Source: an uncultured Gammaproteobacteria bacterium | Lineage (GTDB): Bacteria; Patescibacteriota; Microgenomatia; Daviesbacterales; UBA10151 | Assembly: GCA_964523905.1 (NCBI GenBank) | Contig: CAZFYQ010000001.1 | Span: forward strand, 40,718-104,717 | Reading direction: 5' to 3' | DNA: 64,000 bases | Shown here: positions 1-64,000 of the stretch, piece by piece | How positions within the stretch are numbered: position 1 is the stretch's first letter | How the letters are laid out: each line of letters begins with the position of its first letter | Notes under the pieces: model-generated | What the model saw: the letters and a program-made list of their open reading frames with translations, nothing else | What the model was told of the DNA's origin: nothing | Databases searched by the model: none | Made by a program: the position numbers and the translations under genes

Positions 1-313
1 ATTGCGGCTTTTTCTAATTGTCCCGATGATGCTATTGTTCCAGTAGCTACGACGGCAGCGCTGCCCTGTAAGAATCGTCTACGATTGAATCTTGATTGCT
101 TGTATGGTTTCAAAGAATCGGTTTGATTTGTTGAATCAGGCTCTTGGATATTTGTTGTAGGAGTTTCTCTACGGAATTTTGCCTTGATATTATTTAAAAA
201 TCCCCAACGGTCTGGTTTAGAAGTTGGATTATTTGTTGAAGTAACTTCTGGCCTAGGAGCATCAACTTGTATTGAATCAGCCACTTAAATATTATATCAT
301 TTTTACTCAGATC

Positions 314-1060
314 TTAAACCTGGATTTTGGAGAAGAGATAGCTGCCGATGGAAAGGGTAAGAACTGTTAATGCTCCCAAGATTGTTATGTCGGTTAGCAT
401 TCCAAAATGCGTAGTACCTATCAAGACCTCTCTTAAAGCATCAACCCCGTAAGATAGTGGGTCGGCTTCAGAAATAATTTTTAATATCCCCGGAGCTGAG
501 TTTAAAGGAAATAAAGAGCCGGATAAGAAAAAGAGTGGCATTACCAAAAAATTCATAATCAGTTGAAAGCCCTGAAAATCTTCTAAAGTAGAAGCAATAG
601 CGGTGCCAAGAGCGGTAAATAGAAGTGCCAGCAAAAACATGATCAGTAATGCTGGGATTAAGGCAATCCAACTATATGGCCGAAATCCGACCAGTAATGT
701 CAAGACAAAAACAATCACTCCCTGAAGCGTGGCAATAGTGGCGCCTCCCAAAGTTCTACCCAGCATAATTTCAAATCTACTAACAGGAGCTACCAAAGTT
801 TCTTTCAAAAAGCCAAATTGCCTATCCCAAATAAGTTCAATGCCGGAAAAAATGGCTGTAAACAAAATGCCTTGAGCAATTACCCCCGGCGCCAGAAAGT
901 CAATGTAATTTCCGCCACCGGCTTTTTGAAAAATCGGTCCAAAACCGAACCCTAAGGCTACTAAAAACAAAGCTGGTTGACCCAAAGAGCCAACAATTCT
1001 TGACCTGGATCTAATGTATCTTTTAAGTTGTCTAAGCCATAAAATATATACTGTACTCAT
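314..1060 (-). CDS. ABC-2 type transporter permease
   Basis: 248 aa with six predicted TM helices in the ABC-2 permease pattern; overlaps the upstream ATPase gene by 4 bp (ATGA). Confidence 0.75.
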   Translation of the reverse strand: MSTVYILWLRQLKRYIRSRSRIVGSLGQPALFLVALGFGFGPIFQKAGGGNYIDFLAPGVIAQGILFTAIFSGIELIWDRQFGFLKETLVAPVSRFEIMLGRTLGGATIATLQGVIVFVLTLLVGFRPYSWIALIPALLIMFLLALLFTALGTAIASTLEDFQGFQLIMNFLVMPLFFLSGSLFPLNSAPGILKIISEADPLSYGVDALREVLIGTTHFGMLTDITILGALTVLTLSIGSYLFSKIQV

Positions 1061-1860
1061 CTTCTCCCTCCTCTAAACATTTTTGCATGTCTTCTCAGAT
1101 TGTCAGCTCCGCTGGCTTCTTCTTCACGAATTTGGCGGCCGGTTAAGTTTAAGAAAGCATCTTCAAGTGATGTGGTTTTTGTTTTGGTTTTTAATTCCTT
1201 GGGAGTACCCTGGGCAATAATTTTGCCATGATCAATTACTGCTACTTGCTCGGCTACCCGGTCTGCCTCTTCCATATAATGGGTGGTGAAAAAAACCGTA
1301 ATATCCTCTTTTTTATTTAAATCCAAAATATAATTCCAGATCTGGTTTCTAGTTTGTGGATCCAGCCCAATGGTTGGTTCATCCAGGAAAAAGATTTTCG
1401 GATGATGCAAAAGACCCCTGGCAATCTCCAGTCTTCTTTGCATACCACCGGAAAAAGTTTTGACTAAAGAATCTTTACGGTCCCACAGCTCCACGATTCT
1501 CAGTAGTTCCTCTATACGGTTTTTTCTGGTGGGTTGGGGGACTTTATAAAGTACGCCGTGGAATTCCATATTTTCGTAAGCAGTTAATTCAGCATCAAGG
1601 GAGGGATCCTGAAACACAATGCCAAAGGATTTTCTGGTTTGGTCTTGCTGGGTCACCGGATCAAAACCAAACACTTTAATTTCACCAGAAGTTGGATGAA
1701 GCAGGGTAGTTAACATTTTAATGGTGGTAGATTTGCCAGCACCATTAGGTCCCAGAAAAGCAAAGATCTGACCTTTTTGTACCTCAAAGCTAATATCATC
1801 AACAGCGACAAAGTCATTGAATTTTTTAACCAGGTTTTTAACACGTAGCGCTAAATCCAT
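1057..1860 (-). CDS. ABC transporter ATP-binding protein (DrrA-like)
   Basis: Walker A GPNGAGKST, signature LSGGMQRRL, Walker B FLDEPT. Confidence 0.85.
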   Translation of the reverse strand: MDLALRVKNLVKKFNDFVAVDDISFEVQKGQIFAFLGPNGAGKSTTIKMLTTLLHPTSGEIKVFGFDPVTQQDQTRKSFGIVFQDPSLDAELTAYENMEFHGVLYKVPQPTRKNRIEELLRIVELWDRKDSLVKTFSGGMQRRLEIARGLLHHPKIFFLDEPTIGLDPQTRNQIWNYILDLNKKEDITVFFTTHYMEEADRVAEQVAVIDHGKIIAQGTPKELKTKTKTTSLEDAFLNLTGRQIREEEASGADNLRRHAKMFRGGRR

Positions 1861-1933
1861 TAAATTATTTTAGCAGGTTTTTAAAGAAAAATCCGTTCAG
1901 CTTCTTCTCAGATATCTACTATAAAGTACACTG

Positions 1934-3181
1934 ATGATGTGGCTGTTAAAAAATAAATTTAGGCTGGTGATTATTATCATTATCTTGGGTTTAGTAGGTT
2001 TTCTAGGATATAAAAACTATAATAGTGCTACTTCCAAGCCTCAATATCAAACCGAGCAAGCTCAAAAAGGCAGTTTAATCCAATCGGTTTCTGCCTCTGG
2101 TAATATTACGACAGCTAATAATGTTTCTGTTACCATCCAGGCCTCGGGCGCAGTTAATCAAGTATTTGTTAAAAATGGTGATCCAGTAACCCAAGGGCAG
2201 ACTTTAGCGACTTTAACTTTAGACCAGGCGTCCCAGCAAAAACAAGCAGCTGCCTATGCTTCTTACTTATCAGCTAAAAATGCCTTAGATAATGCTAATG
2301 CCAAATATAATTCTTTGCAAAATACTTTATTCGTGGCCAATCAGAAATTAATTAATGATGCAGTGGCCCGTGGTTTAACTACCACTGACCCAACTTATAT
2401 AGAAGAAAATGCTACCTGGTTGCAGTCAGAAGCAGATTATAAAAATCAGGCAACCGCAGTTTCTGCTGCGCAATCTTCTTTGGCAGCGGCCTCCTTAAAT
2501 CTTTCCCAGCTATCAACTACTATTACTGCTCCGGTTTCCGGAATTGTAAAAGGATTAACTATTACACCTGGTGCGATTGTGACTGTCACATCCTCATCTA
2601 ATAATTCTACCTCCACCTCCCAGGTTTTAGGATCGATTTATCAGCAAGGACCGCTGCAAGCTCAGGTTAATATTTCGGAAATTGATTCGGTTAATGTGGC
2701 CGAAGGAGATAAAGTTACCATGACCTTGGATGCTTTTCCAAATAGCACCTTCACTGGAAAAGTGGCCAGTATTAATACTAATGGAGTGGTTTCATCAGGA
2801 GTTACCACTTATCCGGCAGTAATTACTTTTGATGCCGGTAATGATCATATTTATCCGAATATGGCAGTTAGTGCCAAGATTATTACTAAAATTAAAAACG
2901 ACGTAGTTTTGGTGCCATCCGCAGCAGTGCAATCAGGTGCTAATGGTTCAACTGTTAGGGTAATGAAAAATGGCAAGGTTACCAGTGTGCCGGTGACTGT
3001 TGGGGACGCCAATGATACTCAAACTGAAATTACCTCAGGTATTAATGAGGGTGATGTGGTGGTAACTGGTGTTACTCAAACTAGAGCTACATCTTCGCAA
3101 ACTACTTCTCCATTCGGAGCAACCAGAGGTTTTGGTGGATTTGGCGGAGGCGGCGGTGGAGGTCGAGGTGGAGGAGGTTAA
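1934..3181 (+). CDS. HlyD/MacA-family periplasmic adaptor (membrane fusion protein) with Gly-rich C-terminal tail
   Basis: N-terminal TM anchor, long coiled-coil Q/A-rich segment, beta-barrel/lipoyl-like segments typical of MFPs; C-terminus GFGGFGGGGGGGRGGGG. Confidence 0.75.
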   Translation: MMWLLKNKFRLVIIIIILGLVGFLGYKNYNSATSKPQYQTEQAQKGSLIQSVSASGNITTANNVSVTIQASGAVNQVFVKNGDPVTQGQTLATLTLDQASQQKQAAAYASYLSAKNALDNANAKYNSLQNTLFVANQKLINDAVARGLTTTDPTYIEENATWLQSEADYKNQATAVSAAQSSLAAASLNLSQLSTTITAPVSGIVKGLTITPGAIVTVTSSSNNSTSTSQVLGSIYQQGPLQAQVNISEIDSVNVAEGDKVTMTLDAFPNSTFTGKVASINTNGVVSSGVTTYPAVITFDAGNDHIYPNMAVSAKIITKIKNDVVLVPSAAVQSGANGSTVRVMKNGKVTSVPVTVGDANDTQTEITSGINEGDVVVTGVTQTRATSSQTTSPFGATRGFGGFGGGGGGGRGGGG

Positions 3182-3856
3182 GTGAATATTATCCATGTTT
3201 CACACTTATCAAAAATTTATAACACCGGCTCTGTTGAAACAAAAGCCTTAGATAATGTGTCTTTTGATATTAAAAAAGGTGATTTTGTGGCGATTATGGG
3301 TCCTTCCGGATCTGGTAAATCGACCTTAATGCATCTTTTGGGAGCACTTGATACTCCCACCAAAGGGGAATATTTATTAGACGGAGAAGAGGTATCTAAA
3401 TTATCCGATGATCAACTGGCTGATATTAGAAACCGCAAAATTGGTTTTGTATTCCAGGCCTTTAATTTGTTACCGCGGTGCAGCGCTTTGCAAAATGTGA
3501 TGTTGCCAATGGCTTATGCCGGAGTGCCCAAGCTGGAAAGGCAGCAGCAGGCCAAAAAATATCTCACTATGGTGGGACTGGGTGATCGGATGGATCACAC
3601 GTCAAATCAGCTTTCTGGAGGTCAAATGCAAAGAGTGGCCATTGCCCGGGCTTTGGTGATGAACCCGGCGATGATTTTGGCAGATGAACCAACTGGTAAT
3701 ATTGCCTCTATTCAGGCAGAAGAAGTGATGGAGATTTTTCAAAAACTTAATGAAGAAGGACACACTATTGTGATGATTACTCATGAGCCGGATATTGCCG
3801 AACATGCCAAAAGAATTATTCATATTAAGGATGGGAGAATATATGGAATACGCTGA
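3182..3856 (+). CDS. MacB/LolD-type ABC transporter ATP-binding protein
   Basis: GTG start directly after the adaptor stop; Walker A GPSGSGKST, Q-loop, LSGGQMQRVAIARAL, Walker B ILADEPTGN. Confidence 0.85.
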   Translation: MNIIHVSHLSKIYNTGSVETKALDNVSFDIKKGDFVAIMGPSGSGKSTLMHLLGALDTPTKGEYLLDGEEVSKLSDDQLADIRNRKIGFVFQAFNLLPRCSALQNVMLPMAYAGVPKLERQQQAKKYLTMVGLGDRMDHTSNQLSGGQMQRVAIARALVMNPAMILADEPTGNIASIQAEEVMEIFQKLNEEGHTIVMITHEPDIAEHAKRIIHIKDGRIYGIR

Positions 3857-5063
3857 AGTGATTGCAGAAGCTTTTGATAATATGTTTATTAACAAGCTGC
3901 GTACCGGCTTGGCTGCTTTAGGCATTGTTATTGGAATCGGATCAGTGATAGCTTTGATCTCTTTAGGTCAGGCGACGCAGCAATCAGTACAGGATCGGAT
4001 CCAGGCTTTAGGGGCTAATTTATTAACAGTTAATCCGGGGGCACAAAGAACAGGGGCTGTTAGGGGAGCCGCCGGGGGGAACACGACTTTAACTTTGGAT
4101 GATGCAAATGCCATTAAAACCTCACCTACTGTCACTACTGTTTCCAATGTTTCTCCTGAATTTTCCAGAAGAACCCAGGTAGTAACCGGGGGAGCAAACA
4201 CCAATACTCAGGTGATTGGAGTTACTCCAGTTTACACTGAGGTACATAAAGTTACTCTGGACTCCGGTGCTTTTATCACTGACCGCGATGTTTTAGGGGT
4301 ATCCAAAGTAGCAGTGGTTGGTCCGCAGGTGGTAACTGATTTATTTAATGGAGTAAGTCCAATTGGACAAAGTCTTCGAATAACTGGACAAACCTTTACT
4401 ATCATTGGGGTAACTCAGTCAAAAGGAGGAACTGGTTTTGGCAATCAGGATGATGTTATTTATGTGCCTCTATCAACCGCTCAAAAACAATTATTCGGAG
4501 TAGATTATTTATCCTCAATTGCGCTGGAAGCTAAAAGCCCGGACGTGATGACTGATGCCCAAAATCAGGTGGGGTATTTACTACTTGGTCGTCACAAACT
4601 ATCTGATCCATCGCAAGCTGATTTTTCGATTTTTTCCCAACAGGATATTTTAAACACTGCCTCAGCTACCACCGGAACTTTTACGTCACTGTTGTCTGGT
4701 ATTGCCGCAATATCACTTCTGGTTGGAGGAATTGGCATTATGAATATCATGTTGGTAACAGTAACCGAGCGAACCAGAGAGATTGGACTTCGTAAAGCCT
4801 TGGGCGCTAAGAAGAAAATTATTATTACCCAGTTTTTAATTGAGGCGGTGATTTTAACTTTTACAGGCGGAATTGTGGGAATGGTGTTAGGGGTACTAAC
4901 CTCGTATATTATTGCTACTTTGACTCAAGCGCCGTTTATTATCTCTATCCAGGCCATTGTATTAGCCATTGGGGTGTCTGCGGGTATTGGAATTTTATTT
5001 GGTTGGTACCCGGCTAAAAGAGCCTCTGATTTACAACCAATTGAAGCACTGAGATATGAATAA
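3831..5063 (+). CDS. ABC transporter permease, FtsX/MacB-like
   Basis: N-terminal TM, large periplasmic domain, four C-terminal TMs typical of the FtsX fold; start likely M at 3831 or 3843, overlapping the ATPase end. Confidence 0.75.
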   Translation: MGEYMEYAEVIAEAFDNMFINKLRTGLAALGIVIGIGSVIALISLGQATQQSVQDRIQALGANLLTVNPGAQRTGAVRGAAGGNTTLTLDDANAIKTSPTVTTVSNVSPEFSRRTQVVTGGANTNTQVIGVTPVYTEVHKVTLDSGAFITDRDVLGVSKVAVVGPQVVTDLFNGVSPIGQSLRITGQTFTIIGVTQSKGGTGFGNQDDVIYVPLSTAQKQLFGVDYLSSIALEAKSPDVMTDAQNQVGYLLLGRHKLSDPSQADFSIFSQQDILNTASATTGTFTSLLSGIAAISLLVGGIGIMNIMLVTVTERTREIGLRKALGAKKKIIITQFLIEAVILTFTGGIVGMVLGVLTSYIIATLTQAPFIISIQAIVLAIGVSAGIGILFGWYPAKRASDLQPIEALRYE

Positions 5064-5510
5064 GTGTTTAGAAAGGGGGTGACTAAATTGAAAAATAATC
5101 CAATTTTAATAACAGTGGTAGTAGCTGTTATTGTAGGAGCAGTGGCATTTTTTGGCGGTATGCAATATCAAAAAATGCAACGAGCTTACTTGGCTGGCGG
5201 AACCGCTGGTAGAGCCGGTCGTTTTGGCCAAGCCGGAGCTAATGGTAATTTTAGACCAGTCAGAGGAGAAATTATTGCCTCTGATGACAAAAGTATTACT
5301 GTTAAATTAATGGACGGCTCCAGCAAAATAGTATTACTGTCGGGTAATGTAGCTATTACTGAAGCAACCAGTGCTGGGAAGACCGCCTTAGTTAATGGAA
5401 AGCAGGTGATGGTGTTTGGAGCAGCTAATCCAGATGGATCAGTTACCGCCCAAAATATCCAGTTAAACCCAACCATGGGTCGGCCAGGAGCTGGACAAGG
5501 AGGAAACTAG
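5064..5510 (+). CDS. hypothetical membrane-anchored protein, Gly-rich
   Basis: GTG start, single N-terminal TM, G/A-rich segments at both ends; no recognisable domain. Confidence 0.45.
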   Translation: MFRKGVTKLKNNPILITVVVAVIVGAVAFFGGMQYQKMQRAYLAGGTAGRAGRFGQAGANGNFRPVRGEIIASDDKSITVKLMDGSSKIVLLSGNVAITEATSAGKTALVNGKQVMVFGAANPDGSVTAQNIQLNPTMGRPGAGQGGN

Positions 5511-6055
5511 GGTTTTTGATATTCTGGTTTAACATCTGCAGAGAATTCTCTCAAAAGTTTTTGAATTTTGGGATCAATTACCACCGGGCAATATGAATTG
5601 GACTCTTTGTTCCGTTCATAATAGTCCTGGTGGTAACCCTCTGCTTTGTAAAATTTAGTAAAAGGTTCTAGTTTAGTGACAATTTGGCTTTTCAGTTTGC
5701 CCAAGGCTTGTAGATCTTTCATAGATTTCTCGGCAACCTGCTTCTGTTTTTCGTCATGATAAAAAATAGCTGAACGATACTGTGTACCAAAATCATTACC
5801 TTGTTGATTTAAAGTTGTTGGGTCATGAGTAGCCCAAAAAACCTCCAGGATTTTATCAAAGGAGATAACTTTGGGGTTAAATTCAATCTGAATCGCTTCG
5901 GCATGGCCACTGCCTCCGGAACTGACTTCTTCATAAGTGGGATTTTCAGTTAGCCCTCCGGTATATCCCGACATCACTGATTCCACCCCTTTAAGTCTTT
6001 TAAAAATCGCCTCAGTACACCAAAAACATCCTCCAGCCAACGTTGCAGTTTCCAT
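5507..6055 (-). CDS. msrA: peptide-methionine (S)-S-oxide reductase MsrA
   Basis: Active-site motif GGCFWCTEA near N-terminus; length 182 aa. Confidence 0.9.
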   Translation of the reverse strand: METATLAGGCFWCTEAIFKRLKGVESVMSGYTGGLTENPTYEEVSSGGSGHAEAIQIEFNPKVISFDKILEVFWATHDPTTLNQQGNDFGTQYRSAIFYHDEKQKQVAEKSMKDLQALGKLKSQIVTKLEPFTKFYKAEGYHQDYYERNKESNSYCPVVIDPKIQKLLREFSADVKPEYQKP

Positions 6056-6102
6056 TCCTTACCAATTTATCATAGAAATAGTTTAAAATAAAGTTATCAC
6101 TG

Positions 6103-7332
6103 ATGGATATAAAAGATGCGGTTTTACAGTTAATGCAGAAAAATAGAAGAATACATCAGGGATTTCAATACACTGTGCCTTCTCCCCAAACTTATCCTTA
6201 TCAGTGGTTATGGGATAGCTGTTTTCATGCCATTATTTTAACTCATTTTAATATTGAAGATGCTAAAAAAGAATTGCTTTCTGCAGTTTCCAAACAATTT
6301 AATAATGGCATGATTCCGCACATGCTTTATTGGGATAAAAATTCTAAAAATGATTTTCCGGTTATTGAATGGGGTAAACCTGACACCAGTACCATTACCC
6401 AGCCGCCCCTAATTGCTTATGCAGCTTGGCGAATTTACCAAATTGATAAAGACAAAAAGTTTTTGGCTCAAATTTATCCTTTTTTAAAAAAATATCATCA
6501 GTTTTTAATTGCAGAAAGAAGACCAAGACGCAGTTACTTGTACGGAATTATTAATCCGGATGAATCAGGAGAAGACAATTCCCCCCGCTTTGACAGGTTG
6601 CTGGGTTTGTCAGCGGTGCAGTCATTGGATGTAAATTTTAGCAAGAGAATGCTCTTGATAGAAAAACAAAAACAGATTGAATTTGAAGGCCCGGAAAGTA
6701 TGAAAGACTTCTTTTGGATCAAAGACGTGCCGTTTAATGTTATCGCAATTAATGGTTTGGAACATTTAAGTCTGATTGCCAGGGAACTTAGTCTTTTGTC
6801 AGAGTCAGAGTATTTTCAAAATCAGGCTAATTTAACTAAAGTATCAATGAGAGAGTTAATGTTTGAAGATGGAATCTTTTGGTCGGTATATGGTGAAGAT
6901 TACCAAAAAATCAAAGTCAAAACCTGGGCCATATTTGTGCCGATGTTTGCCAAATTATATACAGACAAAGAAGTAAAACATTTGGTAGACAGTTTATTGT
7001 TAAACAAAAATAGTTTTTACCCAAAGTATTTAGTCCCCACAGTGGGGAAGGATGAAGCCTCTTATGATCCTGATGGTCCAATTCGGGGAGTGGCAGCGAT
7101 GCTATCAACACATCTGTCCTGGAGAGGACCGGTATGGATGGGGGTAAATTGGTTTGTTTATCAGGGATTAATTAATTACGGATATCATGATTTGGCCAAG
7201 AAAATTTATCAGGACTCTTTAACTTTAATAGATAGATCAGGATTTAGGGAATTATATAATCCGGAAACCGGGGAAGGGATGGGGGCCCAAGATTTTACCT
7301 GGGGAGGGTTAGTCTTAGATATGGTATCTTAA
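6103..7332 (+). CDS. (alpha/alpha)6-barrel glycoside hydrolase (GH63/GH15-like, glucosyl-/mannosylglycerate-hydrolase-type)
   Basis: Motifs YQWLWDSCFHAI and C-terminal ELYNPETGEG..DFTWGG typical of six-hairpin glycosidases. Confidence 0.55.
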   Translation: MDIKDAVLQLMQKNRRIHQGFQYTVPSPQTYPYQWLWDSCFHAIILTHFNIEDAKKELLSAVSKQFNNGMIPHMLYWDKNSKNDFPVIEWGKPDTSTITQPPLIAYAAWRIYQIDKDKKFLAQIYPFLKKYHQFLIAERRPRRSYLYGIINPDESGEDNSPRFDRLLGLSAVQSLDVNFSKRMLLIEKQKQIEFEGPESMKDFFWIKDVPFNVIAINGLEHLSLIARELSLLSESEYFQNQANLTKVSMRELMFEDGIFWSVYGEDYQKIKVKTWAIFVPMFAKLYTDKEVKHLVDSLLLNKNSFYPKYLVPTVGKDEASYDPDGPIRGVAAMLSTHLSWRGPVWMGVNWFVYQGLINYGYHDLAKKIYQDSLTLIDRSGFRELYNPETGEGMGAQDFTWGGLVLDMVS

Positions 7333-7336
7333 ACTT

Positions 7337-8239
7337 ATGGCAGTATCTGCAAAACAAGTAGTGGTGACATCATTTCTGGTAGATTTGTTAGATTTAACCT
7401 CCAGTGTGGTGGTGGCTTTTATTTCCGGCAGTGTGGTAATGGTAGCGCAAACTTTGGAAGGAGCTGCGGATTTAGTTTCTTCCGGGATGTTAATTTTTGG
7501 ATTAAATCGGTCTTTAAGACATCCAGATAAAAATCATCCCTTTGGACATGGCCGAGAATTGTATTTTTGGACTTTAATTTCAGCTTTATTTACTTTTTCA
7601 GTCAGCGCCACCCTATCCTTTTATTTTGGTTGGCAAAGATTTTTAAATCCCAGTCCGGTTAGTAATATTCTCTGGGCAAATTTGGTACTAATCTTAACTG
7701 TCGCTACTAACGGTTATGCTCTTTTTTTAAGTATGCATCGGCTAGCTAGAAAAAAACACCAGCATTTAGCCCAAGTCTTTTTTAATTCTGATCTAATTGA
7801 AACCCGAGCCACTTTTATGTTGGATTTAATGGGTACTTTTGCTTCAATATTGGGTTTAGTAGCTCTACTCATTTATGCTTTCACAGGAGATATGCGCTTT
7901 GATGGAATTGGAGCCATGGCAATTGGGGTGACTTTGTCTTTAATGGCTTTTTTCTTAATTATTGGGGTCAGGGATTTACTGGTAGGGAAAAGTGCTGCCA
8001 AAGAAACTGAGGATAAAATAAAGCAAGCAGCGTTGTCTATAGAAGCAGTTAAAACTGTGACCAGACTTAGGACTAATCATATTGGGCCGGATCAGTTGCT
8101 GGTGGAACTTAGTATTTCAGTGAGAAGGGATTTAATTACCGGACAGATTGAAAAAATTATCAGTGAGGTAAAGCAAAAAATTAAAAGCCGGGTTAAAGAG
8201 GCCGAATTTATTCAAATTGAACTAAGGCAAAGCGATTGA
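7337..8239 (+). CDS. cation diffusion facilitator (CDF) family transporter
   Basis: Six TMs, HP..GHGR motif region, C-terminal cytoplasmic domain; typical CzcD/FieF architecture. Confidence 0.8.
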   Translation: MAVSAKQVVVTSFLVDLLDLTSSVVVAFISGSVVMVAQTLEGAADLVSSGMLIFGLNRSLRHPDKNHPFGHGRELYFWTLISALFTFSVSATLSFYFGWQRFLNPSPVSNILWANLVLILTVATNGYALFLSMHRLARKKHQHLAQVFFNSDLIETRATFMLDLMGTFASILGLVALLIYAFTGDMRFDGIGAMAIGVTLSLMAFFLIIGVRDLLVGKSAAKETEDKIKQAALSIEAVKTVTRLRTNHIGPDQLLVELSISVRRDLITGQIEKIISEVKQKIKSRVKEAEFIQIELRQSD

Positions 8240-8270
8240 CAGAGGCTGGCAAATTTGCTACTTTAAACTC

Positions 8271-8615
8271 ATGGAAAAATCCGTCCAAAAACTTAATTTT
8301 TTTACCAGCGCATTCTTAGGGATAATGGGATTTTCTTTAATCGGGGAATTGTTTATGGAAGATGACTGGATGGATAAGATTGATGATGGGATGTTTCTAA
8401 TTTTAGGAATTGCCGCGATCTTTTGGTATAAATCCAATGCTCTTAAAAAATCTATGGCGCCAATTATTTTAGTATTAATTGGGGTAGCGATAAAAATCTT
8501 TGCTATTTTTGTAGAAATCAAAGATAAAGAAGCAGTCGGTGATGATTTTGGAATTTTGTCAGCGTTGTTAATTACTTTGGTAGTTGTAATTTATCAATAT
8601 AGAAAACTCAAATAA
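8271..8615 (+). CDS. small hypothetical membrane protein
   Basis: 114 aa, four hydrophobic segments. Confidence 0.5.
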   Translation: MEKSVQKLNFFTSAFLGIMGFSLIGELFMEDDWMDKIDDGMFLILGIAAIFWYKSNALKKSMAPIILVLIGVAIKIFAIFVEIKDKEAVGDDFGILSALLITLVVVIYQYRKLK

Positions 8616-8675
8616 TTTTCCTTTCAGCTTTTTCTCAGACAATAATCGTTAGAATTAAACTATTAGTTTTTCCCC

Positions 8676-8957
8676 ATGACAAACTTACACAAATATATTA
8701 AGATGTTGGGTATGGCAAAAAAGTCTAAGGCAATTGAACTTGTTTTACTAAGCCTAATTTTTAGCTCCTTATTTACTGACAACACCAAGGCCTACCTTGA
8801 TCCCGGATCCAGCAGCTATTTGTTACAAATTTTACTGGCTGGATTTTTTAGTGTCTTACTAGCAATTAAAACCTTTTGGAAAAGGATCACTTTGTTAATG
8901 CAACAATTATTTGGATCTAAGGATAAGGCTAATGATGAAAAATCCAAAGCTCAGTAA
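8676..8957 (+). CDS. small hypothetical membrane protein
   Basis: 93 aa, two hydrophobic segments, K-rich tail. Confidence 0.45.
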   Translation: MTNLHKYIKMLGMAKKSKAIELVLLSLIFSSLFTDNTKAYLDPGSSSYLLQILLAGFFSVLLAIKTFWKRITLLMQQLFGSKDKANDEKSKAQ

Positions 8958-10308
8958 TCTTCACCCAGCTTCTTTTCGTGACAGCGACGGCTTTGTTTTT
9001 ACATCCCTTGGTATAATACTTCGTCAAGTTAATAACTCTTATAAAGAAAACTACGATTTATTAATGTCTTCTGGCTTATACAATAAATTGGTTGATAAGG
9101 GTTTATTAATTGCTCATCAAGAAGTCGGTCTAAACTTGGCTATCGATAAAGATGCATACAAAGTTATCCAGCCTCAGCAATTAGATTTTATTTCTTACCC
9201 CTATGAATGGTGTTTTAGTCAGCTCAAAGAAGCGGCTTTACTGACTTTGAAATTGCAGCTAATTGCTTTGGAGCACGGCATGAGTTTAAAAGATGCCTCA
9301 AGTTTTAATATTCAATTTGTGAATGGAAAACCAATCCTAATTGATTCTTTATCATTTGAGAAATTTGACGAAAAGCCTTGGGTGGCTTACCGCCAATTTT
9401 GTCAGCATTTTTTAAACCCCTTAATATTAATGAGTAAAATTGATCCGGGATTAAACAGATTACTATCAATTTATTTGGATGGAATTCCAGCTGAATTGAC
9501 AGCCAAATTATTACCGTTTTGGTATAAGTTAAATCCCAATATTTTTATCCATGTCCAATTACATTCAAAAGTAAAAAGCAAAGCAACTACTGGAAAAAAA
9601 CCAATTGCTTTTAGCAAAAATTCCTTGATTGGATTAATCGGTAGTTTAGAATCTGCGATTACCGGACTCAAACTAAGGCAGATGAAATCTTTTTGGAGTG
9701 GTTATATACCGGCTGACGATTCTTATACTAAAAGCGCTTTTAAAAATAAAGAGAATTTCGTCAAAAACTTTTTTGAACAAACTAGGGCGAATACAGTTTG
9801 GGATCTTGGTTCTAACACTGGTCATTTCAGTCGGTTGGTTGCAGGTAAAGATTCTAATATCGTGTCCTTTGATTTTGATCCTGTTTCTGTTGAGAGAAAT
9901 TATCAACTTTCAAAAAAATATAGTAATATTTTGCCTTTGGTGATGGACCTGACTAATCCTACCCCGGATTTAGGTTGGGCAAATCAGGAGCGTAGTTCAA
10001 TTTTAAAAAGAGGGCCGGTTGATTTAATTATGGCTTTGGCTTTAATTCATCATCTCTGCATTGGGGCTAATGTGCCGTTGGATAAAGTAGCCAAATTATT
10101 TTCCGATCTGACTCAGTATTTAATAATCGAGTTTGTACCAAAAGATGATCCACAGATCAAAGAAATGTTACTATTAAGAAAGGATAAATTTCTTGATTAT
10201 TCCCAGGTAAATTTTGAAAAAATATTTTCCAAATATTTCAAGATAACTAAAGTTAAAGAAATACCTGGAAGTTTGCGAACGTTATATTTAATGAAAACTC
10301 ATGAGTAA
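8932..10308 (+). CDS. class I SAM-dependent methyltransferase with N-terminal domain of unknown function
   Basis: C-terminal half has the Rossmann MTase motif I VWDLGSNTGHFS, an acidic post-strand-2 residue (SFDFD) and VMDLTNP; start likely at the Met pair 8932/8935. Confidence 0.6.
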   Translation: MMKNPKLSNLHPASFRDSDGFVFTSLGIILRQVNNSYKENYDLLMSSGLYNKLVDKGLLIAHQEVGLNLAIDKDAYKVIQPQQLDFISYPYEWCFSQLKEAALLTLKLQLIALEHGMSLKDASSFNIQFVNGKPILIDSLSFEKFDEKPWVAYRQFCQHFLNPLILMSKIDPGLNRLLSIYLDGIPAELTAKLLPFWYKLNPNIFIHVQLHSKVKSKATTGKKPIAFSKNSLIGLIGSLESAITGLKLRQMKSFWSGYIPADDSYTKSAFKNKENFVKNFFEQTRANTVWDLGSNTGHFSRLVAGKDSNIVSFDFDPVSVERNYQLSKKYSNILPLVMDLTNPTPDLGWANQERSSILKRGPVDLIMALALIHHLCIGANVPLDKVAKLFSDLTQYLIIEFVPKDDPQIKEMLLLRKDKFLDYSQVNFEKIFSKYFKITKVKEIPGSLRTLYLMKTHE

Positions 10309-11899
10309 ACTAAAAAAAATACATTACAAATTTCCATTGTATATTTTCTTTTTTCCCTGGTATTCAATACTTTTTTTATATAACAATAACTTTGTTAAAT
10401 TGCCGCTTAAGGTTGTTATTTTGCCGCTTTTGGTGATCACCATAATCTGTCTAGTATTCTGGTTGATTTTAAACTTATTTTTTAAAGGGTCAATTAAGGC
10501 AGGAATTGTAGTGGGGTTTTTGCTGTTAATTACTTTTATGTATGGGCCGCTGCATCAATTTGCCTATTTTGACGCTTTTAATATTGGGCCTGTTCCGATT
10601 GACTGGAGCTGGTTTTATACGATTCTCTCAGCACTTATAATGATTGGTTTAGTGCTTTTTTTAATCAGAGCCAAAAGAGAATTAGTACGTCTTAACAAAA
10701 TTTTAAACGTTGGAGGAGTGATCTTAATGATTTTGGTGCTGGTGCCATTAATTTACAATTACTCAAAAATTCATCTTAATTTTAACCAAAATTCATCTGA
10801 TCAAAGCGGAGACTCTGAAACAGTTTCCGGAACTAATGTTATAGATAAACCGGATATTTATTACATTATTCCTGATGATTACGGTGCTCCGCAAACAATG
10901 AAGGAAGATTATCAGTATGATGCCAGCAGTTTTACAAAATACTTAACTGATAAAGGTTTTTATATCGCAGATCAAAGTAAAACTAATTATCCCTATTCGA
11001 CTTTTATGATTGCCAGTGCTTTAAGTATGAATTATTTAAACACTCAGACCCAGCCAAAAATTAAAAATCAGCCGGGAGGAACAGTAATCAACAATATTAT
11101 CAATAATTCTAAAGCAGTGCATTTTCTTAAATCACAAGGATATAGTTTTTTTAATGTCGGTAGTTGGTATGATCCTTTAAGAAATAATGATTCAGCGGAT
11201 ATTAATTTTGTATATGATAATAAATTAAGACTGGATGAATTTTCCAATACCTTACTGCATAACACAATTTTTTATCCTTTAGTGCTTCGCTACTTTGGTT
11301 TATCCGGTCGGCCCAACCAAATTGCCAACATTAATTATCAATTTCAAGCTTTACAACAAATGCCCAGTCAAATCAGTCCAAAATTTGTATTTATTGACTT
11401 GTTAGCCCCGCATACTCCATGGATCTTTAACGAAAACTGTGACGTGGTGTATCATTTACAAAAAGATCCAGCGATTGTTAAATTCCTTCCAGAAGTTAAC
11501 TGTGTTAACAAAAGATTAATGACTGCCATAGATGCTATATTAAAAAATTCCAAAACCCCACCAATCATTATCTTGCAAACTGACGAGGGGGCCAAAGATG
11601 GTAATAATCAGGCTATTAAATATCCTAATAAAACTGGAGTAGTAGGTGGATTTAAAGGTTCATCAATAGATACCAATCTGGAAAGAGTAAGGATATTAAA
11701 TGCCTTTTATTTGCCCGGAAGCAGTAAGAATTTATTATATCCGGATATAACACCGGTTAATACATTCAGAGTAATTTTTAATGAATATTTTAATGCTAAT
11801 TTACCACTATTGCCGGATAAAGTTTATACGTTTGATGATTATGATTTGCTTTATAGATTTATATTTAATGATATTACTGACCAAGTTAAAGGTAAATAA
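10301..11899 (+). CDS. membrane protein with C-terminal alkaline-phosphatase-superfamily (sulfatase / LTA-synthase-like) domain
   Basis: Five N-terminal TMs followed by an extracytoplasmic domain beginning DIYYIIPDDYG, reminiscent of sulfatase/phosphoglycerol-transferase cores; 8-bp overlap with the upstream MTase. Confidence 0.4.
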   Translation: MSKLKKIHYKFPLYIFFFPWYSILFLYNNNFVKLPLKVVILPLLVITIICLVFWLILNLFFKGSIKAGIVVGFLLLITFMYGPLHQFAYFDAFNIGPVPIDWSWFYTILSALIMIGLVLFLIRAKRELVRLNKILNVGGVILMILVLVPLIYNYSKIHLNFNQNSSDQSGDSETVSGTNVIDKPDIYYIIPDDYGAPQTMKEDYQYDASSFTKYLTDKGFYIADQSKTNYPYSTFMIASALSMNYLNTQTQPKIKNQPGGTVINNIINNSKAVHFLKSQGYSFFNVGSWYDPLRNNDSADINFVYDNKLRLDEFSNTLLHNTIFYPLVLRYFGLSGRPNQIANINYQFQALQQMPSQISPKFVFIDLLAPHTPWIFNENCDVVYHLQKDPAIVKFLPEVNCVNKRLMTAIDAILKNSKTPPIIILQTDEGAKDGNNQAIKYPNKTGVVGGFKGSSIDTNLERVRILNAFYLPGSSKNLLYPDITPVNTFRVIFNEYFNANLPLLPDKVYTFDDYDLLYRFIFNDITDQVKGK

Positions 11900-11943
11900 C
11901 CTCTTTAAGGTTTTTCTCAGCTAATTTGCAGTATAATTTAGGC

Positions 11944-12621
11944 ATGAGAATACTGGTAGTTGAGGATGAACATAAAATTGCCAACTCAATTAAAAAAGGT
12001 TTAGAACAAGAGACCTATGCAGTGGATGTGGCTTTTACCGGTCAAGACGGATATGACATGTCTGCTAGTGAAGAATATGACTTGATAATTTTAGATGTTT
12101 TACTTCCCGGGATGAGTGGAATTGAAATCTGTCAGAAGCTTAGGCAGGAACAAAACCACACTCCGGTACTAATGTTGACTGCCAAAGGTCAAATAGAAGA
12201 TAAGGTTAGCGGTTTGGATGCCGGTGCAGATGATTATTTAACTAAACCATTTGCTTTTGAAGAATTGTTAGCCAGAATAAGAGCTCTAACCAGGCGTCCC
12301 AAAAATAGTATTGGAACCGTATTAAACTGCGAAGATTTAAGTTTAAATACCACCACCTATGAGGCCACCAGGGATGGGAAAATTATCAGTCTAACCAGCA
12401 AGGAATATGCCTTATTAGAATATTTACTGCGCCACAAAAACCAAGTCTTAACTCGGGATCAGATCATTAATCACATTTGGGATTATGATGCTGACGTGTT
12501 GCCTAATACGGTGGAAGTGTATATTGGTTATTTGCGAAATAAGGTTGACCAGCAATTTCCTGATAAAAAACCTTTAATCAAAACCGTGAGGGGGTTTGGT
12601 TATAAAATTAGTGGAGATTGA
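11944..12621 (+). CDS. OmpR-family response regulator
   Basis: Receiver domain (DD..D..K pattern; ILDVLLPGMSG) plus winged-helix output domain (LTSKEYALLEYLL..VLTRDQI). Confidence 0.9.
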   Translation: MRILVVEDEHKIANSIKKGLEQETYAVDVAFTGQDGYDMSASEEYDLIILDVLLPGMSGIEICQKLRQEQNHTPVLMLTAKGQIEDKVSGLDAGADDYLTKPFAFEELLARIRALTRRPKNSIGTVLNCEDLSLNTTTYEATRDGKIISLTSKEYALLEYLLRHKNQVLTRDQIINHIWDYDADVLPNTVEVYIGYLRNKVDQQFPDKKPLIKTVRGFGYKISGD

Positions 12622-12657
12622 CAACCTTGCCTTTTTGACTTTGTCAAAAACTTAAAA

Positions 12658-13653
12658 TTGATATTTATGTTTACCAAAGCGCGACTTAAATTAACTGCCT
12701 GGTATTTATTAATCATCATGTTGGTTAGTGTGGCTTTTAGCGTGGCAATTTATCAGGTGCTAAGTAGTGAACTAAGTAGAGTTGAAAGAATCCAGCGATT
12801 AAGACAGTTGGAAAGAAGATTTCAGCCAGCCATTGATCCGGAGGTAATGGAGGAAGAAAAAAATAGATTAAAGGTTATCTTGATCTTAATTAACCTGGGA
12901 GTTTTAAGTATTGCCGGTATTGCCGGGTATTTTCTGGCCGGTAGGACTCTTCAGCCGATTAAGCAAATGGTTGAGGAACAAAATCGCTTTATTACCGATG
13001 CCTCTCATGAACTGCGTACCCCAATAACTACGATGAAGACAGAAATAGAGGTTAATCTAAGGGATAAAAAAATCAGCAAGGAGTCAAAAAAACTACTACA
13101 GTCTAATCTGGAGGAAGTTAATCATTTGCAATTATTATCGGACAATTTGATCAGACTGACGCAGTATCAAAAAAGCAATCACAATATTAATTTTGATGAT
13201 GTTTCAATTAAAGAAATTACCAGTGAAGCTATTAAAAAAGTTGCTACTTTGGCTAAACATAAACATATCAAAATCCAAAAATCGGTCAAAGAAGTGGTAT
13301 TTAAAGGAGATAGACAGAGTTTGATCGAAATGCTGGTAATTTTTTTAGACAATGCCATTAAATATACTAAGAAAAATACCACTGTTAGTTTAATTGCTAA
13401 AGCGGTTGATGGTGATTTACTAATTACCATAGGAGACCAGGGGATTGGTATTGAAAGTAGAGACCTGCCTTTTTTGTTTGACCGCTTTTACCGGGTGGAT
13501 AAATCCCGTACGAAATCTGATGTGGAAGGATTTGGCTTGGGTTTATCAATTGCCAAACAAATAATTGAAAAACATGGAGGAAGAATTAATGTAGAAAGCA
13601 CCTTAAATAAAGGTACTACGTTTACCGTCATCTTACCGGTTAAAAACTTCTAA
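12658..13653 (+). CDS. sensor histidine kinase (two TMs, HisKA + HATPase_c)
   Basis: H-box DASHELRTPIT, N-box LDNAIKYT, G-boxes DQGIGI and GFGLGLSIA. Confidence 0.9.
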   Translation: MIFMFTKARLKLTAWYLLIIMLVSVAFSVAIYQVLSSELSRVERIQRLRQLERRFQPAIDPEVMEEEKNRLKVILILINLGVLSIAGIAGYFLAGRTLQPIKQMVEEQNRFITDASHELRTPITTMKTEIEVNLRDKKISKESKKLLQSNLEEVNHLQLLSDNLIRLTQYQKSNHNINFDDVSIKEITSEAIKKVATLAKHKHIKIQKSVKEVVFKGDRQSLIEMLVIFLDNAIKYTKKNTTVSLIAKAVDGDLLITIGDQGIGIESRDLPFLFDRFYRVDKSRTKSDVEGFGLGLSIAKQIIEKHGGRINVESTLNKGTTFTVILPVKNF

Positions 13654-13674
13654 GATTTTTTGGTAAGATAAAAG

Positions 13675-14172
13675 ATGCATATGAAAAAAATTCTGCTATC
13701 GATAACAGTTATTTTTAGTTTTCTATTTTATTCCTGGCACCAACGCACAGAAAGTTCTGATGAAGGCGTAGTTGTGGCTCCACCCCCTTCGGTAACTAGT
13801 ACACCACAGCCAACTAGTGCGCCGGTTTCCAATGGTCCTTTAGTTACCAATACTCCGCCCACATCAACTACAGCTCCAGCAAAAGGGCAATACAGGGACG
13901 GTCAATACACCGGCTCAGTGGAAGATGCTTTTTATGGACCATATCAAGTGAAAGCCATTGTTAGCGGTGGAAAAATTACCGATATCCATTTTTTACAAAC
14001 ACCCAATGATCGTCAGACTTCAATAGAGATTAATTCACAGGCCTCACCTTTGTTAAAACAAGAAGCCATACAAGTTCAAAGCGCCCAGGTGGATATTATT
14101 TCCGGGGCTACTCAGTCCAGCGAAGGTTTCCAAAGGTCGTTACAATCAGCTTTAAATCAGGCCAAAACTTAA
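13675..14172 (+). CDS. secreted/membrane-anchored FMN-binding domain protein (flavinylation substrate)
   Basis: Signal-anchor, P/T-rich linker, then FMN_bind-like domain ending in the ApbE flavinylation motif D-I-I-S-G-A-T (14090-14119). Confidence 0.75.
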   Translation: MHMKKILLSITVIFSFLFYSWHQRTESSDEGVVVAPPPSVTSTPQPTSAPVSNGPLVTNTPPTSTTAPAKGQYRDGQYTGSVEDAFYGPYQVKAIVSGGKITDIHFLQTPNDRQTSIEINSQASPLLKQEAIQVQSAQVDIISGATQSSEGFQRSLQSALNQAKT

Positions 14173-14176
14173 ACCT

Positions 14177-14905
14177 ATGAAACAAACTAAAATTTTAATG
14201 GGCATGCCAATTATTGTAGAGGTGGTTGATAAGCAAGTTAAAAAAGCTGATCTTAATGCGATATATGATTATTTTAAACTGGTTGATGAAAAATTCAGTA
14301 CTTATAAAAGTAGTAGTGAAATTAGCAAGATTAATGATTTAAGATTAATGATTAAAGATAGCAGTAGGGAAATGAGAAAGATATTTAAATTAGCCGAGCA
14401 AACGAAACAGCAGACTAATGGCTTTTTTGATATCCAAAGAAATGGCAGTTTTGATCCTTCCGGCATTGTCAAAGGTTGGGCGATTGATCAGGCGGCTAAA
14501 TTAATTAAGCAAAAAGGTTTTAACAATTTTTATATCAATGCTGGTGGAGATATTCAATCATCCGGGAAAAACAAATCCGGTAAAAACTGGACTGTTGGTA
14601 TTCGTAATCCCTTTAAGACAGCAGAGATTATCAAAGTAGTTACCCCAAGAGGCAAAGGAATTGCAACATCCGGGACTTATGAACGTGGCCGGCACATCTG
14701 GTCTAAGCAGCAGATTGAAGATATTGTTAGCCTGACTGTAATCGGGCCTAATATTTATGAGGCAGACCGTTTTGCGACAGCCGCCTTTGCCATGGGAAAA
14801 TCCGGAATTAATTTTATTGAACAGTTAAGTGGTTTTGAAGGATATATGATTGATAAGGCTGGGATGGCCACTTACACCAGTGGATTTGAAAGGTTTGTGG
14901 CATGA
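14177..14905 (+). CDS. apbE: FAD:protein FMN transferase (ApbE family), short form
   Basis: ApbE-like motifs FDPSGIVKGWA and YINAGGDI..GIRNP; 242 aa. Confidence 0.75.
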   Translation: MKQTKILMGMPIIVEVVDKQVKKADLNAIYDYFKLVDEKFSTYKSSSEISKINDLRLMIKDSSREMRKIFKLAEQTKQQTNGFFDIQRNGSFDPSGIVKGWAIDQAAKLIKQKGFNNFYINAGGDIQSSGKNKSGKNWTVGIRNPFKTAEIIKVVTPRGKGIATSGTYERGRHIWSKQQIEDIVSLTVIGPNIYEADRFATAAFAMGKSGINFIEQLSGFEGYMIDKAGMATYTSGFERFVA

Positions 14906-16389
14906 ATTTAATTGATGATTTTTTAAATGGCATCACCATGTATCGGCTGCTGTTTTATTTTTTGCTGATACTAGTAGCCTGGGCAGCCGGACTGGCTTTT
15001 TTTGGACTGGTACCATTTAATCCGCTGACTTTACTGGCCTCTGTAACTTTTCTGATGCTGGTGGGCTGGGTTACTAACACGATTTTTGCCAAGACTTTTA
15101 AAGCAGTGACTAATCTTGAATCAATTTATATCACCACTTTGATTTTAAGTTTAATTATTACCCTTAGTTTAGACTTACATCATTTAATTTTTATGTTTTG
15201 GGTGGCGGTGTGGGCCTCTGCCTCTAAATTTATCTTTGCTATTAAAAAGAAAGCTATTTTTAATCCGGCTGCTATTGGAGTTTATTTAACCGGCCTGGGA
15301 ATTGTCGGGTCGGCTTCCTGGTGGGTAGGAACTGCTTGGATGATGCCAGCGGTTTTAATTGGCGGGTTTTTAATCGTTAAAAAGATCAAACGCTTTGAGT
15401 TATTTTTTACTTTCATGGCAGTAGCTTTGGTGACGATTATTGGTTTAACCGCCATTAATGGCAATGTTGACTTATCAATTATTAATAAAATCTTTCTCGA
15501 TTCTCCAATATTATTTTTTGGGATGATTATGTTAACTGAGCCTTTAACTACACCGCCAAACAGAAGCTTACGTTTTGTCTACGGCGCATTGGTAGGGTTC
15601 TTATATGCGCCGCAGTTCCATTTGGGTAGTTTTAATACCACTCCGGAGCTGGCTTTAGTAATAGGGAATATTTTTTCTTATCTGGTTTCTCCCAAAGAGC
15701 GTTTGCTACTGAAATTAAAGCAGAAAATTCAACTTAGTCCGGATACTTTTGATTTCGTGTTCGGACTGGATGCGCCGATTAAATATACTGCCGGACAATT
15801 TATGGAATGGACGCTGAGCCAGAAAAACCCGGATACGCGGGGCTCTCGGCGCTATTTTACTTTGGCCTCAAGTCCAACTGAGGATAGTTTACGCATTGGG
15901 GTGAAGTTTTATCCGAATGGAAGCTCTTGGAAAAAGACTTTAATGGAAATGCCAATTGGTGGAGAACTGGTGGCTGCCCAAGTAGCAGGAGAATTTACTT
16001 TACCAAAAGACCCGATTAAAAAGCTGGTATTTGTAGCAGGGGGTATTGGAGTAACCCCTTATCGCTCGATTATCAAATACTTAATGGATAAAAAGGAGCT
16101 TAGGGATATTGTATTAATTTACTCAGTGAAAGCTGATGTTGATGCAGTCTATATGGATTTATTTAATCAGGCTGCCAGTAGCATCGGTCTTAGAAATATC
16201 GTTAATGTTAGTGATAGGACGGGTATGGTTACAGGGGAAATGATTGCCCGGGATATTCCGGATTTTAAAGAGAGGACTTTTTATTTGTCAGGACCTCATG
16301 GAATGGTGGACGGATTTGAGAAAACTCTGGGAGGTCTTGGAGTTCCTGGCGGACAAATTAAAACTGATTATTTCCCCGGTTATGCTTAG
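14902..16389 (+). CDS. membrane oxidoreductase: polytopic N-terminal domain fused to FNR-like FAD/NAD(P)H-binding reductase domain
   Basis: About 270 aa with seven predicted TMs, then FAD motif RRYFTLASSP (RxYS/T), NAD(P) motif GGIGVTP and C-terminal YLSGPHGM. Confidence 0.7.
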   Translation: MNLIDDFLNGITMYRLLFYFLLILVAWAAGLAFFGLVPFNPLTLLASVTFLMLVGWVTNTIFAKTFKAVTNLESIYITTLILSLIITLSLDLHHLIFMFWVAVWASASKFIFAIKKKAIFNPAAIGVYLTGLGIVGSASWWVGTAWMMPAVLIGGFLIVKKIKRFELFFTFMAVALVTIIGLTAINGNVDLSIINKIFLDSPILFFGMIMLTEPLTTPPNRSLRFVYGALVGFLYAPQFHLGSFNTTPELALVIGNIFSYLVSPKERLLLKLKQKIQLSPDTFDFVFGLDAPIKYTAGQFMEWTLSQKNPDTRGSRRYFTLASSPTEDSLRIGVKFYPNGSSWKKTLMEMPIGGELVAAQVAGEFTLPKDPIKKLVFVAGGIGVTPYRSIIKYLMDKKELRDIVLIYSVKADVDAVYMDLFNQAASSIGLRNIVNVSDRTGMVTGEMIARDIPDFKERTFYLSGPHGMVDGFEKTLGGLGVPGGQIKTDYFPGYA

Positions 16390-16649
16390 GGCAGGCTATT
16401 CAAAAGATCCTGCGAACTGCCTGGGTTAAATCTAATATGCGCTGTAGTGGCATTAGTAGTACAGTTCACACCTGAGCAGCTGACCGGTTGATTATTTTGA
16501 TCAGTCACCGTAAAAGACTGGGAAACATCGAATTCCGCCTTCGCTTTATGAGTTTGTTGTTGTCTGACCAGAATTACTGCTGCAACTAGTCCTAACAACA
16601 GTACTAAGATTAATCCTAAGGTCAGAATGTTTTTTCTAGTTAACTGCAT
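16386..16649 (-). CDS. small hypothetical membrane-anchored protein (last gene of giant-protein operon)
   Basis: 87 aa; N-terminal TM (LTLGLILVLLLGLVAAVILV), Cys-containing tail; 19-nt gap to the giant gene. Confidence 0.5.
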   Translation of the reverse strand: MQLTRKNILTLGLILVLLLGLVAAVILVRQQQTHKAKAEFDVSQSFTVTDQNNQPVSCSGVNCTTNATTAHIRFNPGSSQDLLNSLP

Positions 16650-16668
16650 ATTCTTAACTTATCATATT

Positions 16669-19600
16669 TTAAGGTGAAACTACAAACGGTATGCCAGTCC
16701 GATTATTAGCGGGATTATTATCATTGACTTGGTTATAAAAATCAGCGATGACTGCAAAACAATAATTACCTGCCTCAGTTGGAGTCCAGGAATTAGGGTA
16801 AGAGAAATGTTGGCTAGACCCAGGATTTAGCTGGTTGGTTGCCGGTATAGTAGAGATAAAAGTAGTGAAGCTGACCGTAGTATCACAAATATTACTTGGG
16901 TTGGAAGAACGAATTACTCCCAAGGCGGTAGTGGTTGGATTAAGCGCCACCGTACCTAAATTGGCTGTATCAGCCTCAAAACTGACTGGTTGCCCTACGG
17001 TTGGTGATTGTGGCGACAAGCTTAAATTTTCGGCAGCAATATCAGTAATAATAGAGGGTGCCGGATTAATAATAACCGGAGATGGTTCTGGTGTTGAAGT
17101 AGGAGGTGAATAAGGTCTCTGAAAGATTAAAGACCGGGAAATAGTTTGTTGCTGTCCGTTTTGATCAAGGTAAGTAATAGTCATTAAATATGAGGTATTG
17201 GCATTTAAATCAAGATCAAGACCAGAAGAATTGTTTGGATAAATTTCCTGGTCATTAACAGTGATTCTAAGTAATTGTTTTTGGTGGGTGGTAGGAGTGG
17301 TGAGTGTTGGTGTTGGGGTATTAGCACTTGGTGCGGAACCAGTGCAGACTAAGTTGCCACAAGTTAAAGTAACATTGGCATCACAAGTAGAGGTGATCTG
17401 GTTTTGGTAAGTACAACCATCTGTTGGAGCAGGACATGAAATGCTGCGACAATTGGGATGATTGCGAGACGGTGTCGGGGTCGGTGCGGCTTCTTCAATA
17501 ATTGGCGCGTTGGTTGGTACTATATTTCCACCTAACTGGTATTCGCAGCGCTTAAGAATAGTAGGTGCAGGATCACTGCCAAAAGTACCGTTGCCACAAA
17601 CATAAGTACCTTGGGCAAAGACTTTAGTTATAAATTGCCCATTAGCTCCAAAGCGGACTGTTGCATTACCCGGTATACTACAGTTTTCAAATTCATTACT
17701 ACAGAAAGTCCAACCAGTATCAGTTGGACTGGTAGTGGGGCTAACAGCCGGTCTTTGGAAAACTAAAGAGCGGGTGGCGGTTTGTTGATGGCCCTGGGAA
17801 TCAAGATAAGTGATTTCCATTAAATAGGCACTACTGGAATTTAAATTAAGATCAATTCCATTTGGATTTTGTGGATAAATTTGTTGTCCGTTAACAGTAA
17901 TACTAATTAATTGTTTTTGGTGGGTAGTACTGGTAGGACTGATAGTTGATGGTGCATTATTTTTCCAACTTCTCATTTCTTGGAAAGCTGGTTTAGGTGA
18001 GCCATTAGGGCTCATCAGTCCTAAATAGCAATACCAGCCAAATTCTGAACTGATTTGCTGCTGGTTACAGTTAACATCAGCCAATGAGACATAATTAATA
18101 GCGGCGATTGATTTTCCATTATTTTTTGCCTGATCAACCATTTGCCTTAAACGATTGATATAAGCAGATTGAGCATCAGGAGAGGCTGGGAAACTTTGCC
18201 AGGAAGTGCTAATCCACCCGGTCTCTGAGATGAATAAAGGTAGATTAGAACCGGATGAATCAATAATACTACTTAACAGGTTTGTGGGAATATTGTTAAT
18301 ATCACTGCCATAACTAAATTCCGGATACAAAGAGACTGCTAAGACATCCACTTTGTTATTAAAATCAGCCAGTTCCTGTCTTAAATCAGAATTGGCAGTA
18401 AAACTAACAGCCACTTGGGTATTACTGCTTACTGCTTTAATGGCATCATAGGCTTTGGGGTAAAGGGTATGAGCAAAATAATTATAATCAGTCTGGTTAG
18501 CGTTTTTATAAGTATTAACCTCCAGGCCAATCAGGAGATATTTTGGATGGTAAGTCCGAGCAATATCAACCATTGTATTAATAAAGGAGTTATTATCCGG
18601 ATTAGAATACTGGTTTTGGAAAGTCACAGGAGTGGAGTCACTGCAATGATCAGTTCCATCACTGGATGCCACCTTATTTCTGCTATTACAAAGAGGATCA
18701 AAGGCAATATATGTATCAAGTCCAGCATTTTTTGAATCGTTTACATCGGTGCTAATATCCGGATTATGTAAGTCATTCCAACTTCTTTGAATATAAGCCA
18801 AACTAGCAACATCGTTAGCGCTATTCCAGCCGGTTTGACCTGAAACACTAGTTCCGGGAGAAAAAAACTTGACACCTAATTTGAAGTTTACTGGTTGGGG
18901 ATTTGCTGGAGAAGTAGGATTAGGAGTAGGACTTGCAGCAGGAGTGTGAGAAGCTGAATTTGTTGCTGTATTAACCTGGCAGTTGGCAGTAGCAGTTGTT
19001 CCCCCTGATTTTACAGTCACTGTAGCTTGATAAGTACCGGGAATGGCATAGTCAACTTGAGCAGTTTTACCGTCAAGCCCGGAATAATAATGACTGGCAG
19101 GATCGCCGCTCCAGGAGTAATCATAGGTACCATTACCGGCAGTAGCATTGGCAGTCCAGATAACTGTATCAGCAGGAGTACCAAGTGGTCCAGGTTTGGG
19201 ATAGGCAGCAGAGCAAGTCACTTGAACTGGAGTCGTGCAAGCTGGAGTGACAAGTACGTGACTGGTGCCGTCAAATGATCCGGCAGGATTACCAGCCGAC
19301 ATAATATATTGATAACTGGTGCCGGAAACTAGATCCGGTGCTGCTCCGTCAAAACCGGAAAAATCAGCCGGATCGTTTTTGATAATACCGCTGGCAGCAT
19401 TATCAGTTGGCGGAATATTAGCGTAAGCATAATTATGGTCTACCCAGATACTGTCGTGATAACCATCAGGATTTTGTATAAAGCTATATGGTGACAGAGT
19501 TCTGACAATATAGACCGCGTCTCCTGAGGAAGGCCTTAAATTTAAACTAACTTTAGGAGTAGTGCCATCACAACTGACATCAACTGATACAGGAAACCCT

Positions 19601-21771
19601 CCCGGTACTCCACCACTATTAACCGGTGGAGGAATCTGGTTACCGGTAACAGGACTAGTGACAATTAAAGGGAAGTTAGTACAGTTATTTAATATATTAG
19701 GTTCAGAAACAAGATTATGATTGGAATCAGCGCAAACCCGTACTGAATATGCTCCAGGTTGAGAAACTGTCCATTGGCTACCTTCACTAACAGGTATTAC
19801 CTCACCACCATTTTGTCCATTACAAGCTGGAGGCTGAGTTGAAGCAAAGCCGGTAAAGAGCGCTCGTCCGGTTGGTATGGCATCTTTAGGGAAAGTACCC
19901 TTAAATACTGCAAAACTGGTTGTGAAACTATTACCAGAAATATTGGAAGCAATACAACCTGTATGAAGCGCGTTGACAATAGTAGCTGCAAAACTTAAGG
20001 ATTTTCCAGTGGTAATTTGTTTAGGATCTCCCGGAGTAGCAGTAATAACAAAGTCTCTAGGACTGCCGGTGTTTTGAACTGTCAGGTCAGGAAATGGTCC
20101 TTGAATTGGTCCACCGTTGCTGTAATAAACAGTGGGGGTTGGTGTAGTAGAGATGTTAGGATTTGGGGAAGTAATTGGGACTGAAGGGTTACCAGGAGTA
20201 GTAATTGTTTTAGTGACACAATTATCAGACTCATTTGATTCAGGTGATTGATTAGTATAATCAGCACAAGCTCGGACATTATATGTTGAGCCAGGATCTA
20301 ATGCACCAGTGGTTAAAGTATCATCTTTGGATTGTCCGGGTACTATTAGACCAACATTATCTAAAGGTTTAGCAGCTACAACCGTATTATCGCTGGCTTT
20401 ACTAACAGTCAATAATTCTGATGAATTTAATACTGGTTCTGCGTTGGGGGTTAAAGGATCTATAAAATGAGCAGAAAAAACCCATCCTTGATTATTATCT
20501 TCAGTAGGTTGATCAACTTGAGCGGTAAGATTTGGTAGGTTTGCATATTCTGCTCCTGTACACATTCCGATATCCCGATCTGCAAATACCCAGTTAGGGC
20601 TATGAACCCAAGGGTCTGCGGTAGAACCTGATTCAGATATCGTACGATCACCTACATTAAGCCCAACTGTCATATGAAGATGAACAAAGGCCTGTGAAAC
20701 CAGGTTACCTGCAATATGCCAGGATTGCTTGGTATCATTAACATTAATATCCTCATTAGGTGTAGTAATATTTTGATAAACATGAAGATACTGTAAAGTC
20801 CAAACCTGACCGTCTGGCGCATCAACTGAATGATAAACTCGTGCATAACCTGTACCAGCATCAAACCATCCAATGTATTGCCATGTCACTACATGTCCAT
20901 CAATGGTTGGTAAATATACCGGATCGCCGGCATTTTTAGCGATGCCAGATCCCTGATCTGTAATATCAATTGATTTGGCAGTTCGTATCAGGTCTCCGGC
21001 AGCATTTTTTACAGGATTACAAATCCCTTGGTCTGCAATATATTGGGGACTACAATGGCCACCAATACCGGTTCCAGCATTTATTCCGGAAGTTGCTGAA
21101 CACCCTTGACTGGTGAATCCTCCAAAAGTTGTGGGTGGACCATAAGAACCGCAACTTATTTTACCCTCAGGGACTGGACAGCTAAAGACATGACCAGTGT
21201 TTGTAGTTGGATTAGTCGGATTGGCAGGAGTGTTGGGATTAGTTTGAATTGGAATTTGGGTTGCACCACCTGGTTCTGAGTTATTAGCGGTAGTGACATT
21301 ATTGCTTCCTTGAACATTTAAGGGATAATTGGCAATTGTGCCAACCTGACCACTGGTATTTTCCGGTATCACTGCTAAGTTGTAGTTACCGCTACTAACA
21401 GTCTGCGGAATTTGATAAGTCCAAGTGCCAGCGCTATTAACCGGGACTGAGGCAGTTGTACCATTAGGTGCAAGAGTTAGAATTGCTTTACCTCCGGGAG
21501 TGCCGGTGCCTGTAATGCTGTCTGCTTGAGTGATTTGGTTAGGAGCAGTGGCGCTAAAATTACGTACTGAGTAAGTTTGAGGACTATGATGAAGTCGGGG
21601 TAGAATTTGATTCTTATAAACCCAGAAGCCGGCAGGAATAAGTATTACCAAGAGAAGTAAAATGGAAAGTTTAATGATAGTTTTTTTGGGGAGATTTTTA
21701 AACATTAGAAATGGTGAAGGTTCTGGAGGAGTGTAGTTGGGTGATATATAAACTTGCGGGTTAGTATCCAC
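16669..21771 (-). CDS. giant secreted multidomain surface protein (1700 aa)
   Basis: N-terminal signal-anchor and T/N/P/G-rich linkers throughout. Clan GH-A-like TIM-barrel region (LLIGLEVN ... FISETGW, about 17962-18894). PKD-like module (YDYSWSGDP..GTYQATVTV, about 18967-19209). Possible M23-like zinc-peptidase signature (YLHV ... FVHLHM, about 20572-21099). Twice-repeated 58-aa module near the C-terminus and a Cys-rich segment. Confidence 0.8.
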   Translation of the reverse strand: MDTNPQVYISPNYTPPEPSPFLMFKNLPKKTIIKLSILLLLVILIPAGFWVYKNQILPRLHHSPQTYSVRNFSATAPNQITQADSITGTGTPGGKAILTLAPNGTTASVPVNSAGTWTYQIPQTVSSGNYNLAVIPENTSGQVGTIANYPLNVQGSNNVTTANNSEPGGATQIPIQTNPNTPANPTNPTTNTGHVFSCPVPEGKISCGSYGPPTTFGGFTSQGCSATSGINAGTGIGGHCSPQYIADQGICNPVKNAAGDLIRTAKSIDITDQGSGIAKNAGDPVYLPTIDGHVVTWQYIGWFDAGTGYARVYHSVDAPDGQVWTLQYLHVYQNITTPNEDINVNDTKQSWHIAGNLVSQAFVHLHMTVGLNVGDRTISESGSTADPWVHSPNWVFADRDIGMCTGAEYANLPNLTAQVDQPTEDNNQGWVFSAHFIDPLTPNAEPVLNSSELLTVSKASDNTVVAAKPLDNVGLIVPGQSKDDTLTTGALDPGSTYNVRACADYTNQSPESNESDNCVTKTITTPGNPSVPITSPNPNISTTPTPTVYYSNGGPIQGPFPDLTVQNTGSPRDFVITATPGDPKQITTGKSLSFAATIVNALHTGCIASNISGNSFTTSFAVFKGTFPKDAIPTGRALFTGFASTQPPACNGQNGGEVIPVSEGSQWTVSQPGAYSVRVCADSNHNLVSEPNILNNCTNFPLIVTSPVTGNQIPPPVNSGGVPGGFPVSVDVSCDGTTPKVSLNLRPSSGDAVYIVRTLSPYSFIQNPDGYHDSIWVDHNYAYANIPPTDNAASGIIKNDPADFSGFDGAAPDLVSGTSYQYIMSAGNPAGSFDGTSHVLVTPACTTPVQVTCSAAYPKPGPLGTPADTVIWTANATAGNGTYDYSWSGDPASHYYSGLDGKTAQVDYAIPGTYQATVTVKSGGTTATANCQVNTATNSASHTPAASPTPNPTSPANPQPVNFKLGVKFFSPGTSVSGQTGWNSANDVASLAYIQRSWNDLHNPDISTDVNDSKNAGLDTYIAFDPLCNSRNKVASSDGTDHCSDSTPVTFQNQYSNPDNNSFINTMVDIARTYHPKYLLIGLEVNTYKNANQTDYNYFAHTLYPKAYDAIKAVSSNTQVAVSFTANSDLRQELADFNNKVDVLAVSLYPEFSYGSDINNIPTNLLSSIIDSSGSNLPLFISETGWISTSWQSFPASPDAQSAYINRLRQMVDQAKNNGKSIAAINYVSLADVNCNQQQISSEFGWYCYLGLMSPNGSPKPAFQEMRSWKNNAPSTISPTSTTHQKQLISITVNGQQIYPQNPNGIDLNLNSSSAYLMEITYLDSQGHQQTATRSLVFQRPAVSPTTSPTDTGWTFCSNEFENCSIPGNATVRFGANGQFITKVFAQGTYVCGNGTFGSDPAPTILKRCEYQLGGNIVPTNAPIIEEAAPTPTPSRNHPNCRSISCPAPTDGCTYQNQITSTCDANVTLTCGNLVCTGSAPSANTPTPTLTTPTTHQKQLLRITVNDQEIYPNNSSGLDLDLNANTSYLMTITYLDQNGQQQTISRSLIFQRPYSPPTSTPEPSPVIINPAPSIITDIAAENLSLSPQSPTVGQPVSFEADTANLGTVALNPTTTALGVIRSSNPSNICDTTVSFTTFISTIPATNQLNPGSSQHFSYPNSWTPTEAGNYCFAVIADFYNQVNDNNPANNRTGIPFVVSP
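17116..17289 (-). repeat. intragenic repeat copy 2 (58-aa module THQKQLLRITVNDQEIYPNN...LIFQR)
   Basis: Protein-level and DNA-level similarity (about 70%) to copy 1 at 17752-17925; shared DNA stretch attgtttttggtgggt. Confidence 0.8.
17752..17925 (-). repeat. intragenic repeat copy 1 (58-aa module THQKQLISITVNGQQIYPQN...LVFQR)
   Basis: See copy 2; copies lie about 615 bp apart inside the giant ORF. Confidence 0.8.
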
Positions 21772-21807
21772 ACTTCATTTTAAGCATAAACCCGGGAAAA
21801 AGTATAG

Positions 21808-22509
21808 CTACTGGAAGATAACTGAGCCGAAGTTTTGGATTGAATTTGTTTGGCCACTTTGATCTTTGGCAGACATATTAACATTTACAGTCTGAGCTGT
21901 AGTGGAGGTGATTGTAAAGACGACGTTGCCGTTACCGTCAGTAGTACCGGATTGAGGGGTAAAGGTCACATTAGAACTACTGGTGGATAAAGTGACTGTT
22001 TCACCTCCCAGGGCATTACCTCCGGAACTTTTTAAAGTAATAGTAATAGTTGATGAGCTATTGGCTGGTAAAGTACCAGGATTAGCCACGAATTTGGATT
22101 GACCAGAATCAGGTGCCGGTGCAGGAGTGACAGTAGGAGTAATAGTGGGAGTTGGAGTATTAGTGGGACCGGCAGTAGGAGTAATAGTGGGGGTTGGGCT
22201 TTTAGTTGGTATTACCGTCGACTGGTAAGTAGTAGGCTCAGGAGTATCTGTTGGCTCAAGAGTTGGGGTAGGACTACCGTCTGGAAGAGGTTGATAAGAT
22301 GAATAATCAACTGAAGGAATAAAATATTGTTTAATTCCATATAAAACAGCCAGAATTACAATCAAAATAATTGCAGAGTAAAATTTATGAGTCAGAATGT
22401 ACTTTTTAACAGCTGTAATCCGCTGATGTTTAGAAATCTTGTTAAACTGATGAGTCAAATTGTTATCTTCCATGCAAAATAATATTATACACGACTTTTT
22501 ATTTGACAC
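21808..22509 (-). CDS. membrane-anchored surface protein with P/T-rich linker and Ig-like C-terminal domain
   Basis: TM anchor (YSAIILIVILAVLYG), linker PTPTITPTAGPTNTPTPTITPTVTPAP, beta-rich C-terminus. Start is either the GTG at 22509 or the ATG at 22473. Confidence 0.6.
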   Translation of the reverse strand: MSNKKSCIILFCMEDNNLTHQFNKISKHQRITAVKKYILTHKFYSAIILIVILAVLYGIKQYFIPSVDYSSYQPLPDGSPTPTLEPTDTPEPTTYQSTVIPTKSPTPTITPTAGPTNTPTPTITPTVTPAPAPDSGQSKFVANPGTLPANSSSTITITLKSSGGNALGGETVTLSTSSSNVTFTPQSGTTDGNGNVVFTITSTTAQTVNVNMSAKDQSGQTNSIQNFGSVIFQ

Positions 22510-22531
22510 TCACACTAGTAAGTAAGATAAT
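22503..22531 (+). promoter_or_regulatory. sigma70-like promoter, leaderless transcript for ORF 22538
   Basis: TTGACA (22503-22508), 17-nt spacer, GATAAT (22526-22531); the ATG at 22538 is only 6 nt past the -10. Confidence 0.5.
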
Positions 22532-22537
22532 CAACTT

Positions 22538-22843
22538 ATGATTGCAAAACTGGCTAATTTTGATCCAGTTACTTATCTTAATATTGATCAGTCTTCCTAT
22601 TCACCACAGGAGTTGGGACAGCTACGCCAGGATTTGATGGCTAAAATGGGCGAATATGTCTTATTAAAACTTTCCCAAGATTTTACAGATGAGCAAGTCA
22701 ATTATCTAACTCCACTGGATGGTCAAGCAATATTTAATACGTTAGAAACTCATTTACCGGATTTTCAAAATAAATTTATGTTGGAATTAGATAACTTTAA
22801 AAAAGATTATGAAGCAGCAGGAGCAAATGATGCCAGAAATTAG
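22538..22843 (+). CDS. hypothetical protein
   Basis: 101 aa ORF directly downstream of a strong promoter; no recognisable domain. Confidence 0.45.
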   Translation: MIAKLANFDPVTYLNIDQSSYSPQELGQLRQDLMAKMGEYVLLKLSQDFTDEQVNYLTPLDGQAIFNTLETHLPDFQNKFMLELDNFKKDYEAAGANDARN

Positions 22844-23696
22844 TCAGCTGCCAGTAGAACAAGGCCCTGCACCAATAGGTAGAATTGAGAGTTTTTTGAA
22901 TCCCTTGCAAAGCGGTCGTGAGACAATGGCGAAAATCGCAAGCAGCGTGGGTTTAGCTTTAATTTTAAATGCCTGCGGGCCAGTTCAATCAAAAGAATTT
23001 ACCCCGCCGCCACCAGTTGTTGATCAAGGCAGATTAGGTCCGGAAGTAGCCGGGGCAGAGGTTGTTGATGTACCGGCACCAAAAACTGAACAAAGAGTTC
23101 AGCTGGAAAAAGAGGCTGACCAAGTAGTTGATGTAATTGATCAGTTAGTTAAGAAAGATTTTCGAGAAAAATATGGTCTAAATACGAGCGACATCAGAGA
23201 TCAATTAAAGAAAGAGGGTGACGCTAAAATACAAGAGGTAGTGAAAAGAAATCCCGCATATCCCCCAGGAAATACCAGGGAGTATTCAGCATTTGATGGC
23301 ATTACGGTTGATCAAGGACGGAATTCAAGAGGCGAGTCTACCTATACTACAGTGAATGTGGCGACCATTGATGGGCATTATAGTCCAGTGAGGCAGGGTA
23401 GTGGAAACCAGCCAATCACTCTGGAATCCATCGCAAATGCCACTAAAAACGTGGATCAAATATTTAATCTACAACCAGGCTCTAATGGTTTTAATCCACA
23501 GAGTGTAAAGGACCTCGGTCTTTGGAATGCCGAGATGCAAATGGATAAAGATGAATCACTTAGGCCAACAGGAGTAGTATCAGTTAGATACACATTGCCG
23601 GACGGTAAAATTTTTACAGTTGGTGTTTCAACCGGCGCAGGTTATGAATTAAATAGTGCCACTATTTCAGATCCTTCAAAATCAGGGGGAAAATAA
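22809..23696 (+). CDS. hypothetical secreted protein
   Basis: 295 aa; hydrophobic signal-like segment (IASSVGLALILNACG, possible lipobox), acidic coiled region, beta-rich C-terminus. Confidence 0.5.
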   Translation: MKQQEQMMPEISQLPVEQGPAPIGRIESFLNPLQSGRETMAKIASSVGLALILNACGPVQSKEFTPPPPVVDQGRLGPEVAGAEVVDVPAPKTEQRVQLEKEADQVVDVIDQLVKKDFREKYGLNTSDIRDQLKKEGDAKIQEVVKRNPAYPPGNTREYSAFDGITVDQGRNSRGESTYTTVNVATIDGHYSPVRQGSGNQPITLESIANATKNVDQIFNLQPGSNGFNPQSVKDLGLWNAEMQMDKDESLRPTGVVSVRYTLPDGKIFTVGVSTGAGYELNSATISDPSKSGGK

Positions 23697-23698
23697 TA

Positions 23699-23938
23699 AT
23701 GAATAAAGGATTAGTAGTATTGGCATTAATATTGGGAATAATTTTATTAATTGCAGCTGTGGTTTATTTTATTACTCCGGCTAGCGCCCTACCTAGTTTT
23801 ATGCCCGGATATGATGTGACTTTGACTAAAACGCATTTAAAACATGGCATTGGTTCACTATTTTTATCTCTGGCTTTATTTGCTTTTGCCTGGTTTAATT
23901 CCAAAAAGAAATCATCTCCACAAATAGAGGGAAATTAA
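23699..23938 (+). CDS. small two-TM membrane protein
   Basis: 79 aa, two hydrophobic helices. Confidence 0.45.
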   Translation: MNKGLVVLALILGIILLIAAVVYFITPASALPSFMPGYDVTLTKTHLKHGIGSLFLSLALFAFAWFNSKKKSSPQIEGN

Positions 23939-24751
23939 TCCGCCAACCAATAAACAATAAACGGCAAACGGGGTTAAAGTGTTGGTTTGAAAATATTTCA
24001 GCAAAAACTTTACTGCAAAATAAGCACTGATACCGGCACTGAGTGCTCCAAGTAAAGCTGCCAACAGCAGTTGATTATCTCCCAGACTAATTAAATCCGG
24101 TAATTTCAATAAAGCTGCCGCCCCAATAATCGGAGTGGCCAGTAAAAAAGAAAACCGCAAGGAATCTTCGTGAGAAAGTCCCACCAGTAAGCTACCAACT
24201 ATGGTAGCACCGGTCCTGGAAAAGCCGGGGATTAAAGCAATTGCTTGTAAAGTCCCCACCTTAGCTGTCTGGAAAAAAGACAGTTGAGCAATTTTTCCAT
24301 CAGTTTCTTGACTTTTTCTTCTTAAAACTTCTCCGGCAAATAAAAGTAAGCCGTTTAAAAAAAGAAAAGCTGCTGCAGAGGTAGCTGATGCAAAAAAGCC
24401 TCTTAAAGCATCTTCAAATAGCAGACCAAGAATACCAGCAGGAATGGTACCGACTATTAGTAACCAACCTAATTTGGCATCAGTGTCAGTTGATTTAATC
24501 TCGCGTTCTTTTAGTGAGCGAAAAATTCCGGCAATAATTTTGACCCATTCTTTCCGGAAAAAGAAAAACAAAACTGTGGCAGTTGCAAAATGAGTAGCCA
24601 CTAAAAAGTCTAGGAAAAACGGATCATTTTGATGAATATTCCAGCCCAACAGCCTTGGTAAAATTACGCTGTGGCCTAAACTGGAGATTGGGAAAAGCTC
24701 AGAAATCCCTTGCAGGAGTCCCAAGATAATCGCCTGAACAGGAGTAATCAT
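23912..24751 (-). CDS. uppP: undecaprenyl-diphosphatase
   Basis: N-terminal motif GLLQGISELFPISSLGHS and C-terminal SRTGATI typical of BacA/UppP. Confidence 0.9.
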   Translation of the reverse strand: MITPVQAIILGLLQGISELFPISSLGHSVILPRLLGWNIHQNDPFFLDFLVATHFATATVLFFFFRKEWVKIIAGIFRSLKEREIKSTDTDAKLGWLLIVGTIPAGILGLLFEDALRGFFASATSAAAFLFLNGLLLFAGEVLRRKSQETDGKIAQLSFFQTAKVGTLQAIALIPGFSRTGATIVGSLLVGLSHEDSLRFSFLLATPIIGAAALLKLPDLISLGDNQLLLAALLGALSAGISAYFAVKFLLKYFQTNTLTPFAVYCLLVGGLISLYLWR

Positions 24752-24754
24752 TGT

Positions 24755-25246
24755 CTATACCGATGGCTCGGTTGCTTGCCAGTCTTGGGGCGTGCCTTCA
24801 ATAACAGTGCTTTCCAAATCAGTAAAATCAGAGAATTTAAAATAGGTAATGGTAATTTCCCCGAAAACATAACCATTATCAATGGCCAGCTTCATAACCG
24901 GTGGCCAGTTAGGAGTTCTGGTATTAATATTGGCTGTTTCCAGATAACGATGTGACAGTTCATGTTTTTTATCCTCGTCCTCAACCAGCTTAATTGTACC
25001 TTCCACCTGCATCACAATTGGTTCCATTTCCTGGCCAACGACTAAGGCCACTTTATTATTTTGGCTGATATTTTTAATCTTGCGGCTGTCTTTGGCAGTC
25101 ACTATATATAAATGAAAGTTGTCATCAGTTAAGTAGTAAACAAAAGAAGCTTCCGGAGCATTTTCGCTATTAACTGTAGCAATCGCAGCTAAACGATTAC
25201 TTGTTAGAAATTTCCAGGCTTTAAGATGGTCGTTATCAGGATTCAT
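24755..25246 (-). CDS. pyridoxamine 5'-phosphate oxidase-like FMN-binding protein (general stress protein 26 family)
   Basis: Split-barrel PNPOx-like pattern (AIATVNSENAPEASFVYY ... VALVV). Confidence 0.65.
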   Translation of the reverse strand: MNPDNDHLKAWKFLTSNRLAAIATVNSENAPEASFVYYLTDDNFHLYIVTAKDSRKIKNISQNNKVALVVGQEMEPIVMQVEGTIKLVEDEDKKHELSHRYLETANINTRTPNWPPVMKLAIDNGYVFGEITITYFKFSDFTDLESTVIEGTPQDWQATEPSV

Positions 25247-25315
25247 TAGACCCTTTCATTATATGAGGGTTAATAGTAAATTACAATTAGTGAGGTTTTG
25301 GGTTAATATATTAAT

Positions 25316-26242
25316 ATGAAAATTGGAATCTTTAATATCTCTTCTAAGCAACAGCCATTTTTTGAGGAGCAATTACCAGGACACCAGGTTACTTTTGCCG
25401 AGGATCTAACAGCTGGTGGAGATTTTGAGGTGATTTCAATTTTTAAATCAGAGATTACGGAAGATACTGTTAAACTATTTCCCAATCTAAAAATGATTGC
25501 TCTTCGTTCTACAGGTTATGACAATGTGGAAGAAGGATGCGTTAAGCAAAATAACATTGTGGTTTGTAATGTGCCTGCTTACGGTCGGCATACAGTAGCC
25601 GAGTTTACTTTTGGTTTGATTTTGTCTTTAACCCGCCGAATTCCCTGGGCTGTTAATCATCTTAAAACAACCCAGCAATTCGTATACGAGGGTTTTGAAG
25701 GGATGGATTTATTTGGAAAAACGATCGGGGTAGTGGGTACTGGTAAAATCGGGGCTAATGTGATCAAAATCGCCAAGGGTTTTGAGATGAAAGTTTTAGC
25801 ATACGATACTTACCCTAATCAGGAATTATCTAAAAGTTTAGGTTTTGAATATACCAGCCTGGAGAACTTGTTAAAAAATTCCGATATAGTGACTTTACAT
25901 ACTCCTTCAACGCCTGAAACCAAGCACTTAATTAATGAAAGCAATTTAAGTTTAATGAAAAAAACTGCCTACCTGGTTAATACATCACGAGGGGTAGTGG
26001 TAGAAACTGAGGCTTTAATTAAGGCTTTGGAAAATCAGCAAATTAAAGGTGCAGGGATTGATGTGCTGGAAGATGAAACAAATCTAACAGCTGAGGAAGC
26101 AAAGCTGCTGGATTTGGACAGTGTCCTGGCCACACCGCACATGGCTTTTTATACAAAAGAAGCGGAACAGGCTATTTTGCAAACAACTGTAGAAAATATC
26201 CTTAATTTTATTAAAGGAGTTACTACTAACGCAGTAGTTTAA
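25316..26242 (+). CDS. D-isomer-specific 2-hydroxyacid dehydrogenase (D-lactate dehydrogenase-like)
   Basis: NAD-binding GKTIGVVGTGKIGANV, catalytic R/E/H context (NTSRG ... ATPHMAF). Confidence 0.85.
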   Translation: MKIGIFNISSKQQPFFEEQLPGHQVTFAEDLTAGGDFEVISIFKSEITEDTVKLFPNLKMIALRSTGYDNVEEGCVKQNNIVVCNVPAYGRHTVAEFTFGLILSLTRRIPWAVNHLKTTQQFVYEGFEGMDLFGKTIGVVGTGKIGANVIKIAKGFEMKVLAYDTYPNQELSKSLGFEYTSLENLLKNSDIVTLHTPSTPETKHLINESNLSLMKKTAYLVNTSRGVVVETEALIKALENQQIKGAGIDVLEDETNLTAEEAKLLDLDSVLATPHMAFYTKEAEQAILQTTVENILNFIKGVTTNAVV

Positions 26243-26246
26243 TTAT

Positions 26247-26894
26247 ATGGATGCATCGGTTAAACAAAAGCTGGATGATTTTTTTAAAGGCTATAAAAAC
26301 TCAAAATACAAAAAGGGTGAGATTTTAATCAGGGCTGATGACTTTCCTTCAGGGGTATTTTATCTAGTAGATGGGATAGTCAGAAGATATGCAATTTCCG
26401 CAGCTGGGGAAGAGCTAACCATCAATATGTTTAAGCCCATTTCATATTTTCCAATGGACTGGGCAATTAATAACACCATCTCTACACATTACTATGAAGC
26501 GATGACCGCAGTAGAAGTTTACCGGGCTCCCAAAGAAGAGGTCTTAAAGTTTATTAAACAAAATCCCGATGTGATGTTTGATTTAATGTCCAGAATTTAT
26601 TACGGTTTGGAAGGTTATATGCTGCGGATGGAATATTTAATGGGTGGTAATGCCCGGGCTAGGCTAATAACAGAACTGTTAATTTATGCTAAACGGTTTG
26701 GTAAAGAAAATGGCAGTAAAGTGATTGTTGATATGAAAGTAACAGAAAAAGATCTGGCATCTGAGGTGGGGATGACCAGAGAAACAGTGTCTCGGGAAAT
26801 GCAAAAACTTATGAAACTGGGAGTAATTGAATTTAAGAGTAATCAACTAATTGTTAATGATATGAAAAAACTCCAACTTTTGCTTTCTGTGTGA
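26247..26894 (+). CDS. Crp/Fnr-family transcriptional regulator
   Basis: cNMP-binding-like beta-roll plus C-terminal HTH (MTRETVSREMQKLMKLGVIE). Confidence 0.8.
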   Translation: MDASVKQKLDDFFKGYKNSKYKKGEILIRADDFPSGVFYLVDGIVRRYAISAAGEELTINMFKPISYFPMDWAINNTISTHYYEAMTAVEVYRAPKEEVLKFIKQNPDVMFDLMSRIYYGLEGYMLRMEYLMGGNARARLITELLIYAKRFGKENGSKVIVDMKVTEKDLASEVGMTRETVSREMQKLMKLGVIEFKSNQLIVNDMKKLQLLLSV

Positions 26895-26952
26895 TCTCAG
26901 TCACTGCCTGCATATGTATTTAATTAGATAATCCTGATACAGTAAGAATAAG

Positions 26953-27582
26953 ATGGCGTACTTGATTTTAGTCAGACACGGAGTAACCGATTGGAATGTG
27001 GAGGGAAGGTGGCATGGCATGACTGATATTCCGTTAAATCTTGAGGGTAAAAAACAAGCTCGGGAAGCAGCAGGTATATTAAAAGGCACTCAAATTGATG
27101 CAATTTATACATCAGAGCTAAGCCGGGTGACCCAAACTGCTGATGAAATTTGTGATGAACTACAACTATCGTGTAACATTGTTAAACATCCAGCCTTAAA
27201 TGAACGGGATTATGGAATATATACCGGCAAAAATAAATGGGAAGTAGAAAAAGAGTTAGGGCATGAAGCGTTTGTTAATCTGCGCCGCGGTTGGAACCAG
27301 CCGATCCCGGAAGGGGAAGCTTTAAAAGATGTGTATGATAGGGTGGTGCCGTTTTATCAAGAAAAAATCCTGGCTGATTTAAAGTCCGGCAAAAACGTGT
27401 TGGTTGTTTCATCCGGCAATACTCTGCGGGCTTTAATTAAATATCTGGAAAACATTTCTGATGATGAAATTGCTAAAATGGAATTAAACTTCGGGGAAAT
27501 ATTAATGTATCAAATTGATCAAACGGGAAAAATCTTGTCCAAAGCCAGTTTGGCAACTGATTTGTATCAATCTAAACATTAA
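26953..27582 (+). CDS. gpmA: histidine-phosphatase family phosphoglycerate mutase (2,3-BPG-dependent type)
   Basis: LILVRHGVTDWN catalytic RHG motif; immediately upstream of eno. Confidence 0.7.
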   Translation: MAYLILVRHGVTDWNVEGRWHGMTDIPLNLEGKKQAREAAGILKGTQIDAIYTSELSRVTQTADEICDELQLSCNIVKHPALNERDYGIYTGKNKWEVEKELGHEAFVNLRRGWNQPIPEGEALKDVYDRVVPFYQEKILADLKSGKNVLVVSSGNTLRALIKYLENISDDEIAKMELNFGEILMYQIDQTGKILSKASLATDLYQSKH

Positions 27583-28833
27583 ATGAAAATCACCAACATT
27601 ACAGCCAGACAAATATTAGATTCTAAAGCAACCCCTACAGTTGAAGTTGATGTGATTTTGGAAAATGGTATGGTTGCCAGAGCAGCAGTGCCATCAGGTG
27701 CTTCAACTGGTACAACAGAAGCAGTTGAGCTGCGGGATGATGATGCCAGTCACTACGCGGGTAAAGGAGTTTTAAAAGCAGTTACCAATGTTAATGAGAT
27801 CATTGCTAAAGAAATTATTAGTTTAGATGTAGAAAATCAGGACTTAATTGACCAAAAACTAATTGATTTGGATGGAACGGAAAATAAATCTAAACTGGGG
27901 GCCAACGCAATTTTGGGAGTATCAATGGCGGTTTGTAAAGCTGCAGCCAAAGCCTTAAAAAAGCCTCTTTACCAATATATCTCGGAAATCTCCGGTAACT
28001 CAAAAATGAATTTGCCGCGGCCAATGGTGTTACTTTTAGAAGGTGGTAAACATGGTAACTGGTCAACTGATATCCAGGAATTTATGATTATGCCAGGAGT
28101 TGGAAAATTCTATAGCTTTGCTGAGACTTTAGAAGCGGCTGTGAAAGTTTTTACGGCTCTGGAGAAAATATTAGTTAGTAAAAAATATTCAGTGGGTTTG
28201 GGTTTTGAAGGAGCTTTTTGTCCGCAGGAAATATCTTCTAATGAGGAAGCCTTGCAACTGTTAGTAGAAGCAATCAACAATGCGGGTTTTGAGCCAGGGA
28301 AAGATTTTGTTTTGGCAATTGACGGGGCAGCTAGTGAGTTTTTTGAGCAGGGACAGTATCATTTAAAGAGTGAAGATAAAACCTACTCGCCAAAAGAGTG
28401 GAGTGATAAATTGATTGAGCTGACGAAAAACTATCCGATTTTTTCTTTAGAAGATATGCATCAGGAAGAATTGTGGGATGATTGGGCCTATTTATTATCA
28501 AATTTAGGAAACTATCAAATAGTGGGTGATGATTTAGTAACTACTAATCTTGAAAGAATTAAAAAAGCCGCTGATAAAAAAGCGATTAATTCCGTATTAA
28601 TAAAACCAAACCAAATAGGTACTGTCACTGAAACTATCAAGGCAGTTCAGCTAACTCATCAGCTAGGTTGGACTTCGGTAGTTTCTCACCGCGGCGGTGA
28701 AACGAATGATGATTTTATTGCGGATTTTTGTGTAGGAGTAGGCAGTGAGCAATGTAAATTTGGTGGGCCAGTGCGGGGAGAAAGACTGGCAAAATATAAT
28801 CAGTTACTTAGAATTGAAGAAGAGGTTAAATGA
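27583..28833 (+). CDS. eno: enolase (phosphopyruvate hydratase)
   Basis: Motifs SHRGGETNDDFIAD and LLIKPNQIGT; 416 aa. Confidence 0.92.
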   Translation: MKITNITARQILDSKATPTVEVDVILENGMVARAAVPSGASTGTTEAVELRDDDASHYAGKGVLKAVTNVNEIIAKEIISLDVENQDLIDQKLIDLDGTENKSKLGANAILGVSMAVCKAAAKALKKPLYQYISEISGNSKMNLPRPMVLLLEGGKHGNWSTDIQEFMIMPGVGKFYSFAETLEAAVKVFTALEKILVSKKYSVGLGFEGAFCPQEISSNEEALQLLVEAINNAGFEPGKDFVLAIDGAASEFFEQGQYHLKSEDKTYSPKEWSDKLIELTKNYPIFSLEDMHQEELWDDWAYLLSNLGNYQIVGDDLVTTNLERIKKAADKKAINSVLIKPNQIGTVTETIKAVQLTHQLGWTSVVSHRGGETNDDFIADFCVGVGSEQCKFGGPVRGERLAKYNQLLRIEEEVK

Positions 28834-31217
28834 AACCATTTATTATTCCGTTAAAAGATCTAACTATTGAGCAAGTGCCGGAAGTAGGTGGCAAAAATGC
28901 TTCACTTGGTGAAATGATTGGTACTTTATCCAAAAAAGGAGTCAAGATTCCCGGTGGTTTTGCAGTCACTGCCACAGCTTACAGATATTTTTTACAGGAA
29001 ACCAAATTGGATCTATTTATCAAAGAAACTTTAAAAGGTCTGGATACTGGTAACCTAAGGCAACTGGCCCAAAAAGGAAAATTAATTCGGGAGAAAATTT
29101 TACAAACAGATTTCCCCAAAGATTTGGAACAGGCCATTATTGAAGCTCACAAAGATGCGGAAAAACAGTTTGGTAAAGGTAGTGATTTTGCTTGTCGGTC
29201 TTCGGCAACAGCGGAGGATTTACCAGATGCTTCTTTTGCCGGAGAACATGAGACTTTTTTAAATGTCCGGGGTTCTCATGACATTTTGATAGCCATTAAA
29301 AAAGCCATGGCATCGCTTTTTACTAACCGGGCCATTTCTTACCGAGTTGATAAGCATTTTGATCATTTAAAAATTGCTCTTTCTGTGGGAGTGCAGAAAA
29401 TGATTCGCTCTGATCTGGCTTGTTCCGGCATCATGTTTACACTGGATACTGAATCCGGCTTTCCCGGTGTGGTATTAATTAACGGATCTTGGGGTTTGGG
29501 AGAAATGATTGTTGGGGGTGAGGTAACACCGGACGAATTTTTGGTATTTAAAAAGAATTTAGATCAGGAAAAATTATCACCAATTATTGATAAAACACTG
29601 GGTACTAAAGACCGCAAAATGATTTATGGAAAAGATCAGCCCACGGAAATTATTCCTACCACGCAGTTTGAAAGGACTAATTTTATTTTGACGGATGCGG
29701 AAATTTTACAACTGGCCAGATGGGCCACCACAGTGGAAGAACACTACAGTAACAAATACAAAAAATGGACGCCAATGGATTTGGAATGGGCGAAAGATGG
29801 TAATACTGATGAGCTCTATATTATCCAGGCTAGGCCAGAAACTGTGCAGTCTTTAAAAGATCACTCCATCATCAAAGAATACACTAGACAGCAGGATGGA
29901 GAGTTAATTACTAAAGGTGCCTCGGTGGGAAATTCCATTGCCACCGGCATTGCCAGAGTAATTGAGGATCCGGAAGATATTCACGAGTTTAAACCAGGGG
30001 AGATTTTGGTCACCAGGGTGACGGACCCGGACTGGGAGCCGATTATGAAAATAGCCTCAGCTATTATTACCGATCAAGGTGGTCGAACTTCTCATGCGGC
30101 AATTGTCGCCAGGGAACTGGGAATTCCAGCGATTGTGGGAGCAATTAATGCCACTGTCAAAATCAAAAACGGTCGGGAAATTACTGTTGATTGTTCTGGG
30201 CAGTCCGGTCTGGTCTATTCCGGAAAATTAAAGTTTAAAGTTACGGAACATAGCATTAAAAACTTGCCGGAAACTAAAACTCACATTATGGTTAATATTG
30301 CTACCCCGGAAACGGCTTTTGAAAAATCATTTTTACCAAACAAAGGAGTGGGGTTGGCTCGGGAAGAATTTATCATTACATCTAGTATTGGCATCCACCC
30401 ATTGGCTTTAATTAACTATGATAAACAAGACTCAAAGATCAAAGAAAAAATTGATGCCAAAACCATAGGTTACAAAGATAAAAAACAGTTTTACATTGAT
30501 AAATTAGCTTTCGGGATTGCCCGTATTTCTGCCAGCTTTCATCCTAATCCGGTAATTTTAAGGTTTTCTGATTTTAAAACTAATGAATATCGCAGTCTAA
30601 TCGGTGGGGAAGCTTACGAACCAAAAGAGGAAAATCCGATGATTGGCTGGAGAGGAGCATCACGCTATTATCATCCGGAGTTTGCACCGGCTTTTATACT
30701 GGAAGTAGAAGCCATTAAAAAAGTAATTAATCAGATGGGTTTAACTAATACTTGTGTGATGGTGCCGTTTTGTAGGACACCGGAAGAAGGGAAGCAAGTG
30801 ATTAAAATTATGGAGGAAAATGGTTTGTCTAAAAAAACCGTGCCGTCTTTAAAAATCTATGTAATGTGTGAGATTCCGGCTAATGTCATTTTGGCGGATC
30901 AATTTTTGGATGTGTTTGATGGCATGAGTATTGGTTCAAACGATCTGACTCAGCTAACTTTAGGGATTGACCGGGATGGTAATGAAAGAATTAGGGGAAT
31001 TGCTAATGAAAATGACCAATCAGTTAAAGATTTAATTGCCCAGGTGATTAAAAAATGTAAGGCTCGCGGTAAATATATTGGGATTTGTGGTCAGGCACCG
31101 TCTGATTACCCGGATTTTACTAAGTTTTTGGTCAAAGAGGGTATTGAAAGTATTTCTTTAAACCCGGATACTGTGATCAAGATCATACCGGAAGTTTATA
31201 AAGCCGAGCATAATTAG
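28830..31217 (+). CDS. ppsA: phosphoenolpyruvate synthase (pyruvate, water dikinase)
   Basis: Phosphohistidine motif GGRTSHAAIVARELGIPAIVG and PEP-utilising C-terminal TIM domain; 795 aa; ATGA overlap with eno. Confidence 0.9.
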   Translation: MKPFIIPLKDLTIEQVPEVGGKNASLGEMIGTLSKKGVKIPGGFAVTATAYRYFLQETKLDLFIKETLKGLDTGNLRQLAQKGKLIREKILQTDFPKDLEQAIIEAHKDAEKQFGKGSDFACRSSATAEDLPDASFAGEHETFLNVRGSHDILIAIKKAMASLFTNRAISYRVDKHFDHLKIALSVGVQKMIRSDLACSGIMFTLDTESGFPGVVLINGSWGLGEMIVGGEVTPDEFLVFKKNLDQEKLSPIIDKTLGTKDRKMIYGKDQPTEIIPTTQFERTNFILTDAEILQLARWATTVEEHYSNKYKKWTPMDLEWAKDGNTDELYIIQARPETVQSLKDHSIIKEYTRQQDGELITKGASVGNSIATGIARVIEDPEDIHEFKPGEILVTRVTDPDWEPIMKIASAIITDQGGRTSHAAIVARELGIPAIVGAINATVKIKNGREITVDCSGQSGLVYSGKLKFKVTEHSIKNLPETKTHIMVNIATPETAFEKSFLPNKGVGLAREEFIITSSIGIHPLALINYDKQDSKIKEKIDAKTIGYKDKKQFYIDKLAFGIARISASFHPNPVILRFSDFKTNEYRSLIGGEAYEPKEENPMIGWRGASRYYHPEFAPAFILEVEAIKKVINQMGLTNTCVMVPFCRTPEEGKQVIKIMEENGLSKKTVPSLKIYVMCEIPANVILADQFLDVFDGMSIGSNDLTQLTLGIDRDGNERIRGIANENDQSVKDLIAQVIKKCKARGKYIGICGQAPSDYPDFTKFLVKEGIESISLNPDTVIKIIPEVYKAEHN

Positions 31218-31236
31218 CCCCGGAGGTGAGAAATAA

Positions 31237-31479
31237 ATGGCAACAAAAAAAGAAGAATTTAGAATTAATGGTGAAGGATTGGTAGCCAAAATCAAGGAAC
31301 TGATAAAAGAAGGTAATATCCGCAAAATCACCATCAAGGACAAAGAAGGCAAAGAGCTAATTACTTTTCCTTTAACCATTGGAGTGGTGGGAACAGTCTT
31401 AGCACCGGTGTTGGCAGCAATCGGGGCAATGGCAGCATTAATTGGGGAATGTACTATCTCTGTGGAAAGGGAACAATAA
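31237..31479 (+). CDS. DUF4342-like small protein
   Basis: 80 aa; pattern FRINGEGLVAKIKELIKEGNIRKITIKDKEGKELITFPLTIGVVGTVLAPVLAAIGAMAAL matches my recollection of DUF4342; strong RBS GGAGGTGA. Confidence 0.6.
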   Translation: MATKKEEFRINGEGLVAKIKELIKEGNIRKITIKDKEGKELITFPLTIGVVGTVLAPVLAAIGAMAALIGECTISVEREQ

Positions 31480-31494
31480 GGAAAGGAGGTTAAA

Positions 31495-31665
31495 ATGAAA
31501 CATCAAGGAGGCGGTAGCGCCATTTATGGTATCGGAATTTTAGGTGCTTTGGTATATTACCTGCAGCACGCCACAACTTTTTTAATGGGATTAATTGGCA
31601 TTTTTAAGGCCATTTTCTGGCCAGGAGTAATTTTGTACAAAGTACTGGAAGTTTGGCACATGTAG
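31495..31665 (+). CDS. small membrane protein (56 aa), below the ORF-track size cutoff
   Basis: RBS AGGAGGT 7 nt upstream of ATG; translation MKHQGGGSAIYGIGILGALVYYLQHATTFLMGLIGIFKAIFWPGVILYKVLEVWHM has two hydrophobic helices. Confidence 0.45.
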   Translation: MKHQGGGSAIYGIGILGALVYYLQHATTFLMGLIGIFKAIFWPGVILYKVLEVWHM

Positions 31666-31672
31666 GCTTATA

Positions 31673-31987
31673 ATGTCAGCCGACATGGAACAAGAACCAC
31701 TAAAGCCACATATTCCTTTTGAAAATGAAATTAATGCAGTACCTGATGAGATTAAAGATCAAATCAGATGTTTAATAAAGAAACCCTATAAGGTCTTTGA
31801 GGATAAAAAACATCCTGATGGCAGTCTGTTTTCGCTGGAGGAACAAATAGAGGCATCTGCAGAGCATTTATTTATTTTTGTCGGGGAAGAAATACTGGCG
31901 GGTAGTGATCCAAAAGAGGCTTTTGATTTGGTAAAACAAGTTCAGAAAAGGTTTTTGGATAGCCAAGAACCTGAAAAAGAAGTATAA
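31673..31987 (+). CDS. hypothetical acidic protein
   Basis: 104 aa ORF, no recognisable domain. Confidence 0.45.
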   Translation: MSADMEQEPLKPHIPFENEINAVPDEIKDQIRCLIKKPYKVFEDKKHPDGSLFSLEEQIEASAEHLFIFVGEEILAGSDPKEAFDLVKQVQKRFLDSQEPEKEV

Positions 31988-31994
31988 TATACTT

Positions 31995-32225
31995 ATGATT
32001 GCCACAAATGTTGAAACAGGACCTGGGGTACAACAAGTTATAGCTGATAGAATCATTCGTCCAATTGACCCTTTTGGTGAAAGAAAAGGAACAATAGAAG
32101 AGCAAGTTACAGCTGATCAAGCCGAAATGACGAAGTTTGCTGTTGAGAGGTCACTAGAGCCAGCTTCAATTAATAGAATGGCCGATTTATTTGATAGAAT
32201 TCGTGATATTGCTTCTGCAAAATAA
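31995..32225 (+). CDS. hypothetical protein
   Basis: 76 aa ORF; coding-like composition. Confidence 0.4.
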   Translation: MIATNVETGPGVQQVIADRIIRPIDPFGERKGTIEEQVTADQAEMTKFAVERSLEPASINRMADLFDRIRDIASAK

Positions 32226-32282
32226 GTTTTTATTACCTACTTTAAACTAGCAATTTCCTCCCAAAAGGCCTAGAATTTTTCT

Positions 32283-32777
32283 ATGAACGCAGAAGATGTT
32301 TTGGAACTTTATAAATTATTTCAGGATCATGGAATAGAGATCTGGATTGATGGTGGATGGGGAATTGATTCACTATTAGGCCATCAGACAAGATGGCATA
32401 AGGATTTGGATATTGCCTTGGATGATAAATATAAACCAAAATTACTAAAACTGTTAGCTGAAAGAGGATACAAGGAAATCAATCTAGATACTAGACGTGA
32501 CTGGAATTTTGTTATGAGTGATGGGCAAAGAGAAATTGATATTCACACCTTTATTTTTGATGAGCAGGGTAAAAATATCTATGGTACAGGTTATCCGAAG
32601 CCAGCATTATCAGGAACAGGAATAATTAATGGGGTTTCTATTAATTGTATTCCCCCTGAATGGGTGGTTAAACTGCATGCAATGGCCACTTATACTCCCA
32701 AAGAAAAAGACATCCAGGATGTAAATGCGGTCTGTGATAAATTTGGCCTAGAGCCTCCAGAGAATTATAAAAAGTAG
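32283..32777 (+). CDS. ANT(2'')/Lnu-family nucleotidyltransferase
   Basis: IEIWIDGGWGIDSLLG..HKDLDIA resembles the WIGGGWAIDARLG..DDIDL core of aminoglycoside-2''-adenylyltransferase-type minimal NTases. Confidence 0.65.
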   Translation: MNAEDVLELYKLFQDHGIEIWIDGGWGIDSLLGHQTRWHKDLDIALDDKYKPKLLKLLAERGYKEINLDTRRDWNFVMSDGQREIDIHTFIFDEQGKNIYGTGYPKPALSGTGIINGVSINCIPPEWVVKLHAMATYTPKEKDIQDVNAVCDKFGLEPPENYKK

Positions 32778-32791
32778 TAAAATTTGGTTAA

Positions 32792-33418
32792 ATGCTCGTA
32801 TTTATTGATGACTCCGGTGATGCAGGTTTCAAGCTTCAAAAGGGATCAACCTTAATATTTGTAATTGGTTGTGTAATCTTTGATGATGAGTTGGAAGCAG
32901 AGAAAACAGCAATCGCCATTAAAGAATTAAAAAGAAAACTAAAATTTCCTGATGACGTGGAGTTCAAATTTAACAAATCTACTAAAAAAGTAAAAATGGA
33001 GTTTTTGGAAACGATAAAGTTGTTTAAGTTTAAAATCAGATGTTTGGTAGTTCAAAAGGATATGATACGGAGTGATGAGTTTAAGAAGAATAAAAATTCA
33101 TTTTATGGGTATGCTATTAAGATGCTTCTAAAATATAGCGCGGGTTCAATCCTAAATGCCAAGATAAGAATAGATGGAGGTGGAGATAGAATATTTAGAA
33201 GAAATTTTATTTCTTATCTAAGAAAGCAGTTAAATTCTGATCAGAAAAGAATAATGGATGAGTGCAAATTATTGGATTCAAAACAAAATGTTTTGATACA
33301 GCTGGCTGATATGATAGCAGGTAGTATTTATAGAAGTTACCAGACAGAAAAAACAGATAGTCTAGTTTATAAGAAGATTATTCAAAGACATATTGAAGAC
33401 GAGTGGAGGTTCAAATAA
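32792..33418 (+). CDS. DUF3800-family protein
   Basis: N-terminal MLVFIDDSGDAG motif and overall length typical of DUF3800. Confidence 0.6.
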   Translation: MLVFIDDSGDAGFKLQKGSTLIFVIGCVIFDDELEAEKTAIAIKELKRKLKFPDDVEFKFNKSTKKVKMEFLETIKLFKFKIRCLVVQKDMIRSDEFKKNKNSFYGYAIKMLLKYSAGSILNAKIRIDGGGDRIFRRNFISYLRKQLNSDQKRIMDECKLLDSKQNVLIQLADMIAGSIYRSYQTEKTDSLVYKKIIQRHIEDEWRFK

Positions 33419-33445
33419 CAAAAAATGGCTCCTTAAGGAGCCATT
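33417..33445 (-). terminator. intrinsic terminator for minus-strand sRNA
   Basis: Hairpin AATGGCTCC-TTAA-GGAGCCATT (33424-33445); read on the minus strand it is followed by a U6 tract (plus-strand A tract 33417-33423). Confidence 0.55.
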
Positions 33446-33520
33446 CCCAACCACGTTCCTATCCAAACGTTAGCTTGGAACGCGCACCGTCCGGTGACAA
33501 TTCGGAATACAGGTTTCTGT
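33417..33520 (-). ncRNA. candidate ~100-nt small RNA with own promoter and terminator
   Basis: Minus-strand promoter TTGCAT-17 nt-TATACT (plus coordinates 33527-33555) and the terminator above; GC-rich relative to flanks, with internal hairpins (CACCG-GA-CGGTG; GTTCC..GGAAC). Confidence 0.4.
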
Positions 33521-33599
33521 AGTTAAAGTATAGCATATCTTATTAAGCTATGCAAAGATAACCCGAATTTCTAAGTTCAAAGTATACGGTTTGTTACAG

Positions 33600-33630
33600 T
33601 TGACAGATTTGTACCCACAAAAAATATGGT
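33600..33630 (+). promoter_or_regulatory. possible promoter for ORF 33767 (divergent from the sRNA promoter)
   Basis: TTGACA at 33600-33605; weak -10 candidates (AAATAT/TATGGT) 16-19 nt downstream; would give a ~130-nt 5' UTR. Confidence 0.3.
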
Positions 33631-33766
33631 TTCACTGAAACAGATCAGCCCGTCGAAGGCATCTCGCTCGGCAACTCCAAACTAATCCCCAAAATCCTAA
33701 TGGAAAGAACCTAGTCCGCTCCTGGCTCCATGCTGTCTGAGGTGGTAAAATCTGATAAGTAATCAA

Positions 33767-34204
33767 ATGAATATTCTAAAGAAGCATTTAGGTTTAGTTA
33801 TTTTAACTGTTGTTTTGGTTTTACTTGATATTTTGCACAAAGAATTATTTTTTACAGTTCTACTAATTTATGGTCTGTTGATCAAATTTTTATTGACTGA
33901 ATCTATAAGTAAAAAACTTAGAAAGATTTTATCAGTAACAATATGGACTGCTGCCCTAATAATCACTTTTTTACTCTATTATTCAAATCACTATTTTCCT
34001 CGAGGCCCTATGATTGATACTGGAGATGTTCTATGCCAAAACGATGACCGCGGGCCATGTTCAGAGAAATTTATAGAAGATACCAGTAATCTAAATGTCC
34101 CAACATGGGTGAAGTTTTTTAAAGGTTCGGAAGGAGAATTACTATGGTTTGGATTATTGTTTGCTGGAATTGTAATAATTAGAGATAAACTATCTTCTAA
34201 TTAA
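33767..34204 (+). CDS. hypothetical membrane protein
   Basis: 145 aa, 3-4 hydrophobic segments. Confidence 0.5.
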   Translation: MNILKKHLGLVILTVVLVLLDILHKELFFTVLLIYGLLIKFLLTESISKKLRKILSVTIWTAALIITFLLYYSNHYFPRGPMIDTGDVLCQNDDRGPCSEKFIEDTSNLNVPTWVKFFKGSEGELLWFGLLFAGIVIIRDKLSSN

Positions 34205-34539
34205 ATTAATGCAAGCTGCGAGAGCTTTTTCCTTTTGATTGTCTCAAATTCCTCATCTGTTACAATGCCCTTGTTTCTAAGATCGTGAAGCCTTGTAAAA
34301 AAATCCAACTCATGAATGGCTGTAGTGGTTGGTGTCTCCAACTTATAAATTTTTTTGATTATTAATTTAATTTGTTCTGCTTCTTTTGGGGTATAAACTC
34401 TCCAAGCACCGCCAGTATTACTTACTGGAAAGGCATGCTTTTTTTCAAGGCGATAGAAAGTTACCCGGCCTAACGGTATTCCTTCTGATCTAAGTTCATT
34501 TAAAATTTTTCCAACTGTAATGTAAGGGAAAATCCTCAT
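34201..34539 (-). CDS. MerR/excisionase-type HTH protein with C-terminal SHOCT domain
   Basis: N-terminal HTH (ITVGKILNELRSEGIPLGRVTFYRLEKK) and C-terminal LHDLRNKGIVTDEEFETIKRKKL (SHOCT-like). Confidence 0.55.
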   Translation of the reverse strand: MRIFPYITVGKILNELRSEGIPLGRVTFYRLEKKHAFPVSNTGGAWRVYTPKEAEQIKLIIKKIYKLETPTTTAIHELDFFTRLHDLRNKGIVTDEEFETIKRKKLSQLALI

Positions 34540-34782
34540 ATTAACCCATAATATATCATACTAATCTATATTATGCAATATTATATCATTTTCCATCATA
34601 TTTAACATGAATAAATTTGCAGGTTAAGTAAATTTTTAAAGCTAAATTTTGCCTCTTGCGTTTTGAAATATGTTCATGCTAGAATCTGGCTGTTTAATAT
34701 GTATAAGGATACTTTTCTAACCTGTCCTGAGTAAAGTTTCTCAAAAAAATTAAGCAAATAAAAACCTTTTATTAAGGAGAAT

Positions 34783-35019
34783 ATGTCAAAAGGAAAAGAC
34801 CAACACGTTGTTCCAGTAGGATCAGACTGGGGAATTAAAGGAGCCGGCAATAGCCGGTACACTGAGATTTTTGAAAATAAAGCCGACGCGCTTGAAGCCG
34901 GAAGAGAGATTGCAATCAACCAGCAATCAGAGCTGGTTATTCATGGCAGAAATGGTCGAATTCAGGATAAAGATAGCTTCGGAAATGATCCCAGCTCAAT
35001 TAAGGACAGAGTGCATTAA
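34783..35019 (+). CDS. DUF2188-family protein
   Basis: QHVVPVGSDWGIKGAGNSRYTEIFENKADALEAGREIAINQQSELVIHGRNGRIQDKDSFGNDP matches the conserved DUF2188 pattern. Confidence 0.7.
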   Translation: MSKGKDQHVVPVGSDWGIKGAGNSRYTEIFENKADALEAGREIAINQQSELVIHGRNGRIQDKDSFGNDPSSIKDRVH

Positions 35020-35036
35020 AAAATTGAGAGGAGGTG

Positions 35037-35180
35037 AATGATTATGACAATAAACCAATTACTGGAAAAAGCAGTCGAAATTACTAAAGAGTATGCCAGC
35101 AGCGGAGGAGTTGTTCCATTAGATGCTGTATTAGAGCAAGTTTTTAGCAAGCTGAAGCAATTGAATCAAGAAAGCCAATA
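35037..35180 (+). CDS. small ORF (47 aa), below the ORF-track size cutoff
   Basis: RBS GAGGAGGTGA immediately upstream; MIMTINQLLEKAVEITKEYASSGGVVPLDAVLEQVFSKLKQLNQESQ. Confidence 0.35.
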
Positions 35181-35202
35181 AAAACTGCTCTAATTACGCT
35201 TT

Positions 35203-35841
35203 ATGTATACTTTTTACAAATATCTTAATCAAAAATATCTAAAAAGCTTTTTGGGTGGTCAAATTTTAATTAGACCACTTGCTGAATTTAGAAAGGCTGA
35301 AGAGTATGGTGCAGAAATAGGTGATTCAAATGAAGGGAAGGTTAAATTTCTAACAAAGGGGAAATCTTTCGATACAAGTGACCCCAATCATAATAAATCA
35401 CTGGCCCATGCAATTTCGGGTACTATTCAGGCAGGACAAATAGTTATTGAAGCGAGCGAAACAATAAACATTGCAACTAATAATTGTTTCATTTTTTCCG
35501 TATCACAAGTTAAAGCAAGCGCGGTAGCAAATAAAATGAACAGAGATACCTGTGTGGAAATTGCTGAATTCGGGTCCTTTTTTAAAGATCTGACAGATTG
35601 TTTACTAAGAAAAGGCTATAAAGTAAAGCTAGATCAAGCGCTTGTGAAAGATTGTCTATATGTTGATCGGGTGTTTGATCTACAAGATGGGTTACCTGAT
35701 GCACCAGCTTTTTTAAAAGAAAAAAAACATGAGTATCAAAAAGAGGTTAGGTGTGCGTGGATTATCGAGAATACAGTAGAAGGGGCTATTGTAGTAGAAT
35801 GCCCTGAACTTAAGAAATATTTTAAGATAGTAAATCTTTAA
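35203..35841 (+). CDS. hypothetical protein (212 aa)
   Basis: Long ORF without recognisable motifs; no clear SD. Confidence 0.45.
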   Translation: MYTFYKYLNQKYLKSFLGGQILIRPLAEFRKAEEYGAEIGDSNEGKVKFLTKGKSFDTSDPNHNKSLAHAISGTIQAGQIVIEASETINIATNNCFIFSVSQVKASAVANKMNRDTCVEIAEFGSFFKDLTDCLLRKGYKVKLDQALVKDCLYVDRVFDLQDGLPDAPAFLKEKKHEYQKEVRCAWIIENTVEGAIVVECPELKKYFKIVNL

Positions 35842-35867
35842 ATAATAAACAAAGGAGGTGAGCTATA

Positions 35868-36140
35868 TTGGAAGAAAAACCGAAAAGTAGTGATAATGTA
35901 AACGTCAATTTTGATACAACACCTATTTTATATACTGATAATGTCAGTATGACTGTTAATGAAGATGGTGTTGTGCTGGATTTCACACAACGTTTATTAA
36001 CAACAAATCAGGTAAAGATTGTTGCAAGAATAGGAATGAGTAGAGAACATGCGAAGAAATTTGTAGAAGCTTTAGAAACTGGGATCAAAAGTGCAGAAAG
36101 CGCCATGCAATCCGCTGCAAAAAAAGCTAAGTTGAATTGA
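35868..36140 (+). CDS. DUF3467-family protein
   Basis: ILYTDNVSMTVNEDGVVLDFTQ ... VKIVARIGMSREHAKKFVEALETGIKSAE matches the DUF3467 consensus as I recall it; RBS AGGAGGTGA. Confidence 0.6.
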   Translation: MEEKPKSSDNVNVNFDTTPILYTDNVSMTVNEDGVVLDFTQRLLTTNQVKIVARIGMSREHAKKFVEALETGIKSAESAMQSAAKKAKLN

Positions 36141-36235
36141 TATTCTTAGCGACTTAAGGGATTTGGAGATTTCGCTGTAGACACAGAATGTTGATGGATT
36201 TTGATTTCTGTGAGCCATAATATTAGAATGGCTTT

Positions 36236-36577
36236 ATGACTGAAAGGAGAGCTGGGAATGATTTTTTGCAAAGAGTTTTTGAAACTCGTAAAGATAACCC
36301 AGCTGTTTTAAGGTTAATGGTTAGGAGAAGTATATGGATGATAGATAAGGCTGCCAGTGGGCTTAATCGATTTGGTGAGCCAATGCGAAAATCCGAACAG
36401 GATGCTTTAATTGCTGAAGGAATAGATGCTCTTCATGTTTGGTTAGAATATGCCGCGCATGCGCAAATTCCAATTGCTGCAGATTTAGTACTGCAAGCTG
36501 AAGATAGAGTGACGACATTTGGACCCCGTGTTGAAGAGCTTAAACAACTACAAAAAAGGACAATAACAAAAATTTAA
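36236..36577 (+). CDS. hypothetical protein
   Basis: 113 aa, helical, no recognisable domain. Confidence 0.45.
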   Translation: MTERRAGNDFLQRVFETRKDNPAVLRLMVRRSIWMIDKAASGLNRFGEPMRKSEQDALIAEGIDALHVWLEYAAHAQIPIAADLVLQAEDRVTTFGPRVEELKQLQKRTITKI

Positions 36578-36617
36578 AGATATCTAGATAGGGAGTTTTT
36601 GGTGGTATAATTTAAAG

Positions 36618-36827
36618 ATGAGCGGGTATTTTTATCATCAATATAACCTGGGATCTTTTGTTTGGCTAATGCCTTTTATATTTCTTGAACTGATTTTAAA
36701 AGGGATCGCGCTTTGGAAAGCCGGTAGAAATAATCAAAAATATTGGTTTATTGCGCTTTTGATTATTAATTCCGTGGGACTGCTGCCAATAATCTATCTT
36801 TTGTTTTTTCAGGTTAAGCGTAAATGA
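36618..36827 (+). CDS. small two-TM membrane protein (DUF5652-like)
   Basis: ALWKAGRNNQKYWFIALLIINSVGLLPIIYLL pattern. Confidence 0.5.
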   Translation: MSGYFYHQYNLGSFVWLMPFIFLELILKGIALWKAGRNNQKYWFIALLIINSVGLLPIIYLLFFQVKRK

Positions 36828-37016
36828 TCTTCACACTTTTGGCCGCAAAAGTGTGGCAAAACTCCTTGCTTGAAAGTCGGGCTACTCTTCAGATTTTGTC
36901 TAGCGGGGGTTTGCCCCCTCACAAATTCCTCCACTAAAGTGATAGTCAGTTTGTGTTTCCCCCTGCTGCCAAAATCCTCATCTTTTAACGCCCTTTGTTT
37001 CCATAGCAAGACCTTT

Positions 37017-37045
37017 TTGACAATGTAAAAGCGGATTGTTACAAT
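37017..37045 (+). promoter_or_regulatory. sigma70-like promoter, leaderless transcript for ORF 37053
   Basis: TTGACA (37017-22), 17-nt spacer, TACAAT (37040-45); the ATG at 37053 is 7 nt past the -10. Confidence 0.55.
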
Positions 37046-37052
37046 TTTTGCA

Positions 37053-37397
37053 ATGAACGCATATGAAAGATTAGTACAATCCAGAAAGTTAGAGCAGATG
37101 TATGGTCCGGAAAGAATTGCCCGAATGGTGGCTGACAGAGAGGCAACTGACCCGAGTATTACCCGGAAGAAACAAATTTACAAAGAGCAGGCAGTAGACA
37201 TTGCTAATAAATTAGGTGCTATACCCTTAACCCCAATTCAAAGAGAAAGACTGCAGTGGCAATTGGATGTGCTTACTTACAGGGCAGAGCATGGACCAGT
37301 AATACATTCAGGATATTATGACTTTAACTTATTACCGGAAACTTTAGCTGCACGTAATCCCTTAACTGGCGGTAGGGGAATGGAAGGAATTAGTTAA
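37053..37397 (+). CDS. hypothetical protein
   Basis: 114 aa ORF behind a near-consensus promoter. Confidence 0.5.
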   Translation: MNAYERLVQSRKLEQMYGPERIARMVADREATDPSITRKKQIYKEQAVDIANKLGAIPLTPIQRERLQWQLDVLTYRAEHGPVIHSGYYDFNLLPETLAARNPLTGGRGMEGIS

Positions 37398-39183
37398 TTC
37401 TACTAGCGCGAAGAGCATTGATAATCACTGCTACATCAATGCCTTCCTGTAGGATGGCGCCATAAATTGGGGGGATTAGGCCAAAGGAGGCAAAGACCAT
37501 GGCGATCACACTGACCCCAATTCCAGCTAAGATACTTTGAATAGCAATGCCCACAGTTTGTTTGGAAATATTGATGATGTCAGAAACTAACTGAAAATTT
37601 CCTCCCAGGAAAACGATATCCGCTGCTTCTGAGGCGGCTGTTTGTTCTTCATGAGAAAAAACTAGTCCGGCATCTGCCAAAGCCAAAGCTGGAGCATCAT
37701 TTATACCATCTCCAATCATGGCAATGGCCTTGTTTTCCTGTTGCAGTTTACGGATGCCAATTTGTTTATCCTGTGGAGTGCAATTAGCCTGTAAACAAAT
37801 TCGGGAGTCCAGCTGTTCAATGACCTTTTCCGCTGCTCCCAGCTTATCTCCCGTATAGATGAAGATTTCATAACCCTGCGAAAGCAAGTTTTTTATTACC
37901 GCCTGAGAGTCTTCCTTAATTTGATCTTCAAAGTAAAAATTGGCCAGTTGTTTTTGGTCTTTAAACAAAGCAATGGCCATACCAGTATCCAGTGGCAATT
38001 TACTAAGATGATAAACTGTGCCGGAAACTTTACCACTAATTCCTTTGCCCACCTCTTCTTTAATATCCTCAGCCGGCAGCTTCGGGGTTTTGTTTTGCGT
38101 AGCAAAGTCCACTACTGCCTTGGCCAAAGGATGCAAAGAATTTCTTTCAATGGCCTGGGCAATTTCCAGAACTTTTTTCTGAGAATAGTTTTTATCCAAG
38201 ATTTCCAGTTTGGTAACTATTGGTAGACCCAGGGTTATGGTGCCGGTTTTATCAAAAATAATTGCTTTGACTTTAGATAAGGCCTCCAAGGAAGAGAGTC
38301 TTTTGACAATGATACTTTTTTTAGCAGAGGCATTGACGCCACCTAAAAGGGCTATCGGGGTAGCCAAAATTAACGGGCAAGGGGTGGCTACCACCAAAAC
38401 TGCCAATACTGTCACAATATTATGACTATAAAACCAGGCAAACGTAGCAATAAAAATAGTCAGAATGGTAAAAATCGTGCTGTAGCGATTGGCCAAGCGG
38501 ATTAAAGGAGCTTTTTCCTGCTGGGCCTGTTTGACCATTTCAATAATTTTATGATAAGTGGAGTTTAGTTCTGTTTTTGTAACCTCCAACACCATCGGGT
38601 CACCAACATTAACTGTTCCAGATCGTAAAAGATCGCCTTTAATTTTTTCCGAAGTATAAGGTTCTCCGGTTAAAGAGGATTCATCAGCTAAACCAGTGCG
38701 GGATTTTAAAATTCCATCCAAAGGAATCACTTCACCTCTTCGGATCACAATTTCCTGGCCGATTTTGATGTTTTCAATGTGAGCTTTTTCTGCGGGCTGA
38801 TTATTTTGCCAAAGGGTGACAAGACTGGGAATGCGGTCTGCTAATTTGGTTAAATTACTTTTAGCCGAGTTGATACCGTATTCTTCTAAGGTCCTTCCGG
38901 AAGACAGCATTAAGGCAATAATTGAGGCTACTAAGTAATCTCCGGTAATAAAAGCCACTGAAATTGCTAACATTGCTACATAATCCAAGGCAAATTGTTT
39001 TCTTTGAATTTCCTGGTAACTATCTACTACCAGCTGGTAAGAGCCAAGCAAAATAGTAACAATGATTAAAGGCAGGGATAAGGAATTTAGCTTAAAGATG
39101 TTTAAAATCAAATAAACAATGATTCCGGAAAGCACTAGCAGAGGAATTTTAAAAGCTTTAATAAGGGAAAAAGAAATGAGCAT
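37390..39183 (-). CDS. P1B-type heavy-metal ATPase with T-P-C-P membrane motif (P1B-5-like), no N-terminal metal-binding domain
   Basis: DKTGTIT, TGD, GDGINDAPAL and HP loop (NSLHPLA); TM motif VATPCPLILATP (PCP codons at 38374-38382). Confidence 0.75.
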   Translation of the reverse strand: MLISFSLIKAFKIPLLVLSGIIVYLILNIFKLNSLSLPLIIVTILLGSYQLVVDSYQEIQRKQFALDYVAMLAISVAFITGDYLVASIIALMLSSGRTLEEYGINSAKSNLTKLADRIPSLVTLWQNNQPAEKAHIENIKIGQEIVIRRGEVIPLDGILKSRTGLADESSLTGEPYTSEKIKGDLLRSGTVNVGDPMVLEVTKTELNSTYHKIIEMVKQAQQEKAPLIRLANRYSTIFTILTIFIATFAWFYSHNIVTVLAVLVVATPCPLILATPIALLGGVNASAKKSIIVKRLSSLEALSKVKAIIFDKTGTITLGLPIVTKLEILDKNYSQKKVLEIAQAIERNSLHPLAKAVVDFATQNKTPKLPAEDIKEEVGKGISGKVSGTVYHLSKLPLDTGMAIALFKDQKQLANFYFEDQIKEDSQAVIKNLLSQGYEIFIYTGDKLGAAEKVIEQLDSRICLQANCTPQDKQIGIRKLQQENKAIAMIGDGINDAPALALADAGLVFSHEEQTAASEAADIVFLGGNFQLVSDIINISKQTVGIAIQSILAGIGVSVIAMVFASFGLIPPIYGAILQEGIDVAVIINALRASRIN

Positions 39184-39238
39184 AGGTAAATTGTAACTTT
39201 TAATTGAGTTTTAGACAATCTATGCTTAATATATAAGT

Positions 39239-41173
39239 ATGCCCAAAAAGCTGACTGATTATATTAAAAGCTTTTTATTGATGCTGGGTTTGGCAGCAGC
39301 TTATTATTTTTCTGCCAAGCTGGGTTTGAAATTCGCATTTGTTAATGCCTCGACAACGGCGCTTTGGCCGCCCACCGGAATTACTTTGGCGGCTTTTTTA
39401 ATTTTTGGTTTTAGAATATGGCCGGCTATCTTTTTGGGAGCTTTTTTAGCTAATTTAACCACTGCCGGAACTATTGTTACATCTTTAGGAATTGCGGTCG
39501 GTAATACTTTGGAAGGAGTGGTGGGAGCTTATTTGGTAAATAAATATGCCAATGGCAGATATGCCTTTGATGAAATGCTGGATATTTTTAAATTTACCCT
39601 GCTGGCAGCTTTTTTAAGTACTGCAGTAAGCGCCATTATTGGTGTAGCCACTTTGGCTTTGGGTGGATTTGTCAACTGGAATGAATTCGGTTCGGTCTGG
39701 TTAACCTGGTGGTTAGGGGATATGGGTGGAGATTTGGTAATTGCCCCTTTGATTTTGGTGTGGTGGAATAATCCGCGAGTAAGTTGGGATTATTTAAAAC
39801 TGCTCAATCTGGGGCTGTCTTTTTTAACTTTTTTTGCCATTATCGGTATTGTTTTTAGCGGTATCCTGCCCTATGCCTATTTATGTTTGCCAATTGCCGT
39901 GTGGGTGGCTTTTTGGTTTGGTCAAAAAGGGGCCACTGTCTCCACTATTTTAGTGGCGGTCGTTGCAATACTGTTTACTCTGGCACACCTTGGGCCTTTT
40001 GCCAATGCTCCTGATCTTAACCATTCTTTGATTTTAGTGCAGCTTTTTTTGGGAATTTTTTCTTTAACCGGGGTGATTTTTGCCGGCGCGATCTTAAAAA
40101 TTAAAAAAGGTGAAAGTGCCTTAAGTTCTCACGAAGAAAGGTTTAAGGCCTTAATTGAAAATAGTTTTGATGCTGTGGTATTAATTGATCCGGCAGCGAA
40201 AATTTTATATGCCAGCCCTTCAGTTAAACGAATTCTTGGTTACAGTCCGGAAGAAATTGAAGGTACCAATGGGTTTGAATTAGTATTTCCCGAGGACCGT
40301 GGAAGTACCATGAAAGAGTTGGCCAAGTTGCTCCTTAAGCCAGGTGGTAGTATTAGTATCGAGTATCGGACTATTCGTAAAGATCAGCAGGTAATTTGGG
40401 TAGAGGTGACCGGCACTAATCTGTTGCTGGAGCCTAATGTTGGAGCAGTGGTAGTTAATTTCCGTGATGTGACCAAGGAAAAACAAATTGACCAAGCTAA
40501 AACCGAATTTGTCTCTTTGGCTTCTCATCAGCTAAGAACACCTTTGACTACTGTTAAATGGTATGCCGAAATGCTTTTGGGGAACCAAATCGGTTCATTA
40601 ACGCCTAAACAAAAAGAGTATTTAAATGAAGTATACGGTAGTAACCAGAGGATGATTAATCTGGTCAATGATTTGCTGGATGTGTCCCGAATTGATATGG
40701 GAACTTTTTTTGCTGAGTCGGAGCAGATTGATTTAAAAGAGCTGGTGGAAAATATTTTAAAAGACTACAAACCGCAAATTAGCAGTAAAAAATTAGAGAT
40801 TAATAAAACTTTTGATGGGTCGAGTAAGATTAAAATTGATTCGCGAATGTGTCGGATCATTCTACAAAATCTACTATCTAATGCCATTAAATATACCCTT
40901 GCAGGAGGAAAAATAGATTTAAAGCTGAATACCAGCAGTAATAATTTATCTATTAAGATAACTGATAACGGTATGGGTATTCCAGCAGATGCCCAAGGTA
41001 AAATCTTTACAAAATTTTTTAGGGCTGCTAATGTTAAAGAAGTTGATACTAGAGGGACTGGCTTAGGACTTTATCTGGTCAAGTCACTAGTGGAAAAGGC
41101 AGGAGGAAAATTGGAATTTAGGTCAAAGGAAAACCAGGGTACTACTTTTGAGATCACTGTGCCTTTGAAATAA
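39239..41173 (+). CDS. sensor histidine kinase: polytopic (MASE1-like) membrane domain + PAS + HisKA + HATPase_c
   Basis: About eight TMs, PAS-like segment, H-box ASHQLRTPLT, N/G boxes (LSNAIKYT; DNGMGIP; GTGLGL). Confidence 0.85.
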   Translation: MPKKLTDYIKSFLLMLGLAAAYYFSAKLGLKFAFVNASTTALWPPTGITLAAFLIFGFRIWPAIFLGAFLANLTTAGTIVTSLGIAVGNTLEGVVGAYLVNKYANGRYAFDEMLDIFKFTLLAAFLSTAVSAIIGVATLALGGFVNWNEFGSVWLTWWLGDMGGDLVIAPLILVWWNNPRVSWDYLKLLNLGLSFLTFFAIIGIVFSGILPYAYLCLPIAVWVAFWFGQKGATVSTILVAVVAILFTLAHLGPFANAPDLNHSLILVQLFLGIFSLTGVIFAGAILKIKKGESALSSHEERFKALIENSFDAVVLIDPAAKILYASPSVKRILGYSPEEIEGTNGFELVFPEDRGSTMKELAKLLLKPGGSISIEYRTIRKDQQVIWVEVTGTNLLLEPNVGAVVVNFRDVTKEKQIDQAKTEFVSLASHQLRTPLTTVKWYAEMLLGNQIGSLTPKQKEYLNEVYGSNQRMINLVNDLLDVSRIDMGTFFAESEQIDLKELVENILKDYKPQISSKKLEINKTFDGSSKIKIDSRMCRIILQNLLSNAIKYTLAGGKIDLKLNTSSNNLSIKITDNGMGIPADAQGKIFTKFFRAANVKEVDTRGTGLGLYLVKSLVEKAGGKLEFRSKENQGTTFEITVPLK

Positions 41174-41174
41174 T

Positions 41175-41540
41175 ATGAAGAAAATATTAATCGTTGAAGA
41201 TGAACTGCCTTTATTAAGTGTTTTAACAGACCGCTTTACCCAAGCCGAATTTTTGGTTTTACAAGCTAAAGACGGGGCAGAAGGATATAAACAAGCCATG
41301 GAGGCTCAGCCAGACCTCATCTTGCTGGATATATTGTTGCCTTTAATTGATGGTTTAGATGTACTAGAAAAAATTAGAAAAAATCCCAGCACTAAAGATA
41401 TCCCGGTGATTATACTGACTAATATTAATGATCCTGCCACAGTTAATGCGGCCTTGAAAGCTGGGGTGTACGATTTTTTTGTTAAAAGTGATTCTAAGTT
41501 GGATGATTTAGTTAAAAAAGTTAAAGAAAAACTGGGATAA
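41175..41540 (+). CDS. single-domain response regulator (CheY-like receiver)
   Basis: KILIVEDE .. ILLDILLP .. K in a receiver fold; 121 aa. Confidence 0.8.
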   Translation: MKKILIVEDELPLLSVLTDRFTQAEFLVLQAKDGAEGYKQAMEAQPDLILLDILLPLIDGLDVLEKIRKNPSTKDIPVIILTNINDPATVNAALKAGVYDFFVKSDSKLDDLVKKVKEKLG

Positions 41541-41546
41541 ACTTTT

Positions 41547-41927
41547 ATGGATCTGCCAAAAAAGACTGTCTTAATAGTAGAGGATGAGGAAGCCTTACTG
41601 CGGGTTTTAACTGATGGGTTAGAAGCTGCCGGGCTAAATATTTTAACAGCTAAAGATGGTCAGCAAGGACTTAGCGTTGCCTCAGAAGAATCTGTAGATT
41701 TAATTTTACTGGATATTGTAATGCCAAATATGGATGGTATGGAAATGTTAAGAAGATTAAAAAATACAGAAGCGACTAAAAAAATTCCGGTGATATTACT
41801 AACTAATATTGGTGATACTGATAAAATTCTCGAGGCCAAGGAGTTGGAGGCAGAGGATTATTTAATCAAATCCAATTTTAAAATTGATGAGGTCATAAAA
41901 CTTATCAAAGAAAAGCTGGGCTTTTGA
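41547..41927 (+). CDS. single-domain response regulator (CheY-like receiver)
   Basis: TVLIVEDEE .. ILLDIVMPNMDG; 126 aa. Confidence 0.8.
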   Translation: MDLPKKTVLIVEDEEALLRVLTDGLEAAGLNILTAKDGQQGLSVASEESVDLILLDIVMPNMDGMEMLRRLKNTEATKKIPVILLTNIGDTDKILEAKELEAEDYLIKSNFKIDEVIKLIKEKLGF

Positions 41928-41966
41928 TAAGTAGTATGTATAATTAATAAGGAGGTGATTTTTTAA

Positions 41967-42131
41967 AATGATGGGTTATCAATATTGGGGAGGACAGGGT
42001 GCTCCTGTGATGATGAATTCCGGTATGGGTGGATTTGGCGGAGCCTCTGGCTTAGGTACTATAATTGCCTTTGTGGTGTTAATTGATTTGGTGCTGCTGG
42101 CAATTTGGCTGGGACAACAAATTAAAAAATA
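41967..42131 (+). CDS. small Met/Gly-rich membrane peptide (54 aa), below the ORF-track size cutoff
   Basis: RBS AAGGAGGTGA; MMGYQYWGGQGAPVMMNSGMGGFGGASG followed by one TM; its stop codon abuts the ATPase start. Confidence 0.4.
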
Positions 42132-44219
42132 GTGATAATGCATAGTCACGGTAATCACAAAATGTCCTGGTGGGATAAATTTAAGATGAGTATGACCATG
42201 ACTATGGGTATGGATCATACGGGTTTGGCCGGACGTGAGATGGCCAGACTAATGGAAGAAGATATCCGTAATAAGTTTTTCTTTTCTTTAATTTTAACTC
42301 TGCCGATTTTAGCCTATACCATGGGGGAGGCGATTTTTGGCTGGATGTTGCCCAGCCCAATTCCTAAACCCTGGTTGCTGTTTTTATTAACCACTCCGGT
42401 ATTTTTTTACGGCGGCTGGTTGTTTTTATACTCCGCCTTCTTTGAATTAAAAACCAGAAATTTAGGCATGTCGGTTTTGATTGCTGTGGGAATTTCTGCG
42501 GCCTATTTATTTAGTTTAGCGTTAACTTTTTTGGGCAGCCAGGAATCTTTTTATGAAGCCTCGGCGATGTTAATTACCTTTGTATTATTTGGCCATTGGA
42601 TGGAGATGAAATCTCGTCGGGGAACTACTGATGCTTTGCAGGCTTTGTTTAATCTGGTGCCGCCTCAGGCTAGAGTAATCCGCAGTGGTAATGAACAAAT
42701 TATTCCCACGGCAGATGTAAAAGTCGGGGATTTATTACTATTAAAACCCGGAGATAAAGTGCCGGTTGATGGGGAAATTATTAATGGTGAAACTGCCATT
42801 GACGAGTCGCTGGTAACCGGAGAATCAATTCCAGTGGTTAAAAAAATCGGTGATGCGGTGACTGGTGGATCAATTAATATCTCCGGCTCAGTAGAATTTA
42901 AAGCTACCAAAGTGGGCAAAGATACTGCACTGGCCCAAATTGTTAAAATGGTAGAAACTGCTCAGAACTCTAAGGCGCCTGGCCAAAAACTAGCAGATCG
43001 GTTTGCTAAATACCTGGTGATAGTGGCTGTAGGCGGAGGCTTGGTGACTTTTACGGTCTGGTTTTTTGTGCTGGGACAGCCTTTACTGTTTGCCTTAACC
43101 TTTGCCATTTCCGCCGTAGTAATTGCCTGTCCGGATGCTTTGGGTCTGGCCACTCCCACAGCAGTGGCAGTCGGAACCGGATTGGGAGCCAAGCATAATA
43201 TTTTAATAAAAGACGCTCCAACCTTAGAACAGGTTTCCAAAATTCAGGTGGTGGTATTTGATAAAACCGGTACTTTAACCGAGGGTAAGCCAATAGTGAC
43301 AGATATTGTGGCAGCAGCTGGTTATTCGGTAAACGAGGTCCTAAGACTGGTAGCAACTGTGGAGGCTAAATCATCGCATCCCTTAGCCGGTGCAGTGTTG
43401 GAAGAGCTGAAACGAAAAAGGCTGGTGATGGAAACTGGCCTGGAGCTGTTTGAGAATTTATCCGGGCTAGGAGTAAAAGCTGTGATTAATAAGCAAACAG
43501 TGCTAGTTGGTACCATGAAGTTAATGCAGCAAAATAAAATTGGGATTACTAATGCTTTGCAAACTAACATTAATAAATTTTTGGCAAATGGGGATACCAT
43601 CATGATTCTAGCAGTAGATGGAGCAGCTATGGGAGTGATTGGGGCTGCTGATCCAATTAAACCAACAGCGGCAAAAGCAATGGAAAGGTTGAAACAACTG
43701 GAGATAGAAGTGGCGATGATTACCGGTGATAATCAGTCAACCGCAGAGAGTGTAGCAAAAAAACTTGGCATTCAAAGAGTATTTGCTGAAGTAATGCCAG
43801 GAGAAAAATCGCAGTATATAAAAAAGCTACAACAAGAAGGGCAGTTTGTGGCGATGGTGGGAGATGGGGTAAATGATGCTCCGGCTTTGGCTCAGGCAGA
43901 TATTGGTATTGCAATTGGGGCGGGTACTGATGTGGCCATTGAAACAGCGAAAGTAGTGCTAATGAAATCTGATCCGGCTGATGTTTTACGGGCAATTAAA
44001 CTTTCCAAAGCAACTGTGTTAAAGATGAAACAGAATTTATTTTGGGCCTCGATTTATAATTTACTGGCGATTCCGGTGGCGGCCGGTGTATTGTATCCAA
44101 ATTTTGGTATTTTCCTGCGGCCGGAAATCTCAGCACTTTTGATGAGCTTATCCTCCATTATAGTGGCGGTAAATGCAGTGTCCCTGAAGCTAACTGAAAA
44201 GGATTTAGCCAAAATTTAA
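42132..44219 (+). CDS. P1B-type heavy-metal ATPase with His/Met-rich N-terminus and atypical C-P-D membrane motif
   Basis: N-terminus MIMHSHGNHKMSWWDKFKMSMTMTMGMDH; DKTGTLT, SSHPLA, GDGVNDAPAL; TM6 motif IACPDALGLATP (43128-43136). Confidence 0.8.
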   Translation: MIMHSHGNHKMSWWDKFKMSMTMTMGMDHTGLAGREMARLMEEDIRNKFFFSLILTLPILAYTMGEAIFGWMLPSPIPKPWLLFLLTTPVFFYGGWLFLYSAFFELKTRNLGMSVLIAVGISAAYLFSLALTFLGSQESFYEASAMLITFVLFGHWMEMKSRRGTTDALQALFNLVPPQARVIRSGNEQIIPTADVKVGDLLLLKPGDKVPVDGEIINGETAIDESLVTGESIPVVKKIGDAVTGGSINISGSVEFKATKVGKDTALAQIVKMVETAQNSKAPGQKLADRFAKYLVIVAVGGGLVTFTVWFFVLGQPLLFALTFAISAVVIACPDALGLATPTAVAVGTGLGAKHNILIKDAPTLEQVSKIQVVVFDKTGTLTEGKPIVTDIVAAAGYSVNEVLRLVATVEAKSSHPLAGAVLEELKRKRLVMETGLELFENLSGLGVKAVINKQTVLVGTMKLMQQNKIGITNALQTNINKFLANGDTIMILAVDGAAMGVIGAADPIKPTAAKAMERLKQLEIEVAMITGDNQSTAESVAKKLGIQRVFAEVMPGEKSQYIKKLQQEGQFVAMVGDGVNDAPALAQADIGIAIGAGTDVAIETAKVVLMKSDPADVLRAIKLSKATVLKMKQNLFWASIYNLLAIPVAAGVLYPNFGIFLRPEISALLMSLSSIIVAVNAVSLKLTEKDLAKI

Positions 44220-44260
44220 CTCCTTGACAGCAACCATTAATATTTGTAATACTAAAAACA

Positions 44261-44818
44261 ATGTCAAATTTAACTGATGATTTAAAAAATGCCTTGTCCT
44301 CTGTAGTTTCCGGAACCGGTGATGTGGTGGCAGTTACCAGAGATGTAGTTAAAGATAATGTGGTTAATACTCTTAAAGCCGGTGGAGAAGTTGCTAACTC
44401 ATCTGTGGATATTATCGGCAGTGTTGTTTCAGAGGGAGTATCAGTGGCATCTGGTGCCGGAGTGTCTGCAACACAGGCAGTGACAGGCCTAGTAACAGGA
44501 GCAATTGAAGGAGTAAAAGAAGTGGGTGGAGATGTTGGCAAAACTGCTGAAGAGGCAGCGCGTAGTGCAGTTAAAGGGGCTGGAGAAGTTGGTACTGATG
44601 TAGGAGAGGCTGCAGTTTCAGCTGTAGAAGGAGCTATTCATGCTGCCGAGACTATTGGAGGAGATTCTGGTCAGTTAGCTAAAAATGCTGTTATGGGAAC
44701 GCTTAAGGCGGCTGATGAAATTGGATCAGAAGCCGGGTCCCTGGTTAGAAAAGCCTTACTTAATGCAGTATCTTTGCCTCATGATATTATTGATACCCTT
44801 TTAACCGGCAATAGTTAA
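44261..44818 (+). CDS. low-complexity Ala/Gly/Val/Glu-rich repetitive protein
   Basis: 185 aa with degenerate ~20-aa periodicity (V.GAGEVG.DVG.AA.SAV.GA), amphipathic. Confidence 0.5.
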   Translation: MSNLTDDLKNALSSVVSGTGDVVAVTRDVVKDNVVNTLKAGGEVANSSVDIIGSVVSEGVSVASGAGVSATQAVTGLVTGAIEGVKEVGGDVGKTAEEAARSAVKGAGEVGTDVGEAAVSAVEGAIHAAETIGGDSGQLAKNAVMGTLKAADEIGSEAGSLVRKALLNAVSLPHDIIDTLLTGNS

Positions 44819-45216
44819 GGTTGGAGGATGCCGACAATGTTGCCTTCAGTGTCTTTAAAGGAAATATATTTACCAACATTTGGAATATCCATAATTTCGC
44901 CTTTAACTTCACCGCCAGCGGCTTTGACATCTTCAATACTTTTATTTAAATCTTCAACAGAAATTACTAAGTGAGGAGCGTTATATCCTTCTTCATCTTT
45001 GTATTCAAAAAATCCGCCATTAATGTTTCCGGGAGTTTTAACCATGCCCTCAGTATCAGTTTCTGTGGTTTGGGCCATTAAATAATCACCCATTTCCGGT
45101 CCCATTTGTTTCATACCCCAACCAAATACTTTGGAATAGAAATCGCTGGCGCGCTTTCTGTCTTTGGCAGGCATTTCAAAATGAACAACCGGATTTTGCA
45201 TTAATCTTTTATACAA
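44815..45216 (-). CDS. VOC-family (glyoxalase/bleomycin-resistance fold) protein
   Basis: 133 aa with paired beta-alpha-beta-beta-beta modules (VHFEMPAKD...; ...HLVISVEDL). Confidence 0.6.
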   Translation of the reverse strand: MYKRLMQNPVVHFEMPAKDRKRASDFYSKVFGWGMKQMGPEMGDYLMAQTTETDTEGMVKTPGNINGGFFEYKDEEGYNAPHLVISVEDLNKSIEDVKAAGGEVKGEIMDIPNVGKYISFKDTEGNIVGILQP

Positions 45217-45219
45217 TAG

Positions 45220-46251
45220 TTATGAATATTTTTCAAGTAGGGTTAAGACTTTGACTTCACTTTGGGAAAGTAATGGGATGGTTCTGGTAACTCTTTGAAA
45301 ATGGGGGATCAGCAGGTTTTTGGAATAGGTGCTGATAATCGTTGGATGAATATAATATTTCTGGGCAACTGAAGGAGTATTGCGCAAATGTTTGGCCACT
45401 TCTTTGATAGTTTGTTTAATATACTGTTTTTCTTTTTCTGCCTCGGCTTTGCCTAAGGAATTTAAGTTGGAAGCTGCTAAAACTGTGGCGCCCCAGGTGC
45501 GAAATTCCTTGGCAGTGATTTCTTCACCGGAAAGCTCTTGCAAAAATGCATTAACATCCCCGGAATCAATAGTTTCTCTTTGGCCATCCGCATCAATACA
45601 TTTAAATAATTCATAACCCGGTAGTTCAATGCATTGTTTAATGGTTTTGGCCACACTGGGATGGGAAATAGATACCAAATGATTAACTCCGGATTTACCA
45701 ACAAATTCAAATTTAATCTGGCTGCCACGGACACTAACATGACGGTTACGGAGAGTGGTCAGGCCAAAAGACTGATTATCTTTGGCATATTCATCGTTGC
45801 CGATTCTAATAAAAGTATGTTCCAACAGCCAAACAATGGTGGAAAGCACTTTTTCCTTGGATAATTTGGCTTTTTTAAGATTCGACAAATTATTTTGACG
45901 GATTTTGGGCAGCAGTTTGCCAAAATCAACCAGTTTACTAAATTTATCTTCATTACATAAAGCCAACCAGTCAGGATGATATAAATATTGTTTGCGTCCT
46001 TTGTCATCTATTCCAGTGGCCTGCAAATGGGAATTTTCCAAAGGTGAAATCCAAACCTCTTTCCAGGCCGGGGGAATAACCAAAGCTTTAATTCTTTCCA
46101 AGACATTTTGGTTTGCCACCACATGTCCACTATGATCAAGATATTTAAATTCTCTTCCGTGTTTAACCCGTTTAATCCCCGGGCCAGCATCAGAAATATA
46201 GCGCAGGTGAATTTTTTTAGCCTGTTTAATTAAATCTTCATCAGCCAGCAT
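45220..46251 (-). CDS. DNA topoisomerase IB (poxvirus-type, bacterial TopIB)
   Basis: 343 aa; N-terminal LRYISDAGPGIKRVKHG; C-terminal NTPSVAQKYYIHP resembles the NTPAVCRKCYVHP active-site-Tyr motif of bacterial TopIB. Confidence 0.7.
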   Translation of the reverse strand: MLADEDLIKQAKKIHLRYISDAGPGIKRVKHGREFKYLDHSGHVVANQNVLERIKALVIPPAWKEVWISPLENSHLQATGIDDKGRKQYLYHPDWLALCNEDKFSKLVDFGKLLPKIRQNNLSNLKKAKLSKEKVLSTIVWLLEHTFIRIGNDEYAKDNQSFGLTTLRNRHVSVRGSQIKFEFVGKSGVNHLVSISHPSVAKTIKQCIELPGYELFKCIDADGQRETIDSGDVNAFLQELSGEEITAKEFRTWGATVLAASNLNSLGKAEAEKEKQYIKQTIKEVAKHLRNTPSVAQKYYIHPTIISTYSKNLLIPHFQRVTRTIPLLSQSEVKVLTLLEKYS

Positions 46252-46360
46252 AATATAACAATAGCATATTAACTTATCTTCTATTTTTCCAAAAAAAGAC
46301 TAAACTTAAATAGTGATCAGGATCATTGAGTAACGTTAGTAAAGATGCTAATAATTAGCT

Positions 46361-46876
46361 ATGAAAATATTAGTGGTTTACCAAAGCAAATATGGTAGCA
46401 CCAGACAGTATGCCGAGTGGATTGCCCAAAAACTAAAAGCAGACCTGGTTCATTTAAATGATCTTGACCCTAAAACTTTGCCAAATTATGAAACAGTTAT
46501 TTTTGGTACTTATTTGCATATTGGAAAACTGGTCGATGCCATATTTTTAATTCAAAACTGGGAGGTTTTAAAACATAAACAGCTGATTTTATTTACTGTT
46601 TCCGGAGCTAAACCAGGTCTTAGTGAATTAACTAAGTATTATGAAAATAGTGTGCCAGGTTACATTAGGGAAAAGATTAAGTATTTCCAGTTTTGGGGAA
46701 GAGTCAAAAATTTGGACTTCACAGATTCCCTGTTAATCCAGTTTCCTAAATTGGCATTTAAAATTGGGGCTATGAAAGGTAAAAAAGAGGATTTGGAAAG
46801 ATTAAAAACATTCGATGTTGATCATGTCAGTCAGGATTTTATAACCCCGCTGATTAATTTTGTTAATCCGGCCTAA
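46361..46876 (+). CDS. flavodoxin-like domain protein
   Basis: MKILVVYQSKYGSTRQYAEWIA flavodoxin N-terminal signature; 171 aa. Confidence 0.6.
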   Translation: MKILVVYQSKYGSTRQYAEWIAQKLKADLVHLNDLDPKTLPNYETVIFGTYLHIGKLVDAIFLIQNWEVLKHKQLILFTVSGAKPGLSELTKYYENSVPGYIREKIKYFQFWGRVKNLDFTDSLLIQFPKLAFKIGAMKGKKEDLERLKTFDVDHVSQDFITPLINFVNPA

Positions 46877-46966
46877 TTTCCTGCAATATTCTTACAAAAT
46901 ATTTACTTTTAGTTAACTAGCAATTTGTATGGTGGATGAGTATAATTTTTAAAGGAGGTGAAGTAA

Positions 46967-47449
46967 ATGTCAAATAATCAAGTTAAATTAACAGTTGAGA
47001 AGGGTAAACAGGAAACTTTTATTGAGCGGGAATTTGAGGCTCCCAGAGAGGTCTTATTTAAAGCTATGACTGATCCAGAATATGTGGCTCAGTGGTGGAA
47101 TGATACATCTATTGAAAAGCTGGAAGCTAAATCCGGTGGCAGCTGGAGGTTTGTCTCTAAAATGAATGGACAGGAATTTGGGTTTCATGGAGTCTATCAT
47201 GAGGTGCTGGTTCCGTCTCGAGTAATAGAGACTTTTGAGTATGAGGGTTTACCGGAAACCGGGCATGTTATTTTGCAAACTTCTAAATTTGAAGAGCTGC
47301 CAGGTGGTCGGTCTAAACTAACTATTCAACAGGTTTTTCAATCAGTGGCAGATCGTGATGGAATGATCCAAAGCGGCATGGAAAAGGGTATGAGTGAGTC
47401 ATACGGACGTCTGGATAATCTTTTGGAAAAGTTAGCGAAAAAGGATTAG
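46967..47449 (+). CDS. SRPBCC-superfamily protein (AHSA1/START-like)
   Basis: [22 protein letters not shown] and overall helix-grip pattern; RBS AAAGGAGGTGA. Confidence 0.65.
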
Positions 47450-47596
47450 ATGGTGGTACTTTTATCCTATTTCTGGGGCTCACAAGATTGACAAAATTTT
47501 TTCCAGGTATATAATTCTTCTAAACATGGCTGGAATTGAAGAAGGGATGATATTGGAAGAATTATTCATTCTAGGCCAGTTTAAACTTTAATACGG

Positions 47597-47652
47597 TTGA
47601 CAAAGAGGTAAAAGATGTATATAAATAATAATATGTTATAAATTTATAACAT
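47597..47652 (+). promoter_or_regulatory. promoter (TTGACA-17-TATAAA) followed by a perfect 20-bp palindrome operator
   Basis: TTGACA 47597-47602, TATAAA 47620-47625; palindrome ATGTTATAAA|TTTATAACAT at 47633-47652, 6 nt before the ORF start. Confidence 0.5.
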
Positions 47653-47658
47653 GACTTT

Positions 47659-48018
47659 ATGCCTAACATCACTACAAAAGAAACAACAGTAACTAGTGGT
47701 GGAGGGAAAGCAGCCCAATCACAGACTATTGCGTATATTGTTTATTTTCTCTTTGGTGTGATTGAAATATTACTTTTGTTCCGTTTAGTATTTAGACTCT
47801 CAGGGGCTAATCCGGGCAGCAGTTTTGTAAGTTTTATCTATTCACTGACCCAATTATTTATAATGCCTTTTTCAGGGATATTTCCTCAAGCCAGCACCCA
47901 AGGCGTAGTTACAACTGCAGTTTTGGAGCCGGCAACGCTAGTTGCGCTTGTTGTATATGCTGTTTTAGCATGGGGGATTACGCAGTTAGTGGTGATATTG
48001 TCGGGGAGGCAAAAGTGA
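47659..48018 (+). CDS. YggT-family membrane protein
   Basis: Two TM helices with conserved YggT-like pattern (LLFRLVFRL ... IMPFSGIFP). Confidence 0.6.
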   Translation: MPNITTKETTVTSGGGKAAQSQTIAYIVYFLFGVIEILLLFRLVFRLSGANPGSSFVSFIYSLTQLFIMPFSGIFPQASTQGVVTTAVLEPATLVALVVYAVLAWGITQLVVILSGRQK

Positions 48019-48023
48019 AAAGT

Positions 48024-49225
48024 ATGAAAATCTATTACCGCTCTCTACGGGGGGGGTAGGAAAATTTACAGCTTTTGTTTTAGCATTACTACTGGTTTTC
48101 ATCACTGTCGGTTTTACAACTCCATCAAAAGTATTTGCTGCCACTTCACCCACACTAAGTGCGTTAAGTAATTACTCTGTTTTGGGTGGGGCAGCAGTAA
48201 CCTGTACTGGTGCAACTACTACAACAGGTGCTGTGGGGGTTTCTCCCGGCACCTCCATTACCGGTTTTCCCAGTCCGTGTACTGCAGGGGGTGGGACACA
48301 GTCTAATAACGCGAGTGCAATAGCTGCCCAAGCCGAAGCCCTATCTACATTCGCTACTCTTAACCAAACCTGTGATCAGACTTTTGGGGCAGTGGATTTA
48401 ACTGCTACCTTTCCCTCTGGTGTTGGCCCAGGCGTCTATTGTTCCACTAGCAGTTTCACTCTAACGGGAAATCTAAATCTGACCGGCTCAGGGGTTTGGA
48501 TTTTTAAATCTGTATCCACAATTATTACCTCTCCAGGCTCTTCTGTGACCGGAGGGGATGCTTGCAACATCTGGTGGAGGGTGGGTAGCTCTGCTACTCT
48601 TGATACAACAACTTCATTTAAAGGAAATCTTTTTGCTCTTAATGGCACTACCGCCCTGAATGCAGGCGCAACCGTGGACGGTCGGATTGTCGGACTAGCT
48701 GCCAATACCGTGACTTTAAACGCCAACACGATTAGTGGACCTACCTGTGCTGCTGCTGCCTCTAGCTCGTCTTCAGCCTCCGGTTCCAACGGTTCCAGCA
48801 GTTCCAATGGGCCAACTGCTCCATTTTGTCCAACTCTTGCAAGCACAATAATTGCACCCAGTATAATAGAGTCAAGAAGAGTTAGCCCTACCAGTGTCTT
48901 TGTTAGCTGGGGTCCATACTCTGGAGTTAATACATTTAATGTGCAATATGGTCTGACCAACGGGAGCTGGTTGTATAACGTGGATGTTAGTGGATTCTCT
49001 ACTACTATTAATAATCTTCCGGCAAACCAACCAATCTGGGTTAGAGTGGCAGCCAGAAGTGATTGTAGGGTAGGAACGTATGGAGAGTCAAAACTTGTTG
49101 GAGGACCAGGTTTGCCAAATACAGGGCTCGCTCCCCCACAGAGCAACATTCCCTGGTATATTCCAGCTGGTGTTTTGCTGCTTTTGTCCTCTTGTCTAAT
49201 CGGTATCTATGGACGGACAAAATAA
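48024..49225 (+). CDS. LPXTG-anchored surface protein with ice-binding-like (DUF3494-type) beta-helical domain and FN3-like domain; reading frame interrupted by G8 tract
   Basis: ATG at 48024 with RBS GGGGAGG gives MKIYYRSLRGG then stop. Frame +2 continues without a start codon as a canonical signal peptide (KFTAFVLALLLVFITVGFTTPSKVFA|ATSP) into the 48182-49225 ORF. C-terminal LPNTG + TM + RTK sorting signal. Confidence 0.7.
48049..48056 (+). repeat. homopolymeric G8 tract inside the signal-peptide coding region
   Basis: GGGGGGGG at 48049-48056; counted directly; separates the start codon frame from the mature protein frame. Confidence 0.9.
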
Positions 49226-49842
49226 AGCAACTCATGGGTCCCAAGTTCAGAAAAACCTTTTCAATAGCAGTGTTTGTACTACTGTCTATAATCTCGTTTT
49301 CCTATCTAATCTTTATTTTAAACAAACAAAGCGCGGTGGTTTATGCAAGCAGCCCGCTTGTTTTTGAACCAATATTATCAGCCGAAGTTCAAAAAAGGAG
49401 CCAAATATTACCGGTCCGCCTTAGAATTCCCAGTATCAATGTTGATGCTGCTGTTGAAAATGTCGGTCTAACGCCTGCAGGCGCAATGGAAGTACCAAGT
49501 AATATACTTGATGTTGGATGGTATACGCTTGGATCCCTTCCTGGCGCAACAGGCAGCGCTGTTATTTCCGGACATTTTGACGGCAGTACTGGTGAATCAG
49601 GGGTGTTTAATAATTTGGATAAATTAAAGCCGGGAGATAAAATATATGTTGTAAATGATCAAGGAGCAACTATTGTTTTTGTGGTTCGGGAAAGTCGAAC
49701 TTATAATCCGGGATATGCAGATGACGTTTTTTTCCCAAACGACAATGGCACACACCTCAATCTTATTACCTGTGATGGCGTGTGGGATGGAGCAAAAAAG
49801 AGTTATAGTAAACGTCTGGTAGTATTTTCAGATATTCTTTAA
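49192..49842 (+). CDS. sortase (class E/F-like transpeptidase)
   Basis: N-terminal TM, catalytic His (VISGHFD), Cys (LNLITCDG) and Arg; overlaps the LPXTG substrate gene end. Confidence 0.85.
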   Translation: MSNRYLWTDKIKQLMGPKFRKTFSIAVFVLLSIISFSYLIFILNKQSAVVYASSPLVFEPILSAEVQKRSQILPVRLRIPSINVDAAVENVGLTPAGAMEVPSNILDVGWYTLGSLPGATGSAVISGHFDGSTGESGVFNNLDKLKPGDKIYVVNDQGATIVFVVRESRTYNPGYADDVFFPNDNGTHLNLITCDGVWDGAKKSYSKRLVVFSDIL

Positions 49843-49860
49843 AAAAGGAGGTGAACAAAA

Positions 49861-50067
49861 ATGGCAAAAAATGACAAGGGCATGAATCCAGTAGTAGCTG
49901 GAGCAATTGGAGTTGCAGCTGGTGTAGTAGCCGGTGCTGCGACTGTAGCATTAGCTAATGAGAAGAATCGTGAAATGATAGGTGACAAGTTGGAGGAGAT
50001 TAAAGAAGAGGTACAGGATAAGGTTGAAGATGTTAAGCAGGATATTGAAGAAAAGGCTCAAAAGTAG
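49861..50067 (+). CDS. small amphipathic protein (68 aa)
   Basis: RBS AAGGAGGTGA; hydrophobic G/A-rich segment then a charged coiled-coil (EEIKEEVQDKVEDVKQDIEEKAQK). Confidence 0.55.
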   Translation: MAKNDKGMNPVVAGAIGVAAGVVAGAATVALANEKNREMIGDKLEEIKEEVQDKVEDVKQDIEEKAQK

Positions 50068-50089
50068 GAATTGAAGTTTCATAATCGTA

Positions 50090-50218
50090 GCAGGAAACCC
50101 TGCTTTCTTAAAGTAGGGTTGAATGCAAGATTACAGTCTTCCGCGGACACGGAAATGCTGCTACTTCTTGTAAACTTAGGAAGACCGCGGACTTTCAGTC
50201 CGCGGAAGTTTATAAACG
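50090..50218 (+). ncRNA. structured RNA element (3'-UTR structure or independent sRNA)
   Basis: Nested hairpins: AACCCTGCTTT-CTT-AAAGTAGGGTT (50096-50120); long-range CTTCCGCGGA/TCCGCGGAAG pairing (50137-50146 with 50187-50196); CCGCGGAC-TTTCAG-TCCGCGG; ends at the intrinsic terminator. Confidence 0.35.
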
Positions 50219-50255
50219 CCTCAGCTAACGTCGCAAGACCAGCTGAGGTTTTTTT
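50219..50255 (+). terminator. intrinsic (rho-independent) terminator
   Basis: CCTCAGCT...AGCTGAGG stem followed by T7. Confidence 0.7.
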
Positions 50256-50288
50256 GATATAATCTTCCCATGGGGTAAAAAGTAATGC

Positions 50289-50318
50289 TTGACTATTATA
50301 TCAATATTGATATATAAT
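50289..50318 (+). promoter_or_regulatory. promoter of the toxin-antitoxin operon (near-leaderless)
   Basis: TTGACT (50289-94), 17-18 nt spacer, TATAAT (50313-18); ATG at 50323. Confidence 0.45.
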
Positions 50319-50322
50319 AATT

Positions 50323-50679
50323 ATGGATTTTAATATTATCTATTACCAAGAAACCTCAGGAAAGTATCCTGTGGAAGAGTTTCTAATAGAGCTTAAAAGA
50401 ACAAATAGTATTCTTGCTGGGCAAGCTTTTAAAGGAATTGAGAAGCTAAGGAATAGAGCTTACCATAAAGAACCTTTATCAAAACATTTAGAACCAGGAT
50501 TATGGGAACTGAGAATTAAAACTGGAACGGATATATTAAGGATAATTTATACTTTTGAAAGGGGACAAATAATAATTTTATTACATAGTTTTGTAAAAAA
50601 AGATCAAAAAACACCGGTAAGCGAACTTGAAATGGCCAGGAGAAGATTAAAAGAGATAAAAACAAGAAAGGAGAAATAA
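50323..50679 (+). CDS. type II toxin, RelE/ParE superfamily (Gp49/HigB-like)
   Basis: 118 aa; pattern IIYYQETSGKYPVEEFL...LWELRI..GTDILRIIYTF typical of the Gp49-like toxin family; followed by an XRE antitoxin. Confidence 0.65.
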   Translation: MDFNIIYYQETSGKYPVEEFLIELKRTNSILAGQAFKGIEKLRNRAYHKEPLSKHLEPGLWELRIKTGTDILRIIYTFERGQIIILLHSFVKKDQKTPVSELEMARRRLKEIKTRKEK

Positions 50680-50680
50680 T

Positions 50681-51037
50681 ATGAACAGACCAAAAGATGA
50701 TTTAGATAGAACAATAGAACAAATTCTCAAGGAAGATCCTTCCTTTCAACAGGAATTGGATAAGGCCGATCGTGCGTGGGATATTGCTTTCCAAATTCGT
50801 GATCTGAGGGAAAAAGCGGGTTTAACCCAAAAGCGATTGGCGGAACTTGTGGGGACTAAGCAATCCAATATTGCCAGGATTGAAGATGCTGATTATACCA
50901 GCTACACCTTAACTACCTTAGAAAAAGTTACTAAAGCCCTTAAAGCTAAATTGGAAATCAGAATTGTTTCTACTAAATATAGAAATCACGCACATAAAGA
51001 ATCCTACCCGGCCGTTTCCCACAGAATTTCCAAATAA
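50681..51037 (+). CDS. XRE-family HTH antitoxin (HigA-like)
   Basis: HTH LTQKRLAELVGTKQSNIARIE; 2-nt gap after the toxin gene. Confidence 0.7.
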   Translation: MNRPKDDLDRTIEQILKEDPSFQQELDKADRAWDIAFQIRDLREKAGLTQKRLAELVGTKQSNIARIEDADYTSYTLTTLEKVTKALKAKLEIRIVSTKYRNHAHKESYPAVSHRISK

Positions 51038-51079
51038 CCCCGTTTCCTTTTAGCCACAAAAAGAGTAAAATTTCTCCAT

Positions 51080-51676
51080 ATGGAAAATATTATCTCAACA
51101 GAACAAGAATCTCCTACACAAGAAGTCAGAAAAATAGCTGAAGATTATTTGGATGAAAATTACAAATTCATAACTGGGTTAAGAGCCAGAATGCAATTTT
51201 TTATGGCTGGAAATTTGGCATTTCAAGAAATAGGAGCAGAGCTGGTTAGGATGGGGTATCCAGAGGACTCTTGGCCCAAAGCATTCCTTTGTGAAATTTC
51301 GGATACTGAGACTGCTCATGAACATAATATTCATGACTTTAATCCCAAAACTCATGCCAAAGGTTTTTATCTTAATAATACTTTTGCCACTCCAGGAGAT
51401 GAATTAAGATCAAGAGTAGTAAGTATCTCATTTATTGAGTTAGATGCAGGTCTCTCCAGAAAGTTTTACGATGATAAGACGGGTCAAGAAAAAAAAGAAT
51501 TTCTAGCTAAAATTTTGGAAAGACCAATTGTTCAAACACCAGGTGACGATAAAGCAACAACGTATCCACCTCATGCAGTTGTGCTGATGTCTGATAAAGC
51601 CGGGAAATACCAAATTGAGGATTTAGCAGTATCTGATAAATGGTTAGCAAATGCCCCAAATAGCAAAGGTCAATAA
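51080..51676 (+). CDS. hypothetical protein
   Basis: 198 aa ORF immediately upstream of ychF; no recognisable motif. Confidence 0.45.
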   Translation: MENIISTEQESPTQEVRKIAEDYLDENYKFITGLRARMQFFMAGNLAFQEIGAELVRMGYPEDSWPKAFLCEISDTETAHEHNIHDFNPKTHAKGFYLNNTFATPGDELRSRVVSISFIELDAGLSRKFYDDKTGQEKKEFLAKILERPIVQTPGDDKATTYPPHAVVLMSDKAGKYQIEDLAVSDKWLANAPNSKGQ

Positions 51677-52741
51677 ATGAGTCTTAAAGTTGGAATTGTG
51701 GGGTTGCCGAATGTTGGGAAGTCTACTTTATTTAATGCGCTTTTGAAAAAAAGAGTTGCGCTTTCTGCAAATTATCCTTTTGCGACAGTAGAACCTAATG
51801 TTGGAGTGGTGGCTGTACCAGATGACAGATTAAATAAGCTGGCAGAACTGGTAAAAGCAGAGGAAAAGATGGCGAATTTGCCACCTTTAGTTCCGGCAGT
51901 TGTGGAATTTGTCGATATTGCGGGACTGGTTAAAGGAGCTTCTACCGGAGCTGGTTTAGGGAATAAATTTTTGTCCCATATTAGGGAAGTAGATGCCATT
52001 ATTCATGTGCTGCGGGATTTTACAGATCCTAATATTGTTAGAGAAGGTAGTGAAAGCCCGGATGCGGATCGGTTAACCATTGAAACAGAACTGGGGCTGG
52101 CGGATTTACAGGTTCTGGAAAAGCTCGTGTTAGACAAAACTTTAGAAAAAGAACAGTTGGATATTTTAAACAGAATTTCTGAAGAGTTAAATGCCGGGCA
52201 TATTTTAGGCCATTTTGAAGTGGGGGAAAAACTGAAACCGTGGTTTGAGAAGCTGCCGTTGCTAGCCATAAAGCCGGTGCTTTATGTATATAACGTGGCT
52301 GAGGAGGATTTAAGATTTAAGATTAAAGATTTAAGAAATGACAACGAGATCGTCATATCAGCCAAGGTAGAGGAAGAGTTGGTGGATTTAACAGAACCTG
52401 AGCGGCTGGAATATCTCAAGGAAATGGGAGCTGAAGAAACAGGTTTAGAAAAATTAATTAAAGCAGCTTACAAGCTGTTGGGACTGGCTTCATATTTAAC
52501 AGCCGGAAAAAAAGAAGTCCGGGCCTGGACCATTAAAAAAGGCATGAAAGCTCCACAGGCAGCGGGTGTGATCCACACTGATTTTGAAAAAGCATTTATT
52601 AGAGCACAAGTAGTTGAATATCAAAAACTAATCGAAGCCGGAACTATGTCCGCTGCTAAATCCAAAGGTTGGGTGCGTACAGAGGGTAAAGATTATGAAG
52701 TCAAAGACGGAGACGTTATTGAATTCCTAATTGGTAGCTAA
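51677..52741 (+). CDS. ychF: redox-regulated ribosome-binding ATPase YchF
   Basis: G1 GLPNVGKST, NxxE (FNAL) signature of the YchF/Obg-like family, C-terminal TGS domain. Confidence 0.9.
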   Translation: MSLKVGIVGLPNVGKSTLFNALLKKRVALSANYPFATVEPNVGVVAVPDDRLNKLAELVKAEEKMANLPPLVPAVVEFVDIAGLVKGASTGAGLGNKFLSHIREVDAIIHVLRDFTDPNIVREGSESPDADRLTIETELGLADLQVLEKLVLDKTLEKEQLDILNRISEELNAGHILGHFEVGEKLKPWFEKLPLLAIKPVLYVYNVAEEDLRFKIKDLRNDNEIVISAKVEEELVDLTEPERLEYLKEMGAEETGLEKLIKAAYKLLGLASYLTAGKKEVRAWTIKKGMKAPQAAGVIHTDFEKAFIRAQVVEYQKLIEAGTMSAAKSKGWVRTEGKDYEVKDGDVIEFLIGS

Positions 52742-53914
52742 ACTTCTTACTGCTTGTTGTCGGCGGTTTTGTAAATCAAGGATATATTCCAAATGCCGAC
52801 CATACTGGTTGCCAAGCATTGCAATGTCGTGTAATTCTCCAAAAGCAGGTATTCTTAAATAATCACGACCCTCTAATGATAATAGACTTTCATAAATATA
52901 TTGCCCACTACTTTTCAAGGATCTTTCCCAGTCATTAAGCCGTCCTGTCAGATCAATCTGTGATCGAGACAGGTCTGCTTTTAATTCGCCATCATAACGG
53001 GTTTTAGAAATACAATCCACTACCGCGGCTGTAAAGTAAAAAGAGAATATTTGGAAGGGGAGTAACGGGCCCTGTTTATCTGTTTGGCCACGGGTTAAGG
53101 GATCAAGAGCTGCTATTTTATCTTCCAAATTTGGTAATGGGTAACGTCTTTGAAAAGTTTCAAATCCCAGCAGATTAAGTTCACCCGTTAGTACTTGAGC
53201 TGCTCTTTGGACCATGCGTTTCTTAGCATATGGCCCGATATTAGCAAATAGTTCTTTTGTGGAACGGCGTACTGCATATTCATCTAAGCGTTCGCCACTT
53301 AAAAGACGGACATAAATACAGGCAACGTCGCCATTTTCCTTAACTTTTTCTAAATTACTTAAGGCATTATAGCGTTTTTCATCATCTGCAGTTAATCCTA
53401 AGCCCTCATACCATTTTTTAAACTCTTGATGGTCTATTACTAAAATTGCCAACCCGCGTGAAGTCCGGCCAGCTAAAGCAGCTACTTCGTTGCTAATATC
53501 CATATCCATTTGAGCATGTCTCACTCCGAAAAAACCAAGAGGATCATGGCTTGGTTCACCATGAAAATTCGTGGCCCGAAATGACATTCCCGGACCTTTT
53601 GCATTTACTTGATTGAAACAATCTGCCCATTCATCAATCAGACGAGTATGAAATGATAAATTAACGCCTCGATGCATCGTAGGAGCTTGAGTAAAATTTA
53701 TCCGCAGACTGTTTCTACCAACAGCAAAATACCCGGCTCTTTTAATTATTTCATCTTCATTAAATAATCTAGTTAGTTTCGGATCAGTCACTCCGGCCAT
53801 CATTTCCGGGTTAAAATGCACGCTTGCAATCACCTGTCGGGGCAGGGGTTCCCAATAGCCGCCACAAGACAATTCGTTTCTATGGACAGTAGTCATTTCA
53901 GGATTTATATTCAT
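52727..53914 (-). CDS. hypothetical protein (395 aa), compositionally distinct
   Basis: Long ORF with visibly higher GC than its neighbours; no motif recognised. Confidence 0.5.
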   Translation of the reverse strand: MNINPEMTTVHRNELSCGGYWEPLPRQVIASVHFNPEMMAGVTDPKLTRLFNEDEIIKRAGYFAVGRNSLRINFTQAPTMHRGVNLSFHTRLIDEWADCFNQVNAKGPGMSFRATNFHGEPSHDPLGFFGVRHAQMDMDISNEVAALAGRTSRGLAILVIDHQEFKKWYEGLGLTADDEKRYNALSNLEKVKENGDVACIYVRLLSGERLDEYAVRRSTKELFANIGPYAKKRMVQRAAQVLTGELNLLGFETFQRRYPLPNLEDKIAALDPLTRGQTDKQGPLLPFQIFSFYFTAAVVDCISKTRYDGELKADLSRSQIDLTGRLNDWERSLKSSGQYIYESLLSLEGRDYLRIPAFGELHDIAMLGNQYGRHLEYILDLQNRRQQAVRSLATN

Positions 53915-53988
53915 AGCCGATAATATTACCTAATTTGAGCAGATATTTCCACAAGTTAAGTTGATCTTTACTATAGGGTCTAGTATAA

Positions 53989-55872
53989 TTGTCATGTATG
54001 ATGGAATTGGAAATTGAAAATACGTATGCCAGGATTTTCCATGGTGACTTTGACCAACCTGAAGTTAACGGTACAGTATTACCAACTTTTAACCGTGTGG
54101 CAATTATTGGAGCAGGGGGAAAAGTAGGCAGTTTAATTACTGAAAACTTATCTCAGGTTCCAGGATTATCAGTGGATCCAGTTTTTCGAGGCGGAATTGC
54201 CACCGAAATGGCTAAGCATCCGGATTTGGTTATCCTGGCTACACCTAATCCAGCAGATCAACCACTTGAAGAATTAGCTGCTGCCTCCCAGGAGCCTTAT
54301 ATCTTGGTATTGATGCAAAATGGTATTGGAGTTGCGTCTGTAGCAGAAAGAAAGTTTAAGCTGGCTAAATCTAGAGGGAATGTGAGGATAGCCAGAGTTC
54401 TTTTACGTACTACTTTAGCTGAGGATGAGGAAGGCCATTTAATCTATGATCCTAAACAAAAGAAAATTGCATTATCACCCGTATATCATAAAGATGAACC
54501 TGATGCTGAAACTGATTTAGCTGTTGAGCAAACCTCCAGACTATTTGCCGCCACTGGATTTGAAGTAACACCGGTTAATAATTTCCGTACAGCAGAATTA
54601 GGGAAAAATGTGCTTAACTCTTTGGGACTCCTAGCCGCTGTTTTGCCGGGTTATGAAACTTGGCAAGACATTGCTTCGGATCGAAAGTTATTTGGTATAG
54701 CGCATGAGGCTATTTGCGAAAGTATTGATGTTCCAACTGCCGCAGGTAAAAAACCTGCTGAAATCTGGGAAGTAGGTAAGCTTAAGATGCTGGCTCGGGT
54801 ACCAGCACGAGTAATTAATGATCAAGGGGTGTTAGGAAATCAAGTTAGAGAGACTCTTGGTAATAAATTAGCCAAAGCTAGAAATAACCTTTTGCCAGCA
54901 ACGGCCGTAGCCATAAAAAATGGTGCCAAAGAAGTAGAAGCAACTGAAAGTGTACTGGCACCAATAATCCATTTAGCCAGTGGAAACGGTTTGGAAGCAC
55001 CAGTACACAGGGCAATTTATCAATTATTGAAAAGACACGCAAGCTCACGTAATAGTTTTTCCTTAACTGATTTAACACAGGAGGAACAAAGGCAAGAATT
55101 GTTGGACATTGTGGAGTTGGAAAAAGACCCGGTGTTTGTTGAGCAAGCTCAGGTGCGAGGAATTCCATATAAAAAGATACTTCTAGAGGCTCTTTTTAAT
55201 CACTATGCCGATACAGTCACTATTACTGGGGAGGAAAATTTAGCACCGATTACAGAAACTTTAGAGCAAGGTCTAAGTTTTTTGCTACTGTCAAATCACC
55301 GGGGGCATGCTGACCATGCTTTGCATATGATTGCACTCAGGAAAAGCCTACCAGCATCAGTTCGGCATGTTCCAGTTTATATTGTGGCCAATCGAATTTT
55401 TGATATAGAAGATATTTCTAATTGGTTTAGTGCCGCTTATGCTCACCCAATTGTTAGTACTTTAAATCGTGATGATAATGAAGAGACCGAGTGGCGTGCG
55501 CAAATTTTTAATGACCGCGCTCTTAAAAAGATGAGAATTGTGTTAAAAGAACCAGCTATTGTTCTGGTCTATCCAGAAGGAACCAGGAATCGTCATCCGG
55601 ATGATGGTTTGAATCCTCCTGCTTTTCATAGTTCCGACTGGCTTTTTAATGCTAATTTTGGTCGGGTTGGAACCGCGGCAGTGTCAGGTACGGAAAAAAT
55701 GTTGACCCCGGGTGCAGGGTGGCCGCAACATGCGGATTTAACAATCCATTATAATGAGACAGAAGATCCTGCAAGCTTAAGAAAAGAGAGAATATTTATT
55801 CCTAGAGATAAACGGGATGAATATTTCATGGGCCGGTTTATGAAACAAATTGAAGCAGCCTTGGTAGCCTAA
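53989..55872 (+). CDS. fusion protein: N-terminal NAD(P)-binding Rossmann reductase-like domain (ApbA/PanE- or GpsA-like) + C-terminal PlsC-type acyltransferase
   Basis: N-terminus VAIIGAGGKVGSL; C-terminus LLSNHRGHADH (H-x4-D acyltransferase motif I) and YPEGTRN (motif III). Confidence 0.6.
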   Translation: MSCMMELEIENTYARIFHGDFDQPEVNGTVLPTFNRVAIIGAGGKVGSLITENLSQVPGLSVDPVFRGGIATEMAKHPDLVILATPNPADQPLEELAAASQEPYILVLMQNGIGVASVAERKFKLAKSRGNVRIARVLLRTTLAEDEEGHLIYDPKQKKIALSPVYHKDEPDAETDLAVEQTSRLFAATGFEVTPVNNFRTAELGKNVLNSLGLLAAVLPGYETWQDIASDRKLFGIAHEAICESIDVPTAAGKKPAEIWEVGKLKMLARVPARVINDQGVLGNQVRETLGNKLAKARNNLLPATAVAIKNGAKEVEATESVLAPIIHLASGNGLEAPVHRAIYQLLKRHASSRNSFSLTDLTQEEQRQELLDIVELEKDPVFVEQAQVRGIPYKKILLEALFNHYADTVTITGEENLAPITETLEQGLSFLLLSNHRGHADHALHMIALRKSLPASVRHVPVYIVANRIFDIEDISNWFSAAYAHPIVSTLNRDDNEETEWRAQIFNDRALKKMRIVLKEPAIVLVYPEGTRNRHPDDGLNPPAFHSSDWLFNANFGRVGTAAVSGTEKMLTPGAGWPQHADLTIHYNETEDPASLRKERIFIPRDKRDEYFMGRFMKQIEAALVA

Positions 55873-55878
55873 AGAAGA

Positions 55879-56304
55879 TTATTGGCTAGAAGGAGTGTTA
55901 TTGTTTCTCCCTAGAAACTTAGATGCGAGGTAAGTTAGATCAGAGGTTTCAGCTATTGCTGCGGTAGCAAAAAGAAGTCTCATTCCATGATTAAGTGTTT
56001 CTCCTGGGTTGCTGTCACCAACCCCCTTTAAGAATTGCATTGATTCTGGAGCAATAAAGCCACCAGCTATGCTGCCAATAATAACAGCCCCGGTAGCGAC
56101 ACTGGCGATAACAGCTGTTCTTCTTGATATTGGTGTTGCTGATTCGATAGGATAGGTATAGCCGGCGGCTCTCAGTTTTTGAATAGCTTCCTCGCGACCT
56201 AGCAGCTTTTTAGCAGGCGCATTTGCTGGTAGAGAAGGAAAGTTCTCGCTATTAGCCGCTTCCAAAGCTTCTTCTGGGCCTAGCTCTGTTTCAGTTCTGA
56301 TCAT
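55879..56304 (-). CDS. hypothetical membrane protein
   Basis: 141 aa, one or two TMs (TAVIASVATGAVIIGSIAGGFIAP). Confidence 0.45.
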   Translation of the reverse strand: MIRTETELGPEEALEAANSENFPSLPANAPAKKLLGREEAIQKLRAAGYTYPIESATPISRRTAVIASVATGAVIIGSIAGGFIAPESMQFLKGVGDSNPGETLNHGMRLLFATAAIAETSDLTYLASKFLGRNNNTPSSQ

Positions 56305-56328
56305 AAGTTACTCATTCTATCAGAACTA

Positions 56329-56357
56329 TTGAATTTATTCTAGGTTCACTGTACAAT
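56329..56357 (+). promoter_or_regulatory. promoter of the rpsF-ssb-rpsR operon (leaderless, GTG start)
   Basis: TTGAAT (56329-34), 17-nt spacer, TACAAT (56352-57); GTG at 56365. Confidence 0.5.
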
Positions 56358-56364
56358 AGCCCCT

Positions 56365-56643
56365 GTGAACGATTATTTACTGACTTTAGTTTTAAAACCA
56401 GACCTGGATGAAAAGGCTCGCAAAGAGCTGTTGGATGATGTGGAGAAAAGATTAAAATCCGAAGGTGGAAAATTCAAGGCTGATATGTGGGGAGAAAGAG
56501 AACTGGCTTATCCAATCAAAAAGCAAAATAAAGGCTATTTTGTGCACTTGGAAGTGACCACTGAGCCACAAGTGGCCCGTGCTATTGACAAAGATTTGAA
56601 AGTAGAAGACAATCTGCTCAGATATTTATTGGTAAGGAGATAG
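56365..56643 (+). CDS. rpsF: 30S ribosomal protein S6
   Basis: Y(E/L)LTLVLKPDLDE ... VHLEV pattern; 92 aa. Confidence 0.85.
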   Translation: MNDYLLTLVLKPDLDEKARKELLDDVEKRLKSEGGKFKADMWGERELAYPIKKQNKGYFVHLEVTTEPQVARAIDKDLKVEDNLLRYLLVRR

Positions 56644-56739
56644 GAATTTCAAATAAGTACCAATAAACCAATATCAAATGTTTGAATGGATTCCATTTCT
56701 TTCATTTGAAATTTGGCATTTGAAATTGGACATTCATAT

Positions 56740-57294
56740 ATGGCATCAAGATCTTGGAATAGAGTAGAACTAATTGGAAATCTGACCCGCGACCCCGAAC
56801 TTCGGTTTACCCCTAATGGCGCTGCTGTTTGTACTTTTGGACTAGCCACTAACCGCACTTATGTTTCTGAAGGTGAGAAAAAAGAAGAAGTCGATTTTCA
56901 TCGTTTAGTAGCCTGGAATAAGCTGGCAGAACTGTGTAATCAACTGCTTAAAAAAGGCACTAAAGCTTTTATTTCCGGCAGATTACAAACCCGTTCCTGG
57001 GAAGCTCAGGATGGTCAAACCCGTAATGTAACTGAGATTGTAATAGAAGATATGATTGTCTTAACTCCCAAAGCCGGTGGTAGTGATTATACTGCAGCTG
57101 CAACTGAGGCTTTTGGATTGGATGAAATGCCGGTTGTGGAATCTGTAGAGAAAAAGCATGTTGTTGAGGCACCAAAAGAGGCAGAGCCATCCGCCTCCGC
57201 TACTAAAGTAGCTTCGGCGGACAAGGAAAAAGCTGTAGAAGAAAAACCAGAAACCGCACCTCAAGAGGAAATAAAAGACGATCTACCATTCTAA
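56740..57294 (+). CDS. ssb: single-stranded DNA-binding protein
   Basis: OB fold (NRVELIGNLTRDPELRFTPNGAAVC), acidic tail ending DDLPF; ATG at 56740 preferred over the TTG at 56713. Confidence 0.9.
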   Translation: MASRSWNRVELIGNLTRDPELRFTPNGAAVCTFGLATNRTYVSEGEKKEEVDFHRLVAWNKLAELCNQLLKKGTKAFISGRLQTRSWEAQDGQTRNVTEIVIEDMIVLTPKAGGSDYTAAATEAFGLDEMPVVESVEKKHVVEAPKEAEPSASATKVASADKEKAVEEKPETAPQEEIKDDLPF

Positions 57295-57337
57295 CCTTGC
57301 TTTGAGACTCAATTTAAGATACAATTCCTAAAAGATT

Positions 57338-57679
57338 ATGCCAGAAAAAAAGATTACTAGAAAAATAATTACCAAAAGAGCCTCGACTAAAAAAGAGGTG
57401 GCTGCTCCTGCAGAACTTGCTCCTGAAGTAGTGGAAGAAAAAGCTGAAGTTAAATCAGCTCCCCGTGATGAGGTCAGAAAACGCTTCTGTCATTTTTGTA
57501 AAACCAATACAGTTCCATCATATACTGATATTGCTAATTTAAAACGATACCTGACAGAACGTGCCAAAATTCAACCAAAGCAAAGAAGCGGCGCTTGTGC
57601 TAAGCATCAGCGTGGTATTGCCAAGCAGATTAAATATGCTCGTCATTTAGGCCTCCTACCATTTGTCCCCAAAGTCTAA
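57338..57679 (+). CDS. rpsR: 30S ribosomal protein S18
   Basis: CHFCK...DYKNL-like core (RFCHFCKTN..YTDIANLKRYLTERAKI) with K-rich N-terminal extension. Confidence 0.85.
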   Translation: MPEKKITRKIITKRASTKKEVAAPAELAPEVVEEKAEVKSAPRDEVRKRFCHFCKTNTVPSYTDIANLKRYLTERAKIQPKQRSGACAKHQRGIAKQIKYARHLGLLPFVPKV

Positions 57680-57699
57680 AAGCTGTACACTAGATACAT

Positions 57700-58368
57700 A
57701 TGTCTGTTCAACTGCCTGGTCTGTTTGACAGTTTTGATCACTTAGACCTAATTGATATTAATAACCTGTCGGCCTGGCTTAAGCCCTCTCCTCAAGCAAT
57801 TCGTTTAGAAAACTATTTAGCCAACCGAATCTTATATCCCCAAATTTTACCGCTAACAGCTGAGGATATGAAAATTGATTTGGCGATTTTAAGAGAAGCT
57901 TTGCGCTTAAATCGACCACAGCCGACTGATGCATCTAATGGGATGTTAGGGGACAACCCTTTTTTAAATACCGCTCTTCGAAAGATTATTATTCCATCTC
58001 ATTTGCTGCGTTTTGTGCCAGATCTTGGTCAGCTGGCCTGGGCTTTTGTTGATGGATTACTAACTAATCGCAAAAAGAAGGATTATTTTGAAGATCTTTG
58101 GACAGTGGTGTTGGCTGATCAAACTGATGAGATTATTGGATCGGTAATAACTCCGGAGTTTAAAGATAAAGCGGATTATGTTGACATGAATATTTTAGGC
58201 CAAAACTTAAGGATTAAAGCTGGTACTTTAACCGTAATTCCCTGTAACAAAGATCGCTGTGAGATTGCCTACAAATTTTTAAATGGTCAGCTGCTTGGTA
58301 AAAAAGAATCAGCTTTACAAATTTATGGGGGAAGACTCGGTTTTATTGTTGATGGAAGGGGGATTTAA
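57700..58368 (+). CDS. hypothetical protein (222 aa)
   Basis: ORF packed between rpsR and the next ORF; no motif recognised. Confidence 0.5.
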   Translation: MSVQLPGLFDSFDHLDLIDINNLSAWLKPSPQAIRLENYLANRILYPQILPLTAEDMKIDLAILREALRLNRPQPTDASNGMLGDNPFLNTALRKIIIPSHLLRFVPDLGQLAWAFVDGLLTNRKKKDYFEDLWTVVLADQTDEIIGSVITPEFKDKADYVDMNILGQNLRIKAGTLTVIPCNKDRCEIAYKFLNGQLLGKKESALQIYGGRLGFIVDGRGI

Positions 58369-59511
58369 ATGAGTTTATTTGCACCGCGCAGGCTTAGAAT
58401 TGAAAAAGAGATTATTGTTCGTTTAACCAGAAGTTTAAAAGGTAGTGGCAAAATCATTGTTTCAGTGGGTCAGGAAGTAACACCAGCGGATATTTTGGGA
58501 ACTGCTTTTGTTTCGGCTGGTTTTCGCAATATTAATCTGGCGCAACTTTTGGAAGTAGGACCAGATACAGTTACAAAATACCTTAAACGCACAGTGGGCC
58601 AGCGAATTTATAAAGGTGAGCTGCTGGCTGAAAAAAGTGGTTTTCTACAAGGCAAAAGGCAGGTATTGGCACCAACAGATGGAATACTAGATTACCTGGA
58701 TCCAAAAAGCGGTGAGCTCCATCTGAAATTTTTACCAAAAAAAGAAGAATTACCTTCTGGGGTATTTGGTATTGTGGAGGCGGTAGATCCAAATCGGGGA
58801 CAAGTCTTAATCCGGACCCAAGTTAGTTTGGTCTATGGCATGTTTGGCACTGGCAGAATTAGAGATGGGGTACTGCATCTAATTACCAAGCGGGATGATT
58901 TTTTACAAAAAAAAGCCATTTCTGCGGAATCGGCAGACCATATTTTGGTGGCTGGCAGTTTAATTTTTAAAGAGGTAATTAGTAGTGCAATTTCTGCCGG
59001 AGTCAGTGGAATTATCACCGGCGGGATTAATGCCAAAGATTATCAAGGCATGTCTGGTGGCAGGATTAAGTTTCCTAAAAAAACCGAAAATGATGTGGGT
59101 ATTTCTATTGTAGTTTGTGAAGGCTTTGGCTCGATTCCAATCGGTTCTGATATTTATGAAACGCTCAGCGTTTTTAATGACCGTTTTATTTCGATTGATG
59201 GCAATAAAGGCTTAATCTATTTGCCGGCTTATCAGTCGCAAAGTCTAATTAAAATAAGAGCTACTCATCTTCCGCCAATACAGGAAACCACCAACATCCG
59301 TTATGTGGAAGATACTAACCTGGAGGATATAAATCTAGGTCAAATGGTGAGGATTATTGGTAATTCCTATCCAGGTGATCAGGGGAAAATTATTGCTATC
59401 GACCAGGCAGAAACACTGCTTCCTTCTGGTTTGAGGGCCTTTTTGGCAACAGTGGAGACTAAACGGTCTAGACTGAAAGTTCCAGTTGCCAATTTGGAAA
59501 TAATAATGTAA
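58369..59511 (+). CDS. hypothetical protein (380 aa)
   Basis: Start codon overlaps the upstream stop; no motif recognised. Confidence 0.5.
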   Translation: MSLFAPRRLRIEKEIIVRLTRSLKGSGKIIVSVGQEVTPADILGTAFVSAGFRNINLAQLLEVGPDTVTKYLKRTVGQRIYKGELLAEKSGFLQGKRQVLAPTDGILDYLDPKSGELHLKFLPKKEELPSGVFGIVEAVDPNRGQVLIRTQVSLVYGMFGTGRIRDGVLHLITKRDDFLQKKAISAESADHILVAGSLIFKEVISSAISAGVSGIITGGINAKDYQGMSGGRIKFPKKTENDVGISIVVCEGFGSIPIGSDIYETLSVFNDRFISIDGNKGLIYLPAYQSQSLIKIRATHLPPIQETTNIRYVEDTNLEDINLGQMVRIIGNSYPGDQGKIIAIDQAETLLPSGLRAFLATVETKRSRLKVPVANLEIIM

Positions 59512-59524
59512 TGTTAGTCATTAA

Positions 59525-60745
59525 ATGAATGAATTCTTCAAAAAAGTGGACATCCGGTTAGTACTGGTTGCTACACTAACTTTTTTCCTGGGTTGGCAGC
59601 TTGGCCAAAAAAATCTGCAAAATCAGGCCATTATTAACAGTCAAGTTCCAGCCGGAATTAATGTTAATTTTAAATTGTTTTGGGACACCTGGAATCTGCT
59701 TTCTACAACCTATTATGATAAATCTAAATTAGATCCACAAAAAATGTTTTACGGGGCAATTTCCGGAATGGTAGCCTCAATTGGCGATCCATACACAGTC
59801 TTTTTGCCACCGCAACAACAGAAAGCCACACAAGAAGAATTAAGCGGCAGTTTTGAAGGAGTTGGTCTGGAGCTTGGTTTTAATGAAGCAACTGGCTCAT
59901 CAGAACCAAGAGGCTTGGCTGTAATTTCACCTTTATCCGGAACTCCGGCAGAAAAAGCTGGTATTAAACCACAAGATTTAATTGTTAAAATTAATGACAA
60001 AGACGCCATTAATTTAAGCTTACCGGATGCGGTTAATTTAATCCGTGGACCAAAAGGCACGGCTGTTAGTTTAACCATTCTTCGACCAGGTGAAACTGAT
60101 ACCAGAGTTTTTAAATTGACCAGAGAAACCATTATTGTCAAAAGTGTGGAAGTGTCATATCGTCAAACTGATAATGGTAAAAATATTGCTTTAATTAAAT
60201 TGTCCAGATTTGGTGAGAGAACTGAAGATGAATGGAAACAAGCGGTTGATGATATTGTCACCAAAAACCCGGATGGCATAATTTTAGATGTTAGAAATAA
60301 TCCGGGTGGATATTTGGAAGCAGCAGTGTTTATTGGTTCAGAGTTTTTGGACGGCGGAAATGTGGTATTGCAACAAGATAATAAAGGTAATAAGACCCCG
60401 TTTAAAGTAAGCAGAGTAGGCAGAATATTAAAAACTCCGCTGGTGGTTTTAATTAATAAAGGTTCTGCATCAGCCTCAGAAATTGTAGCAGGAGCTTTGC
60501 AAGATCGCGGCAGAGCTAAACTAGTAGGTGAACAATCCTTTGGTAAAGGAACCATTCAGGAAGCGGAAGATTTAAGTTACGGCACTGGAATTCATATTAC
60601 AGTGGCTAAATGGTTAACCCCTAACGGACATTGGGTTAATGCCACACATGGTTTAACTCCGGATGTAGCGGTAGCTGCTGGTGAAAATGCTCAGGATAAA
60701 ACAGATGACCCGCAGTTAAACAAAGCTTTAGAGCTTTTGCAATAA
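59525..60745 (+). CDS. ctpA: carboxyl-terminal processing protease (S41 family, PDZ-containing)
   Basis: N-terminal TM, PDZ (GVGLELG..PAEKAGIKPQDLI), S41 Ser/Lys region (INKGSASASEIVAGAL). Confidence 0.85.
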   Translation: MNEFFKKVDIRLVLVATLTFFLGWQLGQKNLQNQAIINSQVPAGINVNFKLFWDTWNLLSTTYYDKSKLDPQKMFYGAISGMVASIGDPYTVFLPPQQQKATQEELSGSFEGVGLELGFNEATGSSEPRGLAVISPLSGTPAEKAGIKPQDLIVKINDKDAINLSLPDAVNLIRGPKGTAVSLTILRPGETDTRVFKLTRETIIVKSVEVSYRQTDNGKNIALIKLSRFGERTEDEWKQAVDDIVTKNPDGIILDVRNNPGGYLEAAVFIGSEFLDGGNVVLQQDNKGNKTPFKVSRVGRILKTPLVVLINKGSASASEIVAGALQDRGRAKLVGEQSFGKGTIQEAEDLSYGTGIHITVAKWLTPNGHWVNATHGLTPDVAVAAGENAQDKTDDPQLNKALELLQ

Positions 60746-60747
60746 TT

Positions 60748-61440
60748 TTAGAATTTGATTATTAGTATTCGTGGTAAGTGGGCTAAATCTTTTTTCACTT
60801 CTACTTTTGCCTTAGGGAAATATTTTTTGGCTTCATTTAATGCAATTTTTTCCTGGGATTCGTCAATTTCTCCCACAAATAATTTAGGGATTAAATTCTT
60901 TTCTATCATCTGGGCAAATAGTTTTCGGTATAAATCAAATCCATCCGGGCCGCCATCCAATGCAATTAATGGTTCAAAGTCCCGGACCGATGGATCAAGA
61001 AAAGAAATCCTACTGGAGGGAATATAGGGTAAATTAGTGACAATGATATCAGGGGCTGTTGCAAATTTTTCCAGTAAGTCACTGTTAACAAAGAAAATGC
61101 GGTTTTCAACATGATTTTTTTTGGCATTTTCTCTGGCAATATTTAAGGCTGCTGTAGAAATGTCTGCGGCGAATAATCTGGCTTTGGGGGCATTTTTGGC
61201 TATTGATATGGAAATACAGCCGCTTCCTGTTCCAAGATCCAGGATAGTAAGAGATTGTTTCGCTGCGCTCGCAATGACGTAGTCTACCAGTAACTCTGTT
61301 TCCGGCCGGGGAATTAAGACATCAGGAGTAACTTTGAATTTTAATTTGTAAAATTCGACCCAGCCTTGGATGTATTGATAAGGTGTATTTTCCGGAAATT
61401 CCTCACCCGGTCCTATTCTAATAACCGGACCATTTCTCAT
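60748..61440 (-). CDS. prmC: release factor glutamine N5-methyltransferase PrmC/HemK (short form)
   Basis: Motif [13 protein letters not shown] and catalytic IVTNLPYIP (NPPY variant); translationally coupled to prfA. Confidence 0.8.
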
Positions 61441-62381
61441 TCGGCAAAGGCATCCACAATTGACTCTATGTTGCCTTCTAAGATTTTTTCTAAGTTATGC
61501 CAGGATTTTTGTAATCTATGATCAGTGATTCTATTTTGTGGGAAATTGTAGGTGCGGATTTTTTCTGAGCGGTCTCCCATACCAACTTGTGCGGCTCTGG
61601 TATCAGAAATATTACCCACAGTTCTTTGCTGCTCGGCTTCCCAAAGTTTGGCCCGAAGCATTGACATGGCATTTTCCCGGTTTTGCAACTGTGAGCGTTC
61701 AGTTTGCATGGTGACCACAATTCCTGAAGGAATATGTTTAAGTCTTACCGCAGTTGAAACTTTATTCACATTTTGGCCTCCTGCACCGCCAGATCTAAAA
61801 GCTTCAAAGGTAATGTCAGCAGGATTGATGACAAATTCTTTTTCAGTGACCTGGGGTAACACTGCCACTGTGGCAGTGGAAGTATGAATTCTGCCAGAGG
61901 ACTCGGTTACTGGTACTCTTTGGACCCTGTGGACTCCGGATTCATGAGACAAAGCAGTGTATGCACCTTTTCCGGTTATCTTTATTACCACCTGTTTAAT
62001 CTGGCCAATACCGCCCTCAGAGCGATCCAGTTCTTCTATTTTCCATTTATTTTTTTCAGCAAACCTGGTGTACATTCTAAACAAATCTCCGGCAAATAAC
62101 CCGGCTTCATCACCACCGGCAGCGCTTCTGACTTCTAAAATAGCGACGTTAGGATTGATGCCTCCTGGGAGTCCATTGGACTCCCGTCCTTCGGACCCAT
62201 CCGAGGTGCTAGCTTGCATGGGAGTGGCGGCCGAGTTTTCCAAATCAGCTTTTTCCTGTTCCAGTCTTTGAATTTCAGCCATGGCTAAACCTTCCATTTC
62301 TGGATCAGAAAGTAGGGTTTTGTTTTCTTCGATCTTACGATCAATTTCTGCTATTTGCTGCTGTAAGTAATTATTATCCAT
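61437..62381 (-). CDS. prfA: peptide chain release factor 1
   Basis: GGQ motif ([12 protein letters not shown]) and RF1-type tripeptide region [17 protein letters not shown] (P-V-T). Confidence 0.85.
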
Positions 62382-62420
62382 AAGTAAATTATAGCTTGTC
62401 GTAGTGACAAAGGGGAGTAT

Positions 62421-62744
62421 CTAAGAAACGTTTTTGCGGGCTTGCATTAGCAAGTCTTTTAAAGAAGGACGTTCTTTTTTGCGTTCGTCCATTTTGGCTT
62501 TTTTATTAGCCATAATTCTTTGCTGTTCAGCTTGTTTGGATTTGGAAATTTCCATTTTCTTAACAAAACGGTCTACCTGGCCTAAAGTATCAACAAATTT
62601 CTGGGTTCCAGTATAAAACGGGTGACAAGCGCTGCAGATTTCCACTTTAATAGCCGGTATAGTAGAACCAGTAGTAAAAGTGGTTCCACAAGCACAGCTT
62701 ACTTTAGCTTCGGCAAACCACTCAGGATGTATACTTGCTTTCAT
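62421..62744 (-). CDS. rpmE: 50S ribosomal protein L31 with K-rich C-terminal extension
   Basis: [24 protein letters not shown] Zn-ribbon L31 signature. Confidence 0.85.
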
Positions 62745-62786
62745 GATTTAGCTATTATACCAGGCTTGAAGCTGGTTAACAAGTCG

Positions 62787-63725
62787 TCAGACGCGGTGGG
62801 CTTTATGATGCCGACGGTGAATTACTTTGGTTAAGGTGCCTAGGAATACTCCAATGATTATTAAAAATGTGCCTAGTAAAAAAGATGTGGAAATAATTTC
62901 ACCTAAAACTAATACAGCCAAAAAACTGGCAACAAACGGTTCCACATATTGAAATAAATCAGCTGAGGCAATGGTGCTTCTGGCCAGTCCCCATTCAAAT
63001 AAGAAGTAAGCAGAAATAGAAGAAAGCAGTGTCATATAAGTCAGTCCTAGCAAGCCTAAAATAGTAATCTGGCTGGCCCAGCCGGGATTATTTAAATATT
63101 CAATGCCAGCCGGGATCAACATAGCAATTGTGCCTACCATAAAAGCAATGGCAGTTACTGTTAAAGAAGGATATTTACCCAACAGTTTCTTGGAAATCAC
63201 CGCCCCCACTACCCAGGCAATAGAGGACAGTACTATCAAAATATTTCCCAGTAGAATCTGCGGGGAAATCGTGCCGGTAAAAAACTGTGGCAAACCAATT
63301 AAAACAGCAGCCCCTAGAAAACTGGCGATCACACCGATGATATTAACCAGATAAATCTTTTCCTTAAAATAAATCCAGCCAATTAACACTGAAATAATCG
63401 GGATGATTAAAGTGAGAACCGAGGCATCAATGGCCGTGGTACGTTTAATTCCTTCAAAGAAAAAAGCAATGTTTAAAGTAATAATAAATACTCCAACAGC
63501 AACCAGGGAAGGTAAGTCCTTTTTGTCAATCTTTACACTTTTAGTTTGAGCTAGGAAAAAGGGGGATAAGAACAAAGAGGCTAGAGCAAAACGGAGCAAA
63601 GCCAAACTCATTGGAGGAAATTCCTGTAAAGTCACCTTAGCCACCACAAAATTAGCTCCCCATATGACATGAGCCAAAATTAGCGCAATATAAGGCCAGG
63701 GCTTTTTCCAAATCTGTGACGCCAC
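62787..63725 (-). CDS. DMT-superfamily (EamA-like) transporter
   Basis: Ten TMs arranged as two EamA repeats. Confidence 0.75.
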   Translation of the reverse strand: MASQIWKKPWPYIALILAHVIWGANFVVAKVTLQEFPPMSLALLRFALASLFLSPFFLAQTKSVKIDKKDLPSLVAVGVFIITLNIAFFFEGIKRTTAIDASVLTLIIPIISVLIGWIYFKEKIYLVNIIGVIASFLGAAVLIGLPQFFTGTISPQILLGNILIVLSSIAWVVGAVISKKLLGKYPSLTVTAIAFMVGTIAMLIPAGIEYLNNPGWASQITILGLLGLTYMTLLSSISAYFLFEWGLARSTIASADLFQYVEPFVASFLAVLVLGEIISTSFLLGTFLIIIGVFLGTLTKVIHRRHHKAHRV

Positions 63726-63742
63726 ATAATAATTGTAGAATA

Positions 63743-64000
63743 TTAACTAACTGAAGTCGAGGAGGGGGCAAGAGCTTTTCCTGCAAAGCTGGAACGAGAA
63801 GCGTCTAGTAATCCGGAAGAGGCGGGAAAAGAATCCTTCCAATCAACAGCAAAACGATGAGCAGTTCTACGACCAGCAAGATAATCTGCAAAATCCCATT
63901 CAGGTAAGCTGACTCGCAAGCGAGTAGAATCATCAACATGTCTAAACGCCGATCGAATCTCAATTACAAAAGGTTTATGTTGATCTGTTTTCCTAAATGT
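63743..64000 (-). CDS. partial CDS (3' end only), possibly a TrmB-like SAM methyltransferase C-terminus
   Basis: Open frame on the minus strand running off the window edge; hand translation ends ...AHRFAVDWKDSF.. (TrmB-like hh-A-T-D-W motif) then TAA at 63743-45. Hand-translated, low certainty. Confidence 0.3.
   Translation of the reverse strand, partial: TFRKTDQHKPFVIEIRSAFRHVDDSTRLRVSLPEWDFADYLAGRRTAHRFAVDWKDSFPASSGLLDASRSSFAGKALAPSSTSVS

Follow-up and report, generated by a model that had tools for sequence, protein, structure and literature searches.

Background

The closest described relatives of the locus reported here are the NQR/RNF-like flavinylation systems, a type that Méheust et al. 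(2021, eLife, PMC8238504) established and for which Huang et al. (2024, mSystems, PMC11334425) supplied a model. In the passages of these papers that deal with the cluster type, electrons are proposed to travel from NAD(P)H to FAD, then to a flavin site in an RnfD-like domain, then to a covalent FMN on an outer subunit and finally to an acceptor. The same passages include an AlphaFold-multimer model of the Ktedonobacter racemifer complex, record the lost threonine and predict that the FMN of the partner subunit docks at the RnfD-like domain, which has no flavinylated threonine of its own (PMC8238504, PMC11334425). They place the systems mainly in CPR and Actinobacteria, and the 2021 survey counts 127 NQR/RNF-like clusters (PMC8238504). 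The literature that we searched contained no biochemistry on any member of the type.

Results

The locus lies in a 64-kb stretch of DNA, the whole of which is referred to here as the window. Five co-directional genes occupy positions 11944-16389 of the forward strand and encode a response regulator, a histidine kinase, an FMN_bind protein, an ApbE-type transferase and a membrane/FNR fusion protein. The gaps between them measure 36, 21, 4 and -4 nt, and the five genes probably form a single transcription unit (operon). A preliminary description had reported three tightly packed flavin genes directly downstream of an OmpR-type regulator/kinase pair; the gene positions, the packing (21, 4 and -4 nt from the kinase on) and the adjacent pair were all recovered, and its range of 11926-16389 takes in the two-component genes as well. 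The domain content and the arrangement of the genes identify the locus as one more NQR/RNF-like system, a type already known from the genome comparisons of 2021 and 2024.

The last gene (14902-16389, + strand) encodes the fusion protein of 495 aa, whose size and two-part architecture had been described correctly. The seven transmembrane segments ascribed to it had not, as the membrane domain (aa 1-268, 14902..15705, + strand) has approximately ten helices and is assigned to the NqrB/RnfD-like group by profile, profile-profile and fold comparison. No Pfam family, PF03116 included, matches the membrane domain of this sequence even at E<=10, while PF03116 is present on 66 of the 120 closest homologues. 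A profile of the membrane-domain family matches the RnfD chain 8ahx_D at E 4e-5 and hhalign against E. coli RsxD returns a probability of 92%, which answers in favour of RnfD/NqrB the earlier question of whether the domain is RnfD/NqrB-like or novel. When an AF2 model of the domain (pLDDT 81) was searched with Foldseek, all 15 best PDB matches were RnfD/NqrB chains (TM-score 0.58-0.70), and significant fold matches (E 1e-5 to 7e-3) were to RnfD/NqrB only; kinship with an unrelated transporter family, which the preliminary description had allowed for, did not emerge from profile or fold. Judged by profile and predicted model, the membrane domain is a divergent NqrB/RnfD domain and no new fold.

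Alignment with RsxD also indicates what this domain has lost. The FNPA (120-123) and WVGTAW (141) motifs of the fusion correspond to FNPA and W222 of RsxD, and because these landmarks align, the segment that runs from FNPA to the WVxxAW helix can be read as approximately 80 residues shorter than in RsxD (about 17 residues against about 97, the latter holding SQAT187). By this alignment, the outer loop of approximately 80 residues that bears the flavinylated threonine of RnfD (Thr187) is lost from the fusion. The 495-aa sequence contains no [ST][GSA]A[ST] site and its only histidines are at positions 93, 94, 240 and 466, in agreement with the previous remark that the protein has neither a four-His haem pattern nor an SGAT site of its own. 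That remark had left the cofactor of the membrane domain unclear; the domain indeed has no flavinylated threonine, but the published passages on the cluster type do predict a cofactor, the FMN of the partner subunit docking there.

The remainder of the fusion is a cytoplasmic FNR-type FAD/NAD(P)H-binding domain (aa 269-495, 15706..16389, + strand; PF00970 E 1.5e-5, PF00175 E 2.1e-8), with FAD_binding_6 and NAD_binding_1 spanning residues 270-472. RRYFTLASSP (316-325), GGIGVTP (380-386) and GPHGM (464-468) are found here and, together with DIISGAT in the FMN_bind protein, account for all of the motifs quoted beforehand. The best solved relatives are the FAD domains of NqrF (E 2e-15), and Foldseek retrieves dehydrogenase domains of the FNR type, among them those of SpNOX, flavohaemoglobin and NqrF. 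No 2Fe-2S domain was found in the fusion, and the FMN_bind, ApbE and fusion proteins all contain 0 Cys.

The FMN_bind protein (165 aa; 13675..14172, + strand; PF04205 E 1.5e-8) is signal-anchored and is the predicted ApbE substrate. It opens with MHMKK and a hydrophobic helix, followed by a Pro/Thr/Ser-rich linker and an FMN-binding domain of 80 aa. Its D-I-I-S-G-A-T motif (aa 140-146) fits the D-x-x-(S/T)-G-A-(T/S) pattern of ApbE substrates; the motif had been placed at the very end of the protein and actually lies about 20 residues before the C-terminus. Among 24 FMN_bind homologues, Gly144 and Ala145 are invariant, Ser143 is nearly so and position 146 holds Thr or Ser; 23 of the 24 aligned sequences keep the SGA(T/S) site, and a few others carry the variants TGAT or SGAS. 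The two doubts raised at the outset, that the FMN_bind assignment might fail a profile search and that the SGAT threonine might be missing from homologues, have thus not materialised. Motif position and conservation make Thr146 (codon 14110..14112, + strand) the predicted flavinylation site. The family profile matches the solved FMN domain 8p2a_A (E 9e-25), which has been shown experimentally to be flavinylated by ApbE (PMC10339131). Compared with generic FMN_bind domains, the subunit stands no detectably nearer to RnfG. Charge bias favours an N-in/C-out topology in 44 of 47 homologues.

Between these two genes lies the short ApbE-type FAD:protein FMN transferase that had been proposed (242 aa; 14177..14905, + strand; PF02424 E 3.5e-39). 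It aligns with the E. coli and Salmonella ApbE structures apart from a gap of approximately 50 residues (chain residues 104-163 are absent), and a set of 24 cassette ApbEs shows no variation in the motifs KGW, GGD, TSG, R-G-x-H and D-R-x-x-T, so that the ApbE fold is accompanied by the conserved FAD, Mg and catalytic motifs. Because the catalytic motifs are conserved, the enzyme is probably active. It opens with MKQTKILMGMP, at the first strand of the fold, and its N-terminus cannot be extended upstream because an in-frame stop lies 8 codons before the ATG. It has neither a signal peptide nor a lipobox that would place it outside the cytoplasm, and no signal peptide or N-terminal hydrophobic segment was found in 67 of 67 cassette ApbEs (the window and 66 related loci). 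It is an oddity of the cassette that its ApbEs are leaderless whereas the substrate domain of FMN_bind is predicted to lie outside.

The cassette is not peculiar to the window. The order FMN_bind-ApbE-fusion recurs in approximately 50 of 80 related genome loci from at least four phyla, the holders including CPR, Ktedonobacteria, Mesorhizobium and spirochaetes, and the end of the ApbE reading frame usually overlaps the beginning of the fusion gene, as it does here. In two Ktedonobacteria loci with the cassette (L015 and L027) the fusion is 47-48% identical to that of the window, and the membrane domain is represented by 592 clusters at 50% identity (E<=1e-30). Of the 58 ORFs in the window that reach 120 aa, a Pfam scan covered approximately 56, the two omitted being antisense ORFs inside other ORFs. 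It detected no cytochrome, quinone, Nqr/Rnf or Fe-S genes, consistent with the absence of quinone, cytochrome, Nqr and Rnf genes noted before, and neither a second ApbE nor a flavin exporter was found in the 64-kb window. Neighbouring genes encode MsrA, a CDF transporter and a MacB-type ABC system, which give weak hints on the acceptor.

The response regulator (11944..12621, + strand) belongs to the OmpR/PhoB family (Pfam Response_reg E 7e-33, Trans_reg_C E 2e-27). Its mechanical ORF opens at TTG 11926 (11926-12621); the true start is likely ATG 11944, which gives MRILVVEDE. Closest among the NCBIfam models are RppA, with 247.5 bits against a cut-off of 250, and the CopR/CusR heavy-metal subfamily, with 243 bits against a cut-off of 279; both scores fall slightly under cut-off, and both alignments begin at residue 7 of the ORF. 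The sensor histidine kinase (12658..13653, + strand; HisKA E 3.5e-11, HATPase_c E 3e-27) has two N-terminal hydrophobic segments with a short loop in between and reached the cut-off of no NCBIfam equivalog. A two-component system lies near the cassette in approximately 20 of the 80 related loci; close orthologues of the regulator adjoin it in L002 and L077 (E 1e-97 and 2e-101), and orthologues of the kinase adjoin it in L002, L077, L059, L049, L070 and L074. The pair may regulate the cassette.

Discussion

We consider it likely that the locus encodes a two-subunit, flavin-only trans-membrane conduit together with a dedicated ApbE and a two-component regulator, probably in one operon. The suggestion made at the outset, a minimal conduit linking cytoplasmic NAD(P)H with an ApbE-flavinylated protein outside the cytosol, is supported, and it coincides with the model given for the cluster type in the published passages. 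NAD(P)H would reduce FAD in the cytoplasmic FNR domain, and the fused RnfD/NqrB-like domain would then take electrons across the membrane, analogously to the RnfC -> RnfD -> RnfG half of Rnf, the membrane carrier probably being a non-covalently bound flavin. They would arrive at the covalent FMN on Thr146 of the FMN_bind subunit, a membrane-anchored protein that is predicted to form a complex with the fusion and to fill the site vacated by the flavinylated loop of RnfD. The outer FMN would in turn reduce an extracytosolic acceptor, the candidates being O2, a redox enzyme of the envelope or a metal ion, for instance Fe(III) or Cu(II). Such a conduit would also re-oxidise NAD(P)H in a CPR bacterium that lives by fermentation and has no respiratory chain.

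The pairing of a leaderless ApbE with an outward-facing substrate appears, from sequence, to count against the maturation step of this model. A variant with the same overall function would have ApbE flavinylate the FMN_bind protein in the cytoplasm, the holo-protein or the flavinylated chain being exported afterwards, and FAD export would therefore not be needed. This agrees with the uniform want of an N-terminal hydrophobic segment in the cassette ApbEs, with the probable activity suggested by their catalytic motifs, with the single ApbE and missing flavin exporter of the window, and with the spirochaete partner in L070, which carries a twin-arginine-like signal (QFRRTAAAMASAAALLLAG...AFA). 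Cytoplasmic ApbEs that serve cytoplasmic substrates are also known (review PMC12052999). Most partners, however, combine KK/KR with a strongly hydrophobic anchor, which is typical of co-translational Sec/SRP insertion and not of Tat, and a secreted ApbE could sit elsewhere in the genome. To our knowledge there is no precedent for the Sec export of a flavinylated chain, and we regard the variant as rather unlikely. A more radical proposal makes the ApbE-like protein a cytoplasmic flavin handler for the fusion, for example an FAD pyrophosphatase or an FMN loader of the RnfD-like flavin site, with outer flavinylation left to another enzyme or not occurring. The missing leader and the approximately 50 missing residues are compatible with such a role, as is the ApbE frame entering the fusion-gene start in most related loci, which suggests translational coupling; the ApbE-family protein Ftp of T. 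pallidum reportedly has FAD pyrophosphatase activity. The only conserved ApbE target motif of the cassette is nevertheless the nearly invariant one on FMN_bind, the transferase motifs are invariant down to the equivalents of the catalytic His and the Mg-binding Asp/Thr, and the ApbE gene directly follows that of its presumed substrate, which together make the proposal improbable. As predicted from sequence, every ApbE of the cassette family is cytoplasmic, while its sole recognisable substrate is an exported, membrane-anchored domain. It seems possible, though doubtful, that this reflects a route in which flavinylation comes first and export afterwards, or else that a trimmed ApbE has taken on a new function in the cytoplasm. 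If true, FAD export would become unnecessary under both readings, and the assembly of an external redox module in minimal-genome CPR bacteria could be explained.

The electron path itself would be in question if the membrane domain were an ion or solute channel, with the FNR domain regulating transport or energising ion movement. The fold of NqrB and RnfD also occurs in urea and ammonium transporters, and both proteins have been linked to Na+ translocation. The next fold matches are in fact to urea transporters and Amt/Rh proteins, but at E ~1, and the domain has conserved polar intramembrane residues (N59, N71, E73, K109, E213 and E249). The confinement of significant matches to RnfD/NqrB, the obligatory linkage to FMN_bind and ApbE, which speaks for a redox function, and a fused NAD(P)H dehydrogenase that parallels the logic of RnfC-RnfD and NOX leave the channel reading with very little probability.

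Comparison with known systems

With the NQR/RNF-like systems the window locus shares an N-terminal NqrB/RnfD-like membrane domain and a C-terminal cytosolic NqrF-like NAD-binding domain (PF00175) in one polypeptide, a membrane domain free of the flavinylated threonine of NqrB/RnfD, and the one-way electron flow from NAD(P)H to the outside that the published passages propose. The type calls for ApbE and/or FMN_bind within five genes, at least one with a signal or anchor; here both lie directly upstream of the fusion and the anchor is on the FMN_bind N-terminus. The NqrB/RnfD-like domain is recognised by profile, hhalign and Foldseek, whereas the operational Pfam test given in the published passages fails, and since PF03116 goes undetected, loci of this kind would have been under-counted in the published surveys, where 127 clusters (2021) compare with the 592 clusters of the membrane domain here. 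The passages of PMC8238504 and PMC11334425 on signal peptides and cytosolic ApbE mention neither the leaderless ApbE nor the recurrent links to a two-component system and to an ABC system of the MacB type.

Rnf (RnfC-RnfD-RnfG) and Na+-NQR (NqrF/NqrB/NqrC) have in common with the window system the RnfD/NqrB fold with its FNPA and T(E/D)P-x-T motifs, an outward FMN_bind subunit on one helix, an NqrF-like dehydrogenase domain and, as sequence suggests, ApbE-dependent flavinylation chemistry. The scanned ORFs of the window include no other core subunits (RnfA/B/C/E, NqrA/C/D/E) and no Fe-S centres, so that the locus differs from both complexes in lacking RnfA/B/E or NqrA/D/E genes as well as Fe-S clusters. 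There is no return path to the cytoplasm, and therefore no semicircular flow and no obvious energy coupling. In addition, the fusion has dropped the covalent-FMN loop of RnfD, its dehydrogenase belongs to the same chain instead of being a separate protein, and the FMN_bind subunit is nearer to free-standing FMN domains (8p2a) than to RnfG.

NOX/ferric-reductase (FRD) proteins such as Streptococcus pneumoniae SpNOX likewise join a membrane domain to a cytoplasmic FNR-type NAD(P)H dehydrogenase, and the dehydrogenase domains superpose. Membership in this haem family was rejected: the fusion has no PF01794 match and no four-His pattern, it is not a six-helix di-haem FRD, and its membrane-domain model, searched alone, gave no NOX/FRD fold match. 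The Listeria-type flavin-based extracellular electron transfer system (Ndh2, EetA/B, PplA, FmnB) offers an analogy in its use of an extracytosolic ApbE-flavinylated FMN_bind protein as terminal carrier in a monoderm-like envelope, and a weak NCBIfam match to PplA occurs in the cassette. Listeria FmnB is a secreted lipoprotein whereas the window ApbE is leaderless, and in place of Ndh2, quinone, EetA/B and an ECF flavin transporter, none of which is found at the window locus, the electron route of the cassette would run through a single fusion protein.

Gene organization of the locus

Five co-directional genes on the forward strand make up the locus: a response regulator (open reading frame 11926-12621, with a likely ATG start at 11944), a histidine kinase (12658-13653), a 165-residue FMN_bind protein (13675-14172), a 242-residue ApbE (14177-14905) and a 495-residue membrane/FNR fusion (14902-16389), with intergenic gaps of 36, 21, 4 and -4 nt. 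Pfam supported each of the five assignments made in the preliminary description, in the fusion through its FNR part with the membrane domain left unmatched, and every motif quoted there was found in the sequence. The response regulator scores just below the NCBIfam cut-offs for RppA and CopR/CusR. The FMN_bind protein carries DIISGAT at residues 140-146, and the predicted attachment site is therefore Thr146 (codon 14110-14112, forward strand). Cysteine is absent from all three cassette proteins, and the fusion holds four histidines in total and lacks an SGAT-like site. Fusion of FMN_bind and ApbE through frameshifting or read-through was rejected, since their frames differ here and the frame relation varies among loci.

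A sigma-70 and terminator scan of window positions 8000-17000 gave counts not above shuffled controls. A weak hairpin (AACCT-CTTT-AAGGTT) followed by a T run is present at 11897-11946, 3' of the upstream gene's stop. TATAAT, not called by the consensus scan, lies only 6 nt 5' of the response-regulator ATG at 11944, and its position therefore suggests that the operon transcript may be leaderless or have a very short leader.

Identity of the fusion protein

A Pfam scan of the 269-residue membrane domain alone returned no match even at E<=10, and its recognition required a family profile and a structure model. Close homologues (full length, 52-68% identity) occur in Levybacteria, Daviesbacteria and other Patescibacteria, and of the 120 closest, 66 already have a PF03116 (NqrB/RnfD) annotation. 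A 17-sequence profile of the membrane domain matches Azotobacter RnfD (8ahx_D, E 4e-5), and hhalign against E. coli RsxD gave 92% probability over residues 141-258 versus 222-334. Modelled with AlphaFold (pLDDT 81), the domain has about ten helices, and its 15 best PDB matches by Foldseek are RnfD and NqrB chains (TM-score 0.58-0.70, probability 1.00). The next fold matches, at E ~1, are urea and ammonium transporters, known distant structural relatives of RnfD/NqrB. The agreement of profile, hhalign and modelled fold identifies the membrane domain as RnfD/NqrB-like. The preliminary description had left the nature of this domain open and proposed seven transmembrane helices; its multi-helix membrane character holds, and the helix number does not.

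Alignment of the FNPA motif (residues 120-123) with that of RsxD, and of W141 with RsxD W222, indicates that the stretch bearing the flavinylated SQAT187, about 97 residues in RsxD, is shortened to about 17 residues in the fusion. No cytoplasmic flavinylation site was found on the fusion among its invariant Ser and Thr residues. An FNR-type FAD/NAD(P)H domain makes up the C-terminal half, with NqrF as its best solved relatives. Foldseek with the full-length model gave only FNR-type matches, including SpNOX and flavohaemoglobins, which stem from the FNR domain only. Searched by itself, the membrane domain matches RnfD/NqrB only, and the His pattern is missing from it; on these grounds a NOX-like reading was rejected.

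These features identify the locus as an NQR/RNF-like system, a type already published as a prediction only. The passages of Méheust et al. 2021 (PMC8238504) describing it define a flavinylation-associated cluster encoding a PF03116 and PF00175 fusion. Those of Huang et al. 2024 (PMC11334425) present an AlphaFold-multimer model of a Ktedonobacter racemifer pair, describe a membrane domain without the flavinylated Thr of NqrB/RnfD, and propose that FMN carried by the outer subunit samples the membrane subunit's flavin site. Two Ktedonobacteria loci in our genome scan (L015 and L027) share the cassette of the window, with 47-48% identity to its fusion. Literature searches, both of all years and of 2022 onward, found no experimental studies of this family in the literature covered.

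The FMN_bind subunit and its leaderless ApbE

The FMN_bind family profile matches a solved FMN domain (8p2a_A, E 9e-25) from a study of multi-flavinylated proteins of Streptomyces azureus and Clostridiaceae, which become flavinylated upon co-expression with ApbE (PMC10339131; review PMC12052999). The SGA(T/S) site is invariant or nearly so among homologues. Specific orthology to RnfG is not claimed because hhalign against E. coli RsxG gave nothing significant outside the SGAT motif. In the FMN_bind partners the N-tail is positively charged, the helix is strongly hydrophobic and a Pro/Thr/Ser linker is frequent, and charge bias favours an N-in/C-out topology in 44 of 47. General Tat export was rejected, most partners having KK or KR, not RR. 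A spirochaete partner (locus L070, 5830-6228) has a twin-arginine-like signal, MKHNGQFRRTAAAMASAAALLLAGAGGAFA/AP, and judging from this signal it is the sole partner seen where Tat export of a pre-flavinylated protein is plausible.

That ApbE is uniformly leaderless is the single element that may be unexpected to specialists. The window enzyme starts with MKQTKILMGMP, residues that already form the fold's first strand; the frame is closed by a stop eight codons before this start, and Cys is absent from the protein. The fusion-adjacent ApbEs of the window and of loci L002-L081, of both the ~247-residue and the ~290-residue types, are without signal peptide, membrane helix or lipobox, and no N-terminal hydrophobic segment was found in those of 66 related loci covering both types. 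The motifs KGW, GGD, TSG, RGxH and DRxxT are invariant or nearly so. Canonical ApbEs that act on periplasmic proteins are secreted lipoproteins; for cytoplasmic ApbEs, the only known substrates are cytoplasmic as well (PMC12052999). Since the cassette ApbE is always leaderless and its substrate is predicted to face outward, the published model does not account for maturation; targeted term searches of the Méheust 2021 and Huang 2024 passages returned no mention of a leaderless ApbE.

Several explanations could apply. The FMN_bind protein may be flavinylated before export, or a second, secreted ApbE may be encoded elsewhere in the genome. Alternatively, the cassette ApbE may itself be exported by leaderless secretion, or the trimmed window enzyme, about 50 residues short of canonical ApbE, may serve a cytoplasmic flavin-handling role. 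Of the 58 window ORFs that reach 120 residues, about 56 were scanned (the two omitted being antisense ORFs within other ORFs), and among them there were no second ApbE, Tat, flavin-transporter, cytochrome, quinone-biosynthesis or Nqr/Rnf genes, in line with the preliminary report that the last three were lacking nearby.

Distribution and genomic neighbourhood

Scanning species-representative genomes yielded 80 loci, which span Patescibacteria, Chloroflexota/Ktedonobacteria, Mesorhizobium/Kaistia, spirochaetes and Actinobacteria. The order FMN_bind, ApbE (~247 residues), fusion is kept in about 50 of the 80, and in these the ApbE reading frame usually runs into the fusion-gene start. In a more distant group (Saccharibacteria, Actinobacteria) ApbE is of the ~290-residue type, and the FMN_bind protein is of a second type with SGAS at its end. 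Cultivable carriers include Mesorhizobium, Dictyobacter and Ktedonospora. In a library of 1.8 billion proteins the membrane domain yielded 592 clusters (50% identity, E<=1e-30), most of about 500 residues and thus fusions. By this sequence count the family is considerably larger than the 127 clusters reported in the Méheust 2021 passages, one reason being that the Pfam criterion misses proteins like the window fusion.

About 20 loci have a histidine kinase close to the cassette, and about 17 have an OmpR-type regulator; the regulators, which include clear orthologues of the window regulator in L002 (E 1e-97) and L077 (E 2e-101), stand on one side of the cassette or the other. In several CPR loci (L005, L068, L010, L004, L045, L009, L016 and L002) a block encoding HlyD, an ABC ATPase, a MacB-FtsX permease and a DUF5666 secreted protein stands directly beside the cassette, often with a two-component system. 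The corresponding window block (1934-5510) is 8 kb upstream; the genes in between encode MsrA (5507-6055, reverse strand), a GH63-like enzyme, a CDF cation-efflux protein (7337-8239, forward) and others, including a weakly matched MerC-like membrane protein (8271-8615, forward). Among the related loci, MsrA/MsrB, VIT1 and NRAMP genes were each found close to the cassette in about 3.

Directly upstream of the response regulator, two forward-strand genes overlap by 8 nt and encode a 465-residue protein with only a weak methyltransferase match (8911-10308) and a 532-residue multi-helix membrane protein without a Pfam match (10301-11899). Two reverse-strand genes converge on the cassette end: one for an 87-residue anchored protein (16386-16649), overlapping the fusion-gene stop by 4 nt, and one for a 1700-residue predicted surface protein (16669-21771) with an N-terminal anchor, Big_13, GH53-like and CARDB domains and internal ~90-residue repeats (HQKQL..ITVN.Q.IYP). 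A second signalling and ion-transport cluster (37390-44219) has two P-type ATPases flanking a histidine kinase of MASE1-PAS type (39239-41173) together with a pair of single-domain response regulators (41175-41927). Unusual in a small CPR genome are the accessory genes for a bacterial type IB topoisomerase (45220-46251, reverse) and, at 48182-49842 (forward), for an ice-binding-like protein and the sortase that follows it. The glycolytic enzymes, 2-hydroxyacid dehydrogenase and sortase of the window fit a fermentative, monoderm-like CPR organism.

Proposed electron path and comparison with known systems

The best-supported mechanism is the published path, in which NAD(P)H would reduce FAD in the FNR domain, electrons would pass to the flavin site of the RnfD-like domain and from there to covalent FMN on Thr146 outside, and the outer FMN would reduce an extracytosolic acceptor. 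The NAD(P)H-to-outside-flavin conduit first proposed for this locus is thus supported and coincides with that model. We infer the cofactors, complex, flow direction and acceptor of the conduit. The MsrA, CDF, MerC-like, VIT1 and NRAMP neighbours may hint at what the acceptor or the signal is. Metal ions are a weak candidate acceptor, suggested by the CopR/RppA-like regulator, the window CDF protein and VIT1/NRAMP in a few loci. Envelope repair enzymes are another, suggested by MsrA nearby and MsrA/B in a few loci. O2 is a third, by analogy with the related S. azureus FMN protein, which reduces O2 (PMC12052999).

As the system type is already published as a prediction, the locus contributes a CPR case that is well resolved, along with three practical points: the Pfam definition misses such proteins, a CopR/RppA-like two-component system and a MacB-type ABC exporter are often linked to the cassette, and its ApbE is always leaderless. 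CPR bacteria (Patescibacteria) are thought to be fermentative and without electron-transport chains, and a self-contained conduit from NAD(P)H to an outside flavin would be among the few redox links that they could have with surroundings or hosts. Compared with Rnf, the proposed path corresponds to the RnfC-RnfD-RnfG branch run outward without the return branch, with a fused, NqrF-like dehydrogenase in place of RnfC.

What the first reader, a model, noticed from the sequence alone, without database searches (positions are those of the whole stretch)
16386..22509. Operon encoding a 1700-aa secreted multi-enzyme surface protein flanked by two small anchored proteins
The giant ORF combines a signal-anchor, long T/N/P/G-rich linkers and a clan GH-A-like TIM barrel; the GLEV acid/base-like and ISETGW nucleophile-like motifs recall GH17/GH128/GH26 enzymes. 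It also has a PKD-like Ig module, a possible LytM/M23-like YLHV...VHLHM signature, a duplicated YxVRxCAD...NC subdomain, a Cys-rich segment, and a 58-aa module repeated twice near the C-terminus (about 70% DNA identity between copies). It is flanked in the same orientation by a PT-linker Ig-like anchored protein (21808-22509) and an 87-aa TM protein (16386-16649). A cell-surface polysaccharide- and peptidoglycan-directed hydrolase of this size suggests host or prey cell-wall attack, or remodelling of the organism's own envelope. The repeat copies are a substrate for recombinational length variation.
Basis: partly seen in the sequence, partly recalled or inferred. Interest (0 to 1): 0.65.

Follow-up and report, generated by a model that had tools for sequence, protein, structure and literature searches.

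The report
Membrane-anchored surface protein with two wall-cutting enzymes
This is a real 1700-residue, membrane-anchored surface protein from an uncultured bacterium that joins a divergent lysostaphin-like peptidoglycan peptidase to a rare sugar-cleaving TIM-barrel enzyme on a string of Ig-like spacers; it probably cuts cell-envelope polymers, but whose envelope it cuts is not known.

Summary
Three same-strand ORFs lie at the stated coordinates, and every quoted motif is present.

- **Peptidase domain (aa 193-412).** No Pfam or NCBIfam model matches it. Its AF2 model matches only M23 peptidases (phi29 gp13, lysostaphin, LytM, Csd3, phage lysins). It belongs to an undescribed family of about 250 clusters in which His239, Asp269, His330, His364 and His366 are 93-99% conserved. 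Other members are fused to SLT, Amidase_2/3, C39-like or canonical M23 domains, and sampled loci sit beside VirB4 in type IV secretion loci.
- **Metal site.** The canonical HxxxD histidine is Ala here, so this is an M23-like variant and not a canonical member.
- **Glycosidase domain (aa 955-1275).** It is a clan GH-A-type (β/α)8 barrel. Glu1084 follows β4 and Glu1183 follows β7, and both are invariant in all six homologues found. It is nearest to GH17 and GH53 but not securely in either. One stand-alone homologue lies in a Wzy-type surface-glycan cluster.
- **Other modules.** The "YxVRxCAD" subdomains are CARDB-like. The PKD match is below threshold. The 58-aa module is duplicated (74% DNA identity).
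- **Neighbours.** The 87-aa TM gene is syntenic in the one related locus; the Big_1 gene is not.
- **Weak point.** The recombination idea has little support: the longest shared exact run is 18 nt.

Substrates and target cell remain inferred. I rate it a new variant of known kinds, of moderate interest.

The parts
16669..21771 (-). 1700-aa multidomain surface protein (GTG start); identical protein P0001 in NCBI, unnamed
   Evidence: N-terminus conserved in P0002
21613..21681 (-). N-terminal signal-anchor TM helix (aa ~31-53), preceded by KNLPKK; the only hydrophobic segment, no C-terminal anchor motif
   Evidence: hydropathy; sequence
21307..21588 (-). Ig-like Big_13 domain (aa ~62-155), below threshold in the giant and above it in P0002
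20536..21195 (-). M23-like (LAS-fold) peptidase domain, aa 193-412. Conserved residues are His239, Asp269, His330, His364, His366 and four Cys. No Pfam or NCBIfam model covers it.
20197..20499 (-). CARDB-like domain 1 (aa ~425-525; contains YNVRACAD...NC)
   Evidence: CARDB 24.7 bits, cutoff 22.7
19657..20109 (-). CARDB-like domain 2 (aa ~555-705; contains YSVRVCAD...NC), below threshold
   Evidence: CARDB 18.5 bits, E 0.0024
19234..19608 (-). Unassigned beta-rich module (aa ~722-846). By eye it resembles a segment of P0002 in the same relative position; this was not aligned.
   Evidence: no family; sequences
18973..19212 (-). PKD-like Ig module (aa ~854-933), weak
   Evidence: PKD 16.2 bits, cutoff 23.5
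17947..18909 (-). Clan GH-A-type (beta/alpha)8 glycosidase domain, aa 955-1275. Glu1084 (GLEVN) follows beta4 and Glu1183 (ISETGW) follows beta7.
17749..17925 (-). 58-aa module, copy 1 (aa 1283-1341)
17533..17721 (-). Unassigned Cys-containing module (aa ~1351-1413, GWTFCSNEFENC...KRCEY)
   Evidence: no family
17338..17466 (-). Cys-rich segment (aa ~1436-1478)
17113..17289 (-). 58-aa module, copy 2 (aa 1495-1553); a third example is in P0002 aa 991-1048
16681..17049 (-). C-terminal CARDB domain (aa ~1575-1697)
   Evidence: 33-44 bits, cutoff 22.7
16386..16649 (-). 87-aa single-pass membrane protein with two Cys. It is conserved directly downstream of the P0002 relative (44% identity, identical C-terminal QDLLNSLP).
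21808..22509 (-). TM-anchored PT-linker protein with a Big_1/invasin-D3 Ig domain. The likely true start is ATG 22473. It is absent from the related locus L003.

Best explanation
The gene encodes a type-II membrane-anchored protein that projects from the cell surface. Two probably active envelope hydrolase domains are separated by Ig-like, CARDB and PKD-like spacers and T/N/P-rich linkers.

The membrane-proximal enzyme (aa 193-412) is a divergent M23/LAS-fold metallopeptidase. It belongs to a family otherwise used as the peptidoglycan-cutting module of type IV secretion loci. By homology it should cleave peptide stems or cross-bridges of peptidoglycan, using a zinc held by Asp269, His366 and probably His239, with His330 and His364 as catalytic histidines.

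The distal enzyme (aa 955-1275) is a retaining clan GH-A-type glycosidase, with Glu1084 as acid/base and Glu1183 as nucleophile. It comes from a rare unclassified family nearest GH17 and GH53, and it should cut a beta-linked wall or surface glycan.

Together they would open both the peptide and the glycan parts of a cell envelope at the cell surface. The target could be the envelope of a cell the organism attaches to, or its own. The conserved downstream 87-aa membrane protein is a partner of unknown role.

Shown here: the folds, the residue conservation, the domain fusions and the gene neighbourhoods. Inferred: the catalysis itself, the substrates, the target cell, and that the organism is a monoderm-like Patescibacterium.
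For: **Peptidase domain**
- AF2 model: pTM 0.73, with the core strands at pLDDT 80-92.
- The six best PDB matches are all M23 enzymes, at probability 0.97-1.00. The best ~27 viral matches are almost all M23 peptidases, lysins, endolysins or tail/baseplate proteins.
- hhalign against lysostaphin plus a canonical M23 gives E 2.6e-5 and aligns Asp269, His330 and the HxH.
- The family has 250 clusters at E<=1e-3, with His/Asp/His/HxH 93-99% conserved.
- Of 63 members scanned, 8 carry SLT, 5 Amidase_3, 2 Peptidase_C39_2, 1 Amidase_2 and 1 canonical M23.
- P0003 lies directly after PrgI-like, TraC-like and VirB4 genes. The stand-alone forms sit in similar dnaN-proximal loci.
- PMC12102498 reports that peptidase and lysozyme homologues downstream of virB4 are essential for epibiotic growth of Ca. 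Southlakia epibionticum.

**Glycosidase domain**
- Eight beta/alpha units, with Glu1084 right after beta4 and Glu1183 right after beta7.
- Foldseek finds GH-A barrels at E down to 2e-9.
- The profile hits GH17 4wtp at E 3.7e-4. ISETGW matches exactly, and in the related entry 4wtr the aligned Glu reads Ala (ISATGW), apparently a mutant of that residue.
- Both Glu are invariant in 6 homologues.
- Homologue P0008 overlaps a GT4 gene inside a cluster with Wzy_C, PMT and an epimerase.

**Topology**
- A single N-terminal TM segment.
Against: - No activity data exist.
- Both AF2 models have only moderate confidence (pLDDT 64-66), built from shallow alignments of 7 and 2 sequences.
- The canonical M23 HxxxD histidine is Ala264, and I could not inspect the model coordinates to show that His239 reaches the metal site.
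- The GH lacks the Asn that usually precedes the acid/base Glu in clan GH-A (Leu, Val or Ile instead, with an E-x-N motif).
- The GH family assignment is ambiguous, so the substrate is unknown.
- The organism's taxon, and therefore its envelope type, was not established.
- The peptidase sits only about 140 residues from the membrane. That fits action on the cell's own wall as well as, or better than, attack on another cell.
Confidence: 0.7

Rival explanations
1. Attack tool: the protein breaches the envelope of a host or prey cell to which the (probably episymbiotic) bacterium attaches. The distal GH clears a wall or capsular glycan and the peptidase opens the peptidoglycan.
For: The peptidase family belongs to secretion-system loci that have been linked to epibiotic growth. 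Giant surface proteins and secreted peptidoglycan hydrolases are proposed host-interaction factors in CPR predators (PMC8080830). The long spacer array places the GH far from the producer's own membrane. No homologue was found in cultured phages or plasmids.
Against: There is no evidence of lifestyle or taxon for this genome. The peptidase domain is membrane-proximal. The window holds ordinary housekeeping genes and no pili or T4SS genes.
Confidence: 0.35
2. Self-remodelling: the peptidase locally opens the cell's own peptidoglycan, as T4SS hydrolases do, and the GH trims the cell's own surface polysaccharide, as PslG- or BcsZ-type enzymes do.
For: The stand-alone GH homologue P0008 lies inside a Wzy-type glycan biosynthesis cluster, and another homologue is next to a GT4 gene. 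PslG is among the top fold matches. The peptidase is close to the membrane anchor. T4SS-linked relatives are thought to act on the producer's own wall (PMC12102498).
Against: The giant gene is not in a glycan or cell-division cluster. Eleven further modules and 1700 residues are far more than a housekeeping trimming enzyme needs. Relative P0002 lacks the GH altogether.
Confidence: 0.3
3. Scavenging: a surface-tethered depolymerase that releases sugars and peptides from environmental polysaccharide and dead-cell wall material for an auxotrophic cell.
For: It is surface tethered, and CARDB and PKD modules are typical of the extracellular hydrolases of degraders. The nearest GH relatives, GH17 and GH53, are polysaccharide depolymerases.
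Against: No uptake or catabolic genes lie next to it. The peptidase family is linked to secretion loci, not to catabolism.
Confidence: 0.12
4. Adhesin only: the enzyme-like domains are catalytically dead binding modules.
For: The non-canonical metal motif (Ala in place of the HxxxD His) and the missing Asn before the acid/base Glu. The protein also has many Ig-like modules.
Against: All the other catalytic-type residues are 93-100% conserved across both families. That pattern is not expected of degenerate domains.
Confidence: 0.08

Closest known systems
M23 (LAS) peptidoglycan endopeptidases: lysostaphin, LytM, phi29 gp13, H. pylori Csd3
   Same: Same beta-sheet core fold. It has the HxH motif, and the catalytic His sits in a Y-x-H-hydrophobic strand. 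The Asp aligns with the Asp of HxxxD.
   Different: No PF01551 match. The His of HxxxD is Ala264, and an invariant His239-Cys240 lies 30 residues upstream. Four invariant Cys are present. The domain is about 220 aa with extra N- and C-terminal elements. From memory, the M23A enzymes (LasA, beta-lytic protease) also have a longer His...Asp spacing and disulfides; I did not test this here.
Cell-wall hydrolases of monoderm-type type IV secretion systems (PrgK, TraG of pIP501, CD419) and the peptidase/lysozyme genes downstream of virB4 in Patescibacteria
   Same: The same M23-like domain family occurs in proteins placed directly after VirB4 and fused to SLT-like and amidase modules. PMC12102498 describes this arrangement.
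   Different: The giant protein is not in a T4SS locus. The domain is near the N-terminus rather than C-terminal, and it is joined to a GH-A glycosidase and CARDB/PKD spacers.
GH17 beta-1,3-glucanases/glucanosyltransferases and GH53 beta-1,4-galactanases (clan GH-A)
   Same: (beta/alpha)8 barrel with Glu after beta4 and after beta7. The nucleophile motif ISETGW is identical to that of R. miehei GH17.
   Different: Scores are below or only just at the family thresholds. The Asn before the acid/base Glu is missing. Only six homologues were found across the two searches run (the word-index protein search and one motif-seeded metagenome scan). The substrate is unknown.
Glycosidases encoded inside exopolysaccharide operons (PslG) and the TIM-barrel wall hydrolase Cwp19
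   Same: Both are among the best fold matches. Homologue P0008 lies in a glycan biosynthesis cluster, as PslG does.
   Different: No detectable sequence similarity. The giant's own gene is not in such a cluster.
Giant membrane-anchored surface proteins of CPR bacteria (e.g. Vampirococcus lugosii)
   Same: Very long membrane proteins with PKD-type interaction modules, proposed to act in host recognition (PMC8080830).
   Different: In the passages I read, those proteins are described through interaction and adhesion domains, with no hydrolase domains mentioned. This one carries two hydrolase-type domains.

Membership tests
Peptidase M23 (Pfam PF01551 / MEROPS M23) | Match to the family HMM at its gathering score | tested here: not met
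   No PF01551 hit for the whole protein or for the isolated domain, even at E<=5. No NCBIfam hit either.
Peptidase M23 (Pfam PF01551 / MEROPS M23) | M23 beta-sheet core fold | tested here: met
Peptidase M23 (Pfam PF01551 / MEROPS M23) | HxH motif plus the upstream catalytic His | tested here: met
   His364-x-His366 and His330 are 93-99% conserved in 154 members.
Peptidase M23 (Pfam PF01551 / MEROPS M23) | HxxxD zinc-binding motif | tested here: not met
   Asp269 aligns with the motif's Asp and is 99% conserved, but the His position is Ala264. The invariant His239, 30 residues upstream, could substitute. That geometry could not be checked.
Peptidase M23 (Pfam PF01551 / MEROPS M23) | Zinc-dependent cleavage of peptidoglycan peptides | not testable with these tools
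   Only indirect support: fusion to SLT, amidase, C39-like and M23 modules, and T4SS neighbourhoods.
Clan GH-A glycoside hydrolases | (beta/alpha)8 barrel | tested here: met
   Eight beta/alpha units in the model. There are 288 PDB matches at E<=1e-3; all but one of the 50 listed are clan GH-A glycosidases or proteins engineered on a GH10 xylanase scaffold, the exception being the GH-like TIM-barrel wall hydrolase Cwp19. pLDDT is only 64.
Clan GH-A glycoside hydrolases | Catalytic Glu at the end of beta4 (acid/base) and of beta7 (nucleophile) | tested here: met
   Glu1084 follows strand 124-127 and Glu1183 follows strand 225-228 of the domain. Both are invariant in 6 homologues and align with the GH17 catalytic motifs.
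Clan GH-A glycoside hydrolases | Asn immediately before the acid/base Glu (N-E motif) | tested here: not met
   That position is Leu, Val or Ile in all six sequences; instead there is an invariant E-x-N.
GH17 (PF00332) | Match to the family HMM at its gathering score | tested here: not met
   Best 14.3 bits (P0008) against a cutoff of 28.2, and 3 of 6 members match at E>=0.008. Profile against PDB GH17 gives E 3.7e-4 to 5e-4.
GH53 (PF07745) | Match to the family HMM at its gathering score | tested here: inconclusive
   27.6 bits for the isolated domain (cutoff 24), but 22.8 for the whole protein. The match is partial (profile positions 138-291 of 340) and is seen in only 2 of 6 family members.
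CARDB (PF07705) | HMM match at threshold | tested here: met
   C-terminal domain 33-44 bits and first internal copy 24.7 bits (cutoff 22.7). The second internal copy, at 18.5 bits, is below threshold.
PKD domain | HMM match at threshold | tested here: not met
   16.2 bits against 23.5 for PF00801, and 14.8 against 27 for PKD_4.
Three-gene operon | Same strand, short gaps and conserved gene order in relatives | tested here: inconclusive
   Gaps are 36 and 19 nt. The small TM gene is conserved downstream of P0002, but the Big_1 gene is absent from that locus. Only one related locus is available, and there are no transcript data.

The most novel reading that the evidence does not exclude
The protein is the envelope-breaching device of an episymbiotic Patescibacterium. 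It would have borrowed the lineage-specific, non-canonical-zinc-site LAS peptidase of the type IV secretion locus and coupled it to the founding member of a new clan GH-A family that digests a host wall glycan. The conserved 87-aa membrane protein would act as its regulator or self-protection partner.
Probability: 0.2. Interest if true: 0.65.

Novelty: new variant of a known kind. Interest (0 to 1): 0.45.

Why it matters
Multidomain surface wall hydrolases are a familiar kind of protein, so the concept is not new. Three things here are not in the family libraries I searched (Pfam, NCBIfam, PDB sequences).

1. A family of about 250 clusters of M23-like peptidases with an altered metal motif. 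No Pfam or NCBIfam model covers it. It appears to be the wall-cutting module of the secretion loci that have been linked to epibiotic growth in Patescibacteria.
2. A very rare GH-A-type glycosidase family lying between GH17 and GH53, of unknown substrate.
3. Their fusion in one anchored protein.

If the substrates were determined, that would give a handle on how ultra-small, uncultured bacteria open cell envelopes, whether their own or a host's. It would also add a candidate new glycoside hydrolase family and a candidate M23 subfamily.

Tried and rejected
- **Whole-protein homologue search.** It was swamped by low-complexity linkers: 8000 candidates and only 3 real hits. I switched to per-domain queries.
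- **PDB sequence searches with the peptidase profile.** Nothing.
- **Genome-collection scan with the peptidase alignment.** It returned only two weak loci (27-28% identity) and not the source genome, so the taxon stays unestablished.
- **Look-up of P0001's contig.** Not on record.
- **Literature search for the sample accessions.** No hits.
- **tblastn of the peptidase domain against phage and plasmid collections.** No match, which argues against a recent phage or plasmid origin.
- **My guess that HPGVD at P0013 residue 218 was its canonical M23.** Wrong. The real one is at 1326-1409.
- **Promoter/terminator scan.** No better than shuffled sequence.
No support in any search.
- **Unassigned modules.** aa 722-846, the Cys modules at 1351-1478 and the 58-aa module gave no family. 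The only hint was a 0.06 E-value to a cadherin-like beta-sandwich.
- **Read-level copy-number variation.** Not testable here. An independent Logan contig is 100% identical to the window and ends between the two repeat copies, which shows only an assembly break.
Full report
**1. The observation**

- 16386-16649(-), 87 aa
- 16669-21771(-), 1700 aa, GTG start
- 21808-22509(-), 233 aa

The gaps between them are 19 and 36 nt. No terminator-like site separates the genes, and the promoter and terminator scans were no better than shuffled sequence.

All the quoted motifs exist: GLEV 1082, ISETGW 1181, YLHV 328, VHLHM 363, VRACAD 499, VRVCAD 677, THQKQL 1283 and 1495.

The repeat is two 180-nt copies, 17114-17293 and 17750-17929, at 74% identity. 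At protein level 40 of 62 residues match, with 13 synonymous and 22 non-synonymous codon differences.

Each of the three proteins has one N-terminal hydrophobic segment.

The giant ORF is a real gene. An identical protein is in NCBI with no name. A 1114-aa relative, P0002, shares the N-terminus, which supports the GTG start. It also shares the Big_13, M23-like and CARDB-like domains and one copy of the 58-aa module.

**2. The peptidase-like domain (aa 193-412)**

Pfam and NCBIfam see nothing here, and neither does a PDB sequence search.

An alignment with six homologues gave an AF2 model with pTM 0.73 and mean pLDDT 65.5. The core strands reach pLDDT 80-92, but two long loops are poorly modelled.

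Foldseek against the PDB returns only M23 enzymes in the first six places: phi29 gp13, lysostaphin, LytM and Csd3, at probability 0.97-1.00. After those come unrelated low-probability matches. Against viral models, the first ~27 hits are almost all M23 peptidases, Lysin A or endolysins, or tail and baseplate proteins.

An exhaustive profile search finds 250 clusters at E<=1e-3 and 107 at E<=1e-10. In most, the domain is at the C-terminus of a 600-850-aa protein.

Across 154 members the following are 93-99% conserved: His239, Cys240, Asp269, His330, His364 and His366. Four cysteines are invariant in a 63-member alignment.

hhalign of the family against lysostaphin plus a canonical M23 domain gives E 2.6e-5 over 132 columns. 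The alignment puts Asp269 on the Asp of HxxxD, His330 on the YMHL His, and His364/His366 on HLHF. The HxxxD histidine position, however, is Ala264.

I therefore call it M23-like and not a canonical member.

**3. What the peptidase family does elsewhere**

Of 63 members scanned, 8 carry SLT, 5 Amidase_3, 2 a C39-like peptidase, 1 Amidase_2, 1 a separate canonical M23 (P0013, in tandem with the M23-like domain) and 1 a GH5.

P0003 combines an SLT-like region (by eye; Pfam reports no SLT domain in P0003), this domain and Amidase_3. It lies directly after PrgI-like, TraC-like and VirB4-type genes and close to dnaN and dnaA. The stand-alone forms P0004, P0006 and P0007 sit in similar dnaN-proximal loci; there the large upstream genes are unannotated, so a VirB4 identity is presumed, not shown.

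PMC12102498 describes monoderm-type T4SS in Patescibacteria. It notes that peptidase and lysozyme homologues downstream of virB4 are essential for epibiotic growth of Ca. Southlakia epibionticum.

There is no tblastn match in cultured phage or plasmid collections.

This is strong guilt-by-association for peptidoglycan hydrolysis. It is also indirect evidence that the window comes from a Patescibacterium; I could not establish the taxon directly.

**4. The glycosidase domain (aa 955-1275)**

On its own the domain scores 27.6 bits on GH53, against a cutoff of 24, over part of the model.

The word-index search found a single homologue, P0008: 395 aa, TM-anchored, 38% identical. It retains GVEVN and VSETGW. 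A metagenome scan added four more sequences (L009, L011, L012, L013), giving a six-sequence alignment. In that alignment Glu1084 (motif E-x-N) and Glu1183 (PLF[IV]SETGW) are invariant.

The profile hits GH17 structures: 4hpg at E 5e-4, with both catalytic motifs aligned, and 4wtp at E 3.7e-4 with an identical ISETGW. In the related entry 4wtr the aligned Glu reads Ala (ISATGW), apparently a mutant of that residue. GH53 galactanases score more weakly, E 0.035-0.1. Pfam GH17 stays below threshold.

The AF2 model (pTM 0.71, pLDDT 64, only two sequences in the alignment) has eight beta/alpha units. Glu1084 comes right after beta4 and Glu1183 right after beta7, which is the clan GH-A arrangement.

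Foldseek gives 288 PDB matches at E<=1e-3. Those listed are GH10 xylanases and proteins engineered on a GH10 scaffold, Cwp19, PslG, GH164, GH5_18 and GH39.

The Asn that normally precedes the acid/base Glu is absent.

That test is therefore passed. The family is unclassified and the substrate unknown.

Context gives one hint. P0008 overlaps a GT4 gene inside a cluster with an epimerase, RGP, an acetyltransferase, PMT, Wzy_C and PMT_2. Another homologue is next to a GT4 gene. This is the position that PslG-type enzymes hold in exopolysaccharide operons.

**5. The remaining modules**

- The 'YxVRxCAD...NC' subdomains are the ends of CARDB-like domains, at 24.7 and 18.5 bits. The C-terminal domain is a clear CARDB.
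- Big_13 is below threshold here but above it in P0002.
- PKD is below threshold.
- aa 722-846, 1351-1413 and 1436-1478 and the 58-aa module match no family. The 58-aa module does recur in P0002.

**6. Neighbours and synteny**

The 233-aa protein is a TM-anchored PT-linker protein with a Big_1/invasin-D3 domain at 48.3 bits. Its true start is probably ATG 22473.

In the only related locus (L003) the divergent 101-aa and 295-aa genes and the small downstream TM protein are conserved. The small protein is 44% identical with an identical C-terminal QDLLNSLP. The Big_1 gene is missing there.

So the conserved unit is the giant gene plus the small TM gene. P0002 lacks the GH, so the GH and the second 58-aa copy are lineage-specific additions.

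The rest of the window is housekeeping: enolase, PEP-utilising enzyme, two-component systems, transporters, UppP.

**7. Mechanism**

Best explanation: a type-II anchored surface protein with a membrane-proximal M23-like peptidoglycan peptidase and a distal retaining GH-A-type glycosidase on Ig-like spacers, cutting envelope polymers.

Shown here are the folds, conserved catalytic-type residues, fusion partners and neighbourhoods. Inferred are catalysis, substrates and the target cell.

The evidence does not decide between attack on a host envelope (about 0.35), remodelling of the organism's own envelope (about 0.30) and scavenging (about 0.12). An inactive adhesin is unlikely (about 0.08), given the residue conservation.

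The suggested recombinational length variation is weakly founded. The copies share at most 18 identical bases in a row. The one independent assembly is identical to the window and merely breaks between the copies.

**8. Novelty and score**

Multidomain surface wall hydrolases, T4SS wall hydrolases and giant CPR surface proteins (PMC8080830) are all known.

New here are an unmodelled M23-like family with a non-canonical metal motif, a very rare GH-A-type family, and their fusion in one protein.

I rate it a new variant of a known kind, interest 0.45.

Noticed in passing
window 33445-33515 (-): Rfam DUF3800-IX RNA motif at 53.2 bits (gathering score 36.8). It is the only Rfam hit in the window.
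   Followed up: no
L008 5539-13132; L015 3-3717; L016 2-5465; L017 1-2013: The M23-like family sits in a recurring locus next to dnaN (and dnaA in L008). The order is a large upstream gene (VirB4-type in L008, unannotated elsewhere), a ~183-aa gene, the M23-like gene, a ~160-aa gene and a Big_5 gene. In L008 the wall hydrolase is one fused 1114-aa protein; elsewhere it appears split into small genes.
   Followed up: partly
P0013 (1448 aa), residues 1070-1280 and 1326-1409: One protein carries the M23-like domain and a canonical Pfam Peptidase_M23 domain in tandem. The two types are therefore not interchangeable copies.
   Followed up: partly
window 16386-16389: The stop of the 87-aa gene (-) overlaps by 4 nt the end of the convergent 495-aa membrane FAD/NAD-binding oxidoreductase gene (+). 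That gene follows an FMN-binding-like gene (assigned by eye, not scanned) and an ApbE-like gene (also by eye).
   Followed up: no
window 22473-22509: The listed GTG start of the Big_1 gene is probably too far upstream. An ATG at 22473 lies 10 nt after a TATAAT, and the 233-aa sequence is absent from the protein collection. This implies a very short or absent leader.
   Followed up: partly
window 22538-23696 (+) and L003 5503-6691: A divergent pair of unknown genes (101 aa and 295 aa, with overlapping ends) is conserved next to the giant gene's relative. Neither has any Pfam match.
   Followed up: partly
L004 1095-11953: The stand-alone GH homologue P0008 is embedded in a surface-glycan cluster that contains an RGP (UDP-arabinopyranose mutase-type) gene, two PMT-type GT-C genes and Wzy_C. 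This hints at an arabinofuranose-containing glycan.
   Followed up: no
L007 (Logan SRR9179560), = window 15180-17433: An independent assembly is 100% identical to the window. Its contig ends inside the Cys-rich segment, between the two copies of the 58-aa module, as expected if the repeat breaks short-read assembly.
   Followed up: partly
window 6103-7332 (+): An MGH1-like/GH63-type glycosidase (227 bits). Elsewhere there are a MacB/HlyD-type efflux set and two P-type ATPases (37390-39183 -, 42132-44219 +). GC skew is positive in all but the first and last 2-kb bins of the window.
   Followed up: no

Follow-up and report, generated by a model that had tools for sequence, protein, structure and literature searches.

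The 6-kb interval between ppsA and a P-type ATPase gene holds only one conserved multi-part unit, a self-contained cassette of ~0.78 kb (~32778-33556 of the 64,000-nucleotide stretch analysed, hereafter the window). It consists of a DUF3800 gene, a convergent small RNA (sRNA), a terminator shared by the two and the sRNA promoter, an architecture in which we have high confidence. For the joint statement that the cassette has this architecture and works as a nuclease restrained by an RNA antitoxin, we estimate a probability of roughly 0.4, the doubt attaching to the mechanism. The Lnu-type nucleotidyltransferase (NTase), the 212-aa protein, the DUF3467 protein, the 113-aa protein and the remaining genes are neighbours by position only. 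The interval is a mosaic of independent, unrelated small genes in a Patescibacteria genome and not one system.

Architecture of the DUF3800-sRNA cassette

The left edge of the cassette is a TAAAAT -10-like box (32778..32783, plus strand), 8 nt ahead of the ATG of DUF3800; no Shine-Dalgarno site is present, and the box is a putative leaderless promoter. Most of 12 loci have a comparable box 6-9 nt upstream of this ATG, also without a Shine-Dalgarno site. The gene itself (32792..33418, plus strand) encodes a 208-aa protein matching PF12686 (E 6e-16). It is followed by a palindromic G+C-rich hairpin (33421..33448) that sits between an A-run and a T-run; the terminator scan reads it as a 12-pair stem and then a T-run on the minus strand. 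This hairpin probably serves as a bidirectional intrinsic terminator shared by the two converging transcripts, the sRNA and the DUF3800 mRNA. In 10 related loci, the RNA copy next to DUF3800 has an equivalent hairpin and T-run, with different stem sequences.

The candidate sRNA, which the initial annotation had listed as a separate item, is real, but belongs with the DUF3800 gene as its conserved partner. It matches the DUF3800-IX RNA motif of Rfam (RF02968; 33445..33515, minus strand), scoring 53.2 bits where the gathering score is 36.8 (E 1e-9). Among 11 sequences, 17 of the 29 pairs covary, and the folding z-score is -3.4. The transcript would run from ~33520 to ~33415 (~105 nt). Its sigma-70-type promoter (33527..33556, minus strand), identified in a promoter scan as TTTGCA, 18 nt and TATACT with TG, forms the right edge of the cassette. 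All related loci have a -10 box at the same position, many with a -35 box, and then a conserved tACAAA. A full -35/-10 promoter serves the sRNA, whereas the DUF3800 gene has a -10 box only.

Recurrence of the cassette

Promoter, tACAAA, motif and terminator were kept in all 11 metagenomic DUF3800 loci with enough flank. On viral contigs, 12 of 17 DUF3800 loci keep the same RNA in convergent orientation, 3-40 nt past the stop codon, at protein identities of only 32-42%; these include non-CPR (candidate phyla radiation), high-GC contigs. For most locus pairs, the stretch of DNA homology starts 0-23 nt ahead of the DUF3800 ATG and ends 6-29 nt beyond the 5' end of the RNA. The genes flanking the cassette are unrelated and different in every locus compared, and inspection of ORF translations placed it among housekeeping genes in several loci. 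One locus carries a second, unpaired copy of the RNA. The DUF3800 subfamily comprises more than 1241 clusters spread over many CPR lineages, nearly all of exactly 208 aa, with the top 120 at 63-88% identity. Its divergence resembles that of ppsA, which is 70-72% identical to Daviesbacteria.

Ten viral contigs carry a DUF3800-IX RNA but no DUF3800, and five of these contigs have phage hallmark genes.

The DUF3800 protein as a predicted nuclease

The AlphaFold2 model of the DUF3800 protein (pLDDT 83.5) had archaeal RNase HII structures (3p83/1eke/1i39) as its top Foldseek matches, with a probability of 1.00 and a TM score of ~0.51. Within the DUF3800 alignment, D6 and a Q170xxD173 motif are invariant; across the wider alignment, residue 7 (D7) is either D or E. 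We predict from the model that the protein is an RNase HII-fold (RNase H-like) nuclease. It also matches the PADLOC candidate PDC-M04A (E 5e-16).

The other genes of the interval

The host genome is a Daviesbacteria-like member of the Patescibacteria, within the CPR. The interval (31237-37400) is flanked by ppsA (28830-31217) and the P-type ATPase gene (37390-39183, minus strand). The initial annotation had described about 17 small genes, 14 ORFs and two of under 60 aa. The run of short genes is real, but the ORF list yields 15 plausible ORFs, 13 of at least 60 aa plus one of 56 aa and one of 47 aa, with a mean length of 111 aa and a coding density of 82%. The domain calls for DUF4342, the ANT(2'')/Lnu NTase, DUF3800, DUF2188, DUF3467 and DUF5652 were borne out by Pfam matches, and the proposed leaderless pattern is plausible. 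Seven genes (76-aa, NTase, DUF3800, HTH-SHOCT, 113-aa, DUF5652 and 114-aa) have -10-like boxes 6-8 nt before the ATG; the remaining ones have strong GGAGG sites. All genes described below are on the plus strand except the HTH-SHOCT gene, the sole minus-strand gene of the interval.

Upstream of the cassette, an 80-aa DUF4342 protein (31237..31479; PF14242, E 2.2e-25) has a strong GGAGGTGA ribosome-binding site. It is followed by a 56-aa hydrophobic, membrane-like peptide (31495..31665; AAGGAGG ribosome-binding site), a 104-aa acidic protein (31673..31987) and a 76-aa protein (31995..32225; TATAAT 6 nt before the ATG), none with a family match. The 104-aa protein has 85% identity over 73 aa in a strain-variant contig whose DNA is 99.1% identical overall. 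The 164-aa Lnu/ANT(2'')-family minimal NTase (32283..32777; PF10706, 97 bits, E 1e-27) matches Lnu(D) over its full length (E 1.9e-29), far under the allele cut-off, and LnuA in the PDB (4fo1, E 6e-11).

Downstream lies a 145-aa multi-pass hydrophobic protein (33767..34204) with no family match. The next gene encodes a 112-aa protein (34201..34539, minus strand) described as a MerR-type HTH joined to a SHOCT domain; both parts are weak, the C-terminal SHOCT-like motif scoring 25.1 bits, short of its gathering score (27), and the MerR_1 match being very weak (E 0.04). It is divergent from a gene run that starts with a 78-aa DUF2188 protein (34783..35019; PF09954, E 6e-22), a full-length match to the PADLOC candidate PDC-S16 (E 1.8e-31). 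A 47-aa ORF (35038..35181; GAGGAGGTGA ribosome-binding site, no family match) precedes the 212-aa protein (35203..35841; phrog_13198, E 2.6e-15). The latter appears from sequence searches to belong to a large stand-alone family without a Pfam model: 1437 representative clusters match with E <= 1e-3, and 39 members had no Pfam, PADLOC or PDB match. Its AlphaFold2 model (pLDDT 73.6) had no Foldseek match with E <= 1e-3.

Next are a 90-aa DUF3467 protein (35868..36140; PF11950, E 1.8e-6) with a TTG start and a AAGGAGGTGA ribosome-binding site, and a 113-aa ORF (36236..36577) with no family match. The latter has an alternative 79-aa start at 36338 with an AGGAG site, and the public gene call is of 79 aa. 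Homologues of the 69-aa DUF5652 membrane peptide (36618..36827; PF18893, E 1.8e-22) were found in two unrelated CPR loci. A 10-bp perfect hairpin without a T-run (36832..36855) directly follows its stop, and a second hairpin, GGGGGTTTGCCCCC, lies at 36905-36918; both had been noted before, at positions ~9 nt off (36841-36864 and 36912-36929). The last gene (37053..37397) encodes a 114-aa protein with no family match, and its 3' end overlaps the end of the ATPase gene by 8 nt. A near-consensus promoter (37017..37045, plus strand; TTGACA-17 nt-TACAAT with TG, 11/12 matches in the promoter scan) is positioned for a leaderless start of this gene.

Neither a pair of modules nor a demonstrable island

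The initial annotation had proposed the NTase and DUF3800 as a two-gene nucleotide-modifying or defence module, and the 212-aa, DUF3467 and 113-aa genes as another. The spacing invites this idea, as 14 nt separate the NTase stop from the start of DUF3800 and the gaps within the trio are 26-95 nt, each set lying on one strand and in the same order in contigs of the same population. However, the NTase is not found next to any of 11 DUF3800 homologues (53-74% identity; upstream flank is sufficient in 8), and DUF3800 is absent beside NTase homologues in three of three independent contexts (70-73% identity). Homologues of DUF3467 and of the 113-aa protein were likewise both missing beside 212-aa homologues in three of three independent contexts. 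DUF3800 also appears to carry its own -10 box. The two-module reading is therefore largely refuted and highly improbable, and the NTase appears, from these gene neighbourhoods, to be a stand-alone gene and not the partner of DUF3800.

Could horizontal transfer instead have brought in the whole interval, as a mobile element now degraded or as a small defence island? Its GC content is 0.360, compared with 0.392 in the window, but this dip is mild, since 10% of windows of this size have a GC content no higher. Matches to PDC-M04A and PDC-S16 give the interval a weak defence flavour. A CBASS regulator preprint (10.1101/2022.04.27.489752) reports operons with DUF2188 lying downstream of HTH/peptidase regulator genes on the opposite strand, a layout comparable to the divergent HTH and DUF2188 genes here. 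The 212-aa family has PHROG matches, and its homologues occur in varied contexts, one adjoining a serine recombinase. None of 80 related loci has the interval genes near ppsA. The closest of these relatives has only 72% ppsA identity, anything closer being 99-100% identical contigs of the same population. Relatives this distant are too far removed for the loss of synteny to be a sign of acquisition. As the initial annotation had rightly stated, classic marks of a mobile element are lacking: we found no tRNA in the whole 64 kb, no meaningful direct repeats flanking the interval and no integrase-type domain among the interval proteins scanned. Considering also that single genes have independent distributions, a mobile island is not demonstrable here and seems rather unlikely.

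A possible RNA-restrained nuclease

We tentatively suggest that the cassette is a toxin-antitoxin or defence-like pair, with the binding of RNA to protein, the nuclease substrate and the phenotype all being conjectural. The structured sRNA would be abundantly transcribed and would bind and restrain the DUF3800 nuclease like an RNA antitoxin. If the RNA were lost or titrated, for instance by phage infection or transcription shut-off, the nuclease would be freed to cut nucleic acid, so that the cassette would act as a pair of toxin-antitoxin or abortive-infection-like type. The PDC-M04A match, the links of DUF3800 to retrons and CRISPR loci and the full promoter of the sRNA, as opposed to a -10 box only, add some flavour to this proposal. 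Copies of the RNA without DUF3800 in phage contigs would be expected if phages carry decoy antitoxins; they could equally reflect a DUF3800-independent role of the RNA.

The sRNA might also be a cofactor or guide of the nuclease, a scaffold or targeting RNA like Argonaute guides and the guide RNAs of the IscB and TnpB nucleases. The RNase H fold also occurs in the PIWI domain of Argonaute and in RuvC nuclease domains, DUF3800 is found with RNA-guided CRISPR effectors, and protein and RNA are tightly co-inherited. Yet no segment of the RNA is variable in the manner of a guide: the positions that vary are covarying stems, and the rest is nearly invariant. The Argonaute matches in Foldseek are weak and not significant (E > 0.5), and phage RNAs without DUF3800 fit guides poorly, making this role unlikely. 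Control of DUF3800 expression by RNA-RNA pairing, either through a type I-like 3'-end overlap or in trans with the mRNA 5' end, appears quite improbable. Because the convergent transcripts share a terminator, their 3' ends are complementary over ~26 nt, a layout similar to that of Bacillus type I pairs such as txpA/RatA. This overlap is confined to the terminator hairpin, however, and the mRNA does not reach into the conserved, covarying core of the RNA. Across 11 loci, the sRNA gave no better duplex energies with the first 60 nt of the mRNA than shuffled controls did (z -2.2 to +1.4), and DUF3800 is a 208-aa predicted nuclease, not a small membrane peptide. A vertically inherited CPR housekeeping ribonucleoprotein for RNA or DNA processing, with no conflict system involved, would suit the wide distribution of DUF3800 in CPR, its uniform length, its ppsA-like divergence and its housekeeping neighbours in several loci. 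Vertical inheritance of a housekeeping function, which this distribution and divergence allow, nevertheless seems unlikely: the same cassette is found in the non-CPR viral contigs, no two loci place it in the same context, the wider family is linked to PADLOC, retrons and CRISPR, and one locus has the unpaired RNA copy.

Comparison with known systems

The association of DUF3800 with RNAs was published in 2017, in a paper on motifs that gives no functional hypothesis and in which eleven unrelated RNA structures pair with this single protein family (PMC5737381). So many structures on one protein family fit fast-evolving cognate pairs. DUF3800 is also an effector partner or fusion in type VII retrons (PMC7736814) and an accessory in Cas12a2/a3 and type VI-F CRISPR loci (PMC10910872, PMC13594972, PMC12669027). 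No experiment on a DUF3800 RNA is known to show binding, toxicity or defence. Unlike the RNA of type III toxin-antitoxin systems, a tandem array upstream of the toxin, the cassette RNA is a single, downstream and convergent copy, which counts against an RNA antitoxin. The cassette described here is a further member of the already known DUF3800-RNA association.

A structured RNA convergent with the DUF3800 gene

Rfam searches of the window gave one family only, DUF3800-IX (RF02968), with its match at 33445-33515 (minus strand). This RNA reached 53.2 bits, where the gathering score is 36.8, and aligned to model positions 1-67 of 67. It lies 26 nt past the stop codon of the gene for a 208-aa DUF3800 protein (32792-33418, plus strand), with which it is convergent. 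On the minus strand, the RNA is preceded by a sigma-70-type promoter (33556 to 33527; TTTGCA, 18 nt, TG-TATACT) and, directly 5' of the motif, by a conserved tACAAA. A terminator hairpin of 12 pairs with a T-run lies 3' of it (33448 to 33421, minus strand). Read on the plus strand, the same hairpin comes after the DUF3800 stop codon and an A-run, which suggests a shared, bidirectional terminator. The RNA unit of about 105 nt folded far more stably than shuffled controls (z -3.4).

All 11 metagenomic DUF3800 loci that had sufficient flank carried the RNA at the corresponding position and in the matching orientation, with scores of 45-60 bits. A -10 box was found in each of the related loci and a -35 box in most, and every DUF3800-adjacent copy possessed its own terminator hairpin. 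Double (compensatory) changes occurred in 17 of the 29 predicted pairs across 11 sequences, as expected for a conserved secondary structure. The arrangement extends to viral contigs, where 12 of 17 IMG/VR DUF3800 loci keep the RNA convergent and 3-40 nt beyond the stop codon, with proteins that are only 32-42% identical to the one in the window. Homologues from outside the candidate phyla radiation are found in L112 and L115. The spacer at 33560-33766 contained no second RNA, as judged by its folding (z +0.77) and the lack of an Rfam match. Pairing of the sRNA with the 5' end of the DUF3800 mRNA was not above chance, and a complementarity of 8 nt to the DSGD codons, seen by eye, was discarded, since it is not kept in other loci.

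The RNA and the DUF3800 gene form a cassette

We determined where DNA homology between these loci begins and ends. In most locus pairs the shared stretch opens 0-23 nt upstream of the DUF3800 ATG and runs to 6-29 nt beyond the RNA 5' end. The genes on either side are unrelated and include EF-G, GlmS-like and serine hydroxymethyltransferase-like genes, as identified by inspection of ORF translations. In most loci, a -10-like box also precedes the DUF3800 ATG by 6-9 nt, without a Shine-Dalgarno site. Taken together, the homology edges, the unrelated flanks and the gene's own -10 box point to a cassette of about 0.78 kb that is self-contained, carries two convergent promoters and spans approximately 32778-33556 in the window. 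With both promoters, a putatively leaderless ORF and the shared terminator, this is a minimal delimited unit that is directly testable.

In the Daviesbacteria-like contig L084, two diverged DUF3800-IX copies (4961-5031 and 6656-6724) flank a single DUF3800 gene. The upstream copy follows a glycosyltransferase-like ORF, identified by inspection, and has no clear terminator. A 113-nt repeat, 94% identical, is located just upstream of both RNA promoters, at roughly 70-184 nt past the 5' end of each RNA. In contig L082, a 128-aa gene is duplicated on both sides of the cassette region (2837-3226 and 7578-7964), and inspection of the ORF translations, with 8686-9174 and 9240-9829 as the further stretches of note, revealed another minimal NTase-like ORF and two adjacent small genes that resemble a toxin-antitoxin module. 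The L082 cassette seems to sit in a variable region with many accessory genes.

The DUF3800 protein is a predicted nuclease

The DUF3800 protein matched Pfam PF12686 with 59.9 bits (gathering score 21), the PADLOC model PDC-M04A with an E-value of 4.9e-16 and two PHROGs. It had no sequence match in the PDB and none in GenBank phages. Within the candidate phyla radiation (CPR), this subfamily is very common, with more than 1241 clusters, of which the top 120 are 63-88% identical and almost all 208 aa long. In the N-terminal FIDDSGD motif, D6 is invariant and position 7 holds D or E. Sets of 33 and of 11 DUF3800 sequences keep Q170-L-A-D173 without exception, and D128 likewise, while D7 and D132 are invariant among CPR sequences and replaced by E in some of the wider set.

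We modelled the protein with AlphaFold2 (pLDDT 83.5, pTM 0.85). The top four Foldseek matches were all archaeal RNase HII structures, including 3p83, 1eke and 1i39, with a probability of 1.00, E-values of 1.6e-4 to 1e-3 and TM scores of about 0.51. The DUF3800 protein is thus predicted to adopt an RNase HII-like fold and to be a nuclease with conserved acidic residues. This agrees with the RNase H or RNase H2-like fold already reported for DUF3800 (PMC7736814, PMC10910872), for which N-terminal D-E/D and C-terminal QxxD motifs have also been described (PMC7736814).

Viral contigs carry the RNA without a detectable DUF3800 gene

The invariant RNA core was found in 13 IMG/VR contigs, all of which pass the Rfam threshold. 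DUF3800 was beside the RNA in only three of them. In the other ten (L113, L114, L116-L122 and L124), no DUF3800 was found by an HMM search of the examined stretch, by Pfam searches of the nearest ORFs or by a pattern scan of the whole collection. The stretches examined were 2-14 kb long, and the scan used two peptide patterns, which a divergent DUF3800 elsewhere on the contigs could escape. Example positions of these RNAs are 2246-2315 in L113, 12185-12255 in L121 and 10159-10212 in L124. Five of the ten contigs contain PHROG-matched phage genes (terminase, portal, primase, SbcC-like; replication/nuclease), and in two of the ten, tRNA genes adjoin the RNA. The DUF3800-free copies could be phage decoy or antitoxin RNAs, or they could reflect an RNA role that is independent of DUF3800.

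The surrounding interval is a mosaic

The cassette lies in an interval of small genes (31237-37400) between ppsA (28830-31217) and a P-type ATPase gene (37390-39183, minus strand), beyond which a MASE1-PAS histidine kinase is encoded. We counted 15 plausible ORFs in this interval, namely 13 of at least 60 aa, one of 56 aa and one of 47 aa, the last two with strong ribosome-binding sites. Profile searches bore out the initial annotation in its calls of DUF4342, a PF10706 ANT(2'')/Lnu nucleotidyltransferase (NTase), DUF3800, DUF2188, DUF3467 and DUF5652. The two domains it had assigned to the gene at 34201-34539 (minus strand) were both weak, SHOCT with 25.1 bits, where 27 is the gathering score, and the MerR-type HTH with an E-value of 0.04. 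Two intergenic hairpins that it had listed do exist, about 9 nt away from where they had been placed. Upstream of the interval, a 1700-aa ORF occupies 16669-21771 on the minus strand.

The interval had been described as lacking the marks of a classic mobile element, and our searches agree. There were no tRNA genes in the whole 64-kb window, direct repeats flanking the interval were at chance level and a domain search revealed no integrase or recombinase among the island proteins. The GC content of the interval is 0.360, versus 0.392 for the window, at the 10th percentile of equal-sized windows.

The best ppsA relatives were metagenome-assembled Patescibacteria with 70-72% identity, and the name Candidatus Daviesbacteria is borne by two of the top three. 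Across 80 related loci, not one of the 15 island genes occurred at a distance of up to 10 kb from ppsA. This does not prove acquisition, because at 72% ppsA identity even the best relative is too distant. Contigs with exact copies of window proteins, from SRR9179559-62, were 99-100% identical to the window and hence give no polymorphism information; an exact look-up of P0001 gave no match. A variable accessory region, as had been suggested, is a candidate reading of the interval.

In seven island genes the start codon lies 6-8 nt after a -10-like hexamer and lacks a Shine-Dalgarno site (starts at 31995, 32283, 32792, 34539 on the minus strand, 36236, 36618 and 37053), which fits leaderless transcripts. 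The remaining genes have strong GGAGG sites. Judging from these motifs, the data suggest that leaderless and leadered expression may be mixed in this genome.

The DUF2188 protein (78 aa, 34783-35019) is a full-length match to the PADLOC single-gene defence candidate PDC-S16 (E-value 1.8e-31), the sole PADLOC match among the 14 island proteins other than DUF3800. Its gene heads a tight same-strand run encoding DUF2188, a 47-aa protein, a 212-aa protein (35203-35841), DUF3467 (35868-36140), a 113-aa protein (36236-36577) and DUF5652. A 243-nt AT-rich spacer separates this run from the divergent HTH-SHOCT gene.

The genes for the 212-aa, DUF3467 and 113-aa proteins had been proposed as a functional trio. 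We did not recover this association, as DUF3467 and the 113-aa gene were beside no 212-aa homologue in three unrelated contexts. The 212-aa family consists of stand-alone proteins of about 210 aa, some extended N-terminally by 90-150 aa, and comprises 1437 representative clusters at 50% identity (E-value ≤1e-3). Its members (P0250-P0398) share the motifs LYKY, IGDxxEG, FGYDxCV and YxYQxEVRxxW. Searches of Pfam, PADLOC and PDB sequences with 39 diverse members gave no match, and the window protein had none in NCBIfam, in GenBank phages or in IMG/VR (tblastn for the last two); it did match two PHROGs without an assigned function. Its AlphaFold2 model, of medium confidence (pLDDT 73.6), gave no Foldseek PDB match at an E-value ≤1e-3. 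Its matches to Tpt1/KptA-like structures were faint and not significant. A serine recombinase abuts one 212-aa homologue, in contig L093.

The 113-aa protein had no family match and no PDB sequence match. Its start at 36236 is 6 nt after a TAGAAT box, a leaderless option, and an alternative start at 36338, with an AGGAG site 10 nt upstream, gives 79 aa. The public gene call on L107, a contig identical to the window, uses the 79-aa start, and the true start may be at 36338.

The interval is thus a mosaic, and its interpretation in terms of functional modules is unsupported. Shuffled neighbourhoods of small hypothetical genes are typical of CPR genomes, and as an island this one is ordinary.

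No linkage of the nucleotidyltransferase to DUF3800 in related loci

The 164-aa NTase (32283-32777, plus strand) directly precedes the DUF3800 gene, and the two had been suggested to form a pair. Co-occurrence was negative from both sides. In none of the 11 metagenomic loci, whose DUF3800 proteins are 53-74% identical to the window's, was the NTase beside DUF3800, and the only other island gene there was an unlinked DUF5652 in L084. Conversely, DUF3800 was absent from three independent NTase contexts with 70-73% identity.

The NTase scored 97.3 bits against PF10706 (gathering score 21) and had 327 homologues with an E-value ≤1e-10, many labelled as lincosamide nucleotidyltransferases. It aligned full length to Lnu(D) and Lnu(C), covering residues 2-163 of 164 in Lnu(D) (E-value 1.9e-29), and also matched the PDB entries for LnuA and ANT(2'')-Ia. 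Like Lnu(A/C/D) and ANT(2'')-Ia, it retains the DGGWG...D.D nucleotidyltransferase core. Its Lnu(D)-type score of 102.8 bits is far under the NCBIfam allele cut-off of 325, and we rejected its assignment as a named Lnu resistance gene on this basis. Unlike the named Lnu/ANT(2'') alleles, this NTase belongs to a family often met in the genomes of environmental CPR bacteria and Chloroflexi. The full-length alignment with scores far below allele cut-offs, together with the contexts that lack DUF3800, suggests that the NTase is a stand-alone member of the Lnu family.

Close homologues of the NTase were present in L103 (3106-4507) and L104 (1467-4498). One of them directly follows an APH-type phosphotransferase (kinase) gene, and the other has a class A beta-lactamase-like gene nearby. 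These neighbourhoods hint at possible small antibiotic-modification clusters in CPR genomes.

Possible function of the DUF3800 cassette

We propose that the cognate structured sRNA would restrain the DUF3800 nuclease in a system of the toxin-antitoxin (TA) or abortive-infection kind, a tentative reading to which we give a probability of about 0.4. DUF3800 turns up repeatedly in an accessory role alongside retrons and collateral-cleaving CRISPR effectors. In type VII retrons it serves as the effector and has a nucleic acid as its partner (PMC7736814), and it is an accessory of Cas12a2/a3 and type VI-F loci (PMC10910872, PMC13594972, PMC12669027). These roles and the PADLOC candidate match favour an RNA-restrained nuclease. 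So does the promoter asymmetry within the cassette, where the RNA has a full promoter and the protein gene only a -10 box. The cassette is moreover portable across contexts, hosts and phages, and the phage RNA copies that lack DUF3800 argue in the same direction while raising the question of whether the RNA alone neutralises the nuclease. Finally, many non-homologous RNA partners of one protein family suggest fast-evolving cognate pairs. Our literature search returned no functional characterisation of any DUF3800 RNA.

Other explanations appear less probable to us. That the sRNA is a cofactor or guide of the nuclease is rather improbable, given that it has no variable guide-like segment. Antisense regulation of DUF3800 expression is very unlikely, with the overlap confined to the terminator and 5' pairing at chance level. 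The divergence of the cassette is similar to that of ppsA, as would suit a housekeeping ribonucleoprotein of the CPR, but the cassette also occurs in high-GC viral contigs, and we consider such a role about as improbable as a guide function. On a larger scale, two PADLOC candidate matches and a mild GC dip could mark the whole interval as a degraded defence island; the missing mobility marks speak against this and make it unlikely.

An RNA-restrained DUF3800 nuclease could also have a wider meaning. DUF3800/sRNA cassettes may constitute a distinct RNA-antitoxin class of TA or abortive-infection systems, in which a convergently expressed cognate sRNA would keep an RNase HII-fold toxin inactive, with the phage RNAs as counter-defence decoys, although we regard this combined proposal as doubtful. 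If true, such a class would explain why one protein family adjoins 11 unrelated RNA structures, a puzzle since 2017.

Comparison with known systems

The cassette resembles type III TA systems (ToxIN, CptIN and TenpIN) in that a predicted nuclease is encoded beside a structured RNA with a terminator between them. Type III systems have many non-homologous RNA partners across the family, take part in phage defence and have RNA mimics carried by phages. In contrast to their upstream, co-directional tandem repeat arrays, the cassette RNA is single-copy, downstream and convergent. The predicted RNase HII fold of DUF3800 also differs from the ToxN/AbiQ fold of type III toxins, to which the protein had no match in Pfam or PADLOC. 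Both RNA layout and protein type thus set the cassette outside the type III class. A type I system with a 3'-overlapping antisense RNA was likewise rejected, as the overlap is only the terminator of about 26 nt and 5' pairing does not exceed chance. Type I toxins are small and hydrophobic, and the DUF3800 protein, at 208 aa, is predicted to fold as a nuclease and lacks a long hydrophobic segment.

Type VII retrons share with the cassette the effector family, its N-terminal D-E/D motif and RNase H2-like fold, and the pairing of the effector with a structured non-coding nucleic acid (PMC7736814). Retron DUF3800 proteins lack the Q of QxxD (PMC7736814), whereas the window subfamily keeps Q170xxD173. 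Moreover, no reverse transcriptase domain was found in the island proteins and none was apparent by inspection in the ORFs beside related cassettes, so the cassette is not a type VII retron. The PADLOC models PDC-M04, matched through its A component by DUF3800, and PDC-S16, matched by DUF2188, are candidate phage-defence models. No second PDC-M04 protein component was seen among the island proteins.

The closest known relative is the DUF3800-IX motif itself. Weinberg et al. (PMC5737381) described 11 unrelated RNA motifs adjoining DUF3800 genes and found no obvious hypothesis, and this pairing has been without a functional one since 2017. The window RNA exceeds the gathering score over the full RF02968 model, has covarying stems, is adjacent to DUF3800 and has an intrinsic terminator 3' of it, as PMC5737381 reports for several DUF3800-adjacent motifs. 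It is a member of DUF3800-IX, with no difference in kind. As read from the loci compared here, what is added to the known motif would be its strictly convergent placement 3-40 nt after the stop codon, the shared terminator, the RNA's own promoter, the putatively leaderless protein gene, the cassette edges and the DUF3800-free phage copies.
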